Below are positions 1 to 64,000 of a stretch of DNA of 64,000 bases, piece after piece. Made by a program: the position numbers and the translations under genes. Source of the stretch: an uncultured Desulfatibacillum sp. (GTDB taxonomy: Bacteria; Desulfobacterota; Desulfobacteria; Desulfobacterales; SpSt-501); NCBI GenBank assembly GCA_964427375.1, contig CAYRUF010000005.1, positions 69,286-133,285 of the forward strand, in the 5' to 3' direction. The notes beneath the pieces are model-generated. The model saw nothing but the letters and a program-made list of their open reading frames with translations. It was not told the origin of the DNA and ran no database searches. Positions within the stretch are counted from its first letter, which is position 1. Each line of letters opens with the position of its first letter.

Positions 1-329
1 ACTTTCATCTTTTCGATATGGAGCGGCTGGATGCTGTCGAAGACGGATAGGATTGCGGTCGATTCCAGCGCACCGATGACCTCGTAGCAGTTCCGGATGT
101 CCTCCAGGGTCAGCCGGTTGACGAAAACGCCCCGGCGGGGCGAGATGGTGACAAAGCCCTCCGTGTCCAGCTGAAGCAGGGCATCGCGCAGCGGGGTCTT
201 GCTGATGCCGAGTTCTTCGCTCAGCGCGTTCAGGTTGACGGCCGCGCCAGGAATCAGCTTGCCCTGGGTGAGCTCTTCTCTGAGGAAATCGTAGACCTGC
301 TCGCGCAGGGATCTCTGGTTGATGATCAT
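1..329 (-). CDS. GntR/FadR-family transcriptional regulator, N-terminal part (3' end lies beyond the window edge)
   Basis: Manual reverse translation from ATG at 329-327 gives MIINQRSLREQVYDFLREELTQGKLIPGAAVNLNALSEELGISKTPLRDALLQLDTEGFVTISPRRGVFV..., a typical GntR winged-HTH. It is absent from the ORF track because it is truncated at position 1. Confidence 0.75.
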   Translation of the reverse strand, partial: MIINQRSLREQVYDFLREELTQGKLIPGAAVNLNALSEELGISKTPLRDALLQLDTEGFVTISPRRGVFVNRLTLEDIRNCYEVIGALESTAILSVFDSIQPLHIEKMK

Positions 330-519
330 CGTGTCGGATTCCTCTGTGGCTGCTGACCCTCTGATTGCATCTCAGGATGTTCAAGCTCCGGCCCAACACG
401 CAAGACAGCAAATAATATCAGGTCTCTGCGAACAGGGCATTCAACGGTTGCCCATGTTCGCAGAGGCTCTCCCAAAGAAATGTTGCGGTTATGAAAAAGA
501 TCAGGGGAAGTTAGAATTT

Positions 520-2085
520 TCAGGTTGCAACGCAGCTTCTGACCTTCCGAGCTTGTCCGATCTTCTTTATTTCCTCTCCGCTTTCACCGCCCCTCAGGAA
601 CTGACCGGCAGGCGGTGCGATTCGGACCGTGGCGATTTTGTTTTGGGTGAAAAAGTCGATCCCGTCCTTGCCCTGGACCTTGTTCGTGCCCAGGTGGGAG
701 TCTTTGATCCCGCCGAACGGCAGGTAGGGATGCGGGGCGCAGATGCCCACGTTAATGCCGACCATCCCGACATTGGCCTCGTTGATGAAGTGTTCCGTGT
801 AATAAAGGTTCTGAGTGAAGATGCAGGCGCCGTTGCCGAATTCCTGCTGCCGAATCAGCTCCAGAGCCGAGTTGATGCAATTCACTTTCACGACGCATAC
901 GACCGGGCCGAAAATTTCCTCTTGGTATATGGTCATGTCCGTCGTCACATCGGTAAAGATGGTGGGGCCCACATAATAACCGTCCTTGATATCATTCGGC
1001 AGGTTAGGGCGTCGTCCGTCCAATACCAGCTTGGCCCCTTCCTTTACACCGATATTGATGTATCTCTCGATCTTCTCCTTGGCCTGTTTCGATATCACGG
1101 GCCCCATGTAGACATCCGGATCGAGCGCACTCCCGACTTTGACTTTTTTCGATGCGGCGATAATCCGTTCGATCAATTCATCATAGATTTCCGGAACGGC
1201 GGCCACCACCGACCCCGCCAAACAGCGCTGCCCGGCGCTCCCGTAACAGGAATGCAGATAGTTCTCGATGAAGACGTCCCACTGGACATCCTCCATGACC
1301 ACTAGAACGTTCTTGGCACCGCCCAGCAGCATGGAACGCTTTCCGCCGCGTCCGCAGGCTTCGGCCATTTTCTGGGCCGTCGGAGTCGATCCGACCAGAC
1401 AGATCCCACTGACCCGGCGGTCTTCATACCAAGGCTCCACCACCGACCGATTGCCGTGGATGATGTTGATGACACCCTTGGGCAAACCTATTTTGACGAA
1501 GATCTCTCCCATCTTCTGCATGAAGAAGGGCGACTGGGTGGATGGTTTGAACACAAAGGTGTTGCCGACGCCGATCGCAAAAGGAATAAACCAGCCGAAC
1601 ACAAGACCCGGGAAGTTGAAGGGGGCCACCCCGCAGAATACGCCCAGGGGCTGTTTAACAACCCGGCCGGAAATGTTGCTGGCGATATGGGTCAGGGTCT
1701 CGCCCTGGATCAGCATCGGGATGCCGCAGGCGGTCTCCAGGATCTGAACCACCCGCTGAACTTCGCCGCGGGCCTCGCTGATGTGCTTGGCCTGATCGAC
1801 GGCAATCGCGAAAGCCAGCTCTTCCTCCTGGTCGATCATCGCCTGCCGCATCTCGTACAGATACGACATGCGTTTGTTAAGGGGCAGTTTTCTCCAGGAA
1901 TCATAGGCATCGTGGGCGGCTTTGACGGCCCGTTCGGAGGTTTCAGGCTTGGACAGCGGCACCTCTCCGATCTTGCACCCATCCGAGGGGTTGTAAAGCG
2001 GAGCCATCTCGACGCCCTTCTCTTCAACCCATTCGCCGTTGATGAAATTTTTAACCTTAATAAATGCCAGTTCCTTAAGCATCAC
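520..2085 (-). CDS. Aldehyde dehydrogenase, methylmalonate/malonate-semialdehyde dehydrogenase (CoA-acylating)-like
   Basis: 521-aa ORF. It has ALDH-superfamily motifs (FNFP, FKPS, GGAKN, EEIFGPV) and the catalytic Cys in the GSAGQRCLA context typical of the MmsA subfamily. Confidence 0.85.
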   Translation of the reverse strand: MMLKELAFIKVKNFINGEWVEEKGVEMAPLYNPSDGCKIGEVPLSKPETSERAVKAAHDAYDSWRKLPLNKRMSYLYEMRQAMIDQEEELAFAIAVDQAKHISEARGEVQRVVQILETACGIPMLIQGETLTHIASNISGRVVKQPLGVFCGVAPFNFPGLVFGWFIPFAIGVGNTFVFKPSTQSPFFMQKMGEIFVKIGLPKGVINIIHGNRSVVEPWYEDRRVSGICLVGSTPTAQKMAEACGRGGKRSMLLGGAKNVLVVMEDVQWDVFIENYLHSCYGSAGQRCLAGSVVAAVPEIYDELIERIIAASKKVKVGSALDPDVYMGPVISKQAKEKIERYINIGVKEGAKLVLDGRRPNLPNDIKDGYYVGPTIFTDVTTDMTIYQEEIFGPVVCVVKVNCINSALELIRQQEFGNGACIFTQNLYYTEHFINEANVGMVGINVGICAPHPYLPFGGIKDSHLGTNKVQGKDGIDFFTQNKIATVRIAPPAGQFLRGGESGEEIKKIGQARKVRSCVAT

Positions 2086-2139
2086 ATTCTCTCTCTCTTT
2101 TTAAATTTCAAACAGCGCCGGTTACGTCGCAGCGGTTAG

Positions 2140-3507
2140 CTATTTCTGATAATCCGCATCGCAGATCGCGAGGTTCCGGTCGATGACGTCCATGGCGAAG
2201 TCGATTTCCGCGTTGGTGATGGCTAGGGGGGGGCAGATCATGATGACCGAAGCGCCGCCGGCCATGATGTAGACCCCCTCTTCCATGCACTTGCCGAGGA
2301 ACTTCATCTTCGAGGTGGCCGGACGCGGCGGTTCCATCAGGGCCTCGTGGATCGGCTCCTTGGTCTGGCGGTTCTTGACGATTTCGATCCCGCAGAACAG
2401 CCCCTTGCCGCGCACTTCGCCGACGCAGGGGTGATTATCTTGGAGGGCTTTGAGCTTCTTCATCAGGTATTCGCCGGCTTTGGCCGCTTTCTCGATGAGG
2501 CTGTCCTCGAGGTAGGCCTCGATCGCCGCCACCCCGGCCGCCATGGCCAGAGTGTGGCCGGAGTATGTGTGCCCGTGCAGGTAAGGGGTGGTCTCGAACT
2601 TCTCCGCAATCCACGGCCGGACGACGGTTGCGCCCAACGGCACCGACCCCGAGTTGATCCCCTTCGCCATGGTCATGATGTCCGGCACGACCCCCCAGTT
2701 GTCCATCCCGAACCATTTCCCGGTTCGGCCGAAGGCGGTCATGACCTCGTCGGCGATCAGCACCACTTCGTACTTGTCGCAGATGGCCCGCACCATTGGC
2801 CAGTACTCTTCGGGCGGGACGATCACCCCGCCGGCCCCGAAGATCGGTTCGCCGATCACCGCGGCCACCCGCCGGGCGCCGCCCTCCAGACGGATCACTT
2901 CCTCCACGTGCTTGGCGCACTGGATGTCGCAGGACGGGTAGGTCGCGCCAAAGCTGCATCGGTAGCAGTACGGCGGCAGTATGTGCAGGGCGCTAGGCAC
3001 AGACGGCTCGGCGCACCAGTTGCGGTAGTCGGCCGAAACAGCCATGGCCCCCATGGTCGAACCATGATAGGAGCGCCAGCGGGAAATCACCTTTTGTTTT
3101 CCCGTGGCCCACCGCGCGATCTTGACGGCCCCCTCGACGGCCTCGGTTCCGCCGGTTGAGAAGAAGGACTTCTTCAGGTCCCCGGGGGTCACCTCCGCCA
3201 GCAGCTTGCCGAGCCGTGCCTTGGGCTCCGTGGCCCACTGCGAGTTGACGCTCGGCAGCAGCGCGGCCTGCTTGGCGATGGCCGCATTTACCCGATCATC
3301 GCAGTGCCCCAGGTTGGTGAAGACGAACTGCGAGGTGAAGTCGAGGTACTTTTTGCCCTCCGGGTTGTAAACCCAACAGCCCTTGGCCTTCGCCGCCACG
3401 AAGGGATTCAACCCCTTCTGCGCCGTCCAGGGCGTCAAGACGTATTCGGCCTCATACTTCCGAATGGTTTCCGCATCGAACGCTTCTTGCTTGACTGTGC
3501 CGGACAT
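2140..3507 (-). CDS. Class-III (omega) aminotransferase, beta-alanine/taurine:pyruvate aminotransferase-like
   Basis: 455-aa ORF. Motifs SGGTEAVEGA, IADEVMTAFGRTGKWFG and MAKGINSG (PLP-Lys region) are typical of omega-amino acid:pyruvate transaminases. Confidence 0.9.
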   Translation of the reverse strand: MSGTVKQEAFDAETIRKYEAEYVLTPWTAQKGLNPFVAAKAKGCWVYNPEGKKYLDFTSQFVFTNLGHCDDRVNAAIAKQAALLPSVNSQWATEPKARLGKLLAEVTPGDLKKSFFSTGGTEAVEGAVKIARWATGKQKVISRWRSYHGSTMGAMAVSADYRNWCAEPSVPSALHILPPYCYRCSFGATYPSCDIQCAKHVEEVIRLEGGARRVAAVIGEPIFGAGGVIVPPEEYWPMVRAICDKYEVVLIADEVMTAFGRTGKWFGMDNWGVVPDIMTMAKGINSGSVPLGATVVRPWIAEKFETTPYLHGHTYSGHTLAMAAGVAAIEAYLEDSLIEKAAKAGEYLMKKLKALQDNHPCVGEVRGKGLFCGIEIVKNRQTKEPIHEALMEPPRPATSKMKFLGKCMEEGVYIMAGGASVIMICPPLAITNAEIDFAMDVIDRNLAICDADYQK

Positions 3508-3568
3508 GTTGCATCTCCTCTGTTGGTCGTTTTTTTCAAGTAATCATTCGCCCTCGGCGTGCGAGGGA

Positions 3569-4723
3569 TTAATAGTTTGCTTCCAGAATCCCGATTACAT
3601 CCTGCTCGGTGACCGCGCGCGGGTTGTTGCTGATCAGGCGCGTTGCGCTCACCGTAGCCTTGGCCAGGGCCGGGAACTCCTCCCGCGGAACCCCGTAGGT
3701 GTTCAGCTTATAAGAAATGCCCAGGTCGTCGAGCAGGCTTTTGACCGCTTGGACCGACAGGCGGGCGGCCTGGATCTCCGGCAGGTGCTTGGTGCGTTCC
3801 CCGAAGGCCTCGGCGATCCGACTGTACTTGCCCGGCGCGGCGATCAGGTTGTACTCCATCACCCATGGCAGGATGAAGGCTGTCAGCAGTCCATGCGGCA
3901 GGTGAAACTTGCCCCCAATGGCGAGCGCCAGGGCGTGGTCCAGGCCGTTCTGGGTGTTGGAGAAGGCCATTCCCGCCAGGCAGGAGGCGTGCAGCATGTT
4001 TTCCCGGGCGAGGAGGTTGGCGCCGTTGGCATATGCCAGCCGGAGGTTGCCGGCCACCAGCCGGATAGCCTGCAGGTTGAGCGTGTCGGTGAAGACCGAG
4101 GCGCGCACGCCGACGTAGGACTCGACGGCGTGCACCAGCGCGTCCATTCCGGTCATGGCGGTCACCCGCGGCGGCAGCGCCAGCGTCAACTTTGGATCGA
4201 GCAGGGCCGTCCGAGCGAACATGTGCTCGCTGACGATGCCCTTCTTAACCTGGTTCCGAGTGTCGGACAGCACGCAGATGGACGTCATTTCGCTGCCCGT
4301 GCCGGCGGTGGTGGGGATGAGAATCAGCGGCACCCCCGGCCGGGGCACCAGTTCCATTCCAAAATATTTCTGGATCGGCCCTTCGTTGGTCAGCATCACC
4401 GAGGTGACCTTGGAGATGTCCAGGGAGCTCCCGCCGCCGAGGCCCACGATGACGTCGGGATCGAAGGCCCTGGCGGCATCGGCGCTGGCCAAGGCCACCT
4501 CCATCCTTGGATCGGGTTCGACCTCGGCATAGACGCCGAAGGTGATCTTGGCGCGTTCGAGCACCCCCGTCAGCTGGTCCAGGACTCCCGCCGACTTGAG
4601 GCCGGGATCGGTCACCACCAGGACCCGGCTGCCTTTTACGCGGTTGATCTCGTCCGGCAGGCTTTCCACGGCACCGGCGCCGAAGACCACCCGTCGCACG
4701 GTTTCGAAAGATTGGACCCCCAT
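3569..4723 (-). CDS. Iron-containing (group III) alcohol dehydrogenase
   Basis: 384-aa ORF. It has GLGGGSSLD, PTTAGTGSE and metal-ligand His motifs (DALVHAVE, LPHG). Confidence 0.9.
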   Translation of the reverse strand: MGVQSFETVRRVVFGAGAVESLPDEINRVKGSRVLVVTDPGLKSAGVLDQLTGVLERAKITFGVYAEVEPDPRMEVALASADAARAFDPDVIVGLGGGSSLDISKVTSVMLTNEGPIQKYFGMELVPRPGVPLILIPTTAGTGSEMTSICVLSDTRNQVKKGIVSEHMFARTALLDPKLTLALPPRVTAMTGMDALVHAVESYVGVRASVFTDTLNLQAIRLVAGNLRLAYANGANLLARENMLHASCLAGMAFSNTQNGLDHALALAIGGKFHLPHGLLTAFILPWVMEYNLIAAPGKYSRIAEAFGERTKHLPEIQAARLSVQAVKSLLDDLGISYKLNTYGVPREEFPALAKATVSATRLISNNPRAVTEQDVIGILEANY

Positions 4724-4797
4724 AATTACGGCCTCCCTTTGTTGCTCAGAGGTATCGGTTGACGAATGCCCCTATTCGGTTCAACGTGGGCATTGAG

Positions 4798-5556
4798 CTA
4801 AAGCACCAGCTCCGACGCATCGGTGATCTCCTGCCGGAGCCGGAGAAATTTCATGTCCGTGTGCTCCCGCGGCCGCGGCAGATGGACGTCATAGACTTCG
4901 TGCATGCGGCCAGGCAGCTTTCCCTTCAGCGTAACGATGCGGTCGCCCAGATAGATCGCTTCATCGATGTTGTTGGTCACGAACAGAACCGTCCGCTTTT
5001 CGGTCTCCCAAATGCGGGCGGTCTCCTTTTCCATGAAGTAGCGGGTCTGCGCGTCGAGCTGGCCGAACGGTTCGTCGAGCAGCATGACCTTGGGGTTGTT
5101 GGCGTAGGCCCGGGCGATGCCCACGCGCTGCTTCATGCCGCCGCTCAGCTGGTGGGGGTAATGTTTTTCGAAACCGTTCAGACCCACCAGGTCGATGTAG
5201 CGCTGCGCGATCCGTCGGCATTCCTCTTTGGCAACGCCGTTCAGCTGCGGGCCGAGTTCGACATTGCCCATGACCGTCTTCCAGCCGAAGAGCATGTAGC
5301 TTTGGAAAACCAAGCCGCGGTCCGGCCCGGGTCCGGCAACCGCCTCCCCGTCAATCCTGACCGAACCTTCGCTGGGGGTCTCCAGGCCGGCGATGATGCG
5401 CAGCAAGGTACTTTTCCCGGACTGCCCAGGCCCCAGGATGACCAGGAATTCCTTGTCGCGGACGGATAGACTGATGTCCTCGAGAACATGGACACGCTGC
5501 TTGCCTTTCTGGATGAAGACTTTGGTAATGTTCCGGCATTCGATTTTCGGTGTCAT
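4798..5556 (-). CDS. ABC transporter ATP-binding protein (NitT/TauT family), canonical motifs
   Basis: Walker A is GPGQSGKST, the signature is LSGGMKQR and Walker B is MLLDEPF. Confidence 0.9.
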   Translation of the reverse strand: MTPKIECRNITKVFIQKGKQRVHVLEDISLSVRDKEFLVILGPGQSGKSTLLRIIAGLETPSEGSVRIDGEAVAGPGPDRGLVFQSYMLFGWKTVMGNVELGPQLNGVAKEECRRIAQRYIDLVGLNGFEKHYPHQLSGGMKQRVGIARAYANNPKVMLLDEPFGQLDAQTRYFMEKETARIWETEKRTVLFVTNNIDEAIYLGDRIVTLKGKLPGRMHEVYDVHLPRPREHTDMKFLRLRQEITDASELVL

Positions 5557-5585
5557 AACTTGTTCCTAAAACCCCACCGGCAGAA

Positions 5586-6467
5586 TCACAGGCCGGCGAT
5601 ATCTCGTTTCCACGGGCACAGCAGCTTTTCCAGGCCGCTCACCAGCATAGACGAGAGCCAAGCCACGATGGCGATGATGACCATGCCGCCGATCACCAGG
5701 GAGGTGTCCGATATTTTCATGCCCTGCACGATGATGAACCCCAGCCCGGAGCGGGAAGCCACCAGCTCCGCTGCCAAAACACAAGTCCAGGCCATGGAGA
5801 GCGAAATCTGCAGTCCAGCGAAAATGGCTGGAAAGGATGCCGGAAAGCTCACCTGGATGATTTCATTCCAGCGTCTCCCGCCCAGGACCTTGATGACGTC
5901 GTATAGCTCCGGCTCGATCAGGCGGACGCCGTTGTAGGAGTTGAGCAGGCAGGGCACAAAAGTGCCGATGACGATGATGAAGATCTTGGACGGTTCGCCG
6001 ATGCCAAACCAAAGGATCGAAATGGAAATCCAGGCGATCGGCGGCATGGGCTTGAAGATGTCGAACACCGGCTTGACGATGGCGTTCACATAGGGGTTGA
6101 GGGCCATGAACAGCCCCAAGGGGATCGCCAGCGCCGATGCCAGGATAAATCCGATGAAAATGCGCTGGGCGCTGGCCCAGATGTGCCCCCAGATCGTGAG
6201 GCCCGCCAGCGTGTCGGTCATCAACCCCTGGAAGCGTGCCACCACCTGCCAGGGGGTGGCGAGGGCGCCGGCGAAAAAACCGCTGACGGCAACATGGTGC
6301 CACAGGAGCAGGAAAGCGACGATGGACACGACATGGAGCAGGTATTCGTTGGTAATGATGCGCCGGAGGGTCAGCGGCTTTTTCTCCCGGACCGTTTGCT
6401 GGACTTCATCGGCAATGGAGCTGCCCTGCCGGCCGAGGCTCTGGATGTTTTCCTGAAGCTCTGCCAT
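5586..6467 (-). CDS. ABC transporter permease (NitT/TauT family)
   Basis: Multi-pass membrane ORF. I trimmed the start to ATG 6467 (MAELQENIQ...). The longer track ORF (to 6671) would overlap the upstream permease and its extension is Arg/Gly-rich junk. Confidence 0.85.
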   Translation of the reverse strand: MAELQENIQSLGRQGSSIADEVQQTVREKKPLTLRRIITNEYLLHVVSIVAFLLLWHHVAVSGFFAGALATPWQVVARFQGLMTDTLAGLTIWGHIWASAQRIFIGFILASALAIPLGLFMALNPYVNAIVKPVFDIFKPMPPIAWISISILWFGIGEPSKIFIIVIGTFVPCLLNSYNGVRLIEPELYDVIKVLGGRRWNEIIQVSFPASFPAIFAGLQISLSMAWTCVLAAELVASRSGLGFIIVQGMKISDTSLVIGGMVIIAIVAWLSSMLVSGLEKLLCPWKRDIAGL

Positions 6468-6472
6468 GAGCG

Positions 6473-7267
6473 TTACCTCCTGATCCCGGCCAGTAGCCGC
6501 CGTTCCACATAGTCGATCAACACGCCGATGGCGGCCCCGGCTAAACCCACCGATACCATGCCCAGTACAACCATATCCGGCAGGGCCAGGCGCCGGCCCA
6601 TCGTGATCAGGTAGCCGAGGCCCTGGTCGGCGGCGAGCAGCTCGGCGCCCACCAGATTGGTCCAGGCGCACGCCAGCGCGATTTGCAGCGCGCCGAAGAC
6701 CATCGGCAGTGCCGAAGGCACGCAGAGGGTCTTAAAGATCTGCCAGTCCGTGGCGCCGTACGTGCGGGCCATCTGGATCAGGGTGGGGTTGGTCATGCGC
6801 ACACCGACAAAGGCGTTGATCACGCACGGAACCACGCCGCCGAGCCAAATGATAAAGACCTTGCCCCACAGGCCGATACCGAACCAGAAGACGGTCAGCG
6901 GAATCCAGGCGATCGGCGGAATCGGACGGATCAGCTCGAACAGCGGTCGGGCCAGCCCGCGCACCACACTGAACCAGCCCATGAAGAGCCCCAGCGGCAG
7001 GCCAATACCCAGGGCCAGAAGATACCCCAGGAATGCCTCCTGAGCGCTCACCCAAGCGTGCATGAAAATGGTTGCGCCGTCCGGATTGGGGTCGGTGAGC
7101 TTGGTCACGAACAAATTGCCGACCTGGGTCGGAGCGGCCAGCATGGTCTTCGGCACGATGTCGAGCTGCACGACCAGCTCCCAAGCAGCGAAAAATGTCA
7201 GAACGCTGAAAATCGGCAACAGGATCAAGCTCAATGGTTTTTTGACTTTTACTTCCTCGTACGCCAT
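6473..7267 (-). CDS. ABC transporter permease (NitT/TauT family)
   Basis: Paralogue of the downstream permease. The start is set at ATG 7267 (MAYEEVKVKK...), preceded by GGGGAGG. Confidence 0.85.
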   Translation of the reverse strand: MAYEEVKVKKPLSLILLPIFSVLTFFAAWELVVQLDIVPKTMLAAPTQVGNLFVTKLTDPNPDGATIFMHAWVSAQEAFLGYLLALGIGLPLGLFMGWFSVVRGLARPLFELIRPIPPIAWIPLTVFWFGIGLWGKVFIIWLGGVVPCVINAFVGVRMTNPTLIQMARTYGATDWQIFKTLCVPSALPMVFGALQIALACAWTNLVGAELLAADQGLGYLITMGRRLALPDMVVLGMVSVGLAGAAIGVLIDYVERRLLAGIRR

Positions 7268-7367
7268 TTTTCGCCTCCCCGAGCGCCGGCCCATTGGGCC
7301 GGTGGGAATGGCCGGGCGACCCGGTCGGCCGGCGCCTTGGAAGACGCCGGGCCGGCCGGTGAACCGG

Positions 7368-8456
7368 TTACTTCAGATCGTCCGTCGGAATGGGGGTTTT
7401 GACCAGTTTGAGGAACTTGTCGGTCACGTATGCGGAATCCTTGACCTTGGCGAAATCCTCCGGCTTGAAGCGGCCCTGCGCCGTGAAGAACTCCCCGATC
7501 AGGAACTGCCACTTGCCGGCCGTGCTCATACCCTTGGAAGAATCAAAGAGCTTCAACTGCTGTTCCAAATTCCACACCGGGTGGTTGTCGATGTCCAGTT
7601 TGGCCATCTCCGCGGTCATTTCCATACCCCCCCAATCCTTCATGAATTTTTGGTACAGTTTGACGACCTCGGGGCTGCTGCCGTGCTTGAGCTGGAAGTT
7701 CACGCCCCGCAGGTAGACCCGCAGGAATTTGGCCACGATTTCCGGGTTCTTGTCGCAGAATTCCTTGTCGCCGATGAGAGTGATGGGCAGGGCGCGTCCG
7801 GCGGAGCGGACGTCCCCAACCTTCTTGTAGCCCTTGGACTCGGCGGAGTAGGTGTACGGCGCCCACAACACGACCACATCGCCGATCCCCTTTTCAAACG
7901 CGGCAATGGCCGAGGCCTGATCCATCTGCTTGATGACCACATCGCTGTCCTTAAGTCCGAGGACGTTCAGCCAAGAGCTCATGGCGTAGTGGGCCGAGGA
8001 AACGGTAGTGACCAAAATGGTCTTGCCCTTCACGGTCTCCGGCGAGCCGTACACTTCGGGATTCTCCTTGTTGAACCCCTTGACTTTAAGGATGGGGCTA
8101 TCCGGCCGGACATAAACGTTGTTCGTAATGGATTCATCGTTCCCCAGCCCGATCTGATAGGCACCGTAGCGCAGAGCGCCGACCACCTGCGGAACGCCGC
8201 CGGTGCCGCCCAGCACCCACTGCTTGGCCGGCAAGGCTTCCATCTGGGCCATACCGGAATCAAAGAAGAGCAACTCCAGGTCCAGGCCTTCCTCTTTGTC
8301 CCAGCCCCTCTGCTTGGCCAGCCAGGGGAAGAAGGTTTCATGTTCCGGCATCCAGCAGGTCTTGAGTTTGATGGGTGCTTGGGCCTGTACCGGCGTGAAG
8401 GAAAACACCAGCAAAGCTGCCAGAATCAGTGCACTGAAGAAAGCGAACTTTTTCAT
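7368..8456 (-). CDS. ABC transporter periplasmic substrate-binding protein, NMT1/SsuA/TauA-like
   Basis: 362 aa with a signal peptide (MKKFAFFSALILAALLVFSFTPVQAQA). The overall pattern resembles NMT1/THI5-like binding proteins. Confidence 0.85.
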   Translation of the reverse strand: MKKFAFFSALILAALLVFSFTPVQAQAPIKLKTCWMPEHETFFPWLAKQRGWDKEEGLDLELLFFDSGMAQMEALPAKQWVLGGTGGVPQVVGALRYGAYQIGLGNDESITNNVYVRPDSPILKVKGFNKENPEVYGSPETVKGKTILVTTVSSAHYAMSSWLNVLGLKDSDVVIKQMDQASAIAAFEKGIGDVVVLWAPYTYSAESKGYKKVGDVRSAGRALPITLIGDKEFCDKNPEIVAKFLRVYLRGVNFQLKHGSSPEVVKLYQKFMKDWGGMEMTAEMAKLDIDNHPVWNLEQQLKLFDSSKGMSTAGKWQFLIGEFFTAQGRFKPEDFAKVKDSAYVTDKFLKLVKTPIPTDDLK

Positions 8457-8617
8457 TTAATAGCTCCTTTCCAACATGAGAGTTGTCGAATTCCTTTCCA
8501 AATCTCACTCCTCGTTGGGGTCAGGTCCGGACCCCTGCGGTTTTGCCTTCTGTGGCGGCACCTCCTTATAATTTGGATTTACCCTCTTGGCCGGCCGTAG
8601 TGGCCGGCTCCTCGGCA

Positions 8618-9385
8618 TTACCACCATCGGATCAGTTCCGTGACCTGTTTGCGGATGGCGACGAATTTGGGATCGATCAAGCTGCGTGGCCTGGGAAGGT
8701 CGACCTCGACTTCGGCCTTGATGTTGGTCGGCTTATTGCTGAGAACCAGGATGCGTTCGGCCACGTAAACAGCTTCTTCGATGTTGTGGGTGACGAAGAT
8801 GACCGTGCTTTTGAGCGTCTGCCAGAGTTTGACGAGTTCGTCCTCCAGGTAGTAGCGCAATTTGACGTCCAGCTGGCCGTAAGGTTCGTCCATCAGCAGC
8901 AGGTCGGGGTCCACGGCAAAGGCACGAGCGACGGTGATGCGTTGCACCATGCTGGCTGAGACCTGGTTGGGGTAGAGGTTTTGCGTCTCGGTGAGTCCAA
9001 CCAGATCCAGCATATAATCAACCCGCTTGCGGACGTCATCGCCCTTGAAGCCCTTGATCTCCATGCCGTAGGCTACATTTTGACGGACCGTCCGCCACGG
9101 CAGGCAGGTCGGCTCCTGGAAAACAAAGGAGATGTTGTGCTTCTTGGGGTCGGCCACCTCGCCGTCGATGAAGATGTCCCCCTCGCTGGTGGGCATGAGC
9201 TTGGAAAGGCAGTTTAAAAAGGTGGTCTTGCCGCAGCCCGTCGGTCCGACGATGGCCAGAAACTCGCCCTGGGCGACCTGGAAGTTGATTCGGTTCAGCA
9301 CCAGGAGGTCGCCGAACCGTTTGGTCAGGTTCTTAACTTCAATTTTGACGCGTCTTGTTTCCGGGTTCAGGGCTGCAGCTTCCAA
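8618..9385 (-). CDS. ABC transporter ATP-binding protein with degenerate signature motif
   Basis: Walker A is GPTGCGKTT and Walker B is LLMDEPY, but the LSGGQ position reads VSASMVQR. The start is TTG at 9385, preceded by GAGGAG with a 6-nt spacer. Confidence 0.85.
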   Translation of the reverse strand: MEAAALNPETRRVKIEVKNLTKRFGDLLVLNRINFQVAQGEFLAIVGPTGCGKTTFLNCLSKLMPTSEGDIFIDGEVADPKKHNISFVFQEPTCLPWRTVRQNVAYGMEIKGFKGDDVRKRVDYMLDLVGLTETQNLYPNQVSASMVQRITVARAFAVDPDLLLMDEPYGQLDVKLRYYLEDELVKLWQTLKSTVIFVTHNIEEAVYVAERILVLSNKPTNIKAEVEVDLPRPRSLIDPKFVAIRKQVTELIRWW

Positions 9386-9672
9386 GGAGTGCTCCTCATT
9401 TATGCTGGCTCGGCACTGGCCGGCGATCCAGTGTCTGCTCTGCCGTTGATGATTGTCTCCCGAGATTTTGCAGGGTTTGACAATGCGTTTCTTGGATGCA
9501 TTGGAAAGGAGGTATCTTGACGTGAAGGATGCGGCGAACGCCTGGTGAAATCATAAAACCGCAGGGGCTGAGACTCAAACGCCGCCATGGATCGAACCGT
9601 CCTGCACAAGTGTCCGACATGCGTTTCCGTGAAGGTTTCGACGGCCGGTTGATTGGAGCGATAACCGGCGCT

Positions 9673-9689
9673 TGATATATCAGATATCA
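9673..9689. promoter_or_regulatory. Candidate operator: palindrome TGATATATCA followed by GATATCA
   Basis: TGATATATCA (9673-9682) is a perfect 10-bp palindrome, immediately followed by a repeat of the GATATCA half. It is an AT-rich patch about 290 bp upstream of the operon's first gene. The operon ends with a GntR regulator. Confidence 0.3.
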
Positions 9690-9901
9690 GAAAACGGCGT
9701 CAAGAACTATTTGAGGGCTTTCGGTAGCGGAGCTGAATTAAAAAATGCGCGCTCGGGTAAATGCCGGTCGGCATCAGATGCTCGAAGTCTGAGGATGATT
9801 CCGGGTTGCCTTCGGAACAAACGGGATTGCCCAATCGCTTGAAAAGCGATGCAGAGCCAGATCCATTTCGTGACGGTCGGGAGAAAACGGATACGAGCTG
9901 G

Positions 9902-10178
9902 GTGCTCGTCGTCCTCACCATCTTGGGCCTGGCGGCCGGCGCACCGCTGGCCCTACGTGGTCGGGGCCTTTGGAGTGCTCGCGTTCGCGGCGACGGACCA
10001 GGGGCGGTATCCGGCGGTCCAGCCCCAGCGCATCTTATCCCAGATCGACAGCTTCTCCCTCGTGGCCATGTGCCTCTTTATCACCACCGGGGAAATCATG
10101 AACCGTACCGGCGTCACCCGCGCGCTGGTGGACTTCACCATGTGCCGGGTCGGCCGCCTCCGCGGGGGGTCGGGGTAT
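9902..10178 (+). pseudogene. TRAP transporter large permease (DctM) N-terminal fragment, frameshifted and truncated
   Basis: Two frames read VLVVLTILGLAAGAPLA / PYVVGAFGVLAFAA...ILSQIDSFSLVAMCLFITTGEIMNRTGVTRALVDFTMCRVGRLRGGSGYV. This matches the conserved DctM N-terminus (dSF.LlaiPlFilaGelMn.gGit.rLv.fa..lvG.lrGGl). Only about 100 of roughly 430 expected residues are present. Confidence 0.6.
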
Positions 10179-10205
10179 GTGAAGTGCGGGGGCAGCGACC
10201 GGTCC

Positions 10206-10392
10206 CGGAAGATCGCCGCCGTCTGCGCGGCGGCCGGGATCCCCTGCTACCTCGGAGGCTGCATCGAGACGCACCCGGGGGTTGGGGCCTCGGTTCCCTT
10301 TTCGCGGCGACGCCCAACATCGGTTCCGCGGCCGAGCTGCGCGCGGAGTCGGCCGATGTGGACGAGGAGAAAGTGGCGCGCTACCGGACGCC
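10206..10392 (+). pseudogene. Enolase-superfamily (mandelate racemase/muconate cycloisomerase-like) C-terminal remnant
   Basis: KIAAVCAAAGIPCYLGGCIETHPGVGAS, then after a frameshift LFAATPNIGSAAEL...ADVDEEKVARYR. This resembles the C-terminal barrel strands and the ...LDeeavarYR tail of enolase-superfamily enzymes. Confidence 0.45.
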
Positions 10393-13137
10393 TTATGGAC
10401 CTGCCGAATCGGTGTCGGTGTCCGGCCGGAGGTTGACCGCGGAGACCTTGTATTCCGGGATCTTGGATATCGGGTCGACCGCCGGGCCGGTCAGGAGGTT
10501 GGCGGGAGCTTCGTGCCAGTGGAACGCCATGAAAGCCTGCCCGCGAGCCACCCGCCGGTCGCGGCGGGCGACGGTCCGAATGGCGCCGCGCCGCGAGGCG
10601 ACCCGGATCGGACGGCCGTCGGCCAGGCCGCAGCGTTCGGCATCTTCCGGGTTGACGTCGATCCGGCTGTGCGACACAAGCGTTTCCAGCACCGGCGCGC
10701 GGCGGCTCATGCTGCCGGTGTGCCAGTGCTCCAACACGCGGCCGGTGGTCAGCACGACGGGATAGTCCGCGCTCGGTTCTTCGGCCGGCGGACGGTATGC
10801 CACCACGTGGAACTTGCCCCGGCCGCGGGTAAAACGCTCCGCGTGCAGACGCGGGGTGCCGGGATGGCCTGCATCCCAGACGGGCCATTGCAGGCCGCCG
10901 CACTGCGCCAGTCGCCCGTGGCGGACGCCGGCATAGATCGGCGTGAGCGATGCGATTTCATCCATGATCGCCTCGCTCGAAACATAAGCCATGGAGTAGC
11001 CGCATCGGGTCGCAACGTCCGCCACGATGCGCCAGTCCTCCCGGGCCTCGCTTGGCGCCGGAAGCGCACGGCGCACCAGCTGAATGCGGCGTTCCGTACT
11101 GGTGAAGGTGCCCTCTTTTTCTGCAAAGCAGGCGGCGGGCAGCACGACATCGGCCCGGAGGGCCGTTTCCGTCAGGAAGATGTCCTGGACGACCAGAAAG
11201 CCGATCCGGCTGAAAGCCGTTCGCGCATGGCTCAAATCGGGTTCGCTCATCAGCGGGTTTTCGCCGACCACATACAGCGCGTGCAGCCGTCCCTCGCCGG
11301 CGGCCTGGGCCATCTCCGTCAGCGACAGCCCCGGTTCGGGATCGAGCTCAACCCCCCAGGCCCGCGAAAACCTGGAGCGGACCTCGGCGTCGATCACTTT
11401 CTGGTAGCCGGGGAACACGTTCGGAAGCGCCCCCATGTCGCAGGCCCCCTGCACATTGTTCTGGCCGCGCAGGGGCGAGAAGCCCGTCCCCGGCCGGCCC
11501 ATGTTGCCGGTGAGCATGAGCAGATTGGCGACGGCTTTGACGTTGTCGGTGCCGGTGGTGTGCTGGGTGATCCCCATTCCGTATACGACGACCAGGGTCT
11601 CGGTCGTGCCGAGAATGCGGGCGCTGCGGGCGATGTCAGCCGCCGGGACGCCGGTGACGGCTTCCACGGTATGCGGTTCATAGGCGCCGAGCGAGCGCCG
11701 GAAGAGATCGAAATCCTCGCAGCGTTCGGTGACGAAGTCGGCCTTGAACAGCCCCTCGCGGAGGATGACGTGCATCAGGCCGTTGAGCAGGGCCACGTCG
11801 GTGCCCGGCCGGTGGCACAGGTGCACGGCGGCCATCTCCGCAAGCTCGGTTTGGCGGGGGTCGGCGACGATCAGCCGCGCGCCGTTCAGCCGGACGTTCT
11901 GTTTGATCCTTCGGCCGATGATCGGGTGGCACTCGGTCGTGTTGGAGCCGATCACCAGCAGGGCGGCCGCGCGCCCGATGTCATCGATGCTGTTGCTCAT
12001 AGCCCCCTCGCCGAAGGCAGCCAGAGCGGCCGCCACCGTGGAGGAATGGCACAGCCGGGCGCAGTGGTCGACATTGTTCGTGCGCAGGACGGCCCGGGCG
12101 AATTTCTGCACGATATAGTTCTCCTCATTCGTGCACTTGGCCGAACTCAGCACCCCGACGGCCCGGGGACCTCCTTCCTCGCGCGCGCCTATAAGTCCAG
12201 CCGCCACACGATCCAGGGCTTCCTCCCAGCCGGCTTCGCGGAATAGCTCCGCAACCGCCCCCCGGGTGTGCGACTTGAGAACCCCCTCCCGGCGGATCAA
12301 GGGGCGGGTGAGGCGTTCCGGGTGATGCACGAAATCCAGGCCGAAGCGTCCCTTCACGCACAGGCCGCCCTGGTTCACCGGGCTGCTGCGGTCGCCCTTG
12401 ACCGATACGATGCGGTCCCCGCGGACCCCGAGCGCCATGGAGCAGCCCACTCCGCAGAACGGGCACACCGTCGTAACCTCGCGCTGAGGGACCGCCGCCT
12501 GCTTGGGCACCAGCGCCCCGGTGGGGCAGCGCTCCACGCACTCGCCGCAGGTCTGGCAAACCGACTGCGCCAGGGGCTTCGCACCGAAGGCGCTGACGCG
12601 CGCGCGAAAGCCCCGCGAGGCGAAGTCGATCGCCCCCAGCCCCTGGATTTCATGGCACACCCGCACGCACTTGCCGCACAGGATGCATTTGTTGGGGTCG
12701 AAGGAAAAAGCGGGGTTGGAGTCGTCGATGGGCCTGGCGGCCGCCGTCCGGCGCAGGCGTCCGACGTCGGAAGGCCCCACGCCGAGGTAGCGCGCCACCG
12801 CCAGCAGCTCGCAGTCCCGAGCTTTGAAGCAGGTCAGGCAATCGTTCGGGTGGTTGGCGACGGCCAGCGCGATAATGTTGCGGCGGATGCGGCGGATGGA
12901 CTCGCTTTCCGTGGCGACCACCATGCCGTCCGCGGCCGGGGTGGTGCACGCGGTGGGCAGCCCCCGCAGGCCGTCGATCTGCACGATGCACAGCCGGCAG
13001 GCGCCGAAAGGCTTCAAGAAGGGATCGTCGCAGAGGGTCGGAATGTAGATGCCGGCCGACCGGGCCGCCTGGAGGACGGTCGATCCCGCCGGCGCCTGGA
13101 CGATGCGGCGGTCAATGGTGAGGGAGATCGATTTCAC
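10393..13137 (-). CDS. fdhA: Formate dehydrogenase alpha subunit (molybdopterin, Cys-type) with NuoG-like N-terminal 2Fe-2S/4Fe-4S domains
   Basis: It has an N-terminal 2Fe-2S ferredoxin (CRLCIVQIDG), a HPNDCLTC motif and 2x4Fe-4S (CILCGKCVRVC, CQTCGECVERCP). The MopB 4Fe-4S is TVCPFCGVGCS, the active site is VDHCARLCHSST (Cys at the Sec/Cys position), and RGQNNVQGACDMG is present. I set the start at GTG 13137 (VKSISLTIDRR) with GGAGGA upstream. There is no Tat signal, so the enzyme is cytoplasmic. Confidence 0.9.
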   Translation of the reverse strand: MKSISLTIDRRIVQAPAGSTVLQAARSAGIYIPTLCDDPFLKPFGACRLCIVQIDGLRGLPTACTTPAADGMVVATESESIRRIRRNIIALAVANHPNDCLTCFKARDCELLAVARYLGVGPSDVGRLRRTAAARPIDDSNPAFSFDPNKCILCGKCVRVCHEIQGLGAIDFASRGFRARVSAFGAKPLAQSVCQTCGECVERCPTGALVPKQAAVPQREVTTVCPFCGVGCSMALGVRGDRIVSVKGDRSSPVNQGGLCVKGRFGLDFVHHPERLTRPLIRREGVLKSHTRGAVAELFREAGWEEALDRVAAGLIGAREEGGPRAVGVLSSAKCTNEENYIVQKFARAVLRTNNVDHCARLCHSSTVAAALAAFGEGAMSNSIDDIGRAAALLVIGSNTTECHPIIGRRIKQNVRLNGARLIVADPRQTELAEMAAVHLCHRPGTDVALLNGLMHVILREGLFKADFVTERCEDFDLFRRSLGAYEPHTVEAVTGVPAADIARSARILGTTETLVVVYGMGITQHTTGTDNVKAVANLLMLTGNMGRPGTGFSPLRGQNNVQGACDMGALPNVFPGYQKVIDAEVRSRFSRAWGVELDPEPGLSLTEMAQAAGEGRLHALYVVGENPLMSEPDLSHARTAFSRIGFLVVQDIFLTETALRADVVLPAACFAEKEGTFTSTERRIQLVRRALPAPSEAREDWRIVADVATRCGYSMAYVSSEAIMDEIASLTPIYAGVRHGRLAQCGGLQWPVWDAGHPGTPRLHAERFTRGRGKFHVVAYRPPAEEPSADYPVVLTTGRVLEHWHTGSMSRRAPVLETLVSHSRIDVNPEDAERCGLADGRPIRVASRRGAIRTVARRDRRVARGQAFMAFHWHEAPANLLTGPAVDPISKIPEYKVSAVNLRPDTDTDSAGP

Positions 13138-13163
13138 GACGGCTTCCTCCGCAGGCGGGATCG

Positions 13164-15014
13164 TCAACAGATGGCGATCGCCTGCTGCTTGCAGGACTGG
13201 TAGCACATGCCGCAGCGGGTGCACCGGCTCGTGTCGATGACGTGCGGCGCTTTTTTCTCCCCGGCCACGGCCCCCGTCGGACATTCGCGGGCGCAGCGGT
13301 GGCAGCCCGTACAGCGTTCGGGGTCGATTTCATAGTGAAAAAGATCCCGGCAGACCCCCGCCCGGCATTTGCGGCTATGGACATGACTCTCGTATTCCCC
13401 GCGGAAATAGCGCAGGGTGGAAAGGACCGGGTTGGGCGCGGTCTGCCCCAGCCCGCACAGCGATCCTTTCTGGACGGTCTCGCTCAGGTCGGCCAGCAGG
13501 TCGAGATCCGCCTCCCGGCCGCGGCCGCCGCAGATGTCCTCCAGGATGTCGAGCATCTGTCGGGTTCCCAGGCGGCAGGGCAGGCACTTGCCGCAGGATT
13601 CCGCCTGGGTGAAGCTCAGGAAGTAGCGCGCCACGTCCACCATGCAGGTGTCCTGGTCCATGACCACCATGCCGCCGGAGCCCATGATGGAGCCGGCCGC
13701 CACGAGGGATTCGTAGTCGGCCGGCAGGTCGAAACGGCCGGCCGGGATGCAGCCTCCGGAAGGCCCGCCCGTCTGGACCGCCTTGAGGGCCTTGCCCTCG
13801 GGCGCGCCGCCGCCGATGCCCTCGATGATGTCGCCCAGGCTCATTCCGAGAGGAACTTCGATCAGGCCGGTGCGGCGGATCTTGCCGGCCAACGAAAACG
13901 TCTTGGTGCCCTTGCTGGATTCGGTGCCGAAGCGGGAATACCATTCGGCTCCGCGCTGCAGGATGGCGGAGACGTTGCCGAGCGTCTCGACGTTGTTGAT
14001 GGTGGTGGGCTCGCCCCACAAGCCGGACTGGGCCGGAAACGGAGGCCGGGATCGGGGCATGCCGCGCTCGCCTTGAATCGAGGCCATCAAGGCGGTCTCC
14101 TCGCCGCAGACAAAGGCTCCGGCGCCTTGTTTGATCGCGACCTGGAACCGGAACCGGCTGCCCAATACGTTCCGGCCCAGGAGGCCGCAACGCTGCATAT
14201 CGGCGATGGCTTTTTCCAGACGGGCGATGGCCAGCGGGTATTCGGCGCGCGCGTAGATGTAGCCTTCGTCGGCGCCGATGGCATAGGCGGCGATGAGCAT
14301 GCCTTCCAGCACGGCGTGCGGATCGCCCTCCAGCAGCGCGCGGTCCATGAAGGCGCCGGGGTCGCCTTCGTCGGCGTTGCAGACGATGTACTTCGATCGG
14401 CCGGGGGCCCGGCGGGCGAAAGCCCATTTGGTCCCGGTGGGAAAGCCGGCCCCGCCGCGGCCGCGCAGCCCGGAGTCCGTGACTTCGCGGATCACCGCTT
14501 CGGGCGGCATGTCCAGGGCGCGCTTGAGGCCGGCGTAGCCGCCGCGGGCGATGTAGTGGTCGATGTGGGTCGGGTCGATATGCCCGCAGTTGCGCAGAGC
14601 GATGCGAACCTGGGAGCGCATCATCGGGTGCCGCTCCATGGGCGGGATGCCCTCGATCTCGCCTTGGCCGCAAGTGAACTCCGCCCAACGCCGGCAGGGA
14701 TCGTCCTGTTTCAGGTAGCGGGTGAGGATCGTCTCGGTTTTTTCCGGCGTCAGCCCACCGTAGAAGATCGCCGGCCTTCCCGGCTTGCGGACGCTCATGA
14801 GGGGCTCGGCATAGCACATGCCGATGCAGCCGACCTCCATGAAGCGGGCCAGGACACGAGCCGATTTCAACGTCTTTTTGGCGGCGGCCAGGACCTGTTC
14901 GGCACCCGAAGCGCGGCCGCAGGTCCCCATGCCGATGGCGATCAACGGCTGCGGAAGGTTTTCCAGCCACGCCCACTCCCGTTCCGCCTTGGCTTGCAGC
15001 GACTGGTAGTCCAT
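13164..15014 (-). CDS. NuoF/HydB(HndC)-type NAD(P)H-FMN flavoprotein with N-terminal thioredoxin-like 2Fe-2S and C-terminal 2x[4Fe-4S] domains
   Basis: 616 aa with GRGGAGFPTGTKW, CNADEGDPGAF, ESCGKCLPCRLG and a C-terminal CTGCHRCARECP...CTRCGMCYQSC. The N-terminus has GTCGRASG...GCIGMCYAEP. Confidence 0.9.
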   Translation of the reverse strand: MDYQSLQAKAEREWAWLENLPQPLIAIGMGTCGRASGAEQVLAAAKKTLKSARVLARFMEVGCIGMCYAEPLMSVRKPGRPAIFYGGLTPEKTETILTRYLKQDDPCRRWAEFTCGQGEIEGIPPMERHPMMRSQVRIALRNCGHIDPTHIDHYIARGGYAGLKRALDMPPEAVIREVTDSGLRGRGGAGFPTGTKWAFARRAPGRSKYIVCNADEGDPGAFMDRALLEGDPHAVLEGMLIAAYAIGADEGYIYARAEYPLAIARLEKAIADMQRCGLLGRNVLGSRFRFQVAIKQGAGAFVCGEETALMASIQGERGMPRSRPPFPAQSGLWGEPTTINNVETLGNVSAILQRGAEWYSRFGTESSKGTKTFSLAGKIRRTGLIEVPLGMSLGDIIEGIGGGAPEGKALKAVQTGGPSGGCIPAGRFDLPADYESLVAAGSIMGSGGMVVMDQDTCMVDVARYFLSFTQAESCGKCLPCRLGTRQMLDILEDICGGRGREADLDLLADLSETVQKGSLCGLGQTAPNPVLSTLRYFRGEYESHVHSRKCRAGVCRDLFHYEIDPERCTGCHRCARECPTGAVAGEKKAPHVIDTSRCTRCGMCYQSCKQQAIAIC

Positions 15015-15023
15015 GGCCTCCCC

Positions 15024-16022
15024 CTAATCCTCCTCCGGCCGCTCCGGGATGGGGATGCGCTCCTGCTCCCGAATGTCAGCGAAACACCGGCAGGCACTGG
15101 CCGGGTTCATGCGGCCCTTGACGGAATCGTCCACCACCATGACCGGCGCAATGGCGCAGGAACCGAAGCAGGCCACGGTTTCGAGGGTGAACTGCCGGTC
15201 CGGCGACGTCTCCCCGGGAGACAGCTCGAAGCGGTGATGGATTTCCTCCAGAATGCGGTCCGAGCCTTTGACGTGGCAGGCCGTGCCGCGGCAGACGCGG
15301 ACGATGTGGCGGCCGACGGGGGCGAGGCGGAACTGCTCGTAGAAGGTGGCGGTGCCGAAAACGGCGGCAGCCGGCCGCCCGGTCAGCTGCGCGACGGCCT
15401 CGAGGGCGTTCTCCGGCAGATATCCCAATCGCCCCTGAACCATCTGGAGCATGGGAATCACCTCGTCGGGCCGGCCGGCGAATTGACTGCGCAGCTCGGC
15501 CAGGAGGCGGTCGATGCGGGCCGGGTCCTCGCGGGTCAGATGCAGGTCCGCTTCGAGCGGCGCGGCCGGCGGCGCCGGCGCCGGCACGGGGTGCGCGGCC
15601 TCCGGTGCCGTTGCCTTCTTCGAACCCAGGGCGCCTTTGACCGCCGAAACGAATTCGTCTTCGCTGAACGGCTTGGAGAGATAGTCTGCCGCCCCGAGTT
15701 TCATGGCCGTGACCGCCGAGTCCACCGTGGAATAGCCGGTGATCACGATCACGCCGGTTTCCGGCCGGTCGTGCTTGACCTGCCGAATCACCTCCAGGCC
15801 GTCGATGTCGGGAAGACGCAGGTCGGCGATGAGCAGGTCGACCTCCTTGTGATGGAACGTGTCCAGCGCGGCCTGGCCGGACATGGCCAGGTCCACGGCG
15901 CGGTAGCCCTCTTCGTCCAGGATCATCTGAAGCCCCCTGGCCACGCTGGTTTCGTCTTCCAGCACCAGAATCTGCGGCCATGGGCGTTCTGCCGAATGGA
16001 CGGCTTCCTGCAGCGCATTCAT
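15024..16022 (-). CDS. Response-regulator receiver domain fused to NuoE/HydC-type [2Fe-2S] ferredoxin subunit
   Basis: Start at ATG 16022 (MNALQEAV...). REC motifs are ILVLEDE, DLLIADLRLPDIDG, VITGYS and YLSKPF. An Ala/Pro linker is followed by NuoE motifs VCRGTACHVKG and ACFGSCAIAPV. Confidence 0.85.
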   Translation of the reverse strand: MNALQEAVHSAERPWPQILVLEDETSVARGLQMILDEEGYRAVDLAMSGQAALDTFHHKEVDLLIADLRLPDIDGLEVIRQVKHDRPETGVIVITGYSTVDSAVTAMKLGAADYLSKPFSEDEFVSAVKGALGSKKATAPEAAHPVPAPAPPAAPLEADLHLTREDPARIDRLLAELRSQFAGRPDEVIPMLQMVQGRLGYLPENALEAVAQLTGRPAAAVFGTATFYEQFRLAPVGRHIVRVCRGTACHVKGSDRILEEIHHRFELSPGETSPDRQFTLETVACFGSCAIAPVMVVDDSVKGRMNPASACRCFADIREQERIPIPERPEED

Positions 16023-16056
16023 GCGGGTGTCCCCCTGTGCGATGGAGCGGCCCGGC

Positions 16057-16752
16057 CTACCAGGCCTCCCGTTCCAGCCGATGGTAGATGAATCGGAGCT
16101 GATCGCCCGAAAGGGTCTCGACGTGTTCACGGAGCCACTGCACGTCGCCCGAGGCGATCGCCGCCTTGGCTTCGGCGGTCAGCCGGTAGCCGTCCAGAAC
16201 CGCGGAACCCCGCTCCATCAGCTCCTTCCAGAAGCCTTCGTCCAGCCGGGTGCGGTCCAGTACCGCGACGACCTCGCGTTTCTGGATGAGCTTGTCTTCC
16301 TCGCACTTTTCAACCTTCTGGATCACCTCTTCGGTGGGGGCCGATTTATGGCCCTTGAGCGCGTCGCCCACGGCCGTTTTGATCTCATCCTCGGTGAAGG
16401 GCTTGGGCAGGTAGTCGAACGTGCCCAGCTTCATCGCATCCACCGCGGAGGAAACGCTCGCATAGCCGGTGATAACCACCACACCGGTCTCGGGCCGCCG
16501 CGTCTTCACCTCGCGGATAACGTCCAGGCCGCTGATATCCGGCAGCCGCAGGTCCGCCACCAGCAGGTCGAACGCCTTCTGCGAGAAGCGATCCAGGGCA
16601 TCGCGTCCGGTCATGGCCAAATCCACGGCGTAGCCTTCTTCGCCGAGAACGATTTCAAGGCCCTTGGCCACGCTCATTTCATCCTCCATCACGAGAATCC
16701 TGGGCGGGACCGGGTGCGGTCGGCTGATGGTGGTGTCTTGGAAGGTAAACAT
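16057..16752 (-). CDS. Stand-alone receiver-domain protein with unassigned ~85-aa C-terminal helical domain
   Basis: Start at ATG 16752 (MFTFQDTT...), preceded by GAGGAGGA. REC motifs are ILVMEDE, DLLVADLRLPDISG, VITGYA and YLPKPF. The C-terminus (LDEGFWKELMERGSAVLDGYRLTAEAKAAIASGDVQWL...) faintly resembles LigA-subunit/NHLP-type helical domains. Confidence 0.8.
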   Translation of the reverse strand: MFTFQDTTISRPHPVPPRILVMEDEMSVAKGLEIVLGEEGYAVDLAMTGRDALDRFSQKAFDLLVADLRLPDISGLDVIREVKTRRPETGVVVITGYASVSSAVDAMKLGTFDYLPKPFTEDEIKTAVGDALKGHKSAPTEEVIQKVEKCEEDKLIQKREVVAVLDRTRLDEGFWKELMERGSAVLDGYRLTAEAKAAIASGDVQWLREHVETLSGDQLRFIYHRLEREAW

Positions 16753-16791
16753 GGTCGATCCTCCTCTTTGAGCGGTCCTGCCATGGTATGT

Positions 16792-16807
16792 AGCAAGCCG
16801 CATGCCG
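16792..16807 (-). promoter_or_regulatory. Sigma-54 (-24/-12) promoter of the REC-REC/NuoE-NuoF-FdhA operon
   Basis: The minus strand reads CGGCATGCGGCTTGCT against the consensus TGGCACG-N4-TTGCW, with correct GG-N10-GC spacing. It lies about 40 nt upstream of ATG 16752. Confidence 0.6.
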
Positions 16808-16846
16808 CTCGCAGGAGCAACTCGGGCGCTTATGAATTTAATGAAA

Positions 16847-16859
16847 TATCAATTTGTTG
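16847..16859. promoter_or_regulatory. IHF-like site between enhancer repeats and the sigma-54 promoter
   Basis: TATCAATTTGTTG matches WATCAANNNNTTR inside an AT-rich patch. Confidence 0.35.
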
Positions 16860-16902
16860 GAAGTGGGCTGGGAATTGGAAGGCCGGCTTTCGGGATTGAA
16901 AG

Positions 16903-16983
16903 CGTATCGCCAACCATACGCCGGCGGCCGGGACCGATCTATTTTACTACTAAATTCGATTAGTTATTACCGTATGATTGGCG
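16903..16983. promoter_or_regulatory. Candidate enhancer (UAS): inverted copies of a 13-bp motif
   Basis: CGCCAACCATACG (16908-16920) and its reverse complement with one mismatch, CGTATGATTGGCG (16971-16983). The first copy also forms a local palindrome, CGTAT-N8-ATACG (16903-16920). Both lie 100-175 bp upstream of the -24 element. Confidence 0.4.
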
Positions 16984-16992
16984 GAACGCCAG

Positions 16993-18426
16993 TCACCGGG
17001 GCTCATTCGAAGGGCCGGTGTCGGCTCCTCGGTCGGGGGTGATGCCGTGCCGTTTCAGCAGGGTGGAGAAGTTGGGCCGCTGCATGCCGACAGCCTTGGC
17101 CGCCGCGCTGATGTTCCCTCCGGCGTTGGAAAGCGCTTTGAGCAGAAAGGCCTTTTCCATCCGGCCATAGTGCTCCTCAATGATGCGTTTCTTTAGCGCA
17201 CGCAGCTCGCCCAGCGTGCCGGGGACCCGGCTGGCGGCACCTCCCCGGCTGCCGTGCAGATTGTCCATCAGGTGGTGATAATCCAGGATGGATTCGTCCG
17301 CCATGATCACCAGCCGTTCCACCACATTTTTGAGCTGCCGCACGTTGCCCGGCCAGTCATGGTTGATCAGGGCTTCCAGGGCTTCGTCGCTGAAGCCCTG
17401 GATCCGCCGGCCCATCTCGCGGCAGTAGATGCGGAGGAAGTGATAAGCCAGCTTGGGGATGTCCTCGCGGCGCTCCCGCAGCGGGGGGATGAAAATGGGC
17501 AGGACGCTCAGCCGGTAGAACAGATCCTCGCGAAACCGGCCCTCCTCGGCCAGCGACCTCAGGTCCTGGTTGGTGGCGGCGATGATGCGGATGTCGGTCC
17601 GGCGCGGCAGGCTTGCGCCGACCGGCCGGTACTCGCGGGTTTCCATCACGCGCAGCAGCTTGCCCTGAACGTCCAGCGTCAAATTGGCCACTTCGTCCAG
17701 GAACAGGGTCCCGCCGTTGGCCACTTCGAAAATGCCGGGCTTATCGTGGGTGGCGCCGGTGAACGCTCCTTTGACATGCCCGAACAGCTCGCTTTCCAGC
17801 AGCGACGGCGCAAAGGTGCTGCAATCGGCCACCACGAACTGCCGGTCGGCGCGGTGGCTGTGGGCGTGGATGGCCTTCGCGAACAGCTCCTTGCCGGTGC
17901 CGCTTTCGCCCTCCAGCAGAATGATGGTCTCGGTCGGGGCGGCCCGGCGGATTTCCTCGAAGATGCGCAGCATTTTCGGGTTTTCGCCGACGATGTTGCT
18001 GAAATCAAATTTGGCATACAGCTGTCGGCGCAGGGCCAGGTTTTCCTCGGTCAGCCGCCGGGTCTTGACGGCTTTCTCAACGGTCAGGACGAGCTCTTCG
18101 TCCGAAAACGGCTTGGACAGGTAGTCGAAAGCGCCCAGCTTCATGGCTTTCACGGCGTCCGGCACCGAGGAATAGCCGGTCATGACCACCACGCTGACCC
18201 TGGGACGCTCGCGGTGGATGACTTCGAGGACTTGAAGCCCGTCGATGTCCGGGAGCTTCATGTCCAGCAGGACCAGTTCATAGGGGTTTTTCCCCAGCGA
18301 TTCGAGGCCGCTGCAGCCGTCGTGCACGGCGTCCACGGCGTATCCCTGGTCGCACAGGACCAGGCGGCAGCCGGCACAGACGGCAGGTTCGTCGTCGATG
18401 ATCAGGATGGATGCGGACGGCGTCAT
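16993..18426 (-). CDS. Sigma-54-dependent response regulator (NtrC family: REC-AAA+-Fis HTH)
   Basis: The REC phospho-acceptor context is LVLLDMKLPDIDG. Other motifs are GESGTGKELFA, GAFTGA, ESELFGH and a C-terminal HTH (GNISAAAKAVGMQRPNFSTLLKRHGI). Confidence 0.92.
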   Translation of the reverse strand: MTPSASILIIDDEPAVCAGCRLVLCDQGYAVDAVHDGCSGLESLGKNPYELVLLDMKLPDIDGLQVLEVIHRERPRVSVVVMTGYSSVPDAVKAMKLGAFDYLSKPFSDEELVLTVEKAVKTRRLTEENLALRRQLYAKFDFSNIVGENPKMLRIFEEIRRAAPTETIILLEGESGTGKELFAKAIHAHSHRADRQFVVADCSTFAPSLLESELFGHVKGAFTGATHDKPGIFEVANGGTLFLDEVANLTLDVQGKLLRVMETREYRPVGASLPRRTDIRIIAATNQDLRSLAEEGRFREDLFYRLSVLPIFIPPLRERREDIPKLAYHFLRIYCREMGRRIQGFSDEALEALINHDWPGNVRQLKNVVERLVIMADESILDYHHLMDNLHGSRGGAASRVPGTLGELRALKKRIIEEHYGRMEKAFLLKALSNAGGNISAAAKAVGMQRPNFSTLLKRHGITPDRGADTGPSNEPR

Positions 18427-18439
18427 CGTCGGTCCTCGG

Positions 18440-19663
18440 TCAAGCCGGGCCTTGCGCGGAGGGCAGGGCCACGGTGAATTGCGATCCCTGTCCCGGCCGG
18501 CTGGACACCTCCAGCCGCCCCTGGTGGTTTTTGACGATTCCGAAACTGACCGCCAGGCCGAGCCCGGAGCCGTTTTTCTTGGTCGAGAAGAAGGGCTCGA
18601 AGATCTTGCCCAGATTTTCGGCCGGGATTCCGCAGCCGGTGTCGATGATGTCCACGGTTAGCTCGCGGCGGGCCGAATTCGCGCGGGATCGAATGGTGAT
18701 CGTGCCGTTCTCGTCGATGGCTTGGGCTGCGTTGAGCAGCAGGTTCACGAACACCTGCTCCAGCTGGTTGGCGTCGACGCAGCCGTCCGGCAGATCGGGG
18801 GCCAGATCTTTTTCGATTCGGATGTGCCTCAGGCGGAATTCGTTCTCAAGGATGTTGAGGGATTTCTGAAGGATGGTGGTGATGCTGGCCGGGGTCTTGC
18901 GGGGCTCTTTGTCGCGGGCGAACTCCAGCAGCTCCTGGATGATGAACTTGCAGCGTTGGGTTTCCCGCATGATGATCCCCAGGCCTTCTTTCAAGGGGCC
19001 TTCGTCCGGAACCTTCTTGAATAAATTCGAGCTGAAGAGCAGGATTCCGGCCAAGGGGTTGTTGATCTCGTGCGCGATCCCGGCCGCCATGCGTCCCAAC
19101 GCCGAAAGCTTCTCCGTCTGCAAGGCCAGCAGGTCGAACTTGTTCTTCTGGGCTTCGATGAGGCGGTTTTTTTCGATCGCCAGCGCGCACTGGTCCGCCA
19201 GGGAAACCAGAAAGTCGCGCTCCTCGTCCGATACCGATCGTGCTTCAGCAAAGTAAATCCGCAGGATGCCGGCGATGTGGTTGCGGAAACTCAGGGAGGT
19301 GTCCAATACCATCCGGATCCCCTCCCTGGCAACCTCCTGGGGGTAGTGGATGCGAGGGTCGTGATGGATATCCTCGATCACGATCACCCGGCTTTGACGA
19401 TACAGGTCCGTGATCAGGTTTTTCTGGCTGACGGGTCCTTTGGCCAGGTAGGCTTCGCTGAGATTGTAGGCGGCGCTCAACTCCAGCTCGTCCGTGTCCA
19501 GGTTGAGGATGCGCAGGATGGCGCCCTTGGCGCCCAGCGCCTCGGTGGCCTTCCAGACCGCCAGGTCCAGAACTTCCTTCAAATCGGTGCTGGAGTGCAC
19601 CGCCTTGCTGATTTCGCGGAAGGTGTTGTAAAAGACATGGAGGTTGCTGGCGTTCGGCTTCAT
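18440..19663 (-). CDS. Cytoplasmic GAF-domain sensor histidine kinase
   Basis: 407 aa with no TM segment. It has an N-terminal GAF-like region, an H-box (AAGIAHEINNPL), an N-box (LLNAAQA) and G-boxes (DTGCGI, GSGLGLA). Confidence 0.9.
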   Translation of the reverse strand: MKPNASNLHVFYNTFREISKAVHSSTDLKEVLDLAVWKATEALGAKGAILRILNLDTDELELSAAYNLSEAYLAKGPVSQKNLITDLYRQSRVIVIEDIHHDPRIHYPQEVAREGIRMVLDTSLSFRNHIAGILRIYFAEARSVSDEERDFLVSLADQCALAIEKNRLIEAQKNKFDLLALQTEKLSALGRMAAGIAHEINNPLAGILLFSSNLFKKVPDEGPLKEGLGIIMRETQRCKFIIQELLEFARDKEPRKTPASITTILQKSLNILENEFRLRHIRIEKDLAPDLPDGCVDANQLEQVFVNLLLNAAQAIDENGTITIRSRANSARRELTVDIIDTGCGIPAENLGKIFEPFFSTKKNGSGLGLAVSFGIVKNHQGRLEVSSRPGQGSQFTVALPSAQGPA

Positions 19664-19929
19664 GTTCCAGGCTCCTCGGGGTAAAAGGTCAGAGCCGGGT
19701 GGCCGCAGGCGGCGGCCAACCGCCGACGGATGAGATTGGTCCGGGAAAGACGCTCGGCGGCTGGCCGGGTGACTTAAAGCCTACGCCTGCGGCCGATGGG
19801 ATGTCAAGGAGAATCGATTGGCCCAAACCGCTGAATGGGGTATTGCCCGGCGGTTCATCATCGAACAACAATAAAGAAACGGCCGCCCAACTTCTGGGTG
19901 CGCCGCTTGGCTTCACAGCAGGAGGCGAA

Positions 19930-20949
19930 ATGAAAACCATACCGCTGGGGGCGACCGCCCTGGAGATTTCCGAGATCGGCTTTGGGGGGATTCCGATCAT
20001 CCCGCTGCCGCGCGACGAGGCGGTTTCGGTGGTCCGGCACTGCATCGATCGGGGGATTACCTTTTTTGATACGGCCAACATGTATACCACGAGCGAAGAG
20101 AAGCTCGGGATCGCTCTGAAGCCGGATCGCGGCAAAGTCGTCATCGCTACCAAGACCGCTCAGAGGGATGGCCGGGGGGCTGTCGATCACCTGGAGCTGT
20201 CTTTGAAGCAGCTTCAAACCGACTGGATCGACGTCTACCAGCTTCATAACGTGTCCAACGAGGATGCGCTCCAGCAGGTGCTGGCCCCCCAGGGCGCCTA
20301 CGAGGCCGTTGCCAAGGCCCGCGACGCCGGCAAGATCCGTTTCATCGGCATTTCGTCCCACAGCATCCCGACGGCCATGGCGGCTTTGAGGACGGGTTTG
20401 TTCCAGACCCTCCAATTCCCGTTCAATTTCATCGAAAACGACCCGGCCCAAGAGCTGTTTCCCCTGGCAATTCAAAACCAGGTGGGCATCATCGGCATGA
20501 AACCCCTCGGCGGAGGCCTCCTGGAACGCGCCGACCTGTGCTTCAAATTTCTGCAGCAGCACCCCTATGTGGTGCCGATCCCCGGGATCCGAGCCGGGAA
20601 AGAAATCGACGAGATCCTTGAACTGTACCGGAACCCGCAGCCGCTTTCAGAGGCCGATTTAAAGGCGATCGAAACGATTCGCTCCGACGTGGGCGAGAGA
20701 TTCTGCCACCGCTGCGAGTACTGCATGCCCTGCCCGCAGGGCGTCCAGATTTCATCGGTCCTCATGCTGCGGCCGGCCGCCAAACGTTTGTCGTGCGAAA
20801 ACGTCAAGGGCTGGCTCGGAGCGGCCATGGAAACCGTCCAGCAGTGCATCGAGTGCGGGGAATGCGAACAGAAATGCCCCTACAACCTGCCGATTTCCGA
20901 TCTGCTCAAGGAAAACCTGGCGCTGTTCCATCAGTATACGCGCCGTTAG
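19930..20949 (+). CDS. Aldo/keto reductase with C-terminal 4Fe-4S-binding extension
   Basis: Start at ATG 19930 (MKTIPLGATALEISEIGFGG), preceded by GGAGG. It has an AKR fold pattern and a C-terminal CHRCEYCMPCP ... CIECGECEQKCP. Confidence 0.85.
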   Translation: MKTIPLGATALEISEIGFGGIPIIPLPRDEAVSVVRHCIDRGITFFDTANMYTTSEEKLGIALKPDRGKVVIATKTAQRDGRGAVDHLELSLKQLQTDWIDVYQLHNVSNEDALQQVLAPQGAYEAVAKARDAGKIRFIGISSHSIPTAMAALRTGLFQTLQFPFNFIENDPAQELFPLAIQNQVGIIGMKPLGGGLLERADLCFKFLQQHPYVVPIPGIRAGKEIDEILELYRNPQPLSEADLKAIETIRSDVGERFCHRCEYCMPCPQGVQISSVLMLRPAAKRLSCENVKGWLGAAMETVQQCIECGECEQKCPYNLPISDLLKENLALFHQYTRR

Positions 20950-20966
20950 CTTCGCGCCCATCCATG

Positions 20967-22130
20967 TCATCCCAGGAAGCGGGCCAGCCGCGCCATGGCC
21001 TCGCCCAGGCGCTCGGTCGAGTGGGTCAGGGCGATGCGGAAATAGCCCTCGCCGTACTGGCCGTACATGGATCCCGGGATCATCCAGACCGCCTCTTTCT
21101 CGAGGAAGCTGAAACAAAACTCATTTGACGTGCCGTGCCCCTTGGGCACGCGCGCCCACACGTAAAAGGTCGCCTTGGGCCGGGACGCCTGGACCCCCAG
21201 TTTGGACAGGGCGTCCGCCACGACGTCCCGCCGTTCGGTGAACATCCGGTTCCGGCCCTCCATGAAATCGATCGGCCCGTTGAGAGCCGCCGTAGCCGCC
21301 ACCTGGATCGGGTAGTAAATCCCGCGATCGGAGTGCGACTTGACCTTCATCAAAGCGGCGATGATCTCCGGGTTGCCGAGAGCCATCCCGATGCGCCAGC
21401 CGCAGCAGTTGTAGGCCTTCGACAGGGAATTGAACTCGATCCCCACCTCCCGGGCGCCGTCGGCCATGAGAAAGCTCGGCGGGCAGAAGTCGTCGAAGCA
21501 AATCTCTGAGTAGGGGTTGTCCGCAATCACGGCGATATCGTAATGCCGCGCCCAATCCACCAACTGCTGATAGAATCCCAGGTTGGCATCGGCCGAGGTC
21601 GGATTGTTGGGGTAATTGACCCAGATCATCTTGGCGTTGCGGGCCACGTCGGCTGGGATGGCCTCCAGATCCGGAAGGAAGTTGTTCTCCTCCAGCAGGG
21701 GCACCTTGACCGCAACGCCGCCGGCGATGGCGGCCCCTGCGGCATAGGCCGGGTAGGCCGGGTCGGGCACCAGGGCGAGGTCGCCCGGGTCCAGCAGGCA
21801 ACTGTGAATGTGGAACAGCCCCTCGGCCGAGCCCAGCAACGGCAGGACTTCGGTTTCCGGATCCAGCACCGACCCGAAGCGCCGCCGATACCAGTTGGCC
21901 ATGGCCTCCTTCAGGGGCTGCGGGGAGTAAAAACTGGGGTAGTGGTGATGGTTGACGTCCAGGCAGGCATCGGACAGGACCCGGCGCAGATGCTCCGGGG
22001 GCTGCACGTCCGGGTCGCCCAGCCCCAGATTGATGACGTCCTTGCCCTCCGCCCTCATCTTGGTCAGAATGAGGTTCATGGCCGTGCCCAAATACGCCTC
22101 AAAGCTGTTCAGTCGATTGGATAGTCTCAT
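20967..22130 (-). CDS. Class I/II PLP-dependent aminotransferase (AspC/PatA/LL-DAP aminotransferase-like)
   Basis: Start at ATG 22130 (MRLSNRLNSFEAY...). Motifs NYPNNPT and SLSKAYNCCGWRIG (PLP-Lys) are present. Confidence 0.85.
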   Translation of the reverse strand: MRLSNRLNSFEAYLGTAMNLILTKMRAEGKDVINLGLGDPDVQPPEHLRRVLSDACLDVNHHHYPSFYSPQPLKEAMANWYRRRFGSVLDPETEVLPLLGSAEGLFHIHSCLLDPGDLALVPDPAYPAYAAGAAIAGGVAVKVPLLEENNFLPDLEAIPADVARNAKMIWVNYPNNPTSADANLGFYQQLVDWARHYDIAVIADNPYSEICFDDFCPPSFLMADGAREVGIEFNSLSKAYNCCGWRIGMALGNPEIIAALMKVKSHSDRGIYYPIQVAATAALNGPIDFMEGRNRMFTERRDVVADALSKLGVQASRPKATFYVWARVPKGHGTSNEFCFSFLEKEAVWMIPGSMYGQYGEGYFRIALTHSTERLGEAMARLARFLG

Positions 22131-22215
22131 GTCTAGATCCCAACGGCCCCTGGCCGTTTTCCTTTCCCACGCCATTGAGCGCATCGCAGGGTTATATCAG
22201 CTTTTTCCTTTTGTT

Positions 22216-22845
22216 TTATTCCACAACCACCCGGCGGGCGTTCGAGTCCGGATAGGGGTATTCCATGTGCTTGGCCGTGGCGCGGGCGACCGGCTCGCCG
22301 CAGTAGCGGGCCACGGCCTTGAGAGCCATGTCGATGCCGGCGGAAATGCCGGCCGAGGTCAGCACCCGTCCGTCCTCGACCACATGTTGATCGTACTCGA
22401 CCCTCACGGCTGGAAACGAATCGCGCATCCAGTCCAGCGACTTCCAGTGGGTGGTGGCGTGGAGGCCGTCGAGCAGGCCGGCAAACCCCAGCAGCATCGC
22501 GCCGGTGCACACCGAGGCCAGGATCTCCACCTCGGCGGCGCGCTGGCGCAGCCAATCCAGCATGGCCGGGTTTTTGATTTCGCGGCGGGTGCCCCAGCCG
22601 CCCGGGACCACCAGGATGTCCAGCCGGGGGCAGGTGTTAAAGGTATGGTCGGGGATGACTTTCAGGCTGCCATGAGCGAACACCGGGCCGCTTTTCTCGG
22701 CCACCAGGACCACCTCGAACGGCGACGGCTCTTCGCGGCGCTTTTCTTCGTTCAGGCGCACCGCGCAAAACACTTCAAACGGCCCGCAGAAGTCCAAGAC
22801 TTCGACATCGTCGAACACCACGATCCCCACACGCTTTGGTTCCAT
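22216..22845 (-). CDS. DJ-1/PfpI family protein (class-I glutamine amidotransferase-like fold)
   Basis: Start at ATG 22845 (MEPKRVGIVVFDDVEVLDF). The nucleophile elbow is SVCTGAMLL, and LVVPGG is present. Confidence 0.85.
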   Translation of the reverse strand: MEPKRVGIVVFDDVEVLDFCGPFEVFCAVRLNEEKRREEPSPFEVVLVAEKSGPVFAHGSLKVIPDHTFNTCPRLDILVVPGGWGTRREIKNPAMLDWLRQRAAEVEILASVCTGAMLLGFAGLLDGLHATTHWKSLDWMRDSFPAVRVEYDQHVVEDGRVLTSAGISAGIDMALKAVARYCGEPVARATAKHMEYPYPDSNARRVVVE

Positions 22846-22856
22846 GAGAGCCTCCG

Positions 22857-23681
22857 CTACAGCCAGGTTACCTTCGGCGGCTTGCGCGGTGCCAGCCGAT
22901 GATAGCGGAACTTGGGGTAGCCCACCATCACGGCCCCGAAGGCCTTGTGCTTGGCCGGCAGCTTCAAGGCCTCGAACAGGGGCGGATGCGCGTTGACTGC
23001 CATGTAAAAGTAGCCGGCCCAGCAAGTGCCCAGGCCCAGCACCGGAGCGTACAGCTCCAGATAGCTCAGGGCCAAGGCCGTATCCTCGGCGCCGAAGCCC
23101 CAGTTCTTGTCGGCATGGGCCACGATCATGTGCGGGGCTCCGCGGCAGACGCGCTCAAACCCCATATCCCAGGCGGCCACCACCCGAGTGTAGGACAGCA
23201 GGGCCGCCACCTTGGGCTTCTCGGCGATAAACCCGCGCATGTAGTCGATCACCAGCCCGGCCAGGCGCTGAACTTCGGCCGGGCTTTCCACGACCGTCCA
23301 GTGCCAGGGCTGGCTGTTCTTGGCCGAGGGGGCATAGCAGGCCATCTCCAGAAGCTTCTCCAGGCTGGTGCGTTCAACTGGTTTTTCTTTGAACGTGCGG
23401 ATCGAGCGCCGGCCGCGCAGAAACTGCTCGGCCTGTTCGGGGCTGGGGCACAGGTCCCTGACCATCGGCGGACACTCATCCGGACGTATCCAATTCAGCC
23501 TGAACGCATCCGTGGGGCAGACCGCCACACAGTGTCCGCAGGCGATGCAATAGGATGCGAAATCGTCCGCCGGAACGGGGACGTCATCCCTGTCATCCAA
23601 ACGAATGATGCGTGCCGGGCACTCTTCCACGCAGAGCCCGTCGCGGTTACATTTTTCAGGGTCAACTTCAAATGGCTTCAT
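22857..23681 (-). CDS. Nitroreductase-family flavoprotein with N-terminal 2x[4Fe-4S] ferredoxin domain
   Basis: Start at ATG 23681 (MKPFEVDPEKCNRDGLCVEECP...CIACGHCVAVCP), preceded by GGAGGAG. The rest is a nitroreductase core (RRSIRTF, APSAKNSQPW). Confidence 0.85.
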   Translation of the reverse strand: MKPFEVDPEKCNRDGLCVEECPARIIRLDDRDDVPVPADDFASYCIACGHCVAVCPTDAFRLNWIRPDECPPMVRDLCPSPEQAEQFLRGRRSIRTFKEKPVERTSLEKLLEMACYAPSAKNSQPWHWTVVESPAEVQRLAGLVIDYMRGFIAEKPKVAALLSYTRVVAAWDMGFERVCRGAPHMIVAHADKNWGFGAEDTALALSYLELYAPVLGLGTCWAGYFYMAVNAHPPLFEALKLPAKHKAFGAVMVGYPKFRYHRLAPRKPPKVTWL

Positions 23682-23921
23682 CCGGCTCCTCCTGTGTGAT
23701 GACGGCGTCATCAAGAAAAATCTGGACCGATTCAAGCGTGCACCACGATTCGATATCCGTTTTTGGCTCTCTTTACAATCCGGAAGCACGAATCCGGGAT
23801 TGAGGTTTCGGATGCAGCAATTTTGTTGACTTAAGAATGGGCTTTCTCTAAAGGAGATTCATTAAATAAAGCTCTAACTCACTTCCTTGCCCCAGACCCA
23901 TGACCGCGAAAAGGAGGAGCC

Positions 23922-25565
23922 ATGACGGAGAAAGCCTACTCGCCCGGAGAGCCTTATGCGTACCCCCTGATCCTGAAAAAACTTCTCACCGTTCCTCTGA
24001 CTTACTCACCCGACCGGGAGATCGTCTACCGCGACAAGACCCGCCTCCCCTACCGCACCCTGAATGAAAGAATCAACCGTCTGGCGAACGGCCTGACCCG
24101 CCTAGGCGTGAAGGCGGGGGATGTGGTGGCCGCTTTCGAGTTTGACAGCCATCGCTACCTGGAATGCTTCTTCGCCGTACCGGGCATGGGCGCCACCCTG
24201 CAAACCGTCAACTGGCGGCTTTCACCCGAGCAGATCGTCTACACGGTCAACCATGCCGAGGCCAAGGTGATCATCGTCAACTCTTTTTTCCTGCAGCTCT
24301 TGCAGGCTGTCCGGGATAAGCTGACCACCGTCAAGAAGGTGATTCTCATCAGCGACGACGGCAAGAAGCCGGAGCCCCCGCTCGTGATCGATGCCGAATA
24401 CGAGGAGTTGCTGGCGGCCGCGGACACCCGCTACGCATTTCCGGACCTGGACGAGAACACCCGCGCCACCACTTTTTACACCACCGGCACCACCGGCAAC
24501 CCCAAGGGGGTCTTTTTCTCGCACCGTCAGCTCGTGCTGCACACCCTCGCCGTCACCGCCGCCGTGGGCGCCTACCACACCCAATGCCGCTGCCGGTCGG
24601 ATGACGTCTACATGCCCCTGACGCCCATGTTCCATGTGCACGCCTGGGGCTTCCCCTACATCGCGACGCTGCTGGGCGTGAAGCAGGTCTATCCGGGAAT
24701 GTACGAGCCGGGCATGATCCTGAAGTTGATCCAGACCGAAAAGGTGACCTTCTCCCACTGCGTGCCCACCATCCTGCAGATGATCCTGACCAGCCCGGCC
24801 GCCAAGGAAGCGGATCTCTCCAACTGGAAGGTGGTCATCGGCGGATCGCAGCTGCCGCGGGGTTTGGCCAAGATGGCGCGCGACCGCGGAATCGAGGTCA
24901 ACGTCGGCTACGGCATGTCCGAAACCTGCCCGGTTATCAGCCTGGCCAACCCCAAGGAACATATGCTCGACTGGGAGCCTGAACGGCAGCTCGACGTCGT
25001 CATCAAGACCGGACGGCCCATTCCGCTGGTCGATCTTGAAATCGTCGATCCGCTGGACAACCCTCTGCCGCACGACGGCAAAGCCGTGGGGGAGGTGGTC
25101 ATGCGCACCCCCTGGCTCACCGCCGGCTACAGCAAGGATCCCGAGCGCTCCGCCGAACTGTGGCGCTCCGGCTGGCTGCACAGCGGGGACGTCGGCCATA
25201 TTGACACGGAAGGCTACCTGCAGATCACCGACCGCATCAAGGACGTCATCAAAAGCGGCGGCGAATGGATCTCTTCCCTCGACCTCGAAAACCTGATGAG
25301 CCAGCATCCGGCGGTGCTCGAATCCGCGGCCATCGGCGTCAAGGACGAGAAGTGGGGCGAACGGCCGCTGCTCTTCGTGGTGCTGAAGCCCGAGCATAAG
25401 GGCAAGGTCAGCAGCGAAGACCTCAAGCGCTTCATGGCGGCATTCGCCGAGCAGGGCAAGCTGCCGCGCTATGCGGTGCCGGAGCGCTTCGAGTTCGTCG
25501 ACGCCGTCCCGAAGACGAGCGTGGGCAAGCTGGACAAGAAAGTGCTGCGCCAAACACACGCCTGA
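23922..25565 (+). CDS. AMP-dependent acyl-CoA synthetase/ligase (fatty-acid-CoA ligase-like)
   Basis: 547 aa with an AMP-binding motif ([12 protein letters not shown]), GYGMSET, SGDVG and a C-terminal VGKLDKK. Confidence 0.9.
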
Positions 25566-25601
25566 CGGCATGGGTTTGCATCGGTTGCGAAGCCACCGAA
25601 A

Positions 25602-25629
25602 TTGACATCTGCCGCGACCGGTTTAATTT
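25602..25629 (+). promoter_or_regulatory. Candidate sigma-70-type promoter upstream of the CBS gene
   Basis: TTGACA (25602-25607), a 16-nt spacer, then TAATTT (25624-25629). Confidence 0.3.
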
Positions 25630-25673
25630 CTTGCCGGGGAGGACCAACAACCTTGTGTTGAGAGGAGGCGGTC

Positions 25674-26159
25674 ATGAAAACCGCAGGAGACATCCTCAAC
25701 GAGAAAAAGCGGGACATGGTGACCGTGCGGCCGGAGCAGACCATCCGCGAGGCGCTGGAGCGCATGCAGGTGAACCGTATCGGCGCCATATTGGTCAAGC
25801 GCGGGGAAAAAATCGTCGGAATCTGGACCGAGCGCGACCTGGCCCGCGACATCCTCAAGCCCGGGTTCGACATCGATACCGCCACCCTTGAAGGCCACAT
25901 GACCAGCCGGCTTTACACGGCGCCGGCCGACACTCCGCTGCTGAAGCTACAGGAGATGTTTCTGGGGCTGTTCATCCGACATATCCTGATCACCCATCGC
26001 AGCAGAACGATCGGCCTTCTATCCATCGGGGACGTGATGCGTGCCAGCCTGCTGGAAAAGGATGCCCAAATCAAGGATCTCACCGCCATGGCCAGCTGGG
26101 AGTATTATGAAAACTGGGGCTGGGACCGGAAACTAAAATCTCCCAAGGACGATAAGTAA
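25674..26159 (+). CDS. CBS-domain pair protein
   Basis: 161 aa with two CBS-like repeats (VTVRPEQTIREALERMQVNRIGAILV ; LYTAPADTPLLKLQEMFLGLFIRHILI). Confidence 0.75.
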   Translation: MKTAGDILNEKKRDMVTVRPEQTIREALERMQVNRIGAILVKRGEKIVGIWTERDLARDILKPGFDIDTATLEGHMTSRLYTAPADTPLLKLQEMFLGLFIRHILITHRSRTIGLLSIGDVMRASLLEKDAQIKDLTAMASWEYYENWGWDRKLKSPKDDK

Positions 26160-26216
26160 CGCCACATGTGGAGGTCCGCCACGGCGCTGCTTCGCTCGGC
26201 CAAGGCGTCCTTGGTG

Positions 26217-26246
26217 TTGACAATCATGCGACTCTAATTCTATCTA
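26217..26246 (+). promoter_or_regulatory. Candidate sigma-70-type promoter of the nuo operon
   Basis: TTGACA (26217-26222), an 18-nt spacer, then TATCTA (26241-26246). It is followed by a perfect GC hairpin, GGGCGGCCGG-caa-CCGGCCGCCC (26252-26274), in the leader. Confidence 0.3.
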
Positions 26247-26304
26247 TGAAGGGGCGGCCGGCAACCGGCCGCCCGGCTGTCCGTTTCGAACGCTCGGAGA
26301 CGAG

Positions 26305-26715
26305 ATGCACCCGCTTTCCTCCACGCCTTGGTACTCACCCTGGGAAGTCGGGCTTTTCAGCCTCGGCCTTTTCAGCCTCCTCTGTTTAGGCTTCATCATC
26401 GCCATGCTGGCCGTATCATCCTGGATCGGGGAACGGCGCTACTCAAGAGAAAAAATGCGTCCCTACGAGTGCGGCGTGATCCCCACCGGAACGGCCCGGC
26501 TGCGCTATCCGGTTCCGTTTTATCTCGTGGCCATCTTTTTTCTGCTCTTCGACGTCGAGGGCGCCTTCATCTTCTCCTGGGCGGTGTCCTTCCGCGAACT
26601 CGGCTGGCAAGGCTGGTTTGAAATCCTGTTCTTCATCGTGATGCAGGGGCTGGGGCTGGTCTACGTGTGGAAAAAGGGGGGGCTCGAGTGGGGGCCGACG
26701 CGGAAAAAGGCATAA
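26305..26715 (+). CDS. nuoA: NADH-quinone oxidoreductase subunit A
   Basis: 136 aa with three TM segments and the motifs YECG and FDVE. Confidence 0.9.
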
Positions 26716-29078
26716 GCGGGCGGCTGCTCACCGGCACGGACCTCCTGATCAATTGGGCGCGCCAGTACAGCCTGTGGCCGATGTTCTTCGGCCTTTCGTG
26801 CTGCTTCGTGGAGGAGGCCGCCGTCTTCACCGCCCGCTACGACATGGCGCGCTTCGGCGCCGAGGTGCTGCGCCCGTCTCCGCGCCAGTCCGACCTGCTG
26901 ATCACCTCCGGCACCATCTTCAAAAAAATCGCGCCGGTCATCCTGCGGCTCTACGAGCAGATGCCCGAACCCAAGTGGGTGATTTCGATGGGCTCCTGCT
27001 CCAACTGCGGCGGCATGTACGACGCTTACAGCGTCGTGCAGGGCATCGACCAGATCCTGCCCGTGGACGTGTACATACCCGGCTGCCCGCCCCGGCCGGA
27101 GGCGGTTTTGCAGGGGCTGGTGCTGCTCCAGAAAAAAATCATGGGCGAGGAGCGGCCCGCGCGGCCGGTCTTCAACCTCAAGGGCGGCACGCAGGGAACG
27201 TGCCGGCCCGTGCTCATCGACGGCCGCACCAAGTCCCGGGACCCCCGCGGACCGGGCATGGAGGGCATCGCCATCCGAGGCACCTCCGACACGCCGCCGC
27301 ATTTCGCCGACAGCCGTTCGGATCTCATGTGGACGCCGCCGGCCCGCCGAATCGTTTTCAACGTCATTGAAAACGATCTGTCCCATTCGCTGGTCGAGCG
27401 TTTCGGCGGGGCCGTACGGCCCGAACCGCACCCCGCCGACATGCCGACCTTCGAAGTGGAGGCCGGCCGGCTCAAGTCGGTCCTGCAGCACCTCAAGTAC
27501 GAGGCGTCTCCCCGTTTCAAACGCCTGGAGGACCTGACCGCGGTCGATGAATCCACCCGACGCAACCGCGACGGCGCAGCGGACTACACGCTGCTCTACC
27601 ACCTGCTCGCCTTCGATCCCCCCACCCGGGTGCGCTTGAAAGTGCCGCTGCACGGGTCGGACCCCGCCGCCGCCAGCATCACGGACATCTGGCCATCGGC
27701 CGACTGGTACGAGCGCGAGGTCTACGACCTCATGGGCGTGCGCTTCGAGGGCCACCCGAATCTGCGCCGCATCATCATGCCGGACGATTGGGAGGGCCAC
27801 CCCCTGCGCAAATCCCACCCCGGACGAGCGACGGAGATGGCTCCCTACACGCGGGCGGACGCGCAGCGCCACCAGCCGGCGGATGCGGGCGTTTACGTCA
27901 AGGGGCCGGGCGACGAGCATCGCCTGATCCTCAACGTCGGTCCGCACCACGTGAGCACCCACGGCCTGATCCGCTATATCCTCACGCTGGACGGCGAAGA
28001 GATCATCGGGATGGATCTCGACATCGGCTACCACCACCGTGCGGTGGAAAAGATCGGCGAGCGGCAGAGCTGGCACCAGTTCATCCCCTACACGGACCGC
28101 GTCGACTACCTGGCGGGCGCCGCCAACAACCTGCCCTACGTCCGCGCCGTCGAAACCCTGGCCGGCATCAGGGTCCCGGAGCGGGCCCAGATGATCCGGG
28201 TGCTGCTGAGCGAGCTCTTCCGGCTCAGCAACCACCTCGTGTGGTTCTCGACCTACGCCCATGACGTCGGCGCCATGAGCCCGACGTTCTACGCCTTCCG
28301 CGAGCGCGAACGCGTGCTCGACATCGTAGAGCTGATCACCGGGGGCCGGCTGCATCCGTCCTGGTTCCGCATCGGCGGTGTGGCGGCCGACCTGCCGGAC
28401 GGTTGGAAGGAGGCCGTGAATCACCTCGTCAAAATTTTTCCCGGATGCCTGGACGATTACGAGAAGCTCACCCGCAAGAACCCCATTTTCAAGGCGCGCA
28501 CCCAGGGCGTCGGCCGGATATCGCTGGCGGACGCGATCGACTGGGGGGTCACCGGCCCGAACCTGCGGGCCTGCGGCCTGGAGTGGGATTTGCGCAAGAA
28601 GTTCCCATACTCGGGCTATGAAAACTTCGATTTCGAGGTGCCCACCGCCGTCGCCGGGGACTGCTATGCCCGCTACCTCGTGCGCATGGAGGAGATGCGC
28701 CAGAGCATTCGGATCATCGCCCAGGCGGCGGCGAACATGCCGGACGGCCGCACCGTGACCGACGATTACCGCTACGTGATCCCGAAGCGTACGGACATGC
28801 TGAAGGACATCGAGAGCCTGATCCACCATTTCGTCAACGTTACCCGCGGCATGAAGATCCCGGCCGGCGAAGCCTATGCGTCCTGCGAGATCCCGCGCGG
28901 CGAACAGGGCTACTACGTGGTGAGCGACGGCCTGGGCCATCCCTACCGCCTGCGCGTGCGCGGGCCGGGGTTTGCCAACGTGCAGGCGATGCCGATCCTG
29001 GCCCGGGGCGAGACCATCGCCGATCTGATCGCGATCATCGGGTCGGTGGACTACATCCTGCCGGACATCGACCGGTAA
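26688..29078 (+). CDS. nuoBCD: NADH-quinone oxidoreductase fused subunits B-C-D
   Basis: A single 800-aa frame. NuoB motifs are [17 protein letters not shown] and GCPPRPE. NuoC has [25 protein letters not shown]. NuoD has GPHHVSTHG and ends in DR. The start is either GTG 26688 (GGGGGG upstream) or GTG 26667, and it overlaps the nuoA 3' end. Confidence 0.9.
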
Positions 29079-29090
29079 CGTGATGGTTGC

Positions 29091-29140
29091 GTGGGAGAGG
29101 CCTCCGGCCTCGATGATCGCGGCTGGAAGCCGCTCCCACA
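29091..29140. repeat. REP-like compound palindromic element (copy 1)
   Basis: GTGGGAGAGGCCTCCGGCCTCGATGATCGCGGCTGGAAGCCGCTCCCACA has outer arms GTGGGAG/CTCCCAC enclosing two small hairpins. Related copies are at 31249-31285 and 51072-51119. Confidence 0.7.
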
Positions 29141-29239
29141 GAGACAGCAGGGATTCGCGCGCCTTGATCTCGGCCTTTGATCGAAGCCATCGGGTGCCTG
29201 TTTTTATTGACTTCAAGTTTTTAATCGCTCAATGAGGCT

Positions 29240-29731
29240 ATGCTACCCCAGGAACTGAAAGATCGTCTCGAGGCCGAAATCAAGCAGGTCGAGCATCCGC
29301 GGGAGCTGGCGGTGGACGTGATGTTCGCCGTTCAGGACCACTACGGCTACCTGAGCGACGAGGCCCTGGCCGAGGCCGCGGCGATGCTCGGCATGACGCC
29401 GCTGGAGCTCGACGAGTTGGCCACCTTTTATACTTTCACTTTTCGAGAGCCGGTAGGCCAATACGTGATCCACGTCTGCGACAGCGTGGTCTGCTGGATG
29501 AACGGCTACGAGTCGGTGCGGGACTACCTCTGCCGCAAGCTGGGCATCGCCCTGGGGGAGACCACCCCCGACGGGTTGTTTACCCTGCTGCCGGTCTGCT
29601 GCATCGGCTACTGCGACCGTTCGCCGGCCATGCTGGTCAACCGCCGGGTGCACGGCGAACTGACGCCGGAGAAGATCGACGCGATTATCGAGACGTGTCG
29701 GCAAAAAGGCGGGGGAAGGACCCCCCCGTAA
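29240..29731 (+). CDS. nuoE: NADH-quinone oxidoreductase subunit E
   Basis: 163 aa with 2Fe-2S Cys motifs (HVCDSVVCWMNG ... CCIGYCDRSP). Confidence 0.9.
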   Translation: MLPQELKDRLEAEIKQVEHPRELAVDVMFAVQDHYGYLSDEALAEAAAMLGMTPLELDELATFYTFTFREPVGQYVIHVCDSVVCWMNGYESVRDYLCRKLGIALGETTPDGLFTLLPVCCIGYCDRSPAMLVNRRVHGELTPEKIDAIIETCRQKGGGRTPP

Positions 29732-29750
29732 TTGATGGGTGAGCAACCAA

Positions 29751-29840
29751 CGATACTGGCTGCTCGATACGGGATACGGGATGAAAGAGGGGCCATTTCG
29801 CATATTTTATCCAGCATCCAGTATCCAGTATCCCGCATCG
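29751..29840. repeat. Inverted arrays of heptamer repeats (GATACNG units) in the nuoE-nuoF spacer
   Basis: The left arm is CGATACTGGCTGCTCGATACGGGATACGGGAT (29751-29782). The right arm is ATCCAGCATCCAGTATCCAGTATCCCGCATCG (29809-29840). The arms match at 24 of 32 positions as reverse complements (counted by eye), and each is built from about 4.5 tandem 7-mers. Confidence 0.7.
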
Positions 29841-29909
29841 CGTTTCGAATACGACGAATGAAGGAACAAAGGCCAAACTGCCGTTGCAGGCGGACAGCTG
29901 CGAGAGTAA

Positions 29910-31226
29910 ATGTACCCCCAGGTCTTGTTTAAAAACCGACACCCCGACCGGATCGCCACCTTCGAGGAATACCGGGCCGGCGGCGGCTACCAGGCGCTGG
30001 CCGATGCGATCGCCCGCCGAACGCCGGCGGCGGTGCGCGAGATCGTGCTGGATGCGGCCCTGCTGGGGCGCGGCGGGGCGGCCTTTCCGGCCGGCCGCAA
30101 GATGATGACCATCGCAGAGGATGCGCCTCACCCGCGCTATATCGTCTGCAACGCCGATGAGATGGAGCCCGGCACGTTCAAGGACCGCGTCCTGATCCAC
30201 GCCGACCCCCATCTGCTCATCGAGGGCATCATCCTCGCCGCTTGGTCGGTCCAAGCGGACCGCGGCATCGTCTTCATCCGGCCGGAGTACGAAAACGCCG
30301 CCCGCATCCTGGAGCGCGAAATCGCCGTCGCCAGAGAGCACGGTTGCCTTGGAAGCCATATCCTGGGCACGGGGTACTCCTTTGAAATCGTCGTGCACCG
30401 CAGCGCCGGCCGCTACATCTGCGGAGAGGTAACGGCCCAGATCAATGCCCTGATGGGCAGGCGCGCCAACCCGAAGCAGCCGCCGCCCTATCTGACGCAG
30501 CAGGGCCTGTGGGCCCAACCGACCTTGGTCCACAACGTCGAAACCTTTGCCTGCCTGCCGCACATCGTCCGAAACGGAGCCGAGTGGTTCAAGGGGCTCG
30601 CGAAAACAGCCGCCGGCGCCGGAACCAAGATTTTCGGCGTCAGCGGCAAGGTGAAGCGGCCGGGGTGCTATGAGCTGCCCATCGGCATCCGCCTGAGCGA
30701 AATCATCGAAAACTGCGCGGGCGGCATGCTCGACGGCTCGGAGTTCAAGGCCTGCCTGCCCGGCGGGGCCTCCACCGGTTTCCTGCCGCGGCAGCACTAC
30801 CACATCGAGATGGACTTCGACGCCCTGAAAAAGGTCGGCAACCGCCTGGGCACCGGCGCCATCATGGTGTTCGACCACCAAACCTGCCTGGTGGCGGCCG
30901 CCCTGAACCTGATGGAATTCTTCGCCCGCGAGTCGTGCGGCTGGTGCACGCCGTGCCGGGAGGGGCTGCCTTACATCCGCGATCTGCTGGCGCGCATCGA
31001 GTCCGGCGACGGCGAGCCGGACTTCATCCCCATGCTGGAGGAGATGAAGGTGCACCTCTACCGATCCTATTGCGCGTTCGCACCCGGGGCCGCCGCGCCG
31101 CTGGAAAGCCTGCTCGCGCATTTCAAGGACGAGCTTCAAGAGCATATCCGGGAGAAGCGATGCCCCTTTAAAAAAGGGCCGGGACGAGGAGCCGCCGAGC
31201 TGGCCAAGCCCCGGTTCATCGCTTGA
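29910..31226 (+). CDS. nuoF: NADH-quinone oxidoreductase subunit F
   Basis: 438 aa with GRGGAAFPAGRK, CNADEMEPGTFKDR and ESCGWCTPCREG. Confidence 0.92.
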   Translation: MYPQVLFKNRHPDRIATFEEYRAGGGYQALADAIARRTPAAVREIVLDAALLGRGGAAFPAGRKMMTIAEDAPHPRYIVCNADEMEPGTFKDRVLIHADPHLLIEGIILAAWSVQADRGIVFIRPEYENAARILEREIAVAREHGCLGSHILGTGYSFEIVVHRSAGRYICGEVTAQINALMGRRANPKQPPPYLTQQGLWAQPTLVHNVETFACLPHIVRNGAEWFKGLAKTAAGAGTKIFGVSGKVKRPGCYELPIGIRLSEIIENCAGGMLDGSEFKACLPGGASTGFLPRQHYHIEMDFDALKKVGNRLGTGAIMVFDHQTCLVAAALNLMEFFARESCGWCTPCREGLPYIRDLLARIESGDGEPDFIPMLEEMKVHLYRSYCAFAPGAAAPLESLLAHFKDELQEHIREKRCPFKKGPGRGAAELAKPRFIA

Positions 31227-31248
31227 CCCTGATGAATGTGAGTTTTTT

Positions 31249-31285
31249 GTGGGAGTGGGAGCGGCATCTGGCCGCGATGATCGGT
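31249..31285. repeat. REP-like element, half copy in opposite orientation (copy 2)
   Basis: TGTGGGAGTGGGAGCGGCATCTGGCCGCGATGATCGG resembles the reverse complement of the right half of copy 1. It ends 2 nt before the nuoG start codon. Confidence 0.6.
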
Positions 31286-31287
31286 TT

Positions 31288-33735
31288 ATGCCGAAACTGA
31301 CTATAGACGACCGCGAGATCGAAGTCCCCGCCGGCACCAAGGTGATCGAAGCAGCCGCAAGGCTGGGGATCATGATCCCGCGCTTCTGCTACCACCCGGC
31401 GCTGGGGTCGGTTGGCGCCTGCCGGGTCTGCGCCGTGAAGGTTTTGGAGGGACCGGCCAAAGGCATCCAGATGAGCTGCATGCTCGATGTCGCTGACGGC
31501 ATGCAGGTGGCCACCGCGGATCGCGAGGCCGTCGAATTCCGCCGCTATGTCATCGAATGGCTGATGCTGAACCACCCCCATGACTGCCCGGTGTGCGACG
31601 AGGGCGGCCACTGCCTGCTTCAGGACATGACGATCTCCGGGGGCCACGGCATCCGCCGCTTCCCGGGCAAAAAGCGGACCTACCTCGACCAGGACCTGGG
31701 GCCGCTCGTGCAGCACGAAATGAACCGCTGCATCCACTGCTACCGCTGTGTGCGCTTCTATCAGCAGTTCTGCGGCTACCGCGACCTCGGTGCGCTCGGC
31801 ATCGGCAACCGCACCTATTTCGGCCGGACGTCCGGCGGCCGGCTGGAGAGCCCGTTCAGCGGAAACCTGAGCGACATCTGCCCGACGGGCGTCTTCACCG
31901 ACAAGCCCTCGCGGTTCATCGGCCGCCGCTGGGACTACCAGCGCACCCCGACCGTTTGCATCCACTGCAGCCTCGGCTGTCATGCCGTAACGAGCGTCCG
32001 CTATCGGCAGGTGGTCCGGCAGGAAGCGCGCATGAGCGCAGCGGTCAACGGCTGGTTTCTCTGCGACCGCGGCCGCTTCGGGTTTTTTTACGCCAGTCGG
32101 GCCGACCGGCCGCGCCAGGCCGCGATCAAGGGCGAGACGGCCGGCATGGAGGAGGCGCTGGCGCATGCCCGCAGCCGGCTGGAGGCCCTGGCACCGGCCG
32201 GGGTGGCCGTCATCGGGTCCCCGCGCAGCACCCTCGAGGTGCTGGCGCTGACCGAACGGGCGGCCCGGCTCAGGGGTTGGCAGGGCCCGGCATTTTTCGC
32301 GGACGCCGCGGCGGCCCGCCCGGTGAAAGCGGCGGTCTCGCGGCTGGAAGCCGGGCTGGCCGTTTCAATGGGAGAAATCGATCAGGCGGATTTCATCCTC
32401 GTCGTCGGGGTGGATCCGGTCAACGAAGCACCGATGCTGGCCCTGGCCCTGCGCCAGGCCGCGCAGAAGGGCGCCGGAGTATGGGTCGTCGATCCCCGTC
32501 CGGTGTCCCTGCCGTTCGAATTCACCCATATCCCGACGGCGCCCAGGGCGCTCAATGCCCTGCTCGGACGGGTGTTGAAAAAGAGCGTCGAGCCGACCGG
32601 CCTGGATGGGCCGGCCGCGCAGTTCTATGCATCCCTGCCGGATCGCCCCGCTTCGGGCCCGGAGCGGGTGGCGCGCGCGGCGGAGCTAATGGCCGCCAGC
32701 CGCCGGCCGATCATCGTCTGCGGAACAGGCATCGTGGCATCCGAATGCGTGGAGCTGGCGGCGGACGCGGCTCTGCTGCTCACGGCCGCTCAAAAGAAGG
32801 CCGGGCTCTTTTACGTGCTGGCGGAGGCCAACGCGTTCGCTGCCGGCCGGCTGGCGCCGCTGGATTCGACGACCGACCGGATTCTGAAAGAGGCCGCCGC
32901 GGGGCACATCCAGGCGCTGGTTCTGGTGGAAAACGATCCGTTTGCCACATTTCCGGATCGAAGGCTGCTGGAGCGGGCTCTGGCCCGGATCGAACTTCTG
33001 ATCGTGCTCGATTACCTCGATACCCCCGTATCGCGGATGGCTCAAGTATTTCTGCCCACCCAGACCTTGTACGAATCGGGCGGGATTTACATCAACCAGG
33101 AAGGTCGTGTTCAATTCTCGGCGGCAGCCTTCGCCGGAGGAACTCCAATCTGGGAAACCGGAGGCCGCGACCACCCGCCGCGGGTCTACGGGTCGGGGCT
33201 GCCGGGAGCCGATCCTCAGCCGGCCGGGCGGCTCATGGCCCGGCTGGCCGGCGAGGACATTCCGGTCGACATCAGCGCTCAGCGCGAGTATTTCAACAAG
33301 CAGACATCGCAGTTATGGGCCGGGTTGCCGGATACCGGGCAACGGCCGCCGGACGGATTTCGGCTGCCCCTGGATAACCATTCGCCGGACCGCTTTAAGC
33401 CGGCTCAACCGCCGGCACCGGCGGCTGAGCCGGATGATCTGGAGATCATTCTGACCGAGCGGACATTCGGCACCGAGGAGCTATCGACCTATTCCGCCTG
33501 CCTCGAAACGTTGGAAGGTGAGCCGTCCGCCGGCTTATCGCGCCAAGATGCCGAGGCTCTCGGCATCCGCGACGGCGACCGCATCGCCATCCGCACCGAA
33601 AATGGTGCCGTGGAGTTGGTTGCACGAGTTTGGCAGAGCATGGCCGCCGGGGTCGTGATCATTCCGCGCCTGCGGCGGATGCCCTGGCAAGAGATCGGAA
33701 AGAACATCCGCCGGCAGGATATTCGAAAGGCTTGA
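31288..33735 (+). CDS. nuoG: NADH-quinone oxidoreductase subunit G
   Basis: Start at ATG 31288 (MPKLTIDDREIEV). Motifs include CRVCAVKV, HPHDCPVCDEGGHCLLQD, CIHCYRCVRF and a MopB-like C-terminal part. Confidence 0.9.
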   Translation: MPKLTIDDREIEVPAGTKVIEAAARLGIMIPRFCYHPALGSVGACRVCAVKVLEGPAKGIQMSCMLDVADGMQVATADREAVEFRRYVIEWLMLNHPHDCPVCDEGGHCLLQDMTISGGHGIRRFPGKKRTYLDQDLGPLVQHEMNRCIHCYRCVRFYQQFCGYRDLGALGIGNRTYFGRTSGGRLESPFSGNLSDICPTGVFTDKPSRFIGRRWDYQRTPTVCIHCSLGCHAVTSVRYRQVVRQEARMSAAVNGWFLCDRGRFGFFYASRADRPRQAAIKGETAGMEEALAHARSRLEALAPAGVAVIGSPRSTLEVLALTERAARLRGWQGPAFFADAAAARPVKAAVSRLEAGLAVSMGEIDQADFILVVGVDPVNEAPMLALALRQAAQKGAGVWVVDPRPVSLPFEFTHIPTAPRALNALLGRVLKKSVEPTGLDGPAAQFYASLPDRPASGPERVARAAELMAASRRPIIVCGTGIVASECVELAADAALLLTAAQKKAGLFYVLAEANAFAAGRLAPLDSTTDRILKEAAAGHIQALVLVENDPFATFPDRRLLERALARIELLIVLDYLDTPVSRMAQVFLPTQTLYESGGIYINQEGRVQFSAAAFAGGTPIWETGGRDHPPRVYGSGLPGADPQPAGRLMARLAGEDIPVDISAQREYFNKQTSQLWAGLPDTGQRPPDGFRLPLDNHSPDRFKPAQPPAPAAEPDDLEIILTERTFGTEELSTYSACLETLEGEPSAGLSRQDAEALGIRDGDRIAIRTENGAVELVARVWQSMAAGVVIIPRLRRMPWQEIGKNIRRQDIRKA

Positions 33736-34736
33736 TGGTCGATATGGATCTGCAGACCTGGATCATCGGATACGCGGTTCTGATCCTCAAGCTGGGGGCG
33801 GTGCTGCTTTTCCTGCTGCTCATGGCCGCCTATCTGGTATTGGTCGAACGCAAGCTGCTCGGCCGGATCCAGGTGCGCTACGGGCCGAACCGTGCCGGCA
33901 AGTACGGCCTGCTGCAGCCCTTCGCCGACTCGATCAAGATGATGGCCAAGGAGGACGTCGTTCCGGACGCGGCCGACCGGATCATTTTCCTGCTTTCCCC
34001 GGCCGTGGTGGCCATCACGGCCCTGCTGATGTTTGCGGTGATCCCCTTCGGCCCGGACATCACCGTTTACGGACGGCGGGTGCCGCTCGTGGTAACCGAC
34101 ATCAATGTCGGCCTGCTTTTCATTTTCGCCCTGTCCTCGCTCGGCGTCTACGGCGCGGCCCTGGGCGGCTGGTCCTCCAATTCCAAGTACAGCCTCCTGG
34201 GCGGCATCCGCGGGGCGGCCCAGATGGTCAGCTACGAGCTGGCGCTGGGGTTGTCCCTCATTCCCATCGTGATGGAGGCCGGCTCGTTCAGCCTGGTGGA
34301 GATCGTCAACGCCCAGGCCGACCTGCCGTTTATTTTCCTGGAGCCGGTCGCCTTCGCGATCTTCTTCATCAGCGCCATGGCCGAGATCAAGCGGATTCCC
34401 TTTGATCTGCCCGAGGCTGAAAACGAGCTGGGCGCCGGCTTTCACACCGAGTACAGCGGCATGCGCTTCGGGCTGTTTTTTCTCGGCGAATACGTGCACA
34501 TGCAGGTGCTGGGCGGGTTGATCGCGGTGTTTTTTCTGGGGGGCTGGCGCGGGCCGCTCCTGCCGGGGCCGGTCTGGCTGGCGTTGAAGATCGTGCTGAT
34601 CTGTCTGGTCATGATCTGGATCCGCGGCACGCTGCCGCGCTTGCGTTACGACCAGCTCATGAACCTGGGCTGGAAAGTTCTGATCCCCGCGGCGCTGCTG
34701 AACGTGGTGTTCACCGGCGCGAGGTTGTTGTGGTGA
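33735..34736 (+). CDS. nuoH: NADH-quinone oxidoreductase subunit H
   Basis: Start at ATG 33735, overlapping the nuoG stop (TGATG). Motifs include [17 protein letters not shown] and PFDLPEAE. Confidence 0.9.
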
Positions 34737-35311
34737 TGCGTGTTGACCTGATCGATAAAGAAGCCTCCGGACCGCTCCAGGCGCTTTGGGAGGGCGCCAA
34801 AGCCATCGCCGCCGGATTTGCGACGACGCTGAAGCATCTCTTCCGCAGGCCCATCACGGAGGAATACCCCGAGTTCAAGCGCCGGCTGCCGGCCCGCACC
34901 CGGGCCCGCATCGTCCTGACGCGCGACCCGGACGGCGGCGAACGCTGCGTAGCCTGCTATCTGTGCTCAGCGGTCTGCCCGGTCAGCTGCATCTCGATGC
35001 AGTCGGCGGAGCACGAGGACGGGCGGCGCTTCGCGGCCTGGTTCCGGATCAACTTCGCGCGCTGCATCTACTGCGGCTTGTGCGAGGAGGCCTGCCCGAC
35101 CTCCGCCATCCAGCTGACGCCGATGTTCGAGACCTGCGAGCGCGACATCCTGAAACTGGTTTATGAAAAGGAAGATCTCCTCGTAAGCCACGGCGGCAAG
35201 GACCCGGAGTATAATTTCTACCGCCACGCCGGCATTGTGACGGCGGCAGCCGGCAAAGGCGAGCACATCGGCGAGGACCGACCGGTGAATGTCCGAAGCA
35301 ATATGCCTTAG
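34736..35311 (+). CDS. nuoI: NADH-quinone oxidoreductase subunit I
   Basis: It has 2x4Fe-4S motifs ([24 protein letters not shown]). ATG 34736 overlaps the nuoH stop, and GTG 34730 is an alternative start. Confidence 0.9.
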
Positions 35312-35368
35312 GAGCGTGGACCCGTTTGCCCGTGCACCCGTGGACCCGGTGGAGATCATGTCCTTCTT

Positions 35369-35406
35369 CAACGGGCCAACGGGCCAACGGGCCAACGGGC
35401 CAACGG
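35369..35406. repeat. 8-bp tandem repeat (CAACGGGC x4 plus a partial unit) in the nuoI-nuoJ spacer
   Basis: Read directly: caacgggc caacgggc caacgggc caacgggc caacgg. It is preceded by a direct repeat of CGTGGACCCG (35315-35324 and 35339-35348). Confidence 0.85.
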
Positions 35407-35415
35407 ATACTATCC

Positions 35416-35925
35416 ATGACCCTCTTCAACTTGCTTTTCTTCGCCATCGCCGCCCTGATCGTGGCCTCCACGGCGCTCGCCATTACCCGGCGCAACCTGG
35501 TGCATGCCGTGATCTACCTGATCTTCGGGTTCTTCGGCAGCGCGTTTCTCTTTTATTTGTTCGGCTCCCCGTTCCTGGCCGCCCTAATGGTCATCGTGTA
35601 TGCGGGGGCCATTATGATTTTGTTTCTGTTCATCATCATGATGCTGCGGGTGGAGGCGCCGGAGGAGCGGCTGTTTCCGCCGCGGCAGATCCTACCGGCC
35701 GTTTTTTTTGCCGCGGCTTATGTCGCCATCGGCGGCCTGCTGTTGATCAACGACCCGTCTGCCGGCGCAGCGCTGGCCGAGGCCCGGACCGAGCCGGCAG
35801 CCTTCGGGCGGTATATTTTCACGCAGAGCTGGCTGGCCGTGGAGATTACCTCCCTGCTGCTGCTGGTGGCGATCATCGGGGCGCTGCTCGTCGGCAAGCG
35901 CCCGATCAAGGAGGACGAAGAGTAA
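35416..35925 (+). CDS. nuoJ: NADH-quinone oxidoreductase subunit J
   Basis: Start at ATG 35416 (MTLFNLLFFAIAALIV...). The longer track ORF would translate the tandem-repeat spacer. Confidence 0.88.
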   Translation: MTLFNLLFFAIAALIVASTALAITRRNLVHAVIYLIFGFFGSAFLFYLFGSPFLAALMVIVYAGAIMILFLFIIMMLRVEAPEERLFPPRQILPAVFFAAAYVAIGGLLLINDPSAGAALAEARTEPAAFGRYIFTQSWLAVEITSLLLLVAIIGALLVGKRPIKEDEE

Positions 35926-35928
35926 CTC

Positions 35929-36231
35929 ATGGGCATTCCCTTCGGATACGTGCTCGCCCTTTCCGGCATCGTGACGGTGCTGGGGATGGTCTGCGCCACC
36001 GCCCGGCGCAACCTGATCATGATGCTGCTGGGCGTCGAGGTCATGCTGAACGGCGCAGCCATCGCGTTCATCGCCGCGGCGCTGCGCTGGCAGCAGATCG
36101 AGGGCCAGGCCTTCGTGCTGTTCATTATCGCCATCGCCGCGGCCGAGGTGTCGCTGGGGCTGGCGTTGATCGTCTATCTTTACCATCGCACCGGGTCGCT
36201 GGACCCGGAGGACTACCGGGTGCTGAAGTAA
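35929..36231 (+). CDS. nuoK: NADH-quinone oxidoreductase subunit K
   Basis: 100 aa with three TM segments and the motifs LLGVEVMLNG and AAAEVSLGLA. Confidence 0.9.
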   Translation: MGIPFGYVLALSGIVTVLGMVCATARRNLIMMLLGVEVMLNGAAIAFIAAALRWQQIEGQAFVLFIIAIAAAEVSLGLALIVYLYHRTGSLDPEDYRVLK

Positions 36232-36235
36232 GGCT

Positions 36236-38122
36236 ATGATATCCTTGGGATCGACCGATACGACCCTGCTCGCCGCCCTCGCGGCCACCAAGCTGCCGTT
36301 CGTGGCGTTCGCGGCCATCCTCCTGTTGACCCGCAGCCGGCCCCGGCTCTCCGCCGGGCTGTCGCTCGCGGCGATCACCGTCTCGCTCGTCAGCGCCGGC
36401 TTCCTGCTCGTAAAACACTGGGGCATCGCCCGGCCGATCGAGTTTGCCGCCTTGTGGGTCGCCGGCGGAGATGTCAGCGTCCGCGTCGGTGTCCTCATCG
36501 ACCCGCTCAGTCTGATCATGCTGGCGGTGGTGGCCGCCATCTGCTTCCTGGTTCAAGTTTACTCGCTGGGGTATATGGCGGGGGACCCGGGGTTCTCGCG
36601 GTACTATGCCTTCATGTCGCTGTTCGCCTGGGCCATGACGAACCTGACCCTGGCCCCCACCCTGCTGCAGCTTTACATCTTCTGGGAGCTGGTCGGGCTC
36701 GCCTCCTATCTTCTGATCGGGTTCTGGTATGAAAAATTCAGCGCCAGCGAGGCCGGCAAAAAAGCTTTCGTCATGACCCGTTGCGGGGACGTGGCCTTCT
36801 TCCTGGGGCTGCTGCTGATCCTGGTGCATCTGGGCAACCTCGACATCCGCGAGCTCAACGGCCCCGCGGCCGGCCGGCTGCCCTCGACCGTTGTGACGGC
36901 CGGGGCCCTGCTGATCTTCGGCGGCATCATCGGCAAGAGCGCCCAGTTCCCGCTGCTGACCTGGCTGCCGGACGCCATGGAGGGTCCCACCCCGGTGAGT
37001 GCGCTGCTGCACTCGGCCACGATGGTCGCCGCCGGCGTCTACCTCTTCGCGCGCCTGTTCCCCTTTTTCAGCCGGTCGCCCACGGCGCTCGGGGTCTGCC
37101 TGGCCGTCGGCACCGTGAGCATGCTGATCGCCTCCACCATGGCCATGGTCAGCCGCGACATCAAGCAGGTCTGGGCCTACTCCACCATCAGCCAGCTGGG
37201 TCTGATGATCATGGGGCTGGCCGCCGGCAACTACGCCGCCGGCGTGTTCCACCTGACCACCCATGCGGGGTTTAAGGCTTTGCTCTTTCTGTGCTCGGGG
37301 GTTTTCATCCACGCCTTTCACAGCAACGATATGGTCACGATCGGCCGCCGGGGCGGTCGGCGCCTGCGGGTGCCCATGGCCTGTCTGGTCATCGCCGCGG
37401 CGGCGCTCTCGGGCATCCCGCCGTTTTCGGGATTTTTCAGCAAGGAGCTGATCCTGGGGGCATTGGCCGACCTGCCGAATCCGCTCTGGGTGGCTGCCGG
37501 CCTGGTAGGTGCCTTTCTGACGACCTACTACACGTTCCGGCTCATCTTCATCATCCTGTTTCCGGCTCACGTCGGGCCGGATTCAGCCCACTCCGGCGAC
37601 GCCGGGCACGCGCACCACGGCGGCTACGCCGTGATGGCCTGGCCTCTGGTGGTCTTGGCCGCCGCCACGATCGGACTGGGGTTCGGCGAACACGCGGTGG
37701 CGGAGTTCCTGCTGAAGCCTTTTGGATCGGCGCCGGCCGCGGCGCACCACGCCTGGCTGCCCTACGCAGCCATCGGCCTTGCCGCTGCCGCGGTTTTCCT
37801 GGCCTGGTTCGAGTTCGGCCGCCGCGGCGCCGGGCAGATCGGGTTTGTCGAACGGGTCGCCCCGCTGCACGCCCTTTTCGGCAACCGCTGGTACATCGAC
37901 CGCGCCTACCGCTGGCTGCTGGACCATGTCGTCTATCGCCTGTTTTCCAGGCTCTGCGCCCGCAGCGACCAGAAGGTCATCGACGGCGCCGTCGACGGAC
38001 TGGGACGAGTCATCGACGCCGGCGGCGGCCGCATGTCGATCCTGCACACCGGCATGGTGCAGTACCGGTTGATCGTCGTGTTCGTGAGCATCGCTTTAAT
38101 GGCAGTTTATCTCTTCATCTAG
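36236..38122 (+). CDS. nuoL: NADH-quinone oxidoreductase subunit L
   Basis: 628-aa antiporter-like subunit with WLPDAMEGPTPVSALLHSATMV. Confidence 0.92.
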   Translation: MISLGSTDTTLLAALAATKLPFVAFAAILLLTRSRPRLSAGLSLAAITVSLVSAGFLLVKHWGIARPIEFAALWVAGGDVSVRVGVLIDPLSLIMLAVVAAICFLVQVYSLGYMAGDPGFSRYYAFMSLFAWAMTNLTLAPTLLQLYIFWELVGLASYLLIGFWYEKFSASEAGKKAFVMTRCGDVAFFLGLLLILVHLGNLDIRELNGPAAGRLPSTVVTAGALLIFGGIIGKSAQFPLLTWLPDAMEGPTPVSALLHSATMVAAGVYLFARLFPFFSRSPTALGVCLAVGTVSMLIASTMAMVSRDIKQVWAYSTISQLGLMIMGLAAGNYAAGVFHLTTHAGFKALLFLCSGVFIHAFHSNDMVTIGRRGGRRLRVPMACLVIAAAALSGIPPFSGFFSKELILGALADLPNPLWVAAGLVGAFLTTYYTFRLIFIILFPAHVGPDSAHSGDAGHAHHGGYAVMAWPLVVLAAATIGLGFGEHAVAEFLLKPFGSAPAAAHHAWLPYAAIGLAAAAVFLAWFEFGRRGAGQIGFVERVAPLHALFGNRWYIDRAYRWLLDHVVYRLFSRLCARSDQKVIDGAVDGLGRVIDAGGGRMSILHTGMVQYRLIVVFVSIALMAVYLFI

Positions 38123-38129
38123 GACGGTT

Positions 38130-39602
38130 ATGGAGTTCACCGGATTCCCCTACCTGACCGCCATCCTGCTCAGCTGCGTGACCGGGCTGCTGGTGATCCT
38201 CTTTATCCCCGACGCGAACCGGTCGGCGGTCAAATGGATCAGCGCGGTTTTCTCCGGCCTCACCCTGGCGCTCTCGATCGCGGTCTTCCTGCGTTACGAC
38301 ACGGCTCGCGGCGGGCTGCAGTTCGTCGAACGCGCGGCCTGGGTGCCGTCCATGGGGATCCACTATCTCAATGCGGTGGACGGCTTCAGCCTGCCGATGG
38401 TGCTGCTGACCGGGATCGTGTTCTTCACCGGCGTGCTCACCATGTGGGAGCTCGAGCACCGGGTGAAGGAGTTTTTTGCCTTTTATTTCCTGCTGGTGAC
38501 CGGGGTCTTCGGGCTCTTCATGAGCCTGGATCTTTTCTTCATCTTCATCTGGTACGACGTTTCGCTCTTTCCCATGTACCCGCTGATCGCCGTCTGGGGC
38601 AGCACGCGCAAGGAATACGGGGCCATGAAGCTGACCCTGTACCTGCTCGCCGGAAGCGCTCTCATCCTGCCGGCGATCATCTTCCTGCACGTTCAGGCGG
38701 GCGGAACCACTTACGACATCACGGCCCTGATGCAGCCGGGGACGTTTTCGGCCGCCGACCAGAAGTTCGCCTTCCTGCTGCTCTATATCGGCTTCGGCAT
38801 CTTGGCGGCGGTGTGGCCGTTTCATACCTGGTCGCCGGTCGGCCACGTGGCGGCCCCGACGGCAGTGAGCATGGTCCACGCCGGGGTGCTGATGAAGATC
38901 GGCGCCTTCGGCGTGCTGCGCGTCGGGATGTTTCTCTGCCCGGAGGGCTGGCAGTTCTGGGCGCCGCTGATGGCGACCGCGGCCGTCATCGGCATCGTCT
39001 ACGGCGCGCTCGTGGCCTTGAGCCAGACCGACCTGAAGTTCGTCGTGGGCTACTCGAGCGTCTCGCACATGGGCATCGTGGGGCTGGGGCTGTCGACGCT
39101 CACCGTGGACGGGTTGAACGGCGCGGTCTTCCAGATGTTCGCCCACGGCATCATGACGGCGCTCTTCTTCTCGGCCATCGGCTACATCTACGAGCGCACC
39201 CACACCAAGATGATCCCGGAGCTGGGCGGCCTGAGCCGGATCATGCCGGTCGCCTCCGGCTACTTCATCCTAGCGGCCCTGACCGCCGTCGGCGTGCCCT
39301 GCCTGGCGAGCTTCTGGGGCGAGCTGATGGTGTTCATCGCGGCCTTTAAGGTCTACCCGATCGCCGGCGTCTTCGCCGTGGGCGGGCTGGTGCTGAGCGC
39401 GCTGTTCATGCTGCGGGTCGTGCAGCGGGCGTTCTACGGCCCCCCCAACCACAAGTTCGCCCATCTGGCCGACGTGTCCTTCGGTTTAGGGATCCCGCGC
39501 ATGATCCTGGCCGCGGTGATCGTGCTCTTCGGGCTGCTGCCTTCGATTCTGTTTGACGTGATCGAAACGGCGTCGGTCGCGTTCATCAGGGGGTTGCCAT
39601 GA
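38130..39602 (+). CDS. nuoM: NADH-quinone oxidoreductase subunit M
   Basis: 490-aa antiporter-like subunit with FHTWSPVGHVAAPTAVSMVHAGVLMK. Confidence 0.92.
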   Translation: MEFTGFPYLTAILLSCVTGLLVILFIPDANRSAVKWISAVFSGLTLALSIAVFLRYDTARGGLQFVERAAWVPSMGIHYLNAVDGFSLPMVLLTGIVFFTGVLTMWELEHRVKEFFAFYFLLVTGVFGLFMSLDLFFIFIWYDVSLFPMYPLIAVWGSTRKEYGAMKLTLYLLAGSALILPAIIFLHVQAGGTTYDITALMQPGTFSAADQKFAFLLLYIGFGILAAVWPFHTWSPVGHVAAPTAVSMVHAGVLMKIGAFGVLRVGMFLCPEGWQFWAPLMATAAVIGIVYGALVALSQTDLKFVVGYSSVSHMGIVGLGLSTLTVDGLNGAVFQMFAHGIMTALFFSAIGYIYERTHTKMIPELGGLSRIMPVASGYFILAALTAVGVPCLASFWGELMVFIAAFKVYPIAGVFAVGGLVLSALFMLRVVQRAFYGPPNHKFAHLADVSFGLGIPRMILAAVIVLFGLLPSILFDVIETASVAFIRGLP

Positions 39603-41020
39603 CCGCCTGGGCGCTGTTCGCACCGGAGCTGAGCCTGTTCGGCGCGGCGTTGCTCTTTCTGGGGCTGGCCCTGGTCCGGACCACCCGCCCCAGGGGCGCT
39701 TTTCTGGCAGCGCTGGCCGCGGCGGCCTTTTCGATCGTCGTCGGCCTCGCCTCCCTGAACGCCGAGGGATCGCTTTTCGGCCAGTCCTACCGGATCGATC
39801 TCTTCTCACAGGTTTTCAAGGTGCTGCTCGCTCTGGGCCTCTTTCTGGTGGCCTGCATCTGCGGCGATGGGAACGGAGTGGACGAACGCCGGCACCCCGA
39901 ATTCTACATGCTGCTTTTCACCTGCACCCTGGCGATGATGCTGCTGTCCAGCGCCGTGCACCTGCTGAGCATCTATGTCGCGCTCGAGCTGTCCAGCTAT
40001 TCGCTCTACGTCCTGGTGTCGCTGCGGCGCACGCGGGAGTTGGCCGTAGCGGCGGCCCTCAAGTTTTTCATCGTGGGCATCGTGTCTTCGGCCGTGATGC
40101 TCTTCGGGCTCGCCCTGCTTTACGGGGCAACGGGCGCCGTCTATCTCGACGAGCTCGCCCGGGCGCTTCCACCGGCAGTCGACCAGCCGCTCGTCCAGGT
40201 CGGCCTGCTGCTCACCCTGTGCGGGTTTTTCTTCAAGCTGGCCGTGTTTCCGTTCCACATCTGGGCGCCGGACACCTACCAGTCCGCCGCCCATCAGGTT
40301 TCGGCCTACATCGCCACGGCATCGAAGATCGGAGCCATCGCCATTCTGATCCGAATGGCGACCGTGACCGGCGGCAGCCCCTATCTCGTGCAAGTGCTGG
40401 TGGGTCTGGCGGTTCTGTCCATGACCGTCGGCAACCTGGCGGCCATCGCCCAGAAGGACCTGAAGCGGCTGTTCGCCTATTCCAGCATCGCCCAGGCCGG
40501 ATATGTCCTGATCGGAATCCTGAGCCTGACGCCCGAGGGCTATGCCGCCTCCATTTTCTATTCCCTTGCGCTGCTGGTGATGAAATTCATCTGCTTCCTG
40601 GTGCTGATCGTGGTAGCGGCCGACGGGGCCGACATCGAGGTGGAGCAGCTGGCCGGGCTGCACCGGCGCTCCCCGTTGCTGGCCATGGCGTTGATGATGT
40701 CCGTTTTCTCGCTGGCCGGCATTCCGCCCACGATCGGGTTCACGGGCAAGTTTTTAATCTTCAACGCGGCCATTGAGCGCGGGCTCCTGCCGCTGGTGCT
40801 GATCGCCATGGCCAATGTGGTGGTCTCCCTCTACTACTACCTCATGGTGGTGCGGGCCGCCTACCTGATCGAGCCGGCTGCCGACCTGCCGCGGCTGCAG
40901 GTATCCCCGGCCATGCAGCTCCTTGCCGGCGTGCTGGTAGCGGTCATGGTGCTCTGCGGCATCTATCCCCCGCTGATGCTCGATCTGTCCAGCGCTGCCG
41001 CCGCCGCTCTCCTAAAGTAG
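39599..41020 (+). CDS. nuoN: NADH-quinone oxidoreductase subunit N
   Basis: 473-aa antiporter-like subunit (FPFHIWAPDTYQ) with a 4-nt overlap with nuoM. Confidence 0.92.
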   Translation: MTAWALFAPELSLFGAALLFLGLALVRTTRPRGAFLAALAAAAFSIVVGLASLNAEGSLFGQSYRIDLFSQVFKVLLALGLFLVACICGDGNGVDERRHPEFYMLLFTCTLAMMLLSSAVHLLSIYVALELSSYSLYVLVSLRRTRELAVAAALKFFIVGIVSSAVMLFGLALLYGATGAVYLDELARALPPAVDQPLVQVGLLLTLCGFFFKLAVFPFHIWAPDTYQSAAHQVSAYIATASKIGAIAILIRMATVTGGSPYLVQVLVGLAVLSMTVGNLAAIAQKDLKRLFAYSSIAQAGYVLIGILSLTPEGYAASIFYSLALLVMKFICFLVLIVVAADGADIEVEQLAGLHRRSPLLAMALMMSVFSLAGIPPTIGFTGKFLIFNAAIERGLLPLVLIAMANVVVSLYYYLMVVRAAYLIEPAADLPRLQVSPAMQLLAGVLVAVMVLCGIYPPLMLDLSSAAAAALLK

Positions 41021-41098
41021 CCGGGAACTGGTTGTGACGCCGAAACGGGGTCGGCAGCATGTTCCTCCTTGTTTCCATGACGCCCTCGGAAGAGTCCT

Positions 41099-41302
41099 AT
41101 GGAAGCGCTCTCACTGGAAAAGGTGCATGACCTGTTGGGAACGGCCGCAATTCCAGGGACCGATAGGGAGCTCGATGTTCTGCGCACCCGCTTGGGAGAG
41201 CTGTTGGATCTGAACGGGGAAGACTGGATCCGGGAAAACCGCCGGATGCTGCTTGATCAGTGGCAACGGGTCGTTGAAATGAAAACCATTCGTGGACGAT
41301 AG
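41099..41302 (+). CDS. Small acidic hypothetical protein (67 aa)
   Basis: An ORF sits between nuoN and the OYE gene on the same strand and ends 9 nt before the OYE start. I recognise no family, and the RBS is weak. Confidence 0.4.
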   Translation: MEALSLEKVHDLLGTAAIPGTDRELDVLRTRLGELLDLNGEDWIRENRRMLLDQWQRVVEMKTIRGR

Positions 41303-41311
41303 GAGGTTAAA

Positions 41312-42433
41312 ATGAACCATCTGTTCGAACCGGCAGAAATCGGCTCGATGGAATTGCGCAACCGCTTCGTGCGCTCGGCCACCTGGGAGGCCATGGCTAC
41401 CCCGGATGGGGCGGTCACGCCACGGTTGGTCGACACGATCGCAGCCCTCGCCCGCGGCGGGGTCGGGCTCATCATCAGCGGCCATGCCTACGTCCGGCCG
41501 GAGGGTCAGGCCGGGCCCCTGCAGATGAGTGCGGCCGGGGACGAGATGATTCAAGGATGGCGGCAGCTGGCTGCCGCCGCCCATGACCATGGGGCTAAAA
41601 TGGTGCTCCAGATGGCGCACGCCGGCTATTTCGCCGCCCACCATCTGACCGGCCGGCCTCCCTTTGCCGTGTCAGCCGCCGTGAAACTCGATGAGATCCC
41701 CCGACGGGAGCTGACCCTGGACGATATCCAGGGCGTGGTAAACGCTTTTGCCGCCGCTGCCGCCCGGGCCAAGGCCGCCGGTTTCGACGGTGTGCAGATC
41801 CATTCCGCTCACGGCTACCTCTTGAACCAGTTTCTTTCTCCGCTCTTCAACCGGCGCACGGATGCATACGGCATATCTCTTTCGAACCGGGTGCGCATCC
41901 ATCTGGAAACCATCCGGGCGGTGCGGCAGGCGGTCGGCAGCGATTACCCCGTCCTCATCAAGCTGAACGGCCGGGATTTTATCGAAGGCGGGCTTGACCT
42001 GGAGGAGTCGGTGGAAGCGGCCGTCCTGATGGAGCAGGCCGGACTGGACGCGATCGAATTGAGCAGCGGGATGACCAAATTCTCCCGGTTCGGATCCGCC
42101 CGTACGAAGATCAGCAACCAAACGAAAGAGGCTTACAACCAGGAGGAAGCCCGGGTTTTCAGGCGGCGGCTGAAGATTCCCTTGATCCTGGTGGGCGGCA
42201 TCCGCTCCCTGCCCGTGGCTGAGCGGCTGGTCGCGGAAGGTGTCTGCGATTTCATTTCCATGAGCCGGCCCCTCATCCGCGAGCCGGACCTGGTGAACCG
42301 CTGGCGGTCCGGCGACCGCCGCAAAGCGGCCTGCACCTCGGACAACCTCTGCTTCGGCCCGGCGCGCAGCGGGGAGGGCCTGTATTGCGTTACGGCCGCG
42401 AGAAAAAGAACGGCCGTATCGAAAAAGAGGTGA
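41312..42433 (+). CDS. NADH:flavin oxidoreductase, Old Yellow Enzyme family
   Basis: 373 aa with a strong RBS (taggaggttaaaATG). Motifs include RNRFVRSAT, VQIHSAHGYLLNQFLSP and LVGGIRS. Confidence 0.88.
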   Translation: MNHLFEPAEIGSMELRNRFVRSATWEAMATPDGAVTPRLVDTIAALARGGVGLIISGHAYVRPEGQAGPLQMSAAGDEMIQGWRQLAAAAHDHGAKMVLQMAHAGYFAAHHLTGRPPFAVSAAVKLDEIPRRELTLDDIQGVVNAFAAAAARAKAAGFDGVQIHSAHGYLLNQFLSPLFNRRTDAYGISLSNRVRIHLETIRAVRQAVGSDYPVLIKLNGRDFIEGGLDLEESVEAAVLMEQAGLDAIELSSGMTKFSRFGSARTKISNQTKEAYNQEEARVFRRRLKIPLILVGGIRSLPVAERLVAEGVCDFISMSRPLIREPDLVNRWRSGDRRKAACTSDNLCFGPARSGEGLYCVTAARKRTAVSKKR

Positions 42434-42688
42434 TCCAACCACCATCCCAAGCCTCTGCTCAGCCTAACCGCTCAGCTTCTTGCTGGCTGAAGCCGATTCC
42501 TCGGCCTTGCCAACTGCCTGCGCAGCCTCGCTCAAGATGATGTTGGCCTGCTTGACAAAAAGCGCCGGCTCTTATAGTTGAGCCCGACCAATAGTCTTTT
42601 CTGACCGAAACAATATGAATAAAAAAGTGGGTTTTTGATAAGTCAAGGTATGAGGAAATTCTGTTAAAGGGGGCTGCTTTGTGGGGCT

Positions 42689-43639
42689 ATGGCCGGAAAA
42701 TTGACGAAGAGAAAAAACGTACGGCTCTTTTTATCCATTATTCTTTTCGCAGCGCTTCTGGCTCTATCCGGCGAAGCCGGCGCCGTGGATCTTGCGCTGC
42801 CCCCAGTTAACCTGGGCGACACGAATTTTCAGGATGCGATCGCTTTTCCGGGTTGGCTCGTCGAAGAACTACTCACACACTATCATGCCAATCAGTTCAA
42901 CGATTACCAGGGCAAGGATCGGCCCGGCTCCAACCAAGTCACGATCTTGAGCGCCGTGACCCATGTGGCCTGGATTTCGAATTTTAAATTGTTCGACGGC
43001 TTCTACGGCGCCGAGGTCTTGGTTCCCTTGGCTCAGCTCGACTTCAAGACCGAGTTCGGCCCCAGCGATCGGGACGACGGCCTCGGGGACGTGTCCGTCA
43101 GCCCTTTTTTCATCCAGTGGCCCGAATACAAGCTATTCGGAATGTCTTTCTTTCAGCGGCTGGACTTCCTCTTCAAGCTGCCGACAGGCAATTACAGCCG
43201 GTATTCGGCGGTGAATGTCGGAAGCAACGTTTACAGCTTCAATCCTTACTATGCCTTTACCCTGGTCCCGACGAGCCGGCTGGAGTTCAGCTCGCGCATA
43301 TACTATCTCTGGAATTCCGAAAACGACGAGCCGTTTTTCAGGCTGCGGGCGGACAATTCTCAGCCCGGGCAGGCGGTTCACGCCAACAGCGCCGTATCTT
43401 ATGAGGTGATAAAGGATTTGCGCCTTGGAATCGCCGGGTACGCCCTGCTCCAGATTACCGACGACAAACTGGACGGCGACGATCTCAACCATTCCAGGGA
43501 ACGCGTCTTCGGCATCGGCCCCGGGCTCAAGTACAAGATGGGCACCTGGTCCATGTACCTGAACAGCTATTTCGAGACCGGCGCCGAGAACCGTCCGGAA
43601 GGCGTAAAGTTCGCTTTCAGGATCTCCAAGGTCTTTTAG
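42689..43639 (+). CDS. Outer-membrane beta-barrel channel, MetA-pathway-of-phenol-degradation-like transporter family
   Basis: It has a signal peptide (LFLSIILFAALLALSGEAGA), an alternating beta-strand pattern, a C-terminal aromatic residue (...FRISKVF) and an N-terminal LPPVNLGDTNFQD motif typical of this family. Confidence 0.7.
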   Translation: MAGKLTKRKNVRLFLSIILFAALLALSGEAGAVDLALPPVNLGDTNFQDAIAFPGWLVEELLTHYHANQFNDYQGKDRPGSNQVTILSAVTHVAWISNFKLFDGFYGAEVLVPLAQLDFKTEFGPSDRDDGLGDVSVSPFFIQWPEYKLFGMSFFQRLDFLFKLPTGNYSRYSAVNVGSNVYSFNPYYAFTLVPTSRLEFSSRIYYLWNSENDEPFFRLRADNSQPGQAVHANSAVSYEVIKDLRLGIAGYALLQITDDKLDGDDLNHSRERVFGIGPGLKYKMGTWSMYLNSYFETGAENRPEGVKFAFRISKVF

Positions 43640-43678
43640 GCGGATCGATCGGCCGAGAGCCGATCGATCCATGCGGCT

Positions 43679-44800
43679 TCATCCGAGCTTTAAAAGCCTC
43701 AGCGCATTTCCACGAAAAATCTTCGTCTTGTCCTTTTCAGGGGCGTCCATTTCCGCGACGCTCGCAATGGCGTCGGCGGTAAAGCTGCGCCCGGCGCTGG
43801 CATCCATAGGCGCGTCGGAGCCGAACAGGACCCGATCCGGCCCGAAAAACGCCGCGGTCATCTCCAGCAGCTTCGGTTCCTTTCCCTGGGTGGCGGTGTC
43901 GCAGTAAAACTTCTTGAAGTGTTCGATGTACGGCCGGGAGATCGCCGTCGGCTGTGTGACGCCGGTATTCTGCTCGAAATAGTCCCAGCCGTACTGCATC
44001 CGTTGGGCGAACAGGGGAACCAGCGCGCCGTGGTGATGGATGATGAGCTTGAGATCCGGGTGGCGATCGAATACCCCGGCAAACACGATGCGCACCATGG
44101 CGGCCGAGCTGTCCTGCAGCCAGGAGAGCGTCTGCCAGATTTGGAATTTGGATTCTTTTTCGTCGAGATAGTCAGGATAAAACAACGGCCGGGACGGGTG
44201 GATCCACAATGGAACATCCAGCCGGGATGCCTCTGCGTACAAGAACTCGTAATCCGGATGGTCGGGCCGCTTGACCGTAGGCCCCGTGACAAACATCCCG
44301 CCGGCCATTTGAAGCTCCTTCACGACCCGATTCAATTCGGCGAGCATGATCTCCGGATGGATCGTCGGCAGCACCGCCACCGCCGAGAACCGGTCCTTGC
44401 GCCGGGCGGCGACCTGGGCCAGTTCGTCGTTCAGCAGCCGGGCCGCCTGCAGGCATTTTTGCGGATCGGCATGGACGGCCGGAGCCGTCTCCAGCCAGGG
44501 CAGGGGCACGAGCACCGACCGCGAAACGCCGAAGTCGTCCATCAGCCGGAGGCGATGCTCGGGGTCGATCAGCGTCGGCGTGTTGGCAAAAAGGCTCCGG
44601 AAAACGTGCGGTTTCGGCCCGCCGGCCGCTTCAAGATAATCGATGATCCGCATCGCGGAAAAATGACAATAAAAATCTATTTTATCCGTCCGGCCTTCCG
44701 CCTTCAATGCCGCGGCAGCGGCTTCTTTAGCGCCTGCGCGGCCCAGCATGGACAGGGCGGTCGAAACCAATGCTGTCTTCATGAAGCTTCTTCGGTTCAT
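43679..44800 (-). CDS. Amidohydrolase-2 (ACMSD/LigW-type) family protein with twin-arginine signal peptide
   Basis: The Tat motif is MNRRSFMKTALVSTALSMLGRAGA. The amidohydrolase_2 pattern includes WIHPS, IIHHHGALVP and LFGSDAPMD. Confidence 0.8.
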   Translation of the reverse strand: MNRRSFMKTALVSTALSMLGRAGAKEAAAAALKAEGRTDKIDFYCHFSAMRIIDYLEAAGGPKPHVFRSLFANTPTLIDPEHRLRLMDDFGVSRSVLVPLPWLETAPAVHADPQKCLQAARLLNDELAQVAARRKDRFSAVAVLPTIHPEIMLAELNRVVKELQMAGGMFVTGPTVKRPDHPDYEFLYAEASRLDVPLWIHPSRPLFYPDYLDEKESKFQIWQTLSWLQDSSAAMVRIVFAGVFDRHPDLKLIIHHHGALVPLFAQRMQYGWDYFEQNTGVTQPTAISRPYIEHFKKFYCDTATQGKEPKLLEMTAAFFGPDRVLFGSDAPMDASAGRSFTADAIASVAEMDAPEKDKTKIFRGNALRLLKLG

Positions 44801-44903
44801 AGAGATTCACCTTGTGGATTTAAGTTGTCATCCTGGCGGGTGCCCATCGAATCGCTTTCCGCCGGCCGACGGGGGTTGCGGCGCGCTGCGGTCGAAACCC
44901 TGC

Positions 44904-44936
44904 CTATCCGATGAGTGCCATGGCCTCATCGGATAG
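44904..44936. other. Perfect 12-bp stem hairpin downstream of the ThiC-family gene (possible terminator)
   Basis: CTATCCGATGAG-tgccatggc-CTCATCGGATAG. There is no clear U-tract on the minus strand. Confidence 0.3.
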
Positions 44937-44999
44937 ATTTTACCGCCGGAGAAAAAATAATCACTGATATCTTTCCGGCACCAAAAATATGTCTGGCAC

Positions 45000-46316
45000 T
45001 TAGGCTTTTTGACTCCGCCGCAACGTCTCGGCAAATAGCCCGCTGGCGGCCCGGTTCGCGCAAAACTCCCCGCACATGGTGCAGACCTTCGGATCGCATT
45101 CCGGCAACCGCTGGCTGCGGATTCTCTCCGCATCCCGGGCAAAAAGAGCATGCTGGAACTGGCTCTCCCAATCAAGGTCCCGGCGAGCCTTGCTGATGGC
45201 CATATCCCGTTGGCGGGTCCGGTCTGGATACTTGGCCGTGTCCCCGATGTAGGCCGCCAGGCGGGCGGCTTTCACCCCTTCGGCAACATCCGATTCGTTC
45301 GGGAGGGCCAAATGCTCTGCGGGCGTGATGTAGCAGATAAGATCCGCACCGTAGCGGGCCGACTGAGCGGCGCCGATGGCGGCGGCGATATGGTCGTATC
45401 CGGCACCTACATCGGTCGGCAGGGGCCCCAGCATGTAATACGGTGCGCCGCCGCTCATGCGTTTCTGCAGGATGATGTTGGCTTCAATCTCGTCCAGGGG
45501 GACATGGCCCGGCCCTTCCACCATCATCTGGCATCCCATTTTGCGCCCCTCCTCCGCCAGCTCGCAATTGATGAGGAGCTCCTGAATCATGGCGCGGTCA
45601 AAGGAGTCGCCGATTGCCCCGGCCCTGAGGCCGTTACCCAGAGAAAGCACCACGTCGTATTTTTTGAGAATTGAAACGACCCGGTCGAATCCGGCATAAA
45701 GCGGATTCTCGCGGCGGTTCTTCTTCATCCATGCCACCATGGCGGCGCCGCCCTTGCTCACCAGGCCGCTGTAGCGGTAGCCCTGCTTTTCCAGCCGTTC
45801 AACCGTATACCGGTTGATCCCGCAGTGAATGGCCATGAAGCTGATGCCGTCGGCGCACTGCCGTTCGATGATTTCGAAAAGCATCGCTTCGTCGAGCCGG
45901 TCGGGGTCTCCGTATTTTTTCGCGGCTTCGCAGAAGGCCTGATAGAGCGGAACGTTACCGACGGGCAGGTTGACGGCCGACAGGATCTCCCGCCGGATCT
46001 GATCCAGGCCCCCTCCGACGGAAAGCTCCATCAGCGTGTCGGCGCCAGCGGCCTCGGCGGTCTTGGCCTTTCGGATTTCCGCGTTCAGATCCACGATGTC
46101 CGTCGATGTGCCGATGGAGGCATTGATCTTAGTCCGCAATCCCGCGCCGATGCCTGCCGGATGTCGCTTTCGGTTTGCGTTCATGGCCAGCACGATCCGG
46201 CCTTCGGCAACCCGCATGCGGACCCAATCGGCGTCCAAACCTTCGTTCCTCGCCACTGCCTCCATCTCGGCGGTGACCACTCCGCCAACCGCCCATTCCA
46301 CCTGCGTCTTTTGCAT
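45000..46316 (-). CDS. thiC: ThiC-family radical-SAM enzyme (HMP-P synthase ThiC or its paralogue 5-hydroxybenzimidazole synthase BzaF)
   Basis: Start at ATG 46316 (MQKTQVEWAVGGVVTAEMEAVARNEG...). ThiC hallmarks include GLRTKINASIGTS, VEGPGHVPL and a C-terminal CTMCGEFC. See the riboswitch finding for the BzaF alternative. Confidence 0.9.
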   Translation of the reverse strand: MQKTQVEWAVGGVVTAEMEAVARNEGLDADWVRMRVAEGRIVLAMNANRKRHPAGIGAGLRTKINASIGTSTDIVDLNAEIRKAKTAEAAGADTLMELSVGGGLDQIRREILSAVNLPVGNVPLYQAFCEAAKKYGDPDRLDEAMLFEIIERQCADGISFMAIHCGINRYTVERLEKQGYRYSGLVSKGGAAMVAWMKKNRRENPLYAGFDRVVSILKKYDVVLSLGNGLRAGAIGDSFDRAMIQELLINCELAEEGRKMGCQMMVEGPGHVPLDEIEANIILQKRMSGGAPYYMLGPLPTDVGAGYDHIAAAIGAAQSARYGADLICYITPAEHLALPNESDVAEGVKAARLAAYIGDTAKYPDRTRQRDMAISKARRDLDWESQFQHALFARDAERIRSQRLPECDPKVCTMCGEFCANRAASGLFAETLRRSQKA

Positions 46317-46343
46317 GTCGCTCTCCTTCCGACGTCGTCGCCC

Positions 46344-46385
46344 GGAAAAAGAAAACCCCAGGGCTGACAATTTTTCAGCCTGGGG
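46344..46385 (-). terminator. Intrinsic terminator (expression platform of the cobalamin riboswitch)
   Basis: The minus strand reads CCCCAGGCTGA-aaaattg-TCAGCCCTGGGG followed by TTTTCTTTTT. It lies about 30 nt upstream of the RBS and ATG. Confidence 0.7.
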
Positions 46386-46424
46386 ATTTGCCGTCTCCAC
46401 CAAGATGTCTATCCAGCGATCGAA

Positions 46425-46601
46425 GGCAGGTCTTCTGGCTCGTGCCTCACCCTTCCGGCCGCACCTTCCCGAAGCGCTCGTCTATCGTCTGCGCTTCAGT
46501 GGTATCTGAGCGGCGGTCGTCAGCACTTACAGCGGCGGGTCCGCGCCGGATTTGCACCGGCTTCCCTATTCTCTCCCTCGCAGGAGCACCCCGGTCGCAC
46601 C
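46425..46601 (-). ncRNA. Cobalamin (B12) riboswitch aptamer
   Basis: The minus strand contains AATAGGGAAGCCGGTGCAAATCCGGCGCGGACCCGCCGCTGTAA, then CCACTG...GGGAAGG, then the B12 box GAGCCAGAAGACCTGCC. These are the conserved core blocks of the RF00174-type cobalamin riboswitch. Confidence 0.8.
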
Positions 46602-46718
46602 AAGTATATGGTTGCTACTAACCACGACCTTCAGCGCCTGTCAATCCCTTTAATCTCTGCAAAAAAGAGGGCTTTCTTTTACCGACACAAGTTTGCGCGC
46701 GTCCTCACGTAAAGATAC

Positions 46719-46961
46719 CTAAGCCGGAAGCCGGTCATGCTCTTCCGGCTTAGTTTTGGGAACTCTTGCCATCGCCCGCACAAACTTTTTTCGATTACCG
46801 CGCTCGGCGCGATGGTCGAGATACTCCTCGGTGGCCAGCGCCGAAAGCTTCTCAGCCAAAGCGAGCGTAATCAGCTGGTTGATGGAGACGCTTTCCTGCT
46901 CAGCCAACTTGCGGACTTGCTTGTGCAACGAGTCGGGCAGGCGGAGGCTAATCGTGCTCAT
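46719..46961 (-). CDS. Ribbon-helix-helix (CopG/Arc-like) antitoxin
   Basis: 80 aa. MSTISLRLPDSLHKQVRKLAEQESVSINQLITLALAEKL is a typical RHH. It overlaps the upstream PIN gene by 4 nt. Confidence 0.8.
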   Translation of the reverse strand: MSTISLRLPDSLHKQVRKLAEQESVSINQLITLALAEKLSALATEEYLDHRAERGNRKKFVRAMARVPKTKPEEHDRLPA

Positions 46962-47389
46962 GGCAACTCTCCGATTTCATGTAGAAATTCCTGAGCCGTC
47001 ATTACACGGACACCAAATTTTTCGACACCCTTAAAATCATCCTTGTTATAGGTGACGATAATTTCGCACCCAGCCGATACCGCCAATTCCAAGACCATGT
47101 CGTCTTTAGGGTCGCTTAAAAACGGCCGCCACAGGTAATGAACTTTTATTCTGTTAGCGACGGAGCAAACGTAATCCAAGATATCGTCGATATCGCTAAC
47201 TCTCAAACCGCTCCTCTTGCCAACGAGCCGCTTACCGGCATCTTCGTACTCGATAACAAGCGCAACGGAAAGATTGATTTCAAACTTACCGCTATCAAGG
47301 AGCATGAGCAGCTTGTAAGATGCTCCATATTGGGATCGCAACGCCGCGACAAACACATTGGTGTCAATGACGATCTGGGGCGTGCTCAT
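46958..47389 (-). CDS. PIN-domain toxin (putative ribonuclease)
   Basis: Start at ATG 47389 (MSTPQIVIDTNVFVAAL...). Acidic PIN residues are present (DTN, ...E..., D), and IVTYNKDDF is typical of the TIGR00305-like PIN family. Confidence 0.8.
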   Translation of the reverse strand: MSTPQIVIDTNVFVAALRSQYGASYKLLMLLDSGKFEINLSVALVIEYEDAGKRLVGKRSGLRVSDIDDILDYVCSVANRIKVHYLWRPFLSDPKDDMVLELAVSAGCEIIVTYNKDDFKGVEKFGVRVMTAQEFLHEIGELP

Positions 47390-47576
47390 ATATGGTACTA
47401 TATGTGATACCGTAACATCTGTCAATCAGAAACGGCAAAAACCTTGCCCCCTCCCCCGATCCGGCCACGAAAGACCTAAAAAGTGGACCAGACCAAGGTG
47501 GTGGCCGCTCAAATCATTCAACGCCGTCAAGCGGCGAAAAATGTACGTTCGCTCATCGGCCCCATGATTAAAAAAG

Positions 47577-47590
47577 TTTGATTTATCAAA
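47577..47590. promoter_or_regulatory. Palindrome TTTGAT-TT-ATCAAA upstream of the ParF-like gene (candidate operator/centromere-like site)
   Basis: A perfect 6-2-6 palindrome in an AT-rich patch about 170 bp upstream of the ATPase start. Confidence 0.3.
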
Positions 47591-47760
47591 TCCGAATATT
47601 TATAAGGGGCAGCGGACCGCACGGCGGATGTCGGGCCTGGTTCGGGGAATAACCCGCATTTCGTTACAAAGACGATTCGGCCCCTGAAGTTGATGAGGAG
47701 GCGGTTGACGACTGGATAGCTGAGAATGACATTTCCGACCCATTGAAAAGGGGCTGAAAA

Positions 47761-48375
47761 ATGGTCATCAGTTTGATCAATCAGAAGGGCGGCGTCGGCA
47801 AAACCACGACCGCCATCAACTTGGCAAGCGCGCTGTCCTCCAAAAACAAAAAAGTCTTGATGGTGGATGCCGACCCCCAGGGCAGCGTGATGCAATGGCA
47901 GGCGACCGGAGCCAATCGAGAGTTCGATGTGGTTCAGTTGGCCAGGCCGGAACTGAGCGGCAAGATCAAAAACCACCGGCGGAACTTTGATCACGTCGTC
48001 ATCGACTCCCCACCGGCGCTTTCCCACATCAGCCAGGATATCGCAGCGTCGTCGGATCTGGCTATCATTCCCGTTGCACCCAGCTCCTTGGACATCTGGT
48101 CGAGCCGGGAAACGATCCAACTGGTAACCGATGTCGGCCGCAAACACCCGGGGCTTAGCGTCAAACTGCTGGTTTATCGCAAAATCCCCGGCACCCGCTT
48201 GGCGGCGGAAGCTCGCGATGCGCTCAACTCTTATGGACTCGAAATCTTTCAAACCGAAATTTCCCAGAGGATCGCATACGTCGAGGCGATCGTCTCCGGC
48301 GTTTCCGTTTTAAAATACTCGCCGAACAGCGTTGCAGCTCGAGAAATCCGGAACCTGTGTGAGGAGATCCTATAA
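47761..48375 (+). CDS. Small ParA/ParF-type (type Ib-like) partition ATPase
   Basis: 204 aa with a deviant Walker A (NQKGGVGKTTTAINLA), MVDADPQGS and VVIDSPP. Its length and pattern resemble ParF of plasmid TP228. Confidence 0.88.
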   Translation: MVISLINQKGGVGKTTTAINLASALSSKNKKVLMVDADPQGSVMQWQATGANREFDVVQLARPELSGKIKNHRRNFDHVVIDSPPALSHISQDIAASSDLAIIPVAPSSLDIWSSRETIQLVTDVGRKHPGLSVKLLVYRKIPGTRLAAEARDALNSYGLEIFQTEISQRIAYVEAIVSGVSVLKYSPNSVAAREIRNLCEEIL

Positions 48376-48393
48376 ATCGGGAGGAATAAGACT

Positions 48394-48792
48394 ATGGCTC
48401 GGAAGAGATCCCTGAAGGATGCGGCGGCAGACCAGCTTGTCGAAAAAAGCAACACCGTTTCAGAGGCACCTCTTCCACCGACCCCAAAACGGGCGCCAAG
48501 ACGCCGCCCAGCGAAGGCCCCGGTGAGGGTCATTGAACCGGAGCCCACCCTTGAACCCCCTCCCCTCTCAGACGGCCAGCCGGTTGTGCCGGAGCCATCA
48601 GAGGCTCCCGCGAAGGAAGAAAGTCAGCCCAGCCGCCCCCCCCTGCTGTGGGCAGCGGTTGCACTCCTGATCGGCTTGGTCGGCGGCTATTTCTTCGGCA
48701 TAGGGCAGGCCATCGGACCCGCCAATATGGCCTTCCTCCTGATCGGGTTCGCCGGCGGATACCTTTGCGGCCGATTTCTGAAGCTCTTCTAA
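48394..48792 (+). CDS. Proline-rich protein with basic N-terminus and two C-terminal TM helices (putative ParF partner)
   Basis: 132 aa. MARKRSLKD..., then a Pro/Glu-rich segment, then LLWAAVALLIGLVGGYFFGIG and MAFLLIGFAGGYLCGRFL. It starts 18 nt after the ATPase stop. Confidence 0.65.
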   Translation: MARKRSLKDAAADQLVEKSNTVSEAPLPPTPKRAPRRRPAKAPVRVIEPEPTLEPPPLSDGQPVVPEPSEAPAKEESQPSRPPLLWAAVALLIGLVGGYFFGIGQAIGPANMAFLLIGFAGGYLCGRFLKLF

Positions 48793-48911
48793 CTCATCCC
48801 AGTCTCGATGCGGCCGACAAATTGTCTATCGACCGAAGCTTCTTGACTGCTTTAACCTCCGCAAAAGGTGGCTGAATCGCAGGGCAACTCGTTGAATTCA
48901 TTTTTTTAAAA

Positions 48912-49736
48912 GTGTATAAACGAGCCATGCCAAGGCCCAAAAAATGCGTCCTTTCAGCCGGCATCGTCGTCGTCCGGGAGCGACCAAACAGCTGGGAATA
49001 TCTGCTTCTCAGGGCGTTCCGCAACTGGGACTTCCCCAAGGGTGAGGTCGAGGCCGGAGAAGAACCCCTCGCAACCGCGATCCGGGAAACCCGGGAAGAG
49101 ACGGGGATCACGGAGATTGATTTCCGCTGGGGCGAAGGGTTCAAGGAAACCGGGCCTTACAACCGCGGAACGAAGGTCGCCCGGTATTATCTCGCTCAAA
49201 CAAGGGTGAGCCATGTGATGTTTGCAGTCAACCCCCAGATCAGGGCGCCGGAGCATCACGAATACCGGTGGCTCTCCGGCGCCGAGCTGGAGAGGCTGGC
49301 TCCGCCGCGCCTGCTGCCGGTGATCCGCTGGGCGCGCGATCGGGTGGAGAACATGATCGATGTCACGGCGGCTGTTTTGATCGAAAACGGCAGGGTGTTG
49401 ATCGCCCGCCGCCGGCCCGGAGCATCGCAGGCCGGCCTGTGGGAGTTTCCCGGCGGCAAGGTCGGTCCCGGAGAGTCGCCGGCCCAATGCTTGAAGCGCG
49501 AGATTCGGGAGGAACTCGGCATTGAGATCGCGGTGGAGGAGTTTTTCGGCGAAAGCGTCTACGCCTACGAGGACAAGACCATCCGGCTGGCGGCCTACCG
49601 GGTCCGGCGGGTGAGCGGGGGGCTGTCAGCAAACGATCATGCCGAGATCGCCTGGGTGGCACCGGCCGACTTCGGCCGGTACCGGTTTTGCCCGGCGGAT
49701 GTCCCTTTCACCGAGAAACTGCAGAAAATGCAATGA
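48912..49736 (+). CDS. Tandem Nudix hydrolase (Ap4A-hydrolase-like N-domain + MutT-like C-domain)
   Basis: It has two complete Nudix boxes: GEVEAGEEPLATAIRETREETGI and GGKVGPGESPAQCLKREIREELGI. Confidence 0.85.
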   Translation: MYKRAMPRPKKCVLSAGIVVVRERPNSWEYLLLRAFRNWDFPKGEVEAGEEPLATAIRETREETGITEIDFRWGEGFKETGPYNRGTKVARYYLAQTRVSHVMFAVNPQIRAPEHHEYRWLSGAELERLAPPRLLPVIRWARDRVENMIDVTAAVLIENGRVLIARRRPGASQAGLWEFPGGKVGPGESPAQCLKREIREELGIEIAVEEFFGESVYAYEDKTIRLAAYRVRRVSGGLSANDHAEIAWVAPADFGRYRFCPADVPFTEKLQKMQ

Positions 49737-50221
49737 CCTGCAACCGAAGCCAAGGGTTCTTCCAGCGAACCGTCCTGGTCCTGATTCTCGCGGTGCTGGC
49801 GGCCTCCCATGCCGGCGCCCAGACGCCCAAACCGGCGCCGCCGGCCGCCCAGCCCGAGCTTGCGCGCCAAAGGGAGCTGGAGCGCAATGCCGCCGTCAAC
49901 CTGTCGCTGGCCAAGAAATCGATCCAGGAAGACGCTTTCTACAACGCCAAGGTGGCGCTGAATGTCTGGAGGCTCAGCGCGCTGGATGCCGGCAACTTCG
50001 ACCGCAAACTTTACGAGGACCTGCGCAAGCAGTTGTATGAAAAATCGATCCGCGACAACCTGCGCTGCATAGAAATCGCCGTGGCCCAGCGCGACGCCCC
50101 GGATGCCAACCTCTGCCTGCGGATCTACCGGCTGCATGCCCAGGAGATCAATGCATTCGATCCCAAACGCTATGAGGATCTGAAGGCCCGCGTGAGCGGC
50201 ATCCGCAAGAAGGAACGATAA
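49733..50221 (+). CDS. Secreted hypothetical protein
   Basis: Start at ATG 49733, overlapping the Nudix stop. It has a signal peptide (TVLVLILAVLAASHAGAQ), a Pro-rich linker and a helical body. I recognise no family. Confidence 0.6.
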   Translation: MTCNRSQGFFQRTVLVLILAVLAASHAGAQTPKPAPPAAQPELARQRELERNAAVNLSLAKKSIQEDAFYNAKVALNVWRLSALDAGNFDRKLYEDLRKQLYEKSIRDNLRCIEIAVAQRDAPDANLCLRIYRLHAQEINAFDPKRYEDLKARVSGIRKKER

Positions 50222-50222
50222 G

Positions 50223-51011
50223 TCATCCGGCACCGGCGCATAGCAGCTGCCGAACAACGCGACTCATCATTACGGCGTCCCGGTAGGGCTGGGGGGATTC
50301 ATTGATAAGGGTCACATCAATGCTTCGTCTGGCCAGGGCCTCGGCCAGCCGCCGGAAGAACTTCGGAGTGGTCTTGAGATGTTGGCGCTCGCCCTTCGGG
50401 CCGTAGTCGATGCCCGAGAAGTGGGCGTGAAAGCGCGGCGGAAGCCGATCGATGACTTCCCCGTAGTCGAGGCTTCCGCCCGACCGCGCCAGCAGATGCG
50501 CAAAATCCACCGTAAACCCGCAGCCGGTTTCCCGCGCCAGCAGCATACACTCGTCCAGGGATCCGAACTGCGAAGGCTTGCCGGTCGTCTCCGGGCACAA
50601 CACGACGTCCCAGCGGTTTCTCCGCACGGCGGCCTGGAGCTTCTCGATCCCCTTGGCGATCCGCGCCAAGGTTTTTTCGGCCGAGCGCCCCTGGTAGAAG
50701 CCGGCATGAAACACCACGTTGCGGGCGCCCATCACCGCCGCCATCCGGCAGGAGGACAGAATGCGCTCCTTGCTCGCGGCCAGCTTTGCAGGATCGTCCG
50801 CCGCGAGGTTGATGTAATACGGGGCGTGCACGGAAAGCGTGATGTCCATCTCCCGGGCAAGCCGCCCCACCGCCTCGGCCTCTTCCGGCCTCATCCGCAC
50901 GCCGTAGGTGAAAGCCACCTCCAGGCAGCCGAGCCCCATCTTCGCGGCTCTATTGACCGCCTTTCTGTAGCCCAGACCGTCTGAGCCGGCAGCTCCGATT
51001 CGAATGTTCAT
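50223..51011 (-). CDS. Xylose-isomerase-like TIM-barrel protein, AP endonuclease family 2 (endonuclease IV-like)
   Basis: Start at ATG 51011 (MNIRIGAAGS...). Motifs include SVHAPYYINLA, VVFHAG, LCPETTGK and DFAHL. Confidence 0.75.
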   Translation of the reverse strand: MNIRIGAAGSDGLGYRKAVNRAAKMGLGCLEVAFTYGVRMRPEEAEAVGRLAREMDITLSVHAPYYINLAADDPAKLAASKERILSSCRMAAVMGARNVVFHAGFYQGRSAEKTLARIAKGIEKLQAAVRRNRWDVVLCPETTGKPSQFGSLDECMLLARETGCGFTVDFAHLLARSGGSLDYGEVIDRLPPRFHAHFSGIDYGPKGERQHLKTTPKFFRRLAEALARRSIDVTLINESPQPYRDAVMMSRVVRQLLCAGAG

Positions 51012-51071
51012 GATTACAGAAAACGAGTCATGGCGCTCGGCGCCACTTTTTCGATAACGAAATAGATCTCC

Positions 51072-51119
51072 TGTGGGAGACTTCCAGCCTCGATTTCGCG
51101 GCAAGATGCCGCTCCCACA
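51072..51119. repeat. REP-like compound palindromic element (copy 3)
   Basis: TGTGGGAGACTTCCAGCCTCGATTTCGCGGCAAGATGCCGCTCCCACA has the same architecture as 29091-29140. It lies between PolX and the EndoIV-like gene. Confidence 0.7.
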
Positions 51120-51193
51120 ATAGAGCAGAGCCACAACGCGATGCGATTGTTTATTATTTCCTTTGAGCTTTCAGCTTTGAGCTTCGAGCTGAT

Positions 51194-52927
51194 TCACCCC
51201 ATCGTCCGTTTCAACAGCCGGATCAGCTCCCTGAGCGGCCGGGCATTCAGCACATCTTTTTTCTCCAGCCACCCCCGCCGTGCCTGCCCCACGCCGTAAA
51301 TAAGCTGGCCGAATTCCGCCACGCTGTGCGCATCCGTGTTGATGGCGACGAGGACCCCGGCTGCTTTGGCCATCTGGCAGTAGGTGTCGGTGAGATCGAG
51401 CCGCTGGGGATTGGCGTTCAGCTCGAGAAAACACCCGCGCTCGTTGGCCTTTTGGATGACGGCCGCCATGTCGACCGCGTAAGGCTCGCGCTCGTTGATC
51501 AAGCGTCCGCTCGGGTGGCCCAGGATCGAAAAGAAACGCTGGTCCATGGCCCGCAGGATGCGTTCGGTCTGCTGCTGCATCGGCAGCCGAAAATGGCTGT
51601 GGATGGAGCCGATCACGAGGTCGAGCTGCTGCAAGATGCGGTCGGGAAGGTCCAGCCGGCCGTCCTCGAGAATCTCCACTTCGATGCCTTTCAACAGCCG
51701 GACGCCTTTAAGCTTCGCATTCAGACGATCGATGTCCTCCATCTGTGCCAGCAAGCGGCGCTCGTCAAGGCCGCCCACCATCTTGAGGTACTGAGAATGA
51801 TCGGTCACGGCCAGGTATTTCAGGCCGCACCGCTTGGCTCCCAGGGCCATCTCCTCCAGGCTGTTGCGCCCGTCGGTGGCGTTGGTGTGAGCATGCAGTT
51901 CGCCCTGGATATCGGCCGCCTCGACCAGCTCCGGCAGCCGGCCTTCGCGGGCGGCCTCGATTTCGCCGCGGTCCTCGCGCAGCTCGGGCGGAATCCAGGC
52001 AAGGCCCAGCGCGCGGTAGACCGATTCCTCGGTGTCCCCGGCGATCTTTTTTTCACCCTCGAACACCCCGTACTCGTTGATCTTGAGCCCGCGCTGACGG
52101 CCGAGGCCGCGGACCGCGATGTTGTGGGCCTGGCTCCCGGTGAAATACTGCAGGGCCGCGCCGAAGCTCTCCGGCGCCACCCGCCGCAGGTCCACCTGCA
52201 GACCGGAGCCCAGCACCAGGCTCGATTTGGTCTCTCCGCGGGCCAGCACCTGCCGCGCTTCCTCGAAATTCGCGAACCGCTCCATGACCGGGCTTTCCGC
52301 TCCGGCCGTCACCAGGATGTCGATGTCGCCCACGGTCTCCCGGCAGCGCCGGAAGCTGCCGGCGACGGCCACTTCCGCCACGCCGGGAACCTGCCGCAGG
52401 TAGGCCGCCAGGCGCTCCACCTGAAGACCGGCCGCGGCGATGCCCGCGCGTGCCGGCCGCCGCGCCAACACGTCGAGCGCCTCCCGGATGTGCTGCTCGA
52501 TCTTGGCCCCGAAACCCGGCAGGCCTCGAACGCGGCCGGCCTCGGCCGCATCCTTCAGCGCCGGCAGGCTTTCGATTTTAAGCTCGTGGTAGAGCGCGCT
52601 CACCCGTTTGGGTCCGAGGTTGGGAATCTGGAGCATCTCGATCACGCCCGCGGGAACCTTCTGTTTCAGTTTTTCCAGGGCCTGGGCCGTACCGGTCTCC
52701 AGGATCTCGACGATCTTCGCGGCCAGCTCCTTGCCGATGCCGGGCAGCTCGGTCGGCTCCTGACCCGAAGCCAGCATGTCCCTGAGTTCCGTGCCCATAC
52801 CCCGGATCGTTCGGCTGGCGTTGCGGTACGCCCGGATCTTAAAGGGGTTTTCACCCTCGATTTCGAGATAGTCGGCGATCCGGTCGAAAATGTCGGAGAT
52901 GTCTGAGTTTCGAATAGACATGCTCAC
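51194..52927 (-). CDS. polX: Family X DNA polymerase with C-terminal PHP phosphoesterase domain (PolX)
   Basis: 577 aa. The N-terminal HhH/pol-beta pattern is IADYLEIEGENPFKIRAYRNA...GIGKELAAKI, the nucleotidyltransferase motif is GSFRRCRETVGDIDIL, and the PHP motif is LHAHTNATDG. Confidence 0.9.
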   Translation of the reverse strand: MSMSIRNSDISDIFDRIADYLEIEGENPFKIRAYRNASRTIRGMGTELRDMLASGQEPTELPGIGKELAAKIVEILETGTAQALEKLKQKVPAGVIEMLQIPNLGPKRVSALYHELKIESLPALKDAAEAGRVRGLPGFGAKIEQHIREALDVLARRPARAGIAAAGLQVERLAAYLRQVPGVAEVAVAGSFRRCRETVGDIDILVTAGAESPVMERFANFEEARQVLARGETKSSLVLGSGLQVDLRRVAPESFGAALQYFTGSQAHNIAVRGLGRQRGLKINEYGVFEGEKKIAGDTEESVYRALGLAWIPPELREDRGEIEAAREGRLPELVEAADIQGELHAHTNATDGRNSLEEMALGAKRCGLKYLAVTDHSQYLKMVGGLDERRLLAQMEDIDRLNAKLKGVRLLKGIEVEILEDGRLDLPDRILQQLDLVIGSIHSHFRLPMQQQTERILRAMDQRFFSILGHPSGRLINEREPYAVDMAAVIQKANERGCFLELNANPQRLDLTDTYCQMAKAAGVLVAINTDAHSVAEFGQLIYGVGQARRGWLEKKDVLNARPLRELIRLLKRTMG

Positions 52928-52930
52928 ACT

Positions 52931-52977
52931 TTAAACCTTAAACCTTAAACTTCAAACTTTTTTGAAGAAAAAGTTTG
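52931..52977. repeat. Four tandem heptamers (TTAAACC-like) overlapping a perfect 10-bp hairpin in the polX / carboxylase divergent promoter region
   Basis: The heptamers TTAAACC TTAAACC TTAAACT TCAAACT span 52931-52958. The hairpin CAAACTTTTT-tgaag-AAAAAGTTTG spans 52953-52977. Confidence 0.8.
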
Positions 52978-53028
52978 ACCCCCGATTTGAATCCAGCGTA
53001 GATGAAAGGCTAATATCGAGGAGGCGCC

Positions 53029-54657
53029 ATGCAACCTACTCAAGCTCCCCCCGGCGGGCCCAAGCTGGCCCAGCGGCTGCAGCAGGCCGAGGCCGGTGTG
53101 TCGGCTGGAACCATCATGCAGGCCAATCTCGCGGATCTGGAGTCCATGAAAAACGATGCGTTCCAGGCCGGAGGGGTGCGGCGCATCGAGGACCAGCACC
53201 GCCGCGGCAAGCTCACCGCTCGGGAGCGGATCGAACTGCTGCTGGACGAAGGGTCCTTCGAGGAGTTCGACATCCTCAAGACCGGTCGCGGGGACTACAC
53301 CGACCAGGAGCGCCGCTACCCCGGAGACGGCGTCATCACCGGCCACGGCACGATCGACGGCCGCGAGGTCTTCGTCTTCAGCCAGGACTTCACCGTCATC
53401 GGAGGCTCCCTCGGCGAGGCCCACTCCCAGAAGATCAGCAAGGTCATGGATCATGCCGTCCGCGTGGGCTCGCCCATCGTGGGCCTCAACGACTCGGGCG
53501 GCGCGCGCATCCAGGAAGGGGTCGATGCGCTGGCGGCCTACGGCGAGATCTTCAACCGCAACGTCCAGGCGAGCGGCGTGGTGCCCCAGATCTCCTGCAT
53601 CATGGGGCCGTGCGCCGGCGGCGCGGTCTACAGCCCGGCCATCACGGACTTCGTCTTCATGGTGGAGCCCACCGCTTACATGTTCGTGACCGGCCCCAAC
53701 GTGGTCAAGACCGTCACGCATCAAGAAATCACGGCGGCCGATCTCGGCGGCGCACGCATTCACGGGGAGAAGAGCGGGGTGGCGCATTTCGTTCTGCCCA
53801 ACGACATCCTGTGCCTGCGGGAGGTGCGGCGCCTGATCAACTACCTGCCCTCCAACAACCAGCAGCGGCCGCCGATCCTGGACCTGCGCGACCCGCTGGA
53901 GCGCACCGATCCGGCGCTGGACTTCTTGATCCCGGCCAATCCCAACCACACCTACGATATGAAGGTGCTCATCCACAGCATCATGGACGGTGCGGAGTTC
54001 ATGGAGATCCAGCCGCATTTCGCCCGCAACATCATCTGCGGCCTGGGCCGATTGGGGGGGCAGACCGTGGGCCTCATTGCGAACCAGCCGGCCGTGCTCG
54101 CCGGCGTGCTCGACATCAACGCCTCGGCCAAGTCCGCGCGCTTCGTGCGATTCTGCGACGCCTTCAACATTCCCCTGGTCTGCTTCGTGGACGTCCCCGG
54201 ATTCATGCCCGGGCCCGAACAGGAGTCCGGCGGCATCATCCGCCACGGCGCCAAGCTGCTGTATGCTTTCGTCGAGGCCACCGTGCCGCGCATCACCGTC
54301 ATCCTGCGCAAGGCTTACGGCGGGGCTTACATCGTCATGAATTCCAAGCACATCGGCGGGGACATCAACTATGCCTGGCCCACGGCGGAGATCGCCGTGC
54401 TGGGCCCCAAGGGGGCGGCCGAGGTGATCTATCGGCAGGAGATCGCCGCCGCCGCCGACCCGGACGCCCTTCTTGCCGAGAAGACCGATCACTACCGGAA
54501 AACGTTCGCCAATCCGTTTCTGGCAGCCAAGCGGGGCTATATCGACGATGTGATCTTCCCGCGCCACACCCGCCAGCGCCTGATTCGCAGCCTGCAGTTT
54601 CTGGAAAGCAAGCGGGCGGGACGGCCGAATCGCAAGCATGGCAACATTCCGTTGTAA
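53029..54657 (+). CDS. Acyl-CoA carboxylase carboxyltransferase (beta) subunit, propionyl-CoA carboxylase beta-like
   Basis: 542 aa with typical PccB/MmdA motifs ([45 protein letters not shown]). The start could instead be the internal M at 53116. Confidence 0.9.
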
Positions 54658-54666
54658 GGAGGACCC

Positions 54667-56676
54667 GTGTTCGACAAGATCCTGATCGCCAACCGGGGTG
54701 AGATCGCCATCCGCATCGCGCGGACCTGCAAGCGCATGGGGATTCGCACGGTGGCGGTGTACTCCGAGATCGACGCCCGGTCGCAGCATGTGCAGGCGGC
54801 GGACGAAGCCGTTTGCATCGGGCCTCCGCGGTCGGATCAGTCCTATCTATCCAAGGAAAAAATCATAGAGGCGGCGCTTGCGCGCCAATGTGCGGCGATC
54901 CACCCCGGCTACGGCTTTCTTTCTGAGAATCCGGCCTTCGCGGAAATGGTGAACAGTGCTGGACTTGCCTTCATCGGACCGCCGCCCGTCGCCATTGCCG
55001 CCCTGGGAGACAAGGTGGCGTCGAAAGCCCTTGCAGTGAAAGCCGGGGTGCCGGTGGTGCCGGGACTTCTCAAATCGGTCGACGACCTGGACGCAGCCCT
55101 GGCCGGCGCCGATGGAATCGGTTACCCGCTCCTGCTGAAGCCGGCTGCGGGCGGCGGCGGCAAGGGCATGCGCATCGTCGCCTCACGGAACGAGCTGGCC
55201 GCGGCCATGCAGGCCGGTCGCGCCGAGACCCGCAAGGCCTTCGGGGACGACCGGGTCTTCGTGGAGAAGTATATCCCGGTCGCGCGCCATGTGGAGATCC
55301 AGATCATGGCCGACCGCCACGGTGCGGTCATCCACCTGGGCGAGCGCGAGTGCTCGGTCCAGCGGCGCTATCAAAAGGTCGTCGAGGAATCCCCTTCGGT
55401 CGCCGTCGACGCGGACCTGCGGGGGCGAATGGGGGCCTGCGCCTGCCGGATCGCACGGGAGGCCGGCTACGTCAACGCCGGCACGGTGGAGTTCATCCTG
55501 GATCCGGCCGGCAGCTTCTTCTTTCTGGAGATGAACACGCGCCTGCAGGTGGAGCATCCCGTGACCGAAATGGTGACCGGGCTGGACCTCGTGGAGCTGC
55601 AGTTGCGCGTGGCGGCCGGCGAGCCCCTGCCGCTGCGTCAAGAGGACGTCGCCTGGAAGGGCTGGGCCGTGGAAGCGCGAGTCTGCGCCGAGGACCCCGG
55701 CCGCGGGTTTCTCCCGTCGACGGGGATGATCACGCGCTATTCGCCCGCCTGCGGCGCGAATGTCCGCCTGGACAGCGGCGTCGAAGCCGGCAGCCTGATC
55801 AGCGTCTTCTACGATTCGCTGCTCGCCAAGGTCATCGCCTGGGGCGCAACCCGCCGGGACGCGATCGACTCGCTGGTGCGCGCGCTGAACGGCTACCACA
55901 TCGAGGGGCCGGCCACGAACGTGGATTTCGTCAACTCGGTCCTGACCCACCCTGAATTCATCGCGGGGAATCTGTCCACGGCGTTCATCGAAACACATTT
56001 CGACAAAGGCCTGCCCAAGGCCGCTCCTCCTGTGGAGCGGCTCCATTTCATGGCCATGGCAGCCACGATCGTCTACCACAACCGCCAGAACCTCACGCGC
56101 GAGTCCCTGAAACCCATGGCGGCCCAGGTGGGGGTCGCGCACGCTTCCCTGGACTGCCACCCTTATATGGTGCGCTGCCGCCAGGACGTCTTCGAGGTCT
56201 GCCTGCGCAAAGATCCGCCGGCCCACGAGTGGACCGTCACCGTCGACGGCGTGACCTACGCGGTGACCACTCCCGAGTTCGAGTTCTACCGGCGCCGGCT
56301 CAAGCTCAAGATCAACGGTCGATCGCACATGTTCCGTCTGTACTACCAGTACAGCTTTTTCGGGGTCGCCTTCTGCGGCACGGCGCGGATCTTCGAGGTG
56401 TTCTCCCCACGGGAATGGGAGCTCTCGCGGCACATGCCCGCTCCCCGCGACGATGTGCTCGAAAACGTCCTGCTCTGCCCCATGCCGGGGCTCGTGGTGG
56501 GGGTGCGCGTAAAGAAGGGCGACCGCGTCTACCGCGGCCAGGACCTGGTCAGCATCGAATCCATGAAAATGGAGAGCTTCGTCGCCTCGCCCTGCGACGG
56601 CGAAGTGGAGGAGGTGCTGGCGGTACCCGGGCAGGCGGTGGAAGCGGATGAAGTCCTGGTGCGGTTTAAGATTTAA
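54667..56676 (+). CDS. Acyl-CoA carboxylase alpha subunit (biotin carboxylase + biotin carboxyl carrier domain)
   Basis: GTG start. Motifs include FDKILIANRGEIAIRI, an ATP-grasp (GGGGKGMR) and a C-terminal biotinyl-Lys context (SIESMKMES). Confidence 0.92.
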   Translation: MFDKILIANRGEIAIRIARTCKRMGIRTVAVYSEIDARSQHVQAADEAVCIGPPRSDQSYLSKEKIIEAALARQCAAIHPGYGFLSENPAFAEMVNSAGLAFIGPPPVAIAALGDKVASKALAVKAGVPVVPGLLKSVDDLDAALAGADGIGYPLLLKPAAGGGGKGMRIVASRNELAAAMQAGRAETRKAFGDDRVFVEKYIPVARHVEIQIMADRHGAVIHLGERECSVQRRYQKVVEESPSVAVDADLRGRMGACACRIAREAGYVNAGTVEFILDPAGSFFFLEMNTRLQVEHPVTEMVTGLDLVELQLRVAAGEPLPLRQEDVAWKGWAVEARVCAEDPGRGFLPSTGMITRYSPACGANVRLDSGVEAGSLISVFYDSLLAKVIAWGATRRDAIDSLVRALNGYHIEGPATNVDFVNSVLTHPEFIAGNLSTAFIETHFDKGLPKAAPPVERLHFMAMAATIVYHNRQNLTRESLKPMAAQVGVAHASLDCHPYMVRCRQDVFEVCLRKDPPAHEWTVTVDGVTYAVTTPEFEFYRRRLKLKINGRSHMFRLYYQYSFFGVAFCGTARIFEVFSPREWELSRHMPAPRDDVLENVLLCPMPGLVVGVRVKKGDRVYRGQDLVSIESMKMESFVASPCDGEVEEVLAVPGQAVEADEVLVRFKI

Positions 56677-56689
56677 CGCGGCAGGAGTT

Positions 56690-56912
56690 TCATGCAGGTT
56701 GCCGGATCGAATTCTCAGATGTTTCAGAGAGTTGCTCAAAGGACAAAAAGGGGAGGCTTGCCTGCTGGCGGGCCTGTTCAATAGTCATCGCCACAAGGTT
56801 CCCCGAGGCATCCAAATCGATGTAAGATGTTTTCGTTTATTTCTTTGGTTTCGGCAACAGCCCCTGCTGAGAACTCGACTAATGCCGTATCGGTATCTGA
56901 AAAATACTTTAT
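56690..56912 (-). pseudogene. Decayed DUF2283-like small gene (start lost, one frameshift)
   Basis: The minus strand reads (I)KYFSDTDTALVEFSAGAVAETKEINENIL, then after a frameshift YIDLDASGNLVAMTIEQARQQ.... This resembles the DUF2283 pattern (YD.e.DaLyI.l.....e..e......D.d..G.lvGiEi..A). The region is AT-rich. Confidence 0.4.
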
Positions 56913-57067
56913 TTATTTAATTTGAATTCGAGAACCGGCTCGTTGTTTCGTTTTTGATATATGAGGGTCTTCTAAGGTGGCCTGCCGGCGAGGCCTCGCA
57001 TCGTCACCATCCAGTGCCGGATCGACCCAACCGCTCATCGCCGGCCGCACCACGGCCTCACATCTCC

Positions 57068-57493
57068 TCACATCTGATGAGCCGCCAGGAACATGGATTG
57101 CGACAGCGCGACGAAGAAGCGCTGATAGAGTTCGGAATCCTCGATCGCCTGGAGGTTGTACTGGGCGTTGGCCCTGACCAGCACCTGCGTCTCCCCCCGC
57201 GGACGCACGCTAACGGTCATCTTCAGCACGTATCCCGAAAGCCGGGTGGCGCTTACGATCCCCAGCGACGAACTGGCCTTGTCAATCACGAATCCCAGAT
57301 CCTGCAGGGTTGCGATCACCGCACGCATGGCCCGGTTTTCATCGGGAGTGTCGAAAACGCGCGACTGGATCGAGCGCAGCCGGACCTCCGATTCGCCAGC
57401 CTCCAGCACCGGCCGGGTGGTCGGGGCGCAGGCGCAGACCGTCAGCAGCAAGGCGGCAATGCCCCCGGGAACGATGAAACGACTGGTTTTCAT
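57068..57493 (-). CDS. Lipoprotein of unknown function (paralogue of the upstream gene)
   Basis: 141 aa with a signal peptide and Cys lipobox region (ALLLTVCACA). It shares the motifs QSR.FDT...., LQDLGF.I and FF..LS.S.FL.AH with 57490-58044. Confidence 0.75.
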   Translation of the reverse strand: MKTSRFIVPGGIAALLLTVCACAPTTRPVLEAGESEVRLRSIQSRVFDTPDENRAMRAVIATLQDLGFVIDKASSSLGIVSATRLSGYVLKMTVSVRPRGETQVLVRANAQYNLQAIEDSELYQRFFVALSQSMFLAAHQM

Positions 57494-58044
57494 AGTTCGT
57501 GTGCCTCCAGAAAGAGGGATCGCGAGAGCTTTTCGAAAAAATCACGGTACATCTGAGGTTCAACCAGGCCTTCCTGACGGCTGACCAGCCCCCGCTGGTT
57601 GCGGACGATCCGCTGGAACGACACTCTCACGACCGTTCGACATTTGGCCGGATCGGCGGCGTCCACCGCGACCGGCTGGGTCACGACCGATGCACGGATC
57701 CATTGATCCCTGTCCACGGGAGGGACGACGCCGGTGAGCATGGCCAGGGCGAAAGCCCCGATCATCTGCTCCGTGCGGCTGGCATCACGGTGCTTGGAGC
57801 AGGCGATCAGCCCGTAGGCCGGCTCGCTGTCCTCGATCATGAACCCCAGGTCCTGCAGCAGCGCGGTGCTGGCGGCCAGGAGGGTCTGCTCGTCGGTGTC
57901 GAACTGACGGCTCTGCAGCGGGCGCTGGACCAGGTCCTCGGGCGCAAGCTCCAAGGCCGCTCTGGGAACCAAAGGGACGCAGCTGTTGAGCAGCAACAAG
58001 AGCCCCAGCATGAATGCCATGAATTTGATAACGACGTGCCGCAT
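57490..58044 (-). CDS. Lipoprotein of unknown function (paralogue pair member)
   Basis: 184 aa with lipobox LLLLNSC and a 4-nt overlap with the downstream paralogue. Confidence 0.75.
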   Translation of the reverse strand: MRHVVIKFMAFMLGLLLLLNSCVPLVPRAALELAPEDLVQRPLQSRQFDTDEQTLLAASTALLQDLGFMIEDSEPAYGLIACSKHRDASRTEQMIGAFALAMLTGVVPPVDRDQWIRASVVTQPVAVDAADPAKCRTVVRVSFQRIVRNQRGLVSRQEGLVEPQMYRDFFEKLSRSLFLEAHEL

Positions 58045-58058
58045 GGACGCCTCCGCAC

Positions 58059-58517
58059 TCAGAAACTGGATTGCCGGTAGGCAAAATCCCGCACCCGATG
58101 GTCCTCGTTGAACTTGACGATCACGGTCAGCGTGCGCTGGCTGGTGGACGAGGCGCCCTCGCTCCTGAAGAAATTGGGTAGAATTCCTCCGCCGCCGGCG
58201 ACGGTCCCCGTGAACCCCGCCAGGATGAGCGCCGCGACCCCACCCGAGCTGGCGGAGTAGGCATGCTCGGTTGCGATGCGGTCATACACCCAAACTTCCC
58301 GTCGGTTTTCGTCCGTGGCGATAACGTTGGGCGACCCCAGGGCCTCCGCCACCTCGGCATTCGTCATCCCCGTGCGGATCTCGCGCTGAACTTTGCCGGC
58401 CGTCAACCGGTCGGCATCCTCCGCCTGGACCGACTTGCGATGATCGGACGCCGTTGAGCACCCCACGAAAGTTGCGGTGAATGCCAGGCATATCGCCCAC
58501 ACCAGGATCCTTTTCAT
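58059..58517 (-). CDS. Lipoprotein with SmpA/OmlA (BamE-like) motif and Gly-rich segment
   Basis: 152 aa with lipobox TFVGCS. GMTNAEVAEALGSPN resembles the BamE/SmpA_OmlA core, and a glycine-zipper-like stretch (GGVAALILAGFTGTVAGGGG) follows. Confidence 0.7.
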   Translation of the reverse strand: MKRILVWAICLAFTATFVGCSTASDHRKSVQAEDADRLTAGKVQREIRTGMTNAEVAEALGSPNVIATDENRREVWVYDRIATEHAYSASSGGVAALILAGFTGTVAGGGGILPNFFRSEGASSTSQRTLTVIVKFNEDHRVRDFAYRQSSF

Positions 58518-58610
58518 GATTCACCTCCCAATCTTTGCCCAACACCCAGGTCCATGGAAACCAGCCGCATCGGCCCGCGAACGCGCCAAGGCGCTATACT
58601 GCGAAACGCC

Positions 58611-59060
58611 TCACTCGCTCTGCTCGCCGCCCTTGAAGTATTCGACGGTTTGCACCCGGTCGCTGCTGTTGTAGGTGACCAGCACCATCGTGTCCGTGCC
58701 GCTGAATATCATTTCCGTGGGAGTTCCGACCGCCTCCCAGAGGCCAAAGGTCAGTATGTCGGCGGTTCCGTGCAGCACGGCTCTCGAGATTCTGGCCGGC
58801 TGGGAATAGCCCTGCTTGAACTTGTACACCTCGGAACGGACGCCGTCCCGGTTTTCATAGCCGGACGGCAGGCCCATCTCGGCCAGGACCACCTGCCGCG
58901 GCACTCCCGGCTTGAAGACCTCGAGGTTTTTCTTATCCCGAAGCTGCGCGGCCATGAACACCGAGCAGCCCGATAGGCTGAACAACAAGCAGGCCGCCAG
59001 GAGAAGTCCGGGGATGGCGCTGCCGGATTCGGTTTCCTGTCGTTTCGGGGTGGTTTTCAT
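58611..59060 (-). CDS. Lipoprotein of unknown function
   Basis: Start at ATG 59060 (MKTTPKRQE...), preceded by GGGAGGA. The lipobox is FSLSGCS. Confidence 0.7.
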   Translation of the reverse strand: MKTTPKRQETESGSAIPGLLLAACLLFSLSGCSVFMAAQLRDKKNLEVFKPGVPRQVVLAEMGLPSGYENRDGVRSEVYKFKQGYSQPARISRAVLHGTADILTFGLWEAVGTPTEMIFSGTDTMVLVTYNSSDRVQTVEYFKGGEQSE

Positions 59061-59114
59061 GGTGATTTCCTCCCTTCCTCCGAGCGTTGGGCGAGGGCTT
59101 TCAAAGGACGTCAT

Positions 59115-59909
59115 TTAGCGATACCGCAAACCGCCCAGCATAATAATCGTCGTAATAATCGCAGTATCGGCAGCGGCCGCCGGGACCACCAACAGGGTAT
59201 AGGGATTCACCCATTCGCTGCCGGGCTCGAAGGCGCCGGCAATCCCGATCGGCTGGAGGTGTTCCGAATTCTTGTCAGGCGGCAAGTAGACCATCAGGAC
59301 ATCTTCTGCCCCGAAGGATTCAGACGGACGTTCTTCAGGTTCAAAGCGGACTTCGATGAGCCGGCCTTGATCTGCTGTGCCAGCATTCTGGGAATGAAGG
59401 ATTTCCGGTAACCGCGGCTGATCCTCGGGGCGGATCTGGAGTGTTTCGATCTTCAGCGCCGAAACCGGAAAATGACTCTCACCGGCAGGGTTGCCGCAGT
59501 CCTTTTGCGCCTCCAGAAGCGGGTAGAGATACCAGATCAGCCCCGACGGGGACATAGAACCATGGTCCGATCCGATCCGGCCGTAACCGGCCGGCATGAT
59601 GTCGGAGAAGGTCCTCCCGATCTGGGAGGCCTGCGAAAGGTTGATCGTGTAAGCATGCGGGGCGTCAGCGGGGGAATCGCGAAGCTCGACGCAGGCAAAT
59701 ACGTCACTTCCGGCGACGAAATAACCGGAGCGGACGGCGGCCAGGGACCAGAAGTTGGTGGCTTCCTTGACCCGTACTTCGCGCGCCTGTCGCAGTTCAA
59801 GGACTTTGCTGGTGATGCATCCGGACAGGCTCAGGAAGCTGACAAGAGGAACCGCAATCATGAGGATGCGCTGGATGGCTTTTCTCAGCAAACGGCTTTC
59901 AGGCTTCAT
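59115..59909 (-). CDS. Lipoprotein of unknown function with C-terminal hydrophobic helix
   Basis: 264 aa with lipobox LSLSGC, a C-terminal LLVVPAAAADTAIITTIIMLGGL and a strong RBS (GAGGAGGTG). Confidence 0.7.
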   Translation of the reverse strand: MKPESRLLRKAIQRILMIAVPLVSFLSLSGCITSKVLELRQAREVRVKEATNFWSLAAVRSGYFVAGSDVFACVELRDSPADAPHAYTINLSQASQIGRTFSDIMPAGYGRIGSDHGSMSPSGLIWYLYPLLEAQKDCGNPAGESHFPVSALKIETLQIRPEDQPRLPEILHSQNAGTADQGRLIEVRFEPEERPSESFGAEDVLMVYLPPDKNSEHLQPIGIAGAFEPGSEWVNPYTLLVVPAAAADTAIITTIIMLGGLRYR

Positions 59910-59938
59910 GATCCACCTCCTCTTTTGAATGACGGTAG

Positions 59939-59954
59939 AGCAAGGGCCGTACCA
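59939..59954 (-). promoter_or_regulatory. Sigma-54 (-24/-12) promoter of the five-lipoprotein operon
   Basis: The minus strand reads TGGTACGGCCCTTGCT against the consensus TGGCACG-N4-TTGCW, with one mismatch and correct spacing. It lies 30 nt upstream of ATG 59909. Confidence 0.6.
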
Positions 59955-60003
59955 TGAACTTACAGGAACCGCTGCTTCCCGCCGCCGCCGCCGAAAATGT
60001 TAG

Positions 60004-60027
60004 GGCAACCATTAAGGCAACCATTTA
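60004..60027. repeat. Tandem 12-mer (GGCAACCATTAA GGCAACCATTTA) upstream of the sigma-54 promoter, candidate activator site
   Basis: Two adjacent copies differ at one position. They lie 50-73 bp upstream of the -24 element. Confidence 0.5.
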
Positions 60028-60262
60028 AAATCGTTTTGAATTTACCAAGGATGCAAATCCGGACGTGCGGAGCGATTCAAGCCTGACAAACGCTCTCGAC
60101 CCAGGGCTTGGGAGAGCATGCCTGCAACTGCGGTTGACGGCTCAAAGGGGATCTGGAGCAATTGCTTGTCGATTCATTCGGTTGGCTGCGGGAAAGGTGG
60201 TTGACCCGTCAACCCCGGCGGCGGCCCAGGGCTGCTGCCGAACGGCGCGGCGACGAGCGTTT

Positions 60263-61651
60263 TCATGCATTTCGGCCGTGGTTCTGCAGGTGCTGCCGGG
60301 CCTGGTACATGAAAGTGCGGATGGCGGTTTCGCGGTTGGGCTGGATGCTGTCGTCGTAGGGGGTGTCCAGGAAGGGAAAGCCCAGCTCATGCATGATCGG
60401 CCGCACGACGGCCGATGTGGTCGTGCCGGGCATGCAGGTGAAGGGGTAGACATTCACCGCGCCGTTAAATCCGTTGCGGGCGCAGTGCAGGATGCCGGGA
60501 ATGCTCAAGCTGGCCTCGGTGGGGATGTCGAAGGAAAAATCGCCCGATCCTTTCAGTACCTTCTCCAGGTGTGAAATCCGATGATCCTCGGCGATGTAAA
60601 GCCGCCTCCGGGCGCGTTTGAAGACCGCCTGCTGGGTTCTCTCCTGGAACCGAAGATGGATGCCAAAATCCAGCATCTCCCGGATCGATTCCTTTACAAG
60701 GCGGGGCCGAAGCAATCGCAGACCGAGCCCCAGCTTTTTTTTGGCCTGCCGCAGCCCGTCGTAACTCACGTAGTTCAGCCACTCCGTCATGGAGGCGTTG
60801 ACCACCTCCGCCCCGTAGCGTTCCAGCATTCGAATCAGGTCCTGATTGGAGCGACGGTGCATGCGCAGGAAGATTTCCCCCACCATGCCGATGAGCGGCT
60901 TCGGCGGGGCAGCCGGATCGATGATGGCCAGGCCGGCCGCCAGAACCTTTTCGAGCTCCCCGACGACCGGGTCAAACGGGTTCCCGGCGCCGGTCCGCTC
61001 GACAACCTCCATCAACCGGTGCAGGCCCTGCTCCGCCAGGGCATCGGTCAGGCCGGCCGCCTTCTCGTAGGGCCGGACTCTCCAGGTCATCCGGTCCAGG
61101 ACATCGGATACGACCATGGCTAGACAGGCCGTCTTCTTGAAGCGCTGAATCTTCTGGGGGTCGATCAGGCCCTCCGGCGAGTAGTTGTCCGTGTTGGTGA
61201 GGGAACTGATTTTCAAGGCCTGCAAGTCCGGCAGCGAATCCAGCACCAATCGCTGGTATTTGTTGTACATCCCGAACCGGCAGGGACCCTCCGACTCCGG
61301 CATGAAGAAGACATAACGGTCCGCCCGGAAGGCCGCTCCCAGGCGGCGCCTTTCTTCTTCGACAAAATGCAAAAGGTCTCCCAGCGTGACCAGGCAGGGG
61401 AAGCATTCCTTGCCGGAAGTGAATTTCTTGCCGAGTTCTAGGCCGCGGCCGGTCTCCAGCACCTGGGCATCGACGGCAAAGGCCCTTAGAACAGCCGCGA
61501 AGAGATGAGCGCTGCTGCGGTTCATCTCGGGGATCAGGACCTGGCTCTTTCCCAGTTGGAGTTTACCGATGGTTTTGGTTGAAGCCGGTATTTGAACTAC
61601 ATTCGCGCTTTCCATGGCAATCTCTCTTCTAATCTCGCTCTTGAAAGTCAT
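60263..61651 (-). CDS. Acyl-CoA dehydratase activase-related protein (DUF2229/YjiM-like, HgdB-like fold)
   Basis: About 460 aa with GKECFPC, EGPCRFGMY, IGMVGEIF and FTCMPG, motifs typical of the proteins that accompany BcrAD/HgdC-type activases. The start is uncertain (ATG 61651 or 61615). Confidence 0.75.
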   Translation of the reverse strand: MTFKSEIRREIAMESANVVQIPASTKTIGKLQLGKSQVLIPEMNRSSAHLFAAVLRAFAVDAQVLETGRGLELGKKFTSGKECFPCLVTLGDLLHFVEEERRRLGAAFRADRYVFFMPESEGPCRFGMYNKYQRLVLDSLPDLQALKISSLTNTDNYSPEGLIDPQKIQRFKKTACLAMVVSDVLDRMTWRVRPYEKAAGLTDALAEQGLHRLMEVVERTGAGNPFDPVVGELEKVLAAGLAIIDPAAPPKPLIGMVGEIFLRMHRRSNQDLIRMLERYGAEVVNASMTEWLNYVSYDGLRQAKKKLGLGLRLLRPRLVKESIREMLDFGIHLRFQERTQQAVFKRARRRLYIAEDHRISHLEKVLKGSGDFSFDIPTEASLSIPGILHCARNGFNGAVNVYPFTCMPGTTTSAVVRPIMHELGFPFLDTPYDDSIQPNRETAIRTFMYQARQHLQNHGRNA

Positions 61652-61694
61652 GTCGTTTCGCCTTTGGCCGAGGTTCGTGGCTTGGCCCTTACGC

Positions 61695-64000
61695 TCAATG
61701 GCACTGTCCCGCCGCAACGCGCGGCAGGCATTCTACCGGCGGCTTCGCCAACGTGTTGTGAATCACGTTCTGGTAGGCTTCCAGCCGGGTCATGACCCCG
61801 GCCGCAGCGCTGTGCTCGTCCAATTCGAGCATGAGACAGGCCTTGGCCCCCATCGTGTGCTTGTAAAAATGCTCGATGAAGGAGTCCGCACCGCAGCCGA
61901 AATTCGTCAGGTGCAGCCCGAAATAATTCGGGGTGGTGCCGATCAGCCGGGCGGTCCGCAGAATCTGGGCACCCAGGCCCCAGTACATCGATGCGAAATC
62001 GCCGAGGGGAATGGCAGATGCATCGATAAAATCCATAGGGAGTGCCGCCAGTCCGATCTTGGCCAGGCTCTGCCCCAGCCGCAGGTTCAGGCGTTCGTCG
62101 TAAAGGTTGTAGGGCCGGCCGGTCACTACGACGAGCGGCTCGTCGGCTCCGATGCTCTTGAGGATACGGTCGCCGGCGCGGTGCAGCTCTTTCACAAAAA
62201 GATCCTGACGCTCAAGGGCGTGCTTCAGCGCCTGGCGGACCCGGCTCTTGCCGACTCCGAGCCGGCGCCCGATTTGCGCGTGAAGATCCAGCGCCAGCAT
62301 GTCCGCATCAGCCCGGAGGTTCAGGACGGGGCTCAGGACCGCTTCCGATGGTATCCCCAGGGCTGCACGGATCATGTAGGTGTTGCTCTGGACCATGGGG
62401 CAGTAATACCCCCGTTCGCGCGGGTGGGGGGTCGCCATATCCAGCGGGACGGGCAGGAACAGATGGCGCGTCCGGCCCATCAGCAGCCGGGCATGGCCGT
62501 GCGACACTTTTACGGGGTAGCAGGTCTCCGCCGTCATGGTCTCGATGCCGCTCCTGGACATCGACTCGTTGGTGGGCGGCGACAGCACCAGCCGGAATCC
62601 CAGCTGGTCGAAAAAGTGCGCCCACATCAGGCAGCCGTGGATTCCATAGAGCGCCCGCATCATGCCCACGGTAGGCCGGCCGTCCACCTCGAGGAGGGGA
62701 GCAGCGTCCGGCAGAGTTGAATACACGCCCGCCATGTGGTCTTCCCAGATTTTGGCCCGCAGACGGAAATAGTTCTCCTTGCGGCCGGCGCCGGTGGCGA
62801 GATCGTAGCGGCCGCATTCTCCGCCCCACACGCTTTTTCGGCCGTCGAAACGGTAGACTTTCAGTTTGCACTGGTTCTGGCAGGCGGGGTCGGCCTGGCA
62901 GGTCTTCTCCAGAAAGAGCATCCGATCGGCGACGGCGCGCTCGATCCCGCGGAAGGTGCTGGATCCGAGACACCCCTCCGCCAGCATCTTTTCCTGAACG
63001 CACAGGGCGGCACCGAAGGCGCCGAGGACCTCGCGGTGCCGGGGGACCAGCAGCCCGCAGCCGAGCACGTTCTCGAAAGCCGCCACAACGCCCTTGTTGA
63101 GGGACGGTCCGCCCAGGAACATCACGCGCTCGCCGATCCGGCGCTTGCCGACCACCCGGTTCAGGTAGTTGTGGACGACGGCATAGCAAAGCCCCGCGAT
63201 GAGATCCCGGCGCGCCGCGCCTTTTTGATGAAAGGACATGAGATCGGATTCCATGAACACCGTGCAGCGCTCGGCCAGCTTCACCGGCGTTTCCGAGGCC
63301 AACGCGATTTCCTGGAACTCGCCCACGATGTCGATGCCGAGTTTGTTGGCCAGCTCGTGCAGGAAACTGCCCGTGCCCGCGGCGCAGACCTTGTTCATGT
63401 CGAAGTCGAGGGGGTGGGTACCGCGGATGGCGATGTATTTGGAGTCCTGGCCGCCGATTTCGAAGATGGTGTCCACCGTTGGATCGAGGGCGACCGCTCC
63501 CCGCGCATGCGCCGTGATCTCGTCGATGATGAGATCCGCCTTCAGAAAATCCCCGACCACGTTCCGACCCGACCCCGTCGTCGCCGCCCCCAGGATCGTC
63601 AGGCCCGGTCCCATCTGGGACCGGATGTGTTCAAGGAGCCCCTGGACCGTTTCGACCGGCTTGCCGCACGTCGGCACATAGCATTTGTGGACGATCCGGC
63701 CGGCCTCGTCGATCAGGGCGTATTTGGTGGTCGTGGATCCGATGTCGATGCCCAGATAGCCGCGCAGACCGGCGGCCGTTACCCGGCTCGGGTTGTCGTT
63801 GCCTTCCGGGAAGACGGTTTTGCGCAGCGCAAGCCCTAAACCGACCGGCACCGCCGCCGCCCGGCGGTCCGGCGGAACGGCGAGGGTCGTCGGATCGATT
63901 TTAACCGCCCGGCCGGCGGCAAGGCCGTGAAGCGCCGCGCCCAGGGCGCCCAGCGACGTGCTGTGCGGCGGCACCACCAGGCCCGGAAAATAGGCCCGCA
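61695..64000 (-). CDS. BadF/BadG/BcrA/BcrD-type ATPase (CoA-substrate-specific enzyme activase) fused to a DUF2229-like domain; 5' end outside the window
   Basis: Motifs include LGIDIGSTTTKYALI, FEIGGQDSKYI, CAAGTGSFL and GGPSLNKG. The frame stays open to position 64000, and the first residues (..GALGAALHG) look like the end of another ATPase domain, so the gene continues upstream. Confidence 0.85.
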   Translation of the reverse strand, partial: RAYFPGLVVPPHSTSLGALGAALHGLAAGRAVKIDPTTLAVPPDRRAAAVPVGLGLALRKTVFPEGNDNPSRVTAAGLRGYLGIDIGSTTTKYALIDEAGRIVHKCYVPTCGKPVETVQGLLEHIRSQMGPGLTILGAATTGSGRNVVGDFLKADLIIDEITAHARGAVALDPTVDTIFEIGGQDSKYIAIRGTHPLDFDMNKVCAAGTGSFLHELANKLGIDIVGEFQEIALASETPVKLAERCTVFMESDLMSFHQKGAARRDLIAGLCYAVVHNYLNRVVGKRRIGERVMFLGGPSLNKGVVAAFENVLGCGLLVPRHREVLGAFGAALCVQEKMLAEGCLGSSTFRGIERAVADRMLFLEKTCQADPACQNQCKLKVYRFDGRKSVWGGECGRYDLATGAGRKENYFRLRAKIWEDHMAGVYSTLPDAAPLLEVDGRPTVGMMRALYGIHGCLMWAHFFDQLGFRLVLSPPTNESMSRSGIETMTAETCYPVKVSHGHARLLMGRTRHLFLPVPLDMATPHPRERGYYCPMVQSNTYMIRAALGIPSEAVLSPVLNLRADADMLALDLHAQIGRRLGVGKSRVRQALKHALERQDLFVKELHRAGDRILKSIGADEPLVVVTGRPYNLYDERLNLRLGQSLAKIGLAALPMDFIDASAIPLGDFASMYWGLGAQILRTARLIGTTPNYFGLHLTNFGCGADSFIEHFYKHTMGAKACLMLELDEHSAAAGVMTRLEAYQNVIHNTLAKPPVECLPRVAAGQCH

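Follow-up and report, generated by a model that had tools for sequence, protein, structure and literature searches.

A receiver domain fused to the BfuC-type [2Fe-2S] subunit of a putatively bifurcating formate dehydrogenase: a candidate for direct phospho-control

What does a phosphorylatable receiver domain do on an iron-sulfur electron-transfer subunit? This question is raised by a gene in the window, the whole 64,000-nt stretch of uncultured Desulfatibacillum sp. DNA analysed here, whose product joins an N-terminal receiver (REC) to a NuoE-like domain (Table 1). In the best reading of the locus, to which we give about an even chance on sequence evidence, the signalling system acts directly on a formate dehydrogenase (FDH), via phosphorylation of enzyme-borne receivers.

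Table 1. Coordinates of the features discussed, as positions in the window
Feature	Position	Strand	Length	Remarks
Soluble sensor histidine kinase, GAF - HisKA - HATPase_c	18440..19663	-	407 aa	Pfam GAF_2, HisKA, HATPase_c
NtrC/AtoC-type sigma-54 enhancer-binding response regulator (activator), REC - AAA+ - HTH_8	16993..18426	-	477 aa	
Predicted sigma-54-type -24/-12 promoter	16793..16807	-		CGGCATGCGGCTTGC; 39 nt upstream of recX start
RECX, REC + long helix + C-terminal helical X domain (NHLP clan)	16057..16752	-	231 aa	PF00072
REC-BfuC fusion (finding under study)	15024..16022	-	332 aa	Continuous ORF
Receiver domain of fusion, residues 17-133	15624..15974	-		PF00072 and AF2 model
Codon of phospho-acceptor Asp67	15822-15824	-		
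Ala/Pro-rich linker, residues 134-166	15525..15623	-		Low pLDDT, high variability
NuoE/HydC/BfuC thioredoxin-like [2Fe-2S] domain, residues 167-320	15063..15524	-		PF01257; Cys244, 249, 285, 289
BfuB/HydB-type flavoprotein	13164..15014	-	616 aa	
FdhA, NuoG-like Fe-S N-terminus + Mo/W-bisPGD catalytic domain, Cys-type	10393..13137	-	914 aa	

The fusion starts at ATG 16022, preceded by a GGGGGA ribosome-binding site, and its homologues share this start position. A first-pass annotation had described a complete CheY-like receiver followed by a NuoE/HydC-type ferredoxin that keeps its four Cys, and had proposed a search for PF00072 and PF01257 in the one protein; both descriptions are borne out. 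Pfam finds PF00072 at residues 18-129 (profile positions 1-111 of 111, E = 1.1e-29, 103 bits against a cut-off of 30.2) and PF01257 at residues 179-313 (E = 1.6e-43, 148.5 bits). Across 23 diverse homologues, E22/D23, D67, T95 and K117-P118 of the receiver are all invariant, as are C244, C249, C285 and C289 of the [2Fe-2S] domain; the loss of the acceptor Asp or of the Lys, which the annotation had considered might emerge on proper alignment, is thus absent. The N-terminal receiver gained by BfuC is therefore complete in its aspartyl phosphorylation residues. The NCBIfam NuoE equivalog models score just under their cut-offs for the fusion (136.5 against 141), indicating that its C-terminal domain is NuoE-like and not the NuoE of complex I, and the closest solved relatives of this domain are 7t2r_C, 8a6t_C (HydC) and 8oh5_A.

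Since RECX and NuoE are encoded by separate genes in some relatives, a frameshift or misassembly might have joined a response-regulator gene to nuoE, and the annotation had itself raised an interrupting stop or frameshift between the two domains. The frame is uninterrupted, and both domains are present in all 120 of the best database homologues, each of which stands for a 90%-identity cluster and which come from many independent assemblies, so that the fusion is not a frameshift artefact. RECX is moreover encoded in addition to the fusion, which is therefore not RECX joined to NuoE. An artefactual fusion is ruled out on these grounds and is given practically no weight here. The database search that the annotation had suggested, for the REC-NuoE architecture and its neighbours, showed that gene order is conserved as well: the arrangement histidine kinase / enhancer-binding activator / RECX / (REC-)NuoE / NuoF / FdhA is kept in ~20 species-level loci. 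In 12 related loci a plain NuoE, without a receiver, occupies the same operon position, from which it follows that the receiver is dispensable for catalysis. More distant REC-NuoE fusions also occur in other contexts, two of them (P0275 and P0293) in HydABC hydrogenase-type clusters.

The next two genes were identified by the annotation as a HydB/NuoF-type flavoprotein and a Cys-type FdhA with a NuoG-like N-terminus, and this assignment was confirmed. The flavoprotein, BfuB, comprises an N-terminal Trx-like domain, an FMN/NADH site, an SLBB domain, the NuoF [4Fe-4S] cluster and a C-terminal 2x[4Fe-4S] domain (Pfam PF01512, PF10531, PF10589 and PF00037, the last found twice), and its residues 25-615 align full length, with Cys motifs retained, to 9bov_B, NfnB (9n5u_B), NiFe-HydB (7t2r_B) and 8oh5_B. 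FdhA scores 805.6 bits against TIGR01591 (cut-off 666.25) and carries Fer2_4, NADH-G_4Fe-4S_3 and Fer4_Nqo3 domains at its N-terminus (Pfam); its closest solved relatives are 9wxb_B and 6tg9_A (FdsA; 769 bits, the best solved match). Its start is most likely GTG 13137, behind a GGAGGA site. The motif CARLCHSS at residues 359-366 is taken here to correspond to the Sec-His of E. coli FdhH, and the absence of an internal stop in fdhA marks the enzyme as Cys-type. Only weak matches to an intrinsic terminator were found after fdhA.

The fusion is the sole NuoE-like gene of the recX / rec-bfuC / bfuB / fdhA operon. The other NuoE in the genome is plain and belongs to a separate nuo (complex I) operon at 29.2-41 kb, which rules out the fusion as a complex I subunit. 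The fusion is accordingly assigned, by sequence comparison, to a cytoplasmic FDH of three subunits (FdhA, the BfuB/HydB-type flavoprotein and BfuC), in which it is the BfuC/HydC-type [2Fe-2S] subunit. This supports its earlier annotation as the small diaphorase subunit of an NAD(P)/ferredoxin-linked FDH, the flavoprotein being of the NAD/ferredoxin (Bfu) type. By the domain criteria of the Bfu family survey (PMC9304861) the predicted enzyme belongs to the HydABC-like Bfu family, bifurcation being putative. It resembles the Type 1 Fdh-Bfu, or BfuABC, enzymes (Schut et al. 2022, PMC9304861) in its BfuB, with the N-terminal Trx-like domain, FMN, NuoF cluster and C-terminal 2x[4Fe-4S], in its NuoE-like BfuC with four Cys, and in the joining of a BfuA-like N-terminus to the pterin catalytic domain; the Type 1 Fdh-Bfu group itself consists of predicted enzymes only. 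Solved HydABC-like relatives include NiFe-HydABCSL (7t2r), HydABC (8a6t/7q4v), NfnABC (9n5u) and Stn (8oh5). NuoE-like and NuoF-like diaphorase subunits are also shared with FdsGBA(D) of Rhodobacter capsulatus (6tg9) and Cupriavidus necator (6vw7), which are NAD+-dependent. The non-bifurcating FdsB (6tg9_B, 6vw7_B) aligns to BfuB over residues 32-541 only, lacking the C-terminal ferredoxin domain that the window BfuB possesses, and FdsG has no receiver.

How the receiver sits on this subunit was approached through an AF2 model and the homologue alignment. The modelled receiver has five strand-helix pairs in (beta-alpha)5 order over residues 17-133, with pLDDT mostly 80-90, whereas linker residues 136-161 have pLDDT < 50. 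The linker is also the most variable segment of the protein (2.64 bits mean entropy, with indels), and the monomer model (pTM 0.43) shows no docking of the receiver onto its own NuoE domain. The tether between receiver and BfuC is thus predicted to be a disordered stretch of ~30 residues, and its disorder and hypervariability, together with the lack of docking in the monomer model, make rigid intramolecular allostery unlikely. Such a linker suggests a tethered binding module, and structural pseudo-receivers are known generally, so the domain could simply mediate protein-protein interactions as the complex is assembled or matured, acting without phosphorylation. The pattern of conservation argues against this: E22, D23, D67, T95 and K117 are invariant across homologues at 53-95% identity, and the receiver core matches the [2Fe-2S] domain in its degree of conservation, its active-site loops being nearly invariant and the least variable parts of the protein. 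A dedicated kinase, moreover, always lies beside the locus. A non-phosphorylated scaffold is accordingly considered very unlikely.

The origin of the receiver points to the neighbouring gene. In a tree of REC domains, the receivers of the fusion and of RECX cluster together in 95 of 100 bootstraps and those of the activators form a separate group in 99 of 100; the receiver of the fusion is 68.7% identical to that of RECX and 46.5% identical to that of the activator. The fusion's receiver is thus a duplicate of the one in RECX, whose gene lies immediately upstream. The recX start, ATG 16752 behind AAAGAGGAGGA, agrees with the 231-aa orthologues, and recX lies directly upstream of the (rec-)nuoE gene in the window and in all 12 related loci examined.

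RECX also carries the C-terminal X domain, modelled by AF2 with pLDDT > 90, which is homologous to C-terminal extensions found on the FdhA proteins of relatives (hhalign probability 99.2%, E = 2.6e-19); the FdhA of the window, compared with these at its C-terminus, has no such extension. Against NF038399 (Os1348 family) the X domain of the window RECX scores 23.3 bits, under the cut-off of 40, and stand-alone X relatives pass it with 52.8, 53.7 and 40.3 bits, so that X appears to be a divergent relative of the Os1348-family NHLP-clan domain, linked to it by profile searches. Its Pfam matches, to LigA and Frankia_peptide, are both sub-threshold, Foldseek matches to the RECX model are dominated by the receiver, and a search for likeness to FdsD, the small accessory subunit of Fds, gave no match. 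In Dehalococcoidia a stand-alone X protein is encoded in front of nuoE-nuoF-fdhA-X, and when genomes were scanned with stand-alone X proteins, ~55 of the 76 loci picked by X alone held NuoF and/or FdhA within 7 kb. X is therefore seen as a small NHLP-clan module tied to the FDH family in three forms: stand-alone, REC-fused and FdhA-fused. Loci L103 and L104 have both REC on NuoE and X on FdhA, and a general replacement of the latter by the former was therefore rejected; the idea that the docking site shifted in this way depends on a change that probably took place only once in evolution.

With the fusion conserved, its receiver duplicated from RECX, and X homologous to an FdhA extension, this FDH appears to have receiver domains attached to it physically. 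The reading of direct two-component control, which the annotation had put forward, is likewise strengthened by the strict conservation of the receiver, by its derivation from RECX and by the homology between the RECX output domain and an FdhA-fused one.

Control of transcription is encoded at the same locus. The annotation had placed the GAF kinase adjacent to the fusion; the NtrC-type activator and RECX in fact stand between them. These two genes and the sigma-54 promoter had been overlooked, and their presence shows that any direct control is accompanied by control of transcription. In its core the kinase is similar to AtoS/ZraS, and it adjoins the activator in all Desulfobacterota-type loci whose flanks are long enough. 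No specific likeness of its GAF domain to FhlA was found, and formate or redox state as the signal sensed by this domain are guesses. The activator contains PF00072, PF00158 and PF02954 (Pfam) and a GAFTGA loop, and its best NCBIfam match is AtoC (421 bits, below the cut-off of that model). A sigma-54 site equivalent to that upstream of recX, defined as at least 14 of 16 positions matching with the GG and GC present, was found in 18 of 19 related loci, against an expectation of ~0.05 per 350 nt. The E. coli fdhF gene is also sigma-54-dependent and controlled by FhlA. The two systems share an FDH operon behind a sigma-54 promoter, an AAA+ activator and a GAF domain at the sensory end; unlike in FhlA, the GAF domain here belongs to a histidine kinase distinct from the activator, itself a two-component response regulator.

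In the mechanism that we propose for direct control, one kinase would feed three related receivers, those of the activator, RECX and REC-BfuC; phosphorylation of all three by the neighbouring kinase is an assumption made only from synteny and from the likeness of their alpha1 residues. The phosphorylated activator would turn on the recX / rec-bfuC / bfuB / fdhA operon, and RECX would dock on the FDH through X or through REC-REC pairing. Once phosphorylated, RECX and REC-BfuC would change contacts inside an FDH complex or from one complex to another, the likeliest means being dimerisation through the alpha4-beta5-alpha5 face, and assembly, activity or coupling of the FDH could then be switched faster than by transcription. 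The BfuC cluster domain is described as a mobile gate in catalysis that moves during turnover (PMC9304861). A more specific version of the proposal, possible if somewhat doubtful, is that the BfuC and RECX receivers form a phosphorylation-dependent pair that reconfigures the bifurcating FDH, either as an on/off switch or by altering NAD/ferredoxin coupling.

The main rival is that the BfuC and RECX receivers leave the enzyme unaltered and act as a phosphate sink with dosage feedback, draining phosphoryl groups from the kinase, lowering the level of phosphorylated activator and capping expression of the operon. Both extra receivers are encoded inside a sigma-54-driven operon that is presumably under the activator, and would so be made in step with the enzyme; the three receivers are related and a single kinase lies beside them; and a flexible tether with no predicted docking suits a domain that needs only to meet the kinase. 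A sink, however, would need no covalent link to the Fe-S subunit and no X domain with a homologue fused to FdhA, and RECX alone would already be an operon-encoded sink. Within the receiver, alpha4/beta5, its output face, are the most conserved surface elements, more so than alpha1-alpha3. An Arg at D+2 and a Tyr at T+2, the residues present here, are characteristic of receivers that lose their phosphoryl group slowly and serve badly as sinks. On balance the sink is regarded as rather unlikely.

Signalling might also run in reverse, with the FDH as a trigger enzyme whose redox or catalytic state would alter the availability of the tethered receivers; these would compete or heterodimerise with the receiver of the activator and so inform transcription. 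The three receivers have in common the NtrC-family alpha4-beta5-alpha5 motif AMKLGAxDYLxKPF, NtrC1-type activators are kept inactive by receiver dimers (PDB descriptions 1ny5, 3dzd), and BfuC is reported to be mobile during turnover (PMC9304861). The scheme is purely speculative, and the 46.5% identity between the fusion and activator receivers counts against it; we think it quite improbable. Direct control via the enzyme-borne receivers is thus retained as the best reading.

The annotation had noted that no characterised example of such a protein was known, and a search of the full-text literature agrees, having yielded no description of a receiver, response regulator or CheY joined to NuoE, HydC, BfuC, PF01257 or COG1905. 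The terms 'response regulator', 'CheY' and 'receiver' do not occur in the Bfu family survey (PMC9304861). Unlike the Bfu enzymes described so far, which have neither a receiver on BfuC nor a response-regulator accessory protein, the enzyme of the window has the former and, in RECX, a candidate for the latter. HydABC hydrogenase operons similarly co-encode signalling proteins with a Bfu-type enzyme (HydS-type sensory hydrogenases, HATPase and PHP proteins), although their partners and sensors are different and those clusters lack the kinase / activator / RECX arrangement. Response regulators with enzymatic outputs, through which a kinase acts directly on an enzyme, include the CheB methylesterase, the PleD and WspR diguanylate cyclases and RpfG. 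As in these proteins, a phosphorylatable receiver is linked here to an output that does not bind DNA; whereas their outputs are self-contained catalytic domains, that of the fusion is one electron-transfer subunit within a multi-subunit redox enzyme, attached by a long tether that is predicted to be disordered and accompanied by a second receiver protein, RECX.

In anaerobes, Bfu-type enzymes set how NADH and reduced ferredoxin are balanced against each other and against formate or H2; such anaerobes include syntrophs and sulfate reducers in which formate carries electrons between species. To our knowledge, essentially no control of the activity of these enzymes after synthesis has been described. 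A phosphorylatable domain on BfuC, the proposed mobile gate of bifurcation, offers a concrete and testable handle on how they are controlled. If the reading of direct control is true, an Fe-S electron-transfer subunit would join the list of response-regulator outputs, and the locus would provide a clear branched pathway in which one kinase serves one transcription factor and two enzyme-borne receivers. If the phosphorylation-dependent pair is true, this would be the first two-component system to gate a flavin-based bifurcating redox enzyme; and, given the repeated occurrence of REC-NuoE fusions in clusters of hydrogenase type and in other FDH clusters, such gating may represent a general mode of post-translational control for Bfu enzymes.

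The receiver and the NuoE-type subunit are encoded by a single unbroken ORF whose ATG follows a GGGGGA ribosome-binding site and corresponds to the same first residue in homologues. Pfam searches identified the two domains that the first-pass annotation had expected, a full-length PF00072 receiver (residues 18–129, profile positions 1–111 of 111, E 1.1e-29) and the thioredoxin-like [2Fe-2S] ferredoxin domain PF01257 (residues 179–313, E 1.6e-43), a fusion far beyond chance. It is exceedingly improbable, and far less probable than the phosphate sink considered below, that this protein is an artefact. In an alignment of 23 homologues (53–95% identity, codons checked), the acidic pair E22/D23, the phospho-acceptor D67, T95 and K117-P118 of the receiver are invariant, as are all four cluster ligands (C244, C249, C285 and C289), bearing out the complete receiver and the four retained cysteines proposed in that annotation. 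The closest solved relatives of the NuoE domain are the C subunits 7t2r_C, 8a6t_C and 8oh5_A.

The AlphaFold2 model of the fusion contains two confident domains, REC at residues 17–133 (five strand-helix pairs) and NuoE at 167–320, with pLDDT below 50 at residues 136–161, a pTM of 0.43 and no defined orientation of one domain to the other. Among 41 non-redundant homologues, mean column entropy is 2.64 bits in the linker, 0.77 bits in the [2Fe-2S] thioredoxin-like domain and 0.11–0.28 bits in the REC active-site loops; alpha4 (0.76 bits) and beta5 (0.60 bits) are accompanied by alpha1 (1.08), alpha2 (1.45), alpha3 (1.03) and alpha5 (1.26). Judged by these values, purifying selection acts on the receiver, its usual output face included, no less strongly than on the redox domain.

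When 5.8 billion clustered proteins were searched, 1453 matched; the best 120 all contain PF00072 plus PF01257 (53–95% identity, 283–341 aa) and are annotated at source merely as "NuoE" or "NuoE/CheY-like". The relatives of the fusion and its locus are all from metagenome-assembled genomes (MAGs), the closest belonging to Desulfobacterales and a "delta proteobacterium" (93% and 82% identity) and others to Desulfofustis, Desulfobulbaceae and Desulfuromonadales. An exhaustive search of 50%-identity cluster representatives also detected distant REC-NuoE fusions of 30–38% identity (proteins P0275, P0278, P0293, P0310 and P0405) and a tandem (REC-NuoE)x2 protein, P0269. P0275 and P0293 are found in HydS-like/HATPase/PHP hydrogenase-type clusters and P0269 adjoins another NuoF plus an FdhA-like gene; because distant fusions exist in these differing contexts, the architecture is recurrent and not unique. 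The tandem gene is upstream of these two genes and beside NfnAB-like genes, and the HydS-like/HATPase/PHP cluster of locus L105 also encodes a REC+GCV_H protein. Another redox enzyme with receivers, P0263, carries three of them (~55% identical to the fusion REC) on an HdrA-like FAD/poly-ferredoxin protein, and its gene adjoins a REC-PAS histidine kinase.

Features of the window and of related loci (coordinates are those of the window unless a locus is named).
Feature	Position	Strand	Size	Remarks
Soluble histidine kinase	18440–19663	−		GAF-HisKA-HATPase; domain searches
NtrC/AtoC-type sigma-54 activator	16993–18426	−		REC, AAA+ (GAFTGA loop), HTH_8; domain searches
Activator/recX intergenic region			190 nt	
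Putative −24/−12 element	16793–16807	−		CGGCATGCGGCTTGC; 39 nt upstream of recX ATG
RECX, second response regulator	16057–16752	−	231 aa	Domain searches
REC-NuoE fusion	15024–16022	−	332 codons	
NuoF/HydB-type flavoprotein	13164–15014	−	616 aa	Starts 9 nt past fusion stop
FdhA	10393–13137	−		GTG start 7 nt after GGAGGA site
Region past fdhA, with truncated DctM (TRAP permease) remnant	9386–10436	+		Remnant on + strand, profile positions 22–97 of 413
NitT/TauT-type ABC transporter and other downstream genes	2140–9385	−		Two ATPases, two permeases, NMT1-like binding protein; also Fe-alcohol dehydrogenase and class III aminotransferase
Canonical complex I operon	26667–41020	+		Fused NuoB-C-D (803 aa), plain NuoE, short NuoF (438 aa), NuoG, NuoH, NuoL/M/N
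Plain NuoE of complex I operon	29240–29731		163 aa	Without REC
ThiC-family radical SAM gene	45000–46403	−		
Cobalamin riboswitch	46407–46608	−		113 bits; directly upstream of ThiC-family gene
RECX orthologue	L034 9323–10639		438 aa	REC-REC-X, tandem receivers
Distant REC-NuoE fusion	L105 1978–3701			
Distant REC-NuoE fusion	L108 2820–3710			
Distant REC-NuoE fusion	L110 8001–9737			
P0263	L106 273–3926		1217 aa	

The genes are transcribed from one strand in the order kinase, activator, RECX, fusion, flavoprotein and FdhA. The GAF kinase noted in the first-pass annotation is present, and the activator and RECX, which lie between it and the fusion, had been missed. Domain searches and alignments agree with its description of the two downstream genes. 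FdhA scores 805.6 bits against TIGR01591, the curated model for formate dehydrogenase alpha (cut-off 666), has a NuoG-like N terminus (Pfam Fer2_4, NADH-G_4Fe-4S_3, Fer4_Nqo3 and Molybdop_Fe4S4) and is of the Cys type, as indicated by its CARLCHSS motif and the lack of an internal stop codon; among solved structures, it is closest to the FdsA-type enzymes (9wxb_B and 6tg9_A). The flavoprotein aligns over its whole length (residues 25–615) with B subunits of the HydABC-like, putatively bifurcating Bfu family (9bov_B, 9n5u_B [NfnB], 7t2r_B [NiFe-HydB], 8oh5_B and 8a6t_B [HydB]), and keeps their N-terminal thioredoxin-like domain and C-terminal CxxCxxCxxxC motifs. An FdsB-like identity was ruled out, as the alignment with FdsB (6tg9_B, 6vw7_B) ends at residue 541. 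The domain criteria set out by Schut et al. 2022 (PMC9304861) classify the formate dehydrogenase from its sequence as a Type 1 Fdh-Bfu, a predicted, uncharacterised class whose BfuA includes the pterin domain. The operon has no NuoE-like gene other than the fusion, and the plain NuoE of the complex I operon provides an unfused NuoE for complex I in the same genome.

The FDH operon (10–16 kb) has a GC content of 67.5–68% versus 56–62% in its flanks, and the module may have been acquired horizontally as an insert. The ~1 kb past fdhA holds no convincing ORF, and the transporter region downstream is not kept beside the FDH cluster in relatives. Elsewhere in the window, the riboswitch-associated ThiC-family gene may encode a BzaF-type 5-hydroxybenzimidazole synthase and not thiamine ThiC.

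Of 19 related loci, 18 have an equivalent of the putative −24/−12 element ahead of recX (14 or more of 16 positions, GG and GC present), against a background of 0.046 per 350 nt in the same loci. This conserved element and the neighbouring NtrC-type activator jointly indicate that recX, rec-bfuC, bfuB and fdhA are under predicted sigma-54-dependent expression.

Searches of the window's proteins against the ORFs of related loci revealed that the kinase/activator/RECX/NuoE/NuoF/FdhA cluster is conserved in Desulfobacterota, Syntrophales and Syntrophorhabdus MAGs in three versions: RECX and REC-NuoE with an FdhA of ~915–925 aa (the window, L001, L002, L022–L027 and L101), the same with an FdhA of ~990 aa (L103 and L104), and RECX with a plain NuoE (165–198 aa) and an FdhA of ~975–990 aa (12 loci). 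In the window, as in 12/12 related loci examined, RECX directly precedes the fusion. The fusion receiver is 68.7% identical to the RECX receiver but only 46.5% to that of the activator; neighbour-joining groups the fusion and RECX receivers together (95/100 bootstraps), with the former nested within the latter, and places the activator receivers in a separate group (99/100). By this identity and grouping, the fusion receiver is a duplicate of the RECX receiver, and the REC-REC-X orthologue in L034 places receiver duplication within the RECX gene family.

X, the C-terminal helical 75 aa of RECX, is a divergent NHLP/Os1348-clan domain. The long FdhAs end in an extra 70–80 residues that share homology with it (hhalign 99.2%, E 2.6e-19); X on FdhA was apparently replaced by REC on NuoE, probably in one evolutionary event. 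The RECX model comprises REC, a long helix (142–170) and a four-helix X whose pLDDT is above 90. Profile searches with X recovered mainly stand-alone proteins of 95–135 aa, some annotated as Os1348-family NHLP-clan or PF14407. In Dehalococcoidia and Chloroflexota, a stand-alone X gene directly precedes nuoE-nuoF-fdhA-X, as seen in 25 of 62 listed loci, and NuoF and/or FdhA are within 7 kb in ~55 of 76 further loci selected by X alone. The other ~21 lack FDH genes within 7 kb and have stand-alone X genes, often in two copies (e.g., L131, L146, L150, L158, L160, L169, L183 and L185), so X has at least one other context. From this homology and gene neighbourhood, X is an accessory module of the Fdh-Bfu family, whether free, FdhA-fused or receiver-fused, and RECX is, by the logic of domain fusion, probably a protein that associates with the enzyme and not a transcription factor.

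These observations suggest a system in which one kinase, paired by synteny, would phosphorylate three related receivers, combining transcription with direct enzyme control. The activator would drive transcription of the operon, and the two enzyme-attached receivers, RECX via X or REC pairing and REC-BfuC covalently, would alter contacts inside a complex or from one complex to another, with alpha4-beta5-alpha5 dimerisation as the most plausible means, allowing rapid adjustment of assembly, activity or NAD/ferredoxin coupling. BfuC would be an attractive target, given the proposal that its mobile cluster domain gates bifurcation (PMC9304861). We consider this reading as a whole evenly balanced. 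The main alternative, that the receivers act as a phosphate sink or dosage feedback, is compatible with the flexible tether and with relatives that work with a plain NuoE, but the covalent attachment to BfuC, the link of X to FdhA and the conserved output face speak against a pure sink, which we regard as unlikely. Ranked below it, reverse signalling from enzyme to activator is quite improbable, and a non-phosphorylated scaffold somewhat more so.

The kinds of component are all known: the receiver domain, the BfuC/NuoE subunit, the Bfu-type FDH and the NtrC-type sigma-54 system. Family-membership features assessable by sequence or model were all found, save that X of the window scores 23 bits against NF038399, under the NHLP-clan model's cut-off of 40. 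Full-text literature searches found no paper describing the REC-NuoE architecture, in keeping with the earlier statement that no characterised example was known, and the Bfu survey (PMC9304861) does not mention it. The receiver fused to BfuC, the companion REC-X protein sharing its output domain with FdhA, and the single kinase/activator pair beside both appear to be undescribed. The REC-BfuC system offers a direct experimental route into the post-translational control of bifurcating enzymes.

What the first reader, a model, noticed from the sequence alone, without database searches (positions are those of the whole stretch)
15024..19663. One kinase and three closely related receiver domains: a possible branched phosphorelay coupling transcription and enzyme control
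Three REC domains share long, nearly identical blocks: those of the NtrC-type activator, the stand-alone REC protein and REC-NuoE. Compare MTGYSSVPDAVKAMKLGAFDYLSKPFSDEEL, ITGYASVSSAVDAMKLGTFDYLPKPFTEDEI and ITGYSTVDSAVTAMKLGAADYLSKPFSEDEF.
Only one histidine kinase is encoded here, and it is cytoplasmic with a GAF sensor domain.
The simplest reading is that one sensor phosphorylates all three receivers. That would drive sigma-54 transcription of the FDH operon and also modify the enzyme it induces.
Basis: inference. Interest (0 to 1): 0.7.

Follow-up and report, generated by a model that had tools for sequence, protein, structure and literature searches.

The report
Kinase, three receivers, formate dehydrogenase operon
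A sulfate-reducer-type bacterium encodes one cytoplasmic sensor kinase next to three phospho-receiver domains: one switches on the formate dehydrogenase operon, and the other two are encoded in that operon and appear attached to the enzyme, so one signal may control both making the enzyme and its behaviour.

Summary
On the minus strand lie a GAF histidine kinase, an NtrC-type sigma-54 activator, a REC protein ("REC2"), REC-NuoE, a NuoF-like subunit and FdhA. The 64 kb window holds exactly one kinase and three receivers.

"Closely related" is only partly right. REC2 and the NuoE receiver are sisters (67% identical). The NtrC receiver belongs to another clade (43-44%). The quoted block is the generic NtrC-family alpha4-beta5-alpha5 signature.

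- A sigma-54 -24/-12 element sits in front of REC2, with an IHF-like site and a CGTAT-N8-ATACG palindrome upstream. The promoter recurs in 51 of 83 related loci.
- The kinase, activator and REC2 recur together beside cytoplasmic FDH genes in about 80 Desulfobacterota loci.
- The residues that set kinase specificity are more alike among the three receivers than in any background receiver tested.

New points:
- REC2 is not stand-alone. It carries a conserved LigA-like C-terminal domain ("R2C"), which is also the C-terminal extension of FdhA wherever NuoE lacks a receiver.
- Some relatives have REC-REC-R2C instead.
- No Hpt protein is present, so this would be a one-to-many two-component system, not a phosphorelay.

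Phosphotransfer and any effect on the enzyme remain untested.

The parts
18440..19663 (-). Cytoplasmic sensor histidine kinase, 407 aa: GAF, HisKA (H-box AHEINNPL, phospho-His at residue 198) and HATPase_c
   Evidence: Pfam. The NCBIfam best match is the AtoS/ZraS-type catalytic core, below the curated cut-offs. It is the only kinase in the window. The DHp specificity positions are nearly invariant in 73 orthologues.
16993..18426 (-). NtrC-type enhancer-binding response regulator, 477 aa: REC, sigma-54 AAA+ domain (GAFTGA at residue 220) and Fis-type HTH
   Evidence: Pfam. NCBIfam places it nearest AtoC/NtrC, below the equivalog cut-offs. GAFTGA was checked. It starts 13 nt after the kinase stop codon.
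16971..16988 (-). Degenerate upstream copy of the putative activator-binding palindrome (CGTTC-N8-ATACG), 68 bp from the exact copy
   Evidence: Read from the intergenic sequence. The same 68-bp spacing of two sites is seen in L023 and L025.
16903..16920 (.). Putative upstream activating sequence: exact palindrome CGTAT-N8-ATACG
   Evidence: The only exact match in the 64 kb window. An exact copy lies 240-350 nt upstream of the REC2 receiver domain in most of the 47 (of 83) related loci that carry one.
16847..16859 (+). IHF-consensus match TATCAATTTGTTG, between the palindrome and the promoter
   Evidence: The only WATCAANNNNTTR match on either strand of the window. That it bends DNA here is inferred.
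16792..16807 (-). Sigma-54 type -24/-12 promoter element CGGCATGCGGCTTGCT (GG-N10-GC), 40 nt before the REC2 start codon
   Evidence: A strict match lies at the equivalent position in 51 of 83 related loci.
16057..16752 (-). REC2, 231 aa: receiver domain, a long helix, then a conserved ~85-residue helical LigA-like domain (R2C) ending RLEREAW. It is the first gene of the sigma-54 operon.
   Evidence: The start at 16752 follows an AGGAGG ribosome-binding site and matches the 229-231 aa homologues. AF2 model, pLDDT 84. R2C: sub-threshold LigA / Frankia_peptide hits, PDB profile E=0.03, Foldseek best match DesB LigA-like domain with probability 0.95 and TM 0.66.
15024..16022 (-). REC-NuoE, 332 aa: receiver domain, a Pro/Ala-rich variable linker of about 45 residues, then a NuoE-type thioredoxin-like [2Fe-2S] domain with all four Cys ligands
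   Evidence: Pfam. The family has more than 1,500 members and all listed members have this architecture. The phospho-acceptor Asp, the Lys and the four Cys are invariant in A2 and the Thr nearly so; the linker columns are unconserved. Linker sequence.
13164..15014 (-). NuoF-like flavoprotein subunit, 616 aa, with an N-terminal thioredoxin-like domain and a C-terminal 2x[4Fe-4S] ferredoxin domain (HydB/Bfu-type architecture)
   Evidence: Pfam. The closest solved chains are the B subunits of bifurcating-type complexes: 9BOV_B, 9N5U_B, 7T2R_B, 8OH5_B, 8A6T_B and 7Q4V_B.
10393..13137 (-). FdhA: NuoG-like Fe-S N-terminus fused to a molybdopterin formate dehydrogenase catalytic domain (Cys type, CARLCHSS). 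It has no R2C-like C-terminal extension.
   Evidence: TIGR01591 scores 806 bits against a cut-off of 666. The closest solved chains are the FDH alpha subunits 9WXB_B and 6TG9_A, then the tungsten FDH 7VW6_A/7E5Z_A. GTG start at 13137 with a GGAGGA ribosome-binding site. Absence of the extension.

Best explanation
This is a conserved regulatory module for a cytoplasmic formate dehydrogenase (FDH) in Desulfobacterota.

Step 1, inferred from domain content and gene order. A soluble GAF-domain histidine kinase phosphorylates an NtrC-type activator.

Step 2, supported by conserved sequence elements. The activator binds a tandem CGTAT-N8-ATACG site. With IHF-assisted looping it opens a sigma-54 promoter in front of a four-gene operon: REC2, REC-NuoE, NuoF-like subunit, FdhA.

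Step 3, supported by comparative genomics. The two receivers encoded in that operon are a sister pair made by duplication, and both are linked to the enzyme. One is fused to the NuoE subunit through a flexible linker. The other carries a LigA-like helical domain (R2C). R2C is homologous to the C-terminal extension that FdhA has in relatives whose NuoE lacks a receiver.

Step 4, inferred and not shown. The same GAF kinase also phosphorylates these two enzyme-linked receivers. This would be one-to-many branching without an Hpt intermediate. The kinase-facing residues of all three receivers are unusually alike, and the kinase is the only one kept in the module.

Step 5, speculative. Phosphorylation of the tethered receivers, probably through receiver-receiver pairing, changes the assembly or activity of the NuoEF-FdhA complex. 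In addition, or instead, the receivers compete with the activator for phosphoryl groups, so that induction is damped in proportion to the amount of enzyme made.
For: - Domain map and uniqueness of the kinase and the three receivers in the window.
- The same six-gene cassette occurs with different flanking genes in distant genomes where REC-NuoE is 82%, 60% and 56% identical.
- Across about 80 loci the kinase, the activator and REC2-R2C always sit together by FDH genes.
- Sigma-54 element, palindrome and IHF-like site.
- Receiver tree: the NuoE receivers nest inside the REC2 clade, and the NtrC receivers group with the stand-alone receivers found next to the kinase in other loci.
- All catalytic receiver residues are conserved: the acidic pair, the phospho-Asp, Thr and Lys.
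- Specificity positions are similar. Scores are 20-22, against background means of about -2 to +1.5 with s.d. about 8. None of 349 background receivers below 50% identity reaches these scores, and no unrelated receiver in a second set of 70 does.
- Fusion evidence tying the receivers to the enzyme: REC-NuoE; REC-REC-R2C followed by a plain NuoE in L107; an R2C-like extension on FdhA in 11 of 11 plain-NuoE loci and 0 of 6 REC-NuoE loci; a stand-alone R2C-like gene just before nuoE in Dehalococcoidia.
- Precedent for a receiver protein as a subunit of a NADH-dehydrogenase-type complex: MSMEG_2064 in mycobacterial complex I (PMC10068793, PMC9274095).
Against: - No phosphotransfer, binding or activity data exist. 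Steps 4 and 5 are inference only.
- The NtrC receiver and the REC2/NuoE receivers belong to different clades. They differ consistently at alpha1 positions 15 (I vs V), 16 (C vs A), 19 (C vs L) and 21 (L vs M). This could encode different kinase preferences or different partners.
- The backgrounds used for the specificity test contain few NtrC-type receivers. Only one was found in the second set.
- The kinase's DHp specificity positions barely vary. The mutual-information test gave similar signals for every receiver class and is confounded by shared ancestry.
- Related genomes encode many kinases (PMC12316311). One REC-NuoE locus has a second GAF kinase after fdhA. Some loci have two GAF kinases (L155, L185).
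- R2C is assigned to the LigA-like fold only by sub-threshold matches.
- In this window FdhA has no R2C-like extension, so the partner of REC2's R2C domain here is unknown.
- In the commonest locus type the FDH is an HdrA/MvhD-linked enzyme without NuoE. R2C may therefore target FdhA, the activator or something else.
Confidence: 0.55

Rival explanations
1. Phosphate-sink or negative-feedback model. REC2 and REC-NuoE do not regulate the enzyme. They are made from the induced operon and compete with the activator for phosphoryl groups from the kinase, or drain them by back-transfer. Expression is thereby shut down in proportion to the enzyme already made. Attachment to the enzyme only sets the stoichiometry.
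For: - Both receivers are encoded downstream of the sigma-54 promoter, and REC2 is always the first gene.
- Their specificity positions resemble the activator's.
- The NuoE receiver hangs on a variable, flexible linker rather than a fixed interface.
- Many loci carry a further single-domain receiver beside the kinase. This is the classic sink layout, known from CheY-type sinks (established knowledge).
Against: - A pure sink does not need the conserved R2C domain, the fusion to NuoE or the R2C-like extension on FdhA.
- The complementary distribution of the two attachment modes argues that contact with the enzyme is itself selected.
Confidence: 0.2
2. Separate inputs. The linked GAF kinase serves only the NtrC-type activator. 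REC2 and the NuoE receiver are phosphorylated by an unlinked kinase or by small-molecule donors such as acetyl phosphate. The enzyme would then integrate a second signal.
For: - The two receiver clades keep different residues at alpha1 positions 15, 16, 19 and 21 across the whole family.
- Desulfobacteria encode very many two-component proteins (PMC12316311).
- An extra GAF kinase follows fdhA in L023, and some loci hold two GAF kinases.
- The mycobacterial complex I receiver subunit is likewise an orphan (PMC10068793).
Against: - In the window, and in most loci, a single GAF kinase is the only kinase kept in the module. In many loci it is encoded between REC2 and the next receiver.
- The core specificity positions are closer than in any unrelated background receiver.
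Confidence: 0.15
3. Phosphorylation-independent role. The two operon-encoded receiver domains act as structural dimerisation or scaffold modules for the FDH complex, or as partners that pair with the activator's receiver through the alpha4-beta5-alpha5 face. They would signal enzyme state back to transcription without being phosphorylated.
For: - The strongest conservation shared by all three receivers lies in alpha4-beta5-alpha5. This is the dimer face of NtrC1/DctD-type receivers (established knowledge).
- A tandem REC-REC-R2C form exists.
- AF2 predicts a long helix after the REC2 receiver, of the kind that forms coiled-coil dimers.
Against: The phospho-acceptor Asp, the acidic pair and Lys are invariant, and Thr invariant or nearly so, in the aligned sets of 28 REC-NuoE and 29 REC2 sequences. 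Pseudo-receivers usually lose some of these residues.
Confidence: 0.1

Closest known systems
NtrB/NtrC-class two-component systems with sigma-54 promoters (AtoS/AtoC, ZraS/ZraR, NtrB/NtrC)
   Same: - HisKA/HATPase kinase whose best NCBIfam similarity is to the AtoS/ZraS cores.
- REC-AAA+(GAFTGA)-HTH activator nearest AtoC/NtrC.
- GG-N10-GC promoter with an upstream palindrome and an IHF-like site.

   Different: - All scores are below the equivalog cut-offs, so this is a distinct family.
- The kinase is soluble and has a GAF sensor.
- The regulated operon itself encodes two more receivers of the NtrC-like type, both linked to the enzyme.
FhlA-controlled formate regulon of E. coli (sigma-54 activator that senses formate; GAF-domain content and formate sensing are from established knowledge)
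   Same: Sigma-54-dependent induction of a cytoplasmic formate dehydrogenase, with a GAF domain in the sensory component. The NCBIfam FhlA model matches the AAA+ region.
   Different: Here the GAF domain sits on a separate histidine kinase, and the activator is a phosphorylated response regulator. Whether formate is the ligand is unknown. FhlA has no receiver domains.
One-to-many (branched) two-component pathways, e.g. CheA to CheY and CheB, or PleC/DivJ to DivK and PleD (established knowledge)
   Same: One kinase is proposed to serve several receivers. One receiver controls an output directly, and the others are single-domain or enzyme-fused receivers.
   Different: Branching here is inferred only from gene linkage and specificity-residue similarity. 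The enzyme-side targets are subunits of a redox complex, not methylesterase or cyclase domains.
MSMEG_2064 / Rv3143, the orphan response regulator that is a subunit of mycobacterial respiratory complex I (PMC10068793, PMC9274095)
   Same: A receiver protein encoded at the head of the operon of a NuoE/F/G-containing redox enzyme, and physically part of that enzyme. Phosphorylation has been proposed to modulate its association.
   Different: - MSMEG_2064 is a free single-domain protein bound next to NuoB on the membrane complex, and its kinase is unknown.
- Here the receiver is covalently fused to NuoE of a soluble FDH, and a second receiver carries a separate helical (R2C) domain proposed here to dock it.
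- A candidate kinase and a transcriptional branch are encoded alongside.
- Homology beyond the receiver fold was not tested.
NAD-linked FdsGBA-type formate dehydrogenases, and HydABC/Bfu-type flavin-based bifurcating complexes
   Same: - FdhA is nearest the FDH alpha subunits 9WXB_B and 6TG9_A, then the tungsten FDH 7VW6/7E5Z.
- The NuoF-like subunit is nearest the B subunits of 9BOV, 9N5U, 7T2R, 8OH5, 8A6T and 7Q4V. Pfam shows its extra N-terminal thioredoxin-like and C-terminal ferredoxin domains.
   Different: I know of no receiver domain on the NuoE-type subunit of any solved complex of these types, and the literature searches found no paper describing one. Whether this enzyme bifurcates was not tested.
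LigA-like helical domains (LigA subunit, DesB C-terminal domain, LigA-type RiPP leader SonA)
   Same: R2C is a helical domain of about 85 residues. Weak sequence and fold matches to these domains come from three independent methods. These domains act as protein-binding caps or leaders (established knowledge).
   Different: All matches are below the family thresholds. R2C has its own strongly conserved motifs (LIQ, FW, EAKAAI.SGD, RLEREAW). It occurs on a response regulator and on FdhA.

Membership tests
Classical two-component system (histidine kinase plus response regulator) | HisKA domain with an H-box histidine, plus a HATPase_c catalytic domain | tested here: met
   Pfam HisKA E=4e-14 and HATPase_c E=8e-26. 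H-box AHEINNPL with His198.
Classical two-component system (histidine kinase plus response regulator) | Receiver domains that keep the acidic pair, the phospho-acceptor Asp, Thr/Ser and Lys | tested here: met
   Alignment with Spo0F. These residues are invariant or nearly so in the aligned REC-NuoE and REC2 sets.
Classical two-component system (histidine kinase plus response regulator) | Phosphotransfer from this kinase to these receivers | not testable with these tools
   This needs biochemical phosphotransfer profiling. Only specificity-residue similarity could be computed.
Multi-step phosphorelay (His-Asp-His-Asp) | An Hpt or Spo0B-type histidine phosphotransferase between the receivers | tested here: not met
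   No Hpt domain is found in any cassette protein by Pfam or NCBIfam. R2C has no invariant histidine. The rest of the window was not scanned with an Hpt profile.
NtrC-family bacterial enhancer-binding protein | REC, a sigma-54 interaction AAA+ domain with the GAFTGA loop, and a C-terminal HTH | tested here: met
   Sigma54_activat E=3.5e-65, and HTH_8 weak at 20.5 bits against a cut-off of 22. GAFTGA at residue 220.
NtrC-family bacterial enhancer-binding protein | Equivalog of a named regulator (AtoC, NtrC, ZraR) | tested here: not met
   Best match AtoC at 421 bits against a cut-off of 714; NtrC at 398 bits against 559.
Sigma-54-dependent operon | A -24 GG / -12 GC element with the correct spacing, upstream of the first gene and conserved in relatives | tested here: met
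   CGGCATGCGGCTTGCT at 16807..16792. A strict motif is present in 51 of 83 loci at the equivalent position.
Sigma-54-dependent operon | Transcription that depends on RpoN and the activator | not testable with these tools
   This needs mutants and reporter or RNA assays.
Formate dehydrogenase alpha subunit (TIGR01591) | Score above the curated equivalog cut-off, and a Cys/Sec-His active-site motif | tested here: met
   805.6 bits against a cut-off of 666. CARLCHSS motif in the translation.
HydABC/Bfu-type electron-bifurcating complexes | A NuoF-like subunit with an added N-terminal thioredoxin-like domain and a C-terminal 2x[4Fe-4S] domain, plus a NuoE-like subunit | tested here: met
   Pfam domains. 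The best solved matches are B subunits of such complexes.
HydABC/Bfu-type electron-bifurcating complexes | Bifurcating or confurcating catalysis with NAD and ferredoxin | not testable with these tools
   This needs enzymology.
LigA-like domain (PF07746 / PF14407) for R2C | Score above the Pfam gathering threshold | tested here: not met
   13-29 bits against cut-offs of 25 and 48. PDB profile E=0.03. Foldseek probability 0.95 and TM 0.66 but E about 1. This is a fold-level resemblance only.
Receiver protein as a subunit of a Nuo-type complex (MSMEG_2064 type) | Physical presence of the receiver in the purified complex | not testable with these tools
   For REC-NuoE it follows from the covalent fusion. 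For REC2 it is only inferred from the distribution of R2C.

The most novel reading that the evidence does not exclude
A soluble, probably electron-bifurcating formate dehydrogenase carries two phospho-receiver domains as part of the enzyme. One is fused to NuoE. The other would dock through a LigA-like domain. The kinase that induces the operon would then also switch the assembled enzyme's activity, direction or oligomeric state by aspartyl phosphorylation, while the enzyme-bound receivers feed back on the activator. This would be direct two-component control of a redox enzyme complex. It would be widespread in Desulfobacterota, with interchangeable attachment modes: REC-NuoE, REC-REC-R2C, and an R2C-like extension on FdhA.
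Probability: 0.3. Interest if true: 0.8.

Novelty: new variant of a known kind. Interest (0 to 1): 0.6.

Why it matters
Formate and CO2 interconversion by cytoplasmic FDH complexes is central to syntrophy and to carbon flow in sulfate reducers. These enzymes are also of interest for CO2-reduction catalysis. Known control of them is transcriptional.

If the operon-encoded receivers really are enzyme-bound and phosphorylated, this would be a rare case of two-component signalling acting directly on a redox enzyme complex. Unlike the mycobacterial complex I receiver subunit, it would come with a candidate kinase and a transcriptional branch encoded beside it, which makes it readily testable.

The comparative data also define three things that could be used to annotate these loci:
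- a regulatory module of Desulfobacterota that I could not find described: GAF kinase, NtrC-type activator and REC-R2C protein;
- its promoter and binding-site motifs;
- a new small domain (R2C) shared by a response regulator and FdhA.

Tried and rejected
1. Kinase-receiver covariation across about 65 loci. The kinase's DHp specificity positions are almost invariant. Mutual information was similar for all receiver classes and is confounded by shared ancestry. Result: inconclusive.

2. Whole-library search with the NuoE receiver domain. The top of the list is dominated by multi-receiver proteins whose scores add up. It could not rank single receivers. It gave only overall counts and a background set.

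3. Fold search with full-length REC2. It returned only receiver domains, so R2C had to be modelled alone.

4. R2C as an FdsD-like subunit, an Hpt domain or a DNA-binding domain.
- No FdsD, Hpt or HTH family appears among the Pfam hits even at E<=10.
- R2C has no invariant histidine.
- Its presence on FdhA argues against DNA binding.
All three were rejected.

6. Literature searches for REC-NuoE, or for two-component or sigma-54 control of FDH in Desulfobacterota, found no description.

7. A sigma-54 promoter in front of the kinase gene. No match within two mismatches was found near 19664-19760.

8. The terminator and sigma-70 promoter scan around the cassette was uninformative.

Full report
**1. 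What is in the sequence**

The region 10393-19663 holds six minus-strand genes:
- A 407-aa soluble histidine kinase at 19663..18440. Its domains are GAF (residues 25-164), HisKA (189-251) and HATPase_c (297-403).
- A 477-aa NtrC-type activator at 18426..16993, starting 13 nt after the kinase stop. It has REC, a sigma-54 AAA+ domain with GAFTGA at residue 220, and a weak Fis-type HTH.
- REC2 at 16752..16057.
- REC-NuoE at 16022..15024.
- A 616-aa NuoF-like subunit at 15014..13164.
- FdhA at 13137..10393.

The mechanical ORFs for REC2, REC-NuoE and FdhA start too far upstream. Three things fix the real starts: homologues of 229-231, 312-332 and 914-924 aa, an AGGAGG ribosome-binding site before ATG 16752, and a GGAGGA site before GTG 13137.

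Profile HMMs built from the family find exactly one kinase, three receivers and one R2C domain among all six-frame ORFs of the 64 kb window at E<=1. The observation therefore stands.

**2. How close are the three receivers?**

They are not equally close. Within the window, REC2 and the NuoE receiver are 67% identical. The NtrC receiver is 43-44% identical to each. phmmer gives about 154 bits for the sister pair and about 103 bits for either against the NtrC receiver.

I built a neighbour-joining tree of 217 receivers from related loci. It has two clades:
- NtrC receivers together with the stand-alone receivers found next to the kinase in other loci.
- REC2 receivers, NuoE-fused receivers and the N-terminal receivers of tandem proteins.

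The NuoE receivers nest inside the REC2 clade. The fusion therefore arose by duplication of the REC2 receiver.

This is the best-conserved part of NtrC-family receivers in general. Aquifex NtrC1 reads [26 protein letters not shown] and NtrC4 reads [27 protein letters not shown]. The block alone is weak evidence of a special relationship.

Over the whole domain, though, the cassette's NtrC receiver is closer to the other two (about 103 bits) than the best receiver of known structure is (75 bits). By extrapolating E-values from bit scores, I estimate that it lies between the 300 library representatives at E<=1e-30 and the 85,871 at E<=1e-10, out of 687,453 matching proteins.

**3. The module is conserved**

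REC-NuoE is a family of more than 1,500 proteins, and every listed member has both domains. The same six-gene cassette, with different flanking genes, occurs in genomes whose REC-NuoE is 82%, 60% and 56% identical.

Mapping domains over about 95 fetched loci gave one constant core: a GAF kinase, the NtrC-type activator and REC2 beside cytoplasmic FDH genes. The loci include Desulfosarcina alkanivorans PL12 and Desulfacinum infernum DSM 9756. Three layouts recur:
- **Type A**, as in this window: REC2, REC-NuoE, NuoF, FdhA.
- **Type B**: REC2 or a tandem REC-REC-R2C protein, plain NuoE, NuoF, and an FdhA with a C-terminal extension.
- **Type C**, the commonest: activator, REC2, kinase, a stand-alone receiver, then an HdrA-like / MvhD / Fe-S / FdhA set.

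One GAF kinase with two to four receivers is thus the rule. A few loci have two GAF kinases (L155, L185). L023 has an extra GAF kinase after fdhA.

**4. Sigma-54 control of the operon**

The 240-nt gap between the activator gene and REC2 contains four elements:
- CGGCATGCGGCTTGCT at 16807..16792, with GG-N10-GC spacing, 40 nt before the start codon.
- An exact palindrome CGTAT-N8-ATACG at 16903-16920, unique in the window.
- A degenerate copy of the palindrome 68 bp further upstream.
- The window's only match to the IHF consensus, at 16847-16859.

The -24/-12 element is kept in L022, L023 and L025 although the rest of the spacer has diverged. The two-site arrangement with 68-bp spacing recurs in L023 and L025.

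Over 83 loci with enough upstream sequence, a strict promoter pattern is found in 51 at a consistent position, and the exact palindrome in 47. My rough base-frequency estimate of the chance expectation is about 0.1 and 0.04 loci respectively.

That the activator drives this promoter is therefore well supported by sequence. That the palindrome is its binding site is inferred. REC2 and REC-NuoE are products of the induced operon. No sigma-54 motif precedes the kinase gene.

**5. Could one kinase serve all three receivers?**

For their positions I used Capra et al. 2010 (PMC2991266), which places the residues that coevolve with the kinase on one face of alpha1 plus the beta5-alpha5 loop. Their Spo0F-equivalent numbering is from my own knowledge of Spo0F and OmpR.

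At positions 14, 15, 18, 21, 22 and 107, 108 the three receivers read:

| Receiver | alpha1 positions | loop positions |
|---|---|---|
| NtrC | A-V-G-L-V | S-D |
| REC2 | S-V-G-I-V | T-E |
| NuoE | S-V-G-M-I | S-E |

The differences are conservative, and all three share Gly18.

I scored BLOSUM62 similarity over these seven positions. NtrC against REC2 scores 20, and NtrC against the NuoE receiver scores 22. Two background sets were used:
- 379 receivers taken from the closest-scoring library proteins. With REC2 or the NuoE receiver as query, the means are -1.2 and -0.1 (s.d. 8-9), and none of the 349 below 50% identity reaches 20-22.
- 70 receivers from unrelated loci. The means are -0.3 to 1.5 (s.d. 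about 8) and the unrelated maximum is 14.

Several caveats apply:
- The two clades differ consistently at positions 15, 16, 19 and 21 (I-C-C-L against V-A-L-M).
- The backgrounds hold few NtrC-type receivers.
- The kinase's DHp positions are nearly invariant across 73 orthologues, so covariation could not discriminate.
- Desulfobacteria encode up to 69 enhancer-binding proteins per genome (PMC12316311). An unlinked kinase therefore cannot be excluded.
- No Hpt protein is present, so the term 'phosphorelay' does not apply.

**6. REC2 is not a stand-alone receiver**

Its last 85 or so residues form a strongly conserved domain, R2C, with motifs LIQ, FW, EAKAAI-SGD and RLEREAW. AF2 predicts a long helix after the receiver and then a small helical bundle. 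Mean pLDDT is 84 for the whole protein and 78 for the domain modelled alone.

Three weak but concordant results point to a LigA-like fold:
- Sub-threshold Pfam hits to LigA and Frankia_peptide.
- PDB profile matches to LigA-domain proteins at E=0.03.
- A best Foldseek match to the LigA-like C-terminal domain of DesB, with probability 0.95 and TM 0.66.

The same domain aligns without gaps at 24-35% identity, with 11 invariant columns, to two other things. One is the C-terminal extension of FdhA in type-B loci. The other is a stand-alone gene just before nuoE in Dehalococcoidia.

Its distribution is complementary to the NuoE fusion. The FdhA extension is present in 11 of 11 loci with plain NuoE and in 0 of 6 loci with REC-NuoE. 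These are probably two clades, so the counts are not independent. Together with the REC-REC-R2C proteins that precede a plain NuoE, this is Rosetta-stone-type evidence. It suggests that the operon-encoded receivers, R2C and the enzyme work as one physical unit.

What R2C binds in this window is unknown, because FdhA has no extension here.

**7. The enzyme**

FdhA passes the curated FDH-alpha model (806 bits against 666) and has a Cys-His active-site motif. Its nearest solved relatives are FdsA-type and tungsten FDHs.

The NuoF-like subunit has the extra N-terminal thioredoxin-like and C-terminal 2x[4Fe-4S] domains. It is nearest the B subunits of HydABC/Nfn/Stn-type complexes. A flavin-based bifurcating FDH is therefore plausible but untested.

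The NuoE part of REC-NuoE keeps all four cluster cysteines. It is joined to the receiver by a variable Pro/Ala-rich linker of about 45 residues.

**8. Mechanism and rivals**

The best-supported model has these steps:
- The GAF kinase phosphorylates the NtrC-type activator (inferred from domain content and gene order).
- The activator turns on the sigma-54 operon (supported by conserved sequence elements).
- The operon encodes two enzyme-linked sister receivers (supported by comparative genomics).
- The same kinase probably phosphorylates those receivers too (inferred).
- That changes the enzyme, or feeds back on induction by competing for phosphate (speculative).

Three rivals remain open: a pure phosphate sink, a separate unlinked kinase, and a phosphorylation-independent scaffold role. 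They are listed in the report with the evidence for and against each.

**9. Comparison with what is known**

- The transcriptional half is an ordinary NtrC-class system, but not an equivalog of any named one.
- One kinase serving several receivers is a known design.
- A receiver protein as a subunit of a Nuo-type complex has one structural precedent, MSMEG_2064 in mycobacterial complex I. Its authors called this unique to mycobacteria, and its kinase is unknown (PMC10068793, PMC9274095).
- I found no paper describing REC-NuoE, the REC-R2C protein or this module. Databases annotate REC-NuoE only as 'NuoE / CheY-like'.

I therefore rate it a new variant of known kinds. It is of moderate to high interest, and the key claim (phosphotransfer and enzyme control) is still unproven.

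Noticed in passing
window 16057-16341 (-); L029 13108-16083; L030 14326-17403; L035 9570-9947: The C-terminal ~85 residues of REC2 (R2C, LigA-like) are homologous to a C-terminal extension of FdhA in related loci, and to a stand-alone gene before nuoE in Dehalococcoidia. The FdhA extension is present in 11 of 11 loci with plain NuoE and in 0 of 6 loci with REC-NuoE.
   Followed up: yes
L106 10001-11155; L107 10001-11149: Some relatives replace REC2 plus REC-NuoE by a single ~380-aa REC-REC-R2C protein. In L107 this is followed by a plain NuoE, a NuoF fused to a GltD-like oxidoreductase (1029 aa), and FdhA called as two genes. The genes after it in L106 carry no precomputed Pfam annotation.
   Followed up: partly
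L173 (Desulfosarcina alkanivorans PL12) 6177-15428, and about 45 similar loci: The commonest layout of the regulatory module is: activator, REC2-R2C, GAF kinase, a stand-alone receiver, then an HdrA-like protein, MvhD, an Fe-S protein and an FdhA that is split in the ORF map (I presume at a selenocysteine codon; not checked). The module therefore serves at least two kinds of cytoplasmic FDH.
   Followed up: partly
L023 15952-17724; L025 7001-7360: Variants of the REC-NuoE cassette exist. One has an extra 590-aa GAF kinase directly after fdhA. Another has an extra 119-aa stand-alone receiver between the kinase and the activator.
   Followed up: no
L103 8193-13581: A Dehalococcoidia locus has a GAF kinase and two stand-alone receivers directly upstream of nuoE, nuoF and an FDH-like gene, with only distant similarity to this cassette. 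This may be an independent association of two-component genes with NuoEF-FDH operons.
   Followed up: no
window 9849-10436 (+): The roughly 1 kb gap after fdhA has no convincing gene. One ORF there contains a stretch that, from memory, resembles TRAP transporter DctM (…ITTGEIMNRTGVTRALVDF…), probably a gene remnant. No search was run on it. In L025, intact dctQMP genes lie about 1.5 kb after fdhA, beyond one other gene.
   Followed up: no
window 46407-46608 (-): Cobalamin riboswitch (RF00174, 113 bits), upstream of the minus-strand ORF 45000-46403.
   Followed up: no
window 520-9385 (-): Downstream gene cluster: an NMT1-type ABC transporter (binding protein, two permeases, two ATPases), an iron-containing alcohol dehydrogenase, a class-III aminotransferase and an aldehyde dehydrogenase. 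It looks like an amine or sulfonate utilisation cluster unrelated to the FDH module.
   Followed up: partly
window 19699-20949 (+): An aldo/keto reductase with a C-terminal 4Fe-4S dicluster domain is transcribed divergently from the kinase gene. The same neighbour appears near the cassette in L022.
   Followed up: no

Follow-up and report, generated by a model that had tools for sequence, protein, structure and literature searches.

The gene at positions 16057-16752 of the window (the whole stretch of DNA analysed here, 64,000 nucleotides) encodes REC-DOM, a protein in which an intact receiver (REC) domain is followed by a long linker helix and then by a helical C-terminal domain of about 77 residues, here called DOM. 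DOM is an undescribed domain family whose genomic context consists almost exclusively of formate genes, and REC-DOM itself is the first gene of a formate dehydrogenase (FDH) operon. We tentatively favour a reading in which REC-DOM is an accessory response regulator with a protein-binding, rather than a DNA-binding, output, serving as an adaptor on the formate machinery. Full-text literature searches returned no description of the protein or of its cassette, defined here as a GAF histidine kinase, a sigma-54 activator, a palindrome with a -24/-12 promoter, and REC-DOM as first gene of the operon. The sequence is present in DNA metagenome runs only, from freshwater and other sources.

Gene, promoter and operon

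The locus is laid out as follows, all features lying on the minus strand:

18440-19663, minus strand: cytoplasmic GAF-HisKA-HATPase histidine kinase (Pfam)
16993-18426, minus strand: NtrC-type sigma-54 activator, REC-AAA+-HTH_8 (Pfam)
16902-16921, minus strand: inverted repeat GCGTAT-N8-ATACGC, upstream of the promoter by about 100 nt and a candidate site for activator binding
16792-16807, minus strand: predicted sigma-54 (-24/-12) promoter CGGCATGCGGCTTGCT, a 10/12 match to TGGCACG-N4-TTGCW
16760-16765, minus strand: ribosome-binding site AGGAGG, read from the sequence
16057-16752, minus strand: REC-DOM gene, 231 aa plus stop codon, recognised by its open reading frame, ribosome-binding site, start codon, full-length homologues and purifying selection
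15024-16022, minus strand: REC-NuoE fusion (Pfam), its REC a derived paralogue of the REC-DOM receiver
13164-15014, minus strand: NuoF-like NAD(H)/FMN subunit (Pfam and NCBIfam)
10393-13284, minus strand: FdhA catalytic subunit with a NuoG-like N-terminus, given as the longest ORF (TIGR01591)

The ATG start codon, read from the sequence at 16752-16750, follows the ribosome-binding site by 7 nt; the nearest homologue (P0001, 92% identical) is likewise 231 aa long and begins at the same residue, and full-length homologues span 229-232 aa. Both halves of the protein are under purifying selection: compared with the closest genomic orthologue (L004), the REC half carries 24 synonymous against 10 amino-acid changes, and the half comprising linker and DOM carries 19 against 11.

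According to the initial annotation, the FDH operon opens with a REC paralogue directly upstream of REC-NuoE, and this arrangement is borne out, with only 34 nt between the REC-DOM stop and the REC-NuoE start and a predicted sigma-54 promoter 40 nt upstream of the REC-DOM start codon, from which transcription would be expected to start near 16781. An equivalent sigma-54 element lies 60-160 nt upstream in 73/83 related loci, compared with about 2.7% of random 360-nt windows. A related palindrome, CGTATAA-N4-TTATACG, recurs upstream of the promoter (k-mer in 45 of 72 loci versus 2.3% of random windows). FdhA scores 805 bits against the TIGR01591 Fdh-alpha model (cut-off 666); in its longest ORF the Pfam Fer2_4 domain begins at residue 51, and the true start is probably near 13140.

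The receiver domain

Within REC-DOM, the following features are distinguished:

16369-16698, minus strand: receiver (REC) domain, residues 19-128 (PF00072, E=4e-27; AF2 (beta-alpha)5 fold)
16552-16554, minus strand: codon of Asp67, the predicted phospho-acceptor, kept in 80/80 REC-DOM proteins
16243-16335, minus strand: long linker helix, residues 140-170 (AF2 secondary structure)
16060-16290, minus strand: DOM, residues 155-231, helical and NHLP/LigA-clan-like (no Pfam match; AF2 pLDDT 83; synteny with formate loci)
16060-16068, minus strand: terminal E-x-W motif (E229-A230-W231), the stop codon directly after

The receiver matches PF00072 over residues 19-128 at 94.9 bits (cut-off 30.2), and its AF2 model comprises the five strand/helix pairs of the (beta-alpha)5 CheY fold. 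The top Foldseek match is the phosphorylated receiver of NtrC1 (1zy2; E=1.6e-11, 39% identity, rmsd 0.7-0.8 Å, TM(target) 0.81-0.91). The signature set in the window protein consists of E23-D24, D67, T95, Y114 and K117; among REC-DOM homologues D24, D67, K117, T/S95 and Y/F114 are each conserved in 80/80. Asp67 is the putative phospho-acceptor of this intact receiver. In the linker helix, a LIQKREV..VLDRT motif is conserved in the C-terminal half (alignment A2).

By-eye comparison had put the REC-DOM receiver at roughly two-thirds identity to that of REC-NuoE, an estimate that BLASTP reproduces closely (81/122 = 66%, E=9e-52); identity to the receiver of the adjacent NtrC-type activator is 38%. 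The accompanying suggestion of a recent duplication is not supported. In the tree, the seven REC-NuoE receivers (with that of the window) group together as a single clade, which itself branches from within the REC-DOM receivers; every receiver of either class finds its best match within its own class in other genomes; and identity within a locus (0.66-0.70) is not above the best identity across genomes (0.69-0.72). The duplication behind REC-NuoE was therefore a single, old event, and it led from REC-DOM, widespread and ancestral, to REC-NuoE in one sub-lineage.

The C-terminal domain

DOM was described from the outset as an unassigned helical domain lacking a DNA-binding signature and faintly resembling LigA and NHLP proteins, and each part of that description is upheld. 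Firstly, no Pfam family covers residues ~140-231 of the window protein, and AF2 predicts an all-helical C-terminal part with pLDDT 83-85, confidence being low for the last residues at the E-x-W end. Secondly, none of the DNA- or RNA-binding output domains (OmpR, NarL/GerE, NtrC/Fis-HTH, LytTR, ANTAR) matches the window protein in Pfam at E<=0.01, and DOM is mildly acidic, with a mean net charge of -1.9 when fused and -2.7 when stand-alone. Thirdly, the window DOM matches NF038399 (NCBIfam, Os1348 family NHLP clan protein) at E=7e-5 with a score of 22.8 bits, where the cut-off is 40. Against the same model, the scores of eight relatives lie between 19.5 and 32.7 bits, all under that cut-off (family range 19-33). 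Across 30 aligned family members, NF038399 matches 23 and Pfam Frankia_peptide 8, and LigA (PF07746 / TIGR02792) matches one, at E of about 0.2; the annotated loci showed no LigB gene.

Structure-based and profile searches give a similar picture. With the DOM-only model, Foldseek yields no significant match; the best is DesB (E=2, TM(query) 0.59), with LigA-like proteins on top of the weak matches and SonA among them, and with the full REC-DOM model it returns matches to the receiver only. The PDB profile search reaches E>=0.16 at best, with the NHLP clan dominating the list, and a PDB single-sequence search gave chance-level matches only, to HP0062. The weak profile and fold matches thus concentrate in nitrile hydratase alpha, LigA and SonA-type proteins, and DOM is related to NHLP/LigA at clan level only, below family cut-offs. 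In these fold and profile checks no known output domain was matched.

In all, 161 representative clusters match DOM at E<=0.001, among them stand-alone proteins of 74-131 aa. Most of the positions that never vary in DOM carry hydrophobic or structural residues (L, W, A, G, D, E), W206 is among the invariant ones, Cys/His conservation is absent from the family alignments, and E-x-W forms the end of the protein in 83/83 REC-fused and 53/55 stand-alone homologues.

Genomic context of REC-DOM and of stand-alone DOM

A genome scan with the close alignment A3 as query found that the arrangement of REC-DOM with sigma-54 promoter, GAF kinase and NtrC-type activator recurs in about 80 Desulfobacterota genomes; cultured carriers include Desulfosarcina alkanivorans PL12 (L060) and Dethiosulfatarculus sandiegensis (L040). 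The activator homologue lies within 4 kb upstream in 59/63 loci and the GAF histidine kinase adjoins REC-DOM in 70/78. Orthologous FDH operons do carry the gene, whose absence from them would have told against the initial annotation: in 46 of 48 REC-DOM loci, FdhA is encoded downstream at a distance of no more than 8 kb. Ten of these 46 are NuoEF-type operons and 36 have no NuoF nearby; one of the latter, inspected in detail, encodes an HdrA-like subunit. A formate/nitrite transporter (FNT) gene is absent from the 83 Desulfobacterota loci and from the window.

Stand-alone DOM adjoins FNT or FDH genes in 36/48 informative metagenome loci, part of which are from Chloroflexota where a lineage label exists. 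In one (L120) it heads a NuoE-NuoF-FdhA operon; in another (L108) DOM and FNT form a pair with no two-component genes nearby, and some stand-alone copies adjoin FNT genes without FDH in the vicinity. Many stand-alone loci carry a divergent pair of GAF kinase and response regulator. The type of regulator differs among DOM loci (sigma-54 activator, GerE-type, OmpR-type), and the link to formate genes persists. Taking REC-fused and stand-alone forms together, about 140 loci yielded two-component, FDH and FNT genes as the identified neighbours.

Other fusions occur. REC-REC-DOM is a further architecture that re-uses the REC-DOM receiver clade, and distant DOM relatives are fused to the redox-type modules Fer4_22 (P0152) and GCV_H (P0167), on contigs too short for informative context. 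In one distant relative, the fusion partner of DOM is a MerR/HTH_17 DNA-binding domain.

The view of the gene as a companion of REC-NuoE, with which the initial annotation began, was right in its paralogy and too narrow in its scope, given 36 of 46 FdhA loci without NuoF and DOM domains that sit without REC beside formate transporter genes. Of the phosphate sink, adaptor or extra subunit that had been entertained, the data speak against a pure sink and against a subunit specific to NuoE, the latter being rejected because of those 36 loci.

A proposed phospho-switched adaptor

Starting from the gene order, promoter, receiver residues, helical fold and formate synteny, we infer as follows what is sensed, how phosphate is passed on, how REC-DOM changes conformation and which partner it binds. 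The cytoplasmic GAF histidine kinase would respond to a signal from inside the cell, for which formate, or something that varies with it, is the most plausible candidate, and would phosphorylate the NtrC-type activator; the activator would fire the sigma-54 promoter at 16792-16807, and REC-DOM would therefore be the first product, followed by REC-NuoE, NuoF and FdhA. Phosphorylation of REC-DOM on Asp67 would alter the alpha4-beta5-alpha5 face of the receiver and the long linker helix, exposing or re-orienting DOM with its invariant E-x-W tail, and DOM would then bind a component of the formate-handling machinery. The likely target in the REC-DOM lineage would be the FDH complex, where pairing with the 66%-identical receiver fused to NuoE may aid docking; such REC-REC docking cannot be the general mechanism, since REC-NuoE occurs in only 7 of about 80 loci. 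For stand-alone relatives, FDH or the formate channel encoded by the neighbouring FNT gene may take the place of this target. Because its phosphate would be drawn from the same pathway, REC-DOM would also inevitably damp phosphorylation of the activator.

Several observations speak for an adaptor. Formate genes are the sole near-universal neighbours of DOM, across two unrelated types of electron-transfer module, and the association outlasts changes of regulator type and extends to stand-alone DOM beside FNT or FDH. The residues of the phospho-chemistry are kept throughout on an NtrC1-like fold, a sigma-54 promoter (73/83 loci) and conserved palindrome precede the gene, and the receiver clade has been re-used in an enzyme-subunit fusion (REC-NuoE) and in REC-REC-DOM. 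Distant relatives are fused to Fer4_22 and GCV_H, and DOM is mildly acidic and free of conserved Cys/His. By analogy, the fold may also suit such a role: solved proteins of the NHLP/LigA clan use it for heteromeric contacts, as between LigA and LigB, between SonA and SonM, and between the beta subunit of nitrile hydratase and the N-terminus of its alpha subunit. Against an adaptor, FNT and FDH are unrelated proteins, and one domain binding both would presumably need a versatility like that of PII; FNT is, moreover, absent from the Desulfobacterota loci; and two-component genes are very frequent neighbours too, and the fusion to REC, by which DOM is tied to phospho-signalling, fits a feedback role about equally.

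Alternative explanations

That feedback role is a possibility nearly as likely as the adaptor reading. REC-DOM may modulate its own two-component pathway, in the manner of HycA or of a phosphate sink, by competing with the activator for the phosphoryl group of the GAF kinase while DOM binds the kinase (e.g. its GAF sensor) or the activator, thereby resetting or sharpening induction of the formate operon. The kinase (70/78) and activator (59/63) that flank REC-DOM in most loci, the position of the gene right after the sigma-54 promoter, the fusion itself as a Rosetta-stone link between DOM and phospho-signalling, and the divergent kinase and regulator pairs at many stand-alone loci all accord with it, and E. 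coli offers a precedent in hycA, first gene of the FhlA/sigma-54-dependent hyc operon, whose product antagonises the formate-sensing activator. DOM cannot, however, target the AAA+ domain specifically, because it co-occurs with three different regulator output types. In 23 stand-alone loci the upstream sequence extends for 1.8 kb or more; 11 of these have no response regulator gene within 1.7 kb, and L108 has none nearby. A pure sink, furthermore, has no need of a strongly conserved 77-aa domain that also exists without REC, and homology to HycA is absent (no Pfam match).

A bolder and more doubtful extension of the adaptor reading would make DOM the founding member of a formate-dedicated class of signal domains, a PII-like switch that gates cytoplasmic FDHs and FNT channels, and possibly the sensor kinase, to which fusion with REC adds phospho-control in Desulfobacterota. 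If this is true, sulfate reducers, syntrophs and the carriers of stand-alone DOM would use a two-component system to regulate post-translationally the flux that links formate with CO2/NAD(P)H or ferredoxin.

DOM is unlikely to be a sensor of a small molecule such as formate that passes ligand occupancy to (de)phosphorylation of REC or, when stand-alone, to partner proteins. Strict synteny with formate genes over two unrelated operon types and two phyla (where lineage labels exist) would suit a sensor, as would the MerR/HTH_17 fusion, which puts DOM where the effector domains of the MerR family sit. Its mostly hydrophobic or structural invariant residues, however, include no conserved basic cluster that stands out as an obvious carboxylate site, the neighbouring kinase already has a GAF sensor domain, and we know of no ligand-binding member of a DOM-type fold.

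A constitutive role for REC-DOM in the structure or maturation of the FDH complex, as a subunit akin to FdsD with REC as a docking module only, is improbable. Operon layout predicts co-transcription with FDH subunit genes, the paralogous REC is fused to NuoE, and FdsABGD enzymes provide a precedent for a small helical accessory subunit; yet a fully conserved phospho-acceptor set is unexpected in a purely structural role, DOM also accompanies FNT genes without FDH nearby, and no FDH subunit is found among the listed PDB-profile and fold matches or the Pfam matches.

Slightly more improbable still is that REC-DOM binds DNA as conventional response regulators do, through a helix-turn-helix in DOM that has escaped recognition. 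A receiver followed by a helical C-terminal domain of ~75 aa is the commonest response regulator layout, and automated annotations name relatives 'DNA-binding response regulator', but no HTH family matches the window protein, and a single HTH_38 match was found in one of 30 aligned family members. DOM is net acidic, its fold is LigA/NHLP-like rather than HTH-like, and the operon already has an activator dedicated to it, complete with promoter and palindrome.

Finally, an NHLP-type RiPP precursor or leader (TIGR03793 and relatives), suggested by the clan-level similarity (NF038399 in 23/30 members, Frankia_peptide in 8/30, SonA among the fold matches), is effectively refuted: where a Gly-Gly cleavage motif ends the conserved region of such leaders (PMC2887384), DOM has an invariant G202-D203, its last ~28 residues are conserved to the terminal E-x-W rather than forming a hypervariable Cys/Ser/Thr-rich core, maturase and ABC export genes are not among the neighbours identified in about 140 loci, and DOM is fused to REC.

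Significance

In anaerobic and syntrophic communities, electrons are carried centrally by formate, and electron bifurcation and biotechnological CO2 reduction are processes for which FDHs with NuoEF-type or HdrA-like modules are candidates. To our knowledge, little has been learnt about the regulation of such enzymes and of formate channels in bacteria other than enterobacteria. A domain family set among formate genes in Desulfobacterota, and in Chloroflexota where stand-alone loci have a lineage label, points to formate metabolism being controlled at a level not recognised before, for which REC-DOM may give a testable handle at the post-transcriptional level. DOM could also be used as a marker for annotating formate regulons in metagenomes. 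It would represent a new, non-DNA-binding class of output for response regulators, and a use in signalling of the NHLP/LigA scaffold beyond RiPP leaders and subunits of dioxygenases and hydratases.

Comparison with known systems

REC-DOM shares with receivers of the NtrC1/DctD type their fold, all five signature residues and a long helix after alpha5; it differs in having no AAA+ or DNA-binding module, in an acidic pair that is E-D and not D-D, and in DOM as output. With the NHLP/LigA clan (Os1348, RiPP leaders, the N-terminus of nitrile hydratase alpha, LigA), DOM has in common a helical fold of similar size and, by PMC2887384, the motifs D..F...L and L-[ST]-x-E-x-x-A-A-[IL]-x-x-G. It departs from the clan in lacking Gly-Gly, a variable core and maturase genes, and in having the conserved E-x-W end and a context of formate and two-component genes.

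Other likenesses are functional analogies. HycA, of the FhlA/sigma-54 regulon of E. coli, is similarly a small, non-enzymatic first gene of a sigma-54-dependent formate operon beside its activator, but it has no sequence or family relation to REC-DOM and no REC, and it belongs to a system governed by GAF-containing FhlA, whereas REC-DOM loci have a two-component NtrC-type regulator. FdsD of FdsABGD is, like REC-DOM, a small helical protein of a NuoE/NuoF/FdhA-type FDH operon, but comes without REC and without a link to FNT, and DOM shows no similarity to FDH subunits in Pfam, PDB profile or fold searches; neither HycA nor FdsD is among the listed PDB sequence-profile or Foldseek matches of DOM. 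With PII/GlnK and AmtB the possible parallel is one of placement: a small signal protein is tied to a two-component system, and its gene immediately precedes those for the channel or enzymes of one metabolite. The fold of PII/GlnK is unrelated to DOM, and DOM has no known ligand or site of covalent modification. The outputs of PhyR, RssB and CheY (a sigma-like domain, a PP2C-like domain, or none) are also unrelated to DOM, and RssB, together with PorX, is among the Foldseek matches of the full REC-DOM model by virtue of REC. In PhyR, RssB and CheY, a phosphorylated receiver steers protein-protein interaction, as we propose for REC-DOM.

A response regulator gene in a formate dehydrogenase operon

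The 231-residue product of 16057-16752 (-), here REC-DOM, is a response regulator with a formerly undescribed, formate-linked output domain; full-text literature searches found no description of the protein, its cassette or the REC-NHLP architecture. The gene is genuine. An AGGAGG stands 7 nt before its ATG (16752-16750), and public data hold a homologue of equal length, 92% identical, besides full-length relatives of 229-232 aa by the hundred. Compared codon by codon, the gene and its closest genomic orthologue (locus L004) differ by 24 synonymous and 10 amino-acid changes in the receiver (REC) half and by 19 and 11 in the linker plus C-terminal part; both halves are thus under purifying selection.

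Features of the REC-DOM region, in minus-strand gene order
18440-19663, minus strand: GAF-HisKA-HATPase kinase, first gene
16993-18426, minus strand: REC-AAA+-HTH_8 sigma-54 activator (NtrC-type), second gene
16902-16921, minus strand: inverted repeat GCGTAT-N8-ATACGC, ~100 nt upstream of the sigma-54 element
16792-16807, minus strand: sigma-54 -24/-12 element CGGCATGCGGCTTGCT, consensus match
16057-16752, minus strand: REC-DOM, third gene
15024-16022, minus strand: REC-NuoE, a receiver fused to a NuoE subunit, fourth gene
13164-15014, minus strand: NuoF, fifth gene
10393-13284, minus strand: FdhA with NuoG-like N-terminus, sixth gene

The longest FdhA reading frame shares 120 nt with the end of nuoF (13164-13284 -); a GTG near 13140 is the probable true start, since the first recognisable domain, Fer2_4, begins only at residue 51. 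Both strands of 10282-16899 carry many other long ORFs, antisense to the real genes or overlapping them (e.g. 13242-16091 (+), 949 aa), which are by-products of 62-68% G+C and not genes. A second group of NuoE-, NuoF- and NuoG/FdhA-N-like genes at ~29260-32590 (+), 33-38% identical to the copies in the formate dehydrogenase (FDH) operon and without REC or DOM, probably encodes a separate NADH-linked complex.

The receiver and its duplication

Pfam assigns residues 19-128 to a receiver domain (E=4e-27), and an AlphaFold2 model of the protein (71-sequence alignment, pLDDT 84.7) shows a REC of the canonical (beta-alpha)5 fold, then a helix of 31 residues (140-170) and four more helices that reach residue 230. 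Superposition of the REC on 1zy2, the phosphorylated receiver of NtrC1, gives E=1.6e-11, 39% identity and an rmsd of 0.8 Å. As the phospho-chemistry residues (E23-D24, D67, T95, Y114, K117) are kept in 80/80 REC-DOM homologues, the receiver should work as a phospho-acceptor, and REC-DOM should thus be a phosphorylatable response regulator.

The initial annotation judged this REC to be about two-thirds identical to that of REC-NuoE, and BLASTP agrees (66%, 81/122, E=9e-52; the REC of the upstream activator reaches only 38%). Its further suggestion of a recent duplication is not supported. Among 205 REC domains from REC-DOM loci, every REC found its best match in its own architectural class in another genome, and within-locus identity between REC-DOM and REC-NuoE (0.66-0.70) was not above the best cross-genome values (0.69-0.72). 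By neighbour-joining, the seven REC-NuoE receivers, the window's included, are monophyletic and lie inside the REC-DOM clade, where their sister group is a set of 17 REC-DOM receivers in which the same genomes are represented. Hence there was one duplication, an old one, in which the lineage-restricted REC-NuoE arose from the widespread REC-DOM. Both receivers of the 380-aa REC-REC-DOM variants join those of REC-DOM and REC-NuoE in one clade; activator and stand-alone RECs fall outside it. This tandem-receiver variant (loci L003, L052, L057; proteins P0002-P0045, ~380 aa) is common in metagenomes.

REC-DOM heads sigma-54-dependent operons

Scanning one genome per species gave 80 REC-DOM loci, where classified mostly Desulfobacterota (Desulfobacterales, Desulfatiglandales, Desulfarculaceae, Syntrophales), the cultured Desulfosarcina alkanivorans PL12 and Dethiosulfatarculus sandiegensis among them. 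When domain queries derived from the window were mapped onto all ORFs of these loci, a sigma-54 activator lay within 4 kb upstream in 59 of the 63 with enough sequence, a GAF kinase adjoined REC-DOM in 70/78, and FdhA followed on the same strand within 8 kb in 46/48. A -24/-12 element (at least 10/12 matches to TGGCACG-N4-TTGCW) stands 60-160 nt upstream in 73/83 loci, against ~2.7% of random windows. This makes REC-DOM the conserved lead gene of a sigma-54-dependent FDH operon; the initial annotation, too, had it as the first gene of the FDH operon. Upstream of the element the palindrome CGTATAA-N4-TTATACG is enriched, its k-mer being present in 45/72 loci but in only 2.3% of random windows; the window's inverted repeat is related to it, and the adjacent NtrC-type activator probably binds this site. 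From these sequence elements, REC-DOM is predicted to be made first from the sigma-54 promoter, under the control of the adjacent GAF-kinase/NtrC-type system.

REC-DOM is a receiver paralogue of REC-NuoE but not specifically its partner, and the original framing with REC-NuoE is too narrow, since only 10 of the 46 FDH operons are of the window's NuoE-NuoF-FdhA type, with NuoF absent nearby in the other 36. At L060, the D. alkanivorans locus inspected in detail (12332-18640), REC-DOM heads a different FDH operon, whose products are an HdrA-like flavoprotein of ~940 aa (936 aa), a ferredoxin-like protein and an FdhA with an in-frame TGA that presumably codes for selenocysteine; REC-DOM is followed there by an insertion of a GAF kinase gene and a stand-alone REC gene. 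The same pattern of domain matches recurs in 36/46 related loci, often followed by a Usp gene and a GAF-only gene, and this FDH may be a flavin-based bifurcating enzyme. One further locus (L001, identical to L024; CP070697.1, Desulfobacterales bin589) keeps REC-DOM, REC-NuoE, NuoF and the sigma-54 promoter, with FdhA, activator and kinase all absent within 10 kb, and may be a remnant or rearranged copy.

The output domain and its relatives

Pfam has no family over residues ~140-231. DOM (residues ~155-231) begins with a conserved LIQKREV..VLDRT motif, contains an invariant S-G-D-x-x-W and has E-x-W as its last residues, directly before the stop, in 83/83 REC-fused and 53/55 stand-alone homologues; it is mildly acidic (mean net charge -1.9), and no conserved Cys or His was found in it. 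An exhaustive HMMER search with DOM alone (E<=0.001) yielded 161 representative clusters, many of them stand-alone proteins of 74-131 aa, none with an assigned Pfam domain. The faint likeness to LigA and NHLP-type domains remarked on earlier is correct at clan level: NCBIfam NF038399 (Os1348 family NHLP clan protein) matches the window DOM at E=7e-5 and 23/30 relatives, with scores of 19-33 bits that all lie under the curated cut-off of 40, and Pfam Frankia_peptide matches 8/30. PDB profile matches, only at E>=0.16, clustered in the nitrile hydratase alpha N-terminus, LigA-domain precursors of ribosomal peptides (RiPPs; SonA) and LigA. Fold search with a DOM-only AlphaFold2 model (pLDDT 83) found no significant structural neighbour; the best match was the LigA-like part of DesB (TM 0.59 over 75 columns), with SonA also among the best (TM(target) 0.71-0.74, rmsd about 2 Å). 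Inside the NHLP/LigA clan DOM is a sister family; membership of NF038399, TIGR03793 and PF07746 was rejected on the cut-offs or defining features tested. Distant relatives from the representative search (P0164, P0152, P0167, P0156) are fused to MerR/HTH_17 (DNA-binding), Fer4_22 (iron-sulfur), GCV_H (lipoyl-carrier-like) and BON domains, the GCV_H fusion neighbouring a Molydop_binding gene.

Stand-alone DOM proteins, which share the N-terminal motif M-[LF]-Q-E-x-V-x-V-Q-D-[KR]-P, come from Chloroflexota/Anaerolineae MAGs where the source is labelled. Three independent look-ups placed DOM immediately upstream of a formate/nitrite transporter (FNT; PF01226), adjoined by response regulator and GAF kinase genes. 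A metagenome scan with the stand-alone alignment added 52 loci, 48 of them informative: formate genes adjoin DOM in 36 (24 with FNT directly downstream, 4 with FNT upstream, 6 with NuoF/FdhA downstream and 2 with FdhA upstream); in six of the 12 exceptions the sequence on the downstream side is shorter than 350 nt. DOM and FNT are often separated by a conserved ORF of 58-59 aa for which one transmembrane helix is predicted (L084, L087, L088, L090 and others). No FNT gene was found in the 83 Desulfobacterota loci or the window. At metagenomic locus L120, DOM is first gene as in the window, and the regulators are of another class altogether, for here a divergent GAF-HisKA_3 kinase and GerE-type regulator precede, and probably control, DOM-NuoE-(NuoF::GltD)-FdhA; the NuoF::GltD-like fusion (6823-9939, 1038 aa) carries Complex1_51K, NADH_4Fe-4S, Fer4_20 and Pyr_redox_2. 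At L108 a DOM-FNT pair has no two-component genes nearby.

What REC-DOM may do

DOM, the output domain, belongs to an undescribed family whose neighbourhood consists almost exclusively of formate-handling genes. Its fold class, acidity, lack of cofactor ligands and conserved terminal E-x-W suggest that it works through protein-protein contact; the E-x-W, modelled at low confidence, looks like a docking motif. We tentatively and slightly favour control of the formate enzyme or channel itself, by a logic like that of PII/GlnK, because enzyme or channel is DOM's only near-universal neighbour while the type of regulator varies or is absent, and because the same REC clade is fused directly onto an enzyme subunit. 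Close to this stands the possibility of HycA-like feedback, with REC-DOM as a phosphate sink that also binds the kinase or activator, for which speak the near-constant two-component neighbours in Desulfobacterota and the REC fusion itself. A formate-binding sensor is unlikely; a constitutive FDH subunit is more doubtful still, as is, by a little more, a novel DNA-binding output. A RiPP precursor is scarcely credible: DOM lacks every feature by which Haft et al. (PMC2887384) define an NHLP RiPP precursor, as it has G-D in place of the Gly-Gly motif, conserved rather than hypervariable sequence after it, and no maturase or export genes nearby.

The synteny of DOM with formate genes is a strong signal that covers two operon types unrelated to each other and, probably, two phyla. 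Amongst known systems, the receiver half is an ordinary NtrC1-type member of PF00072; the nearest functional analogies to REC-DOM are HycA in the FhlA regulon, GlnK with AmtB, PhyR and RssB, none of them homologous to it.
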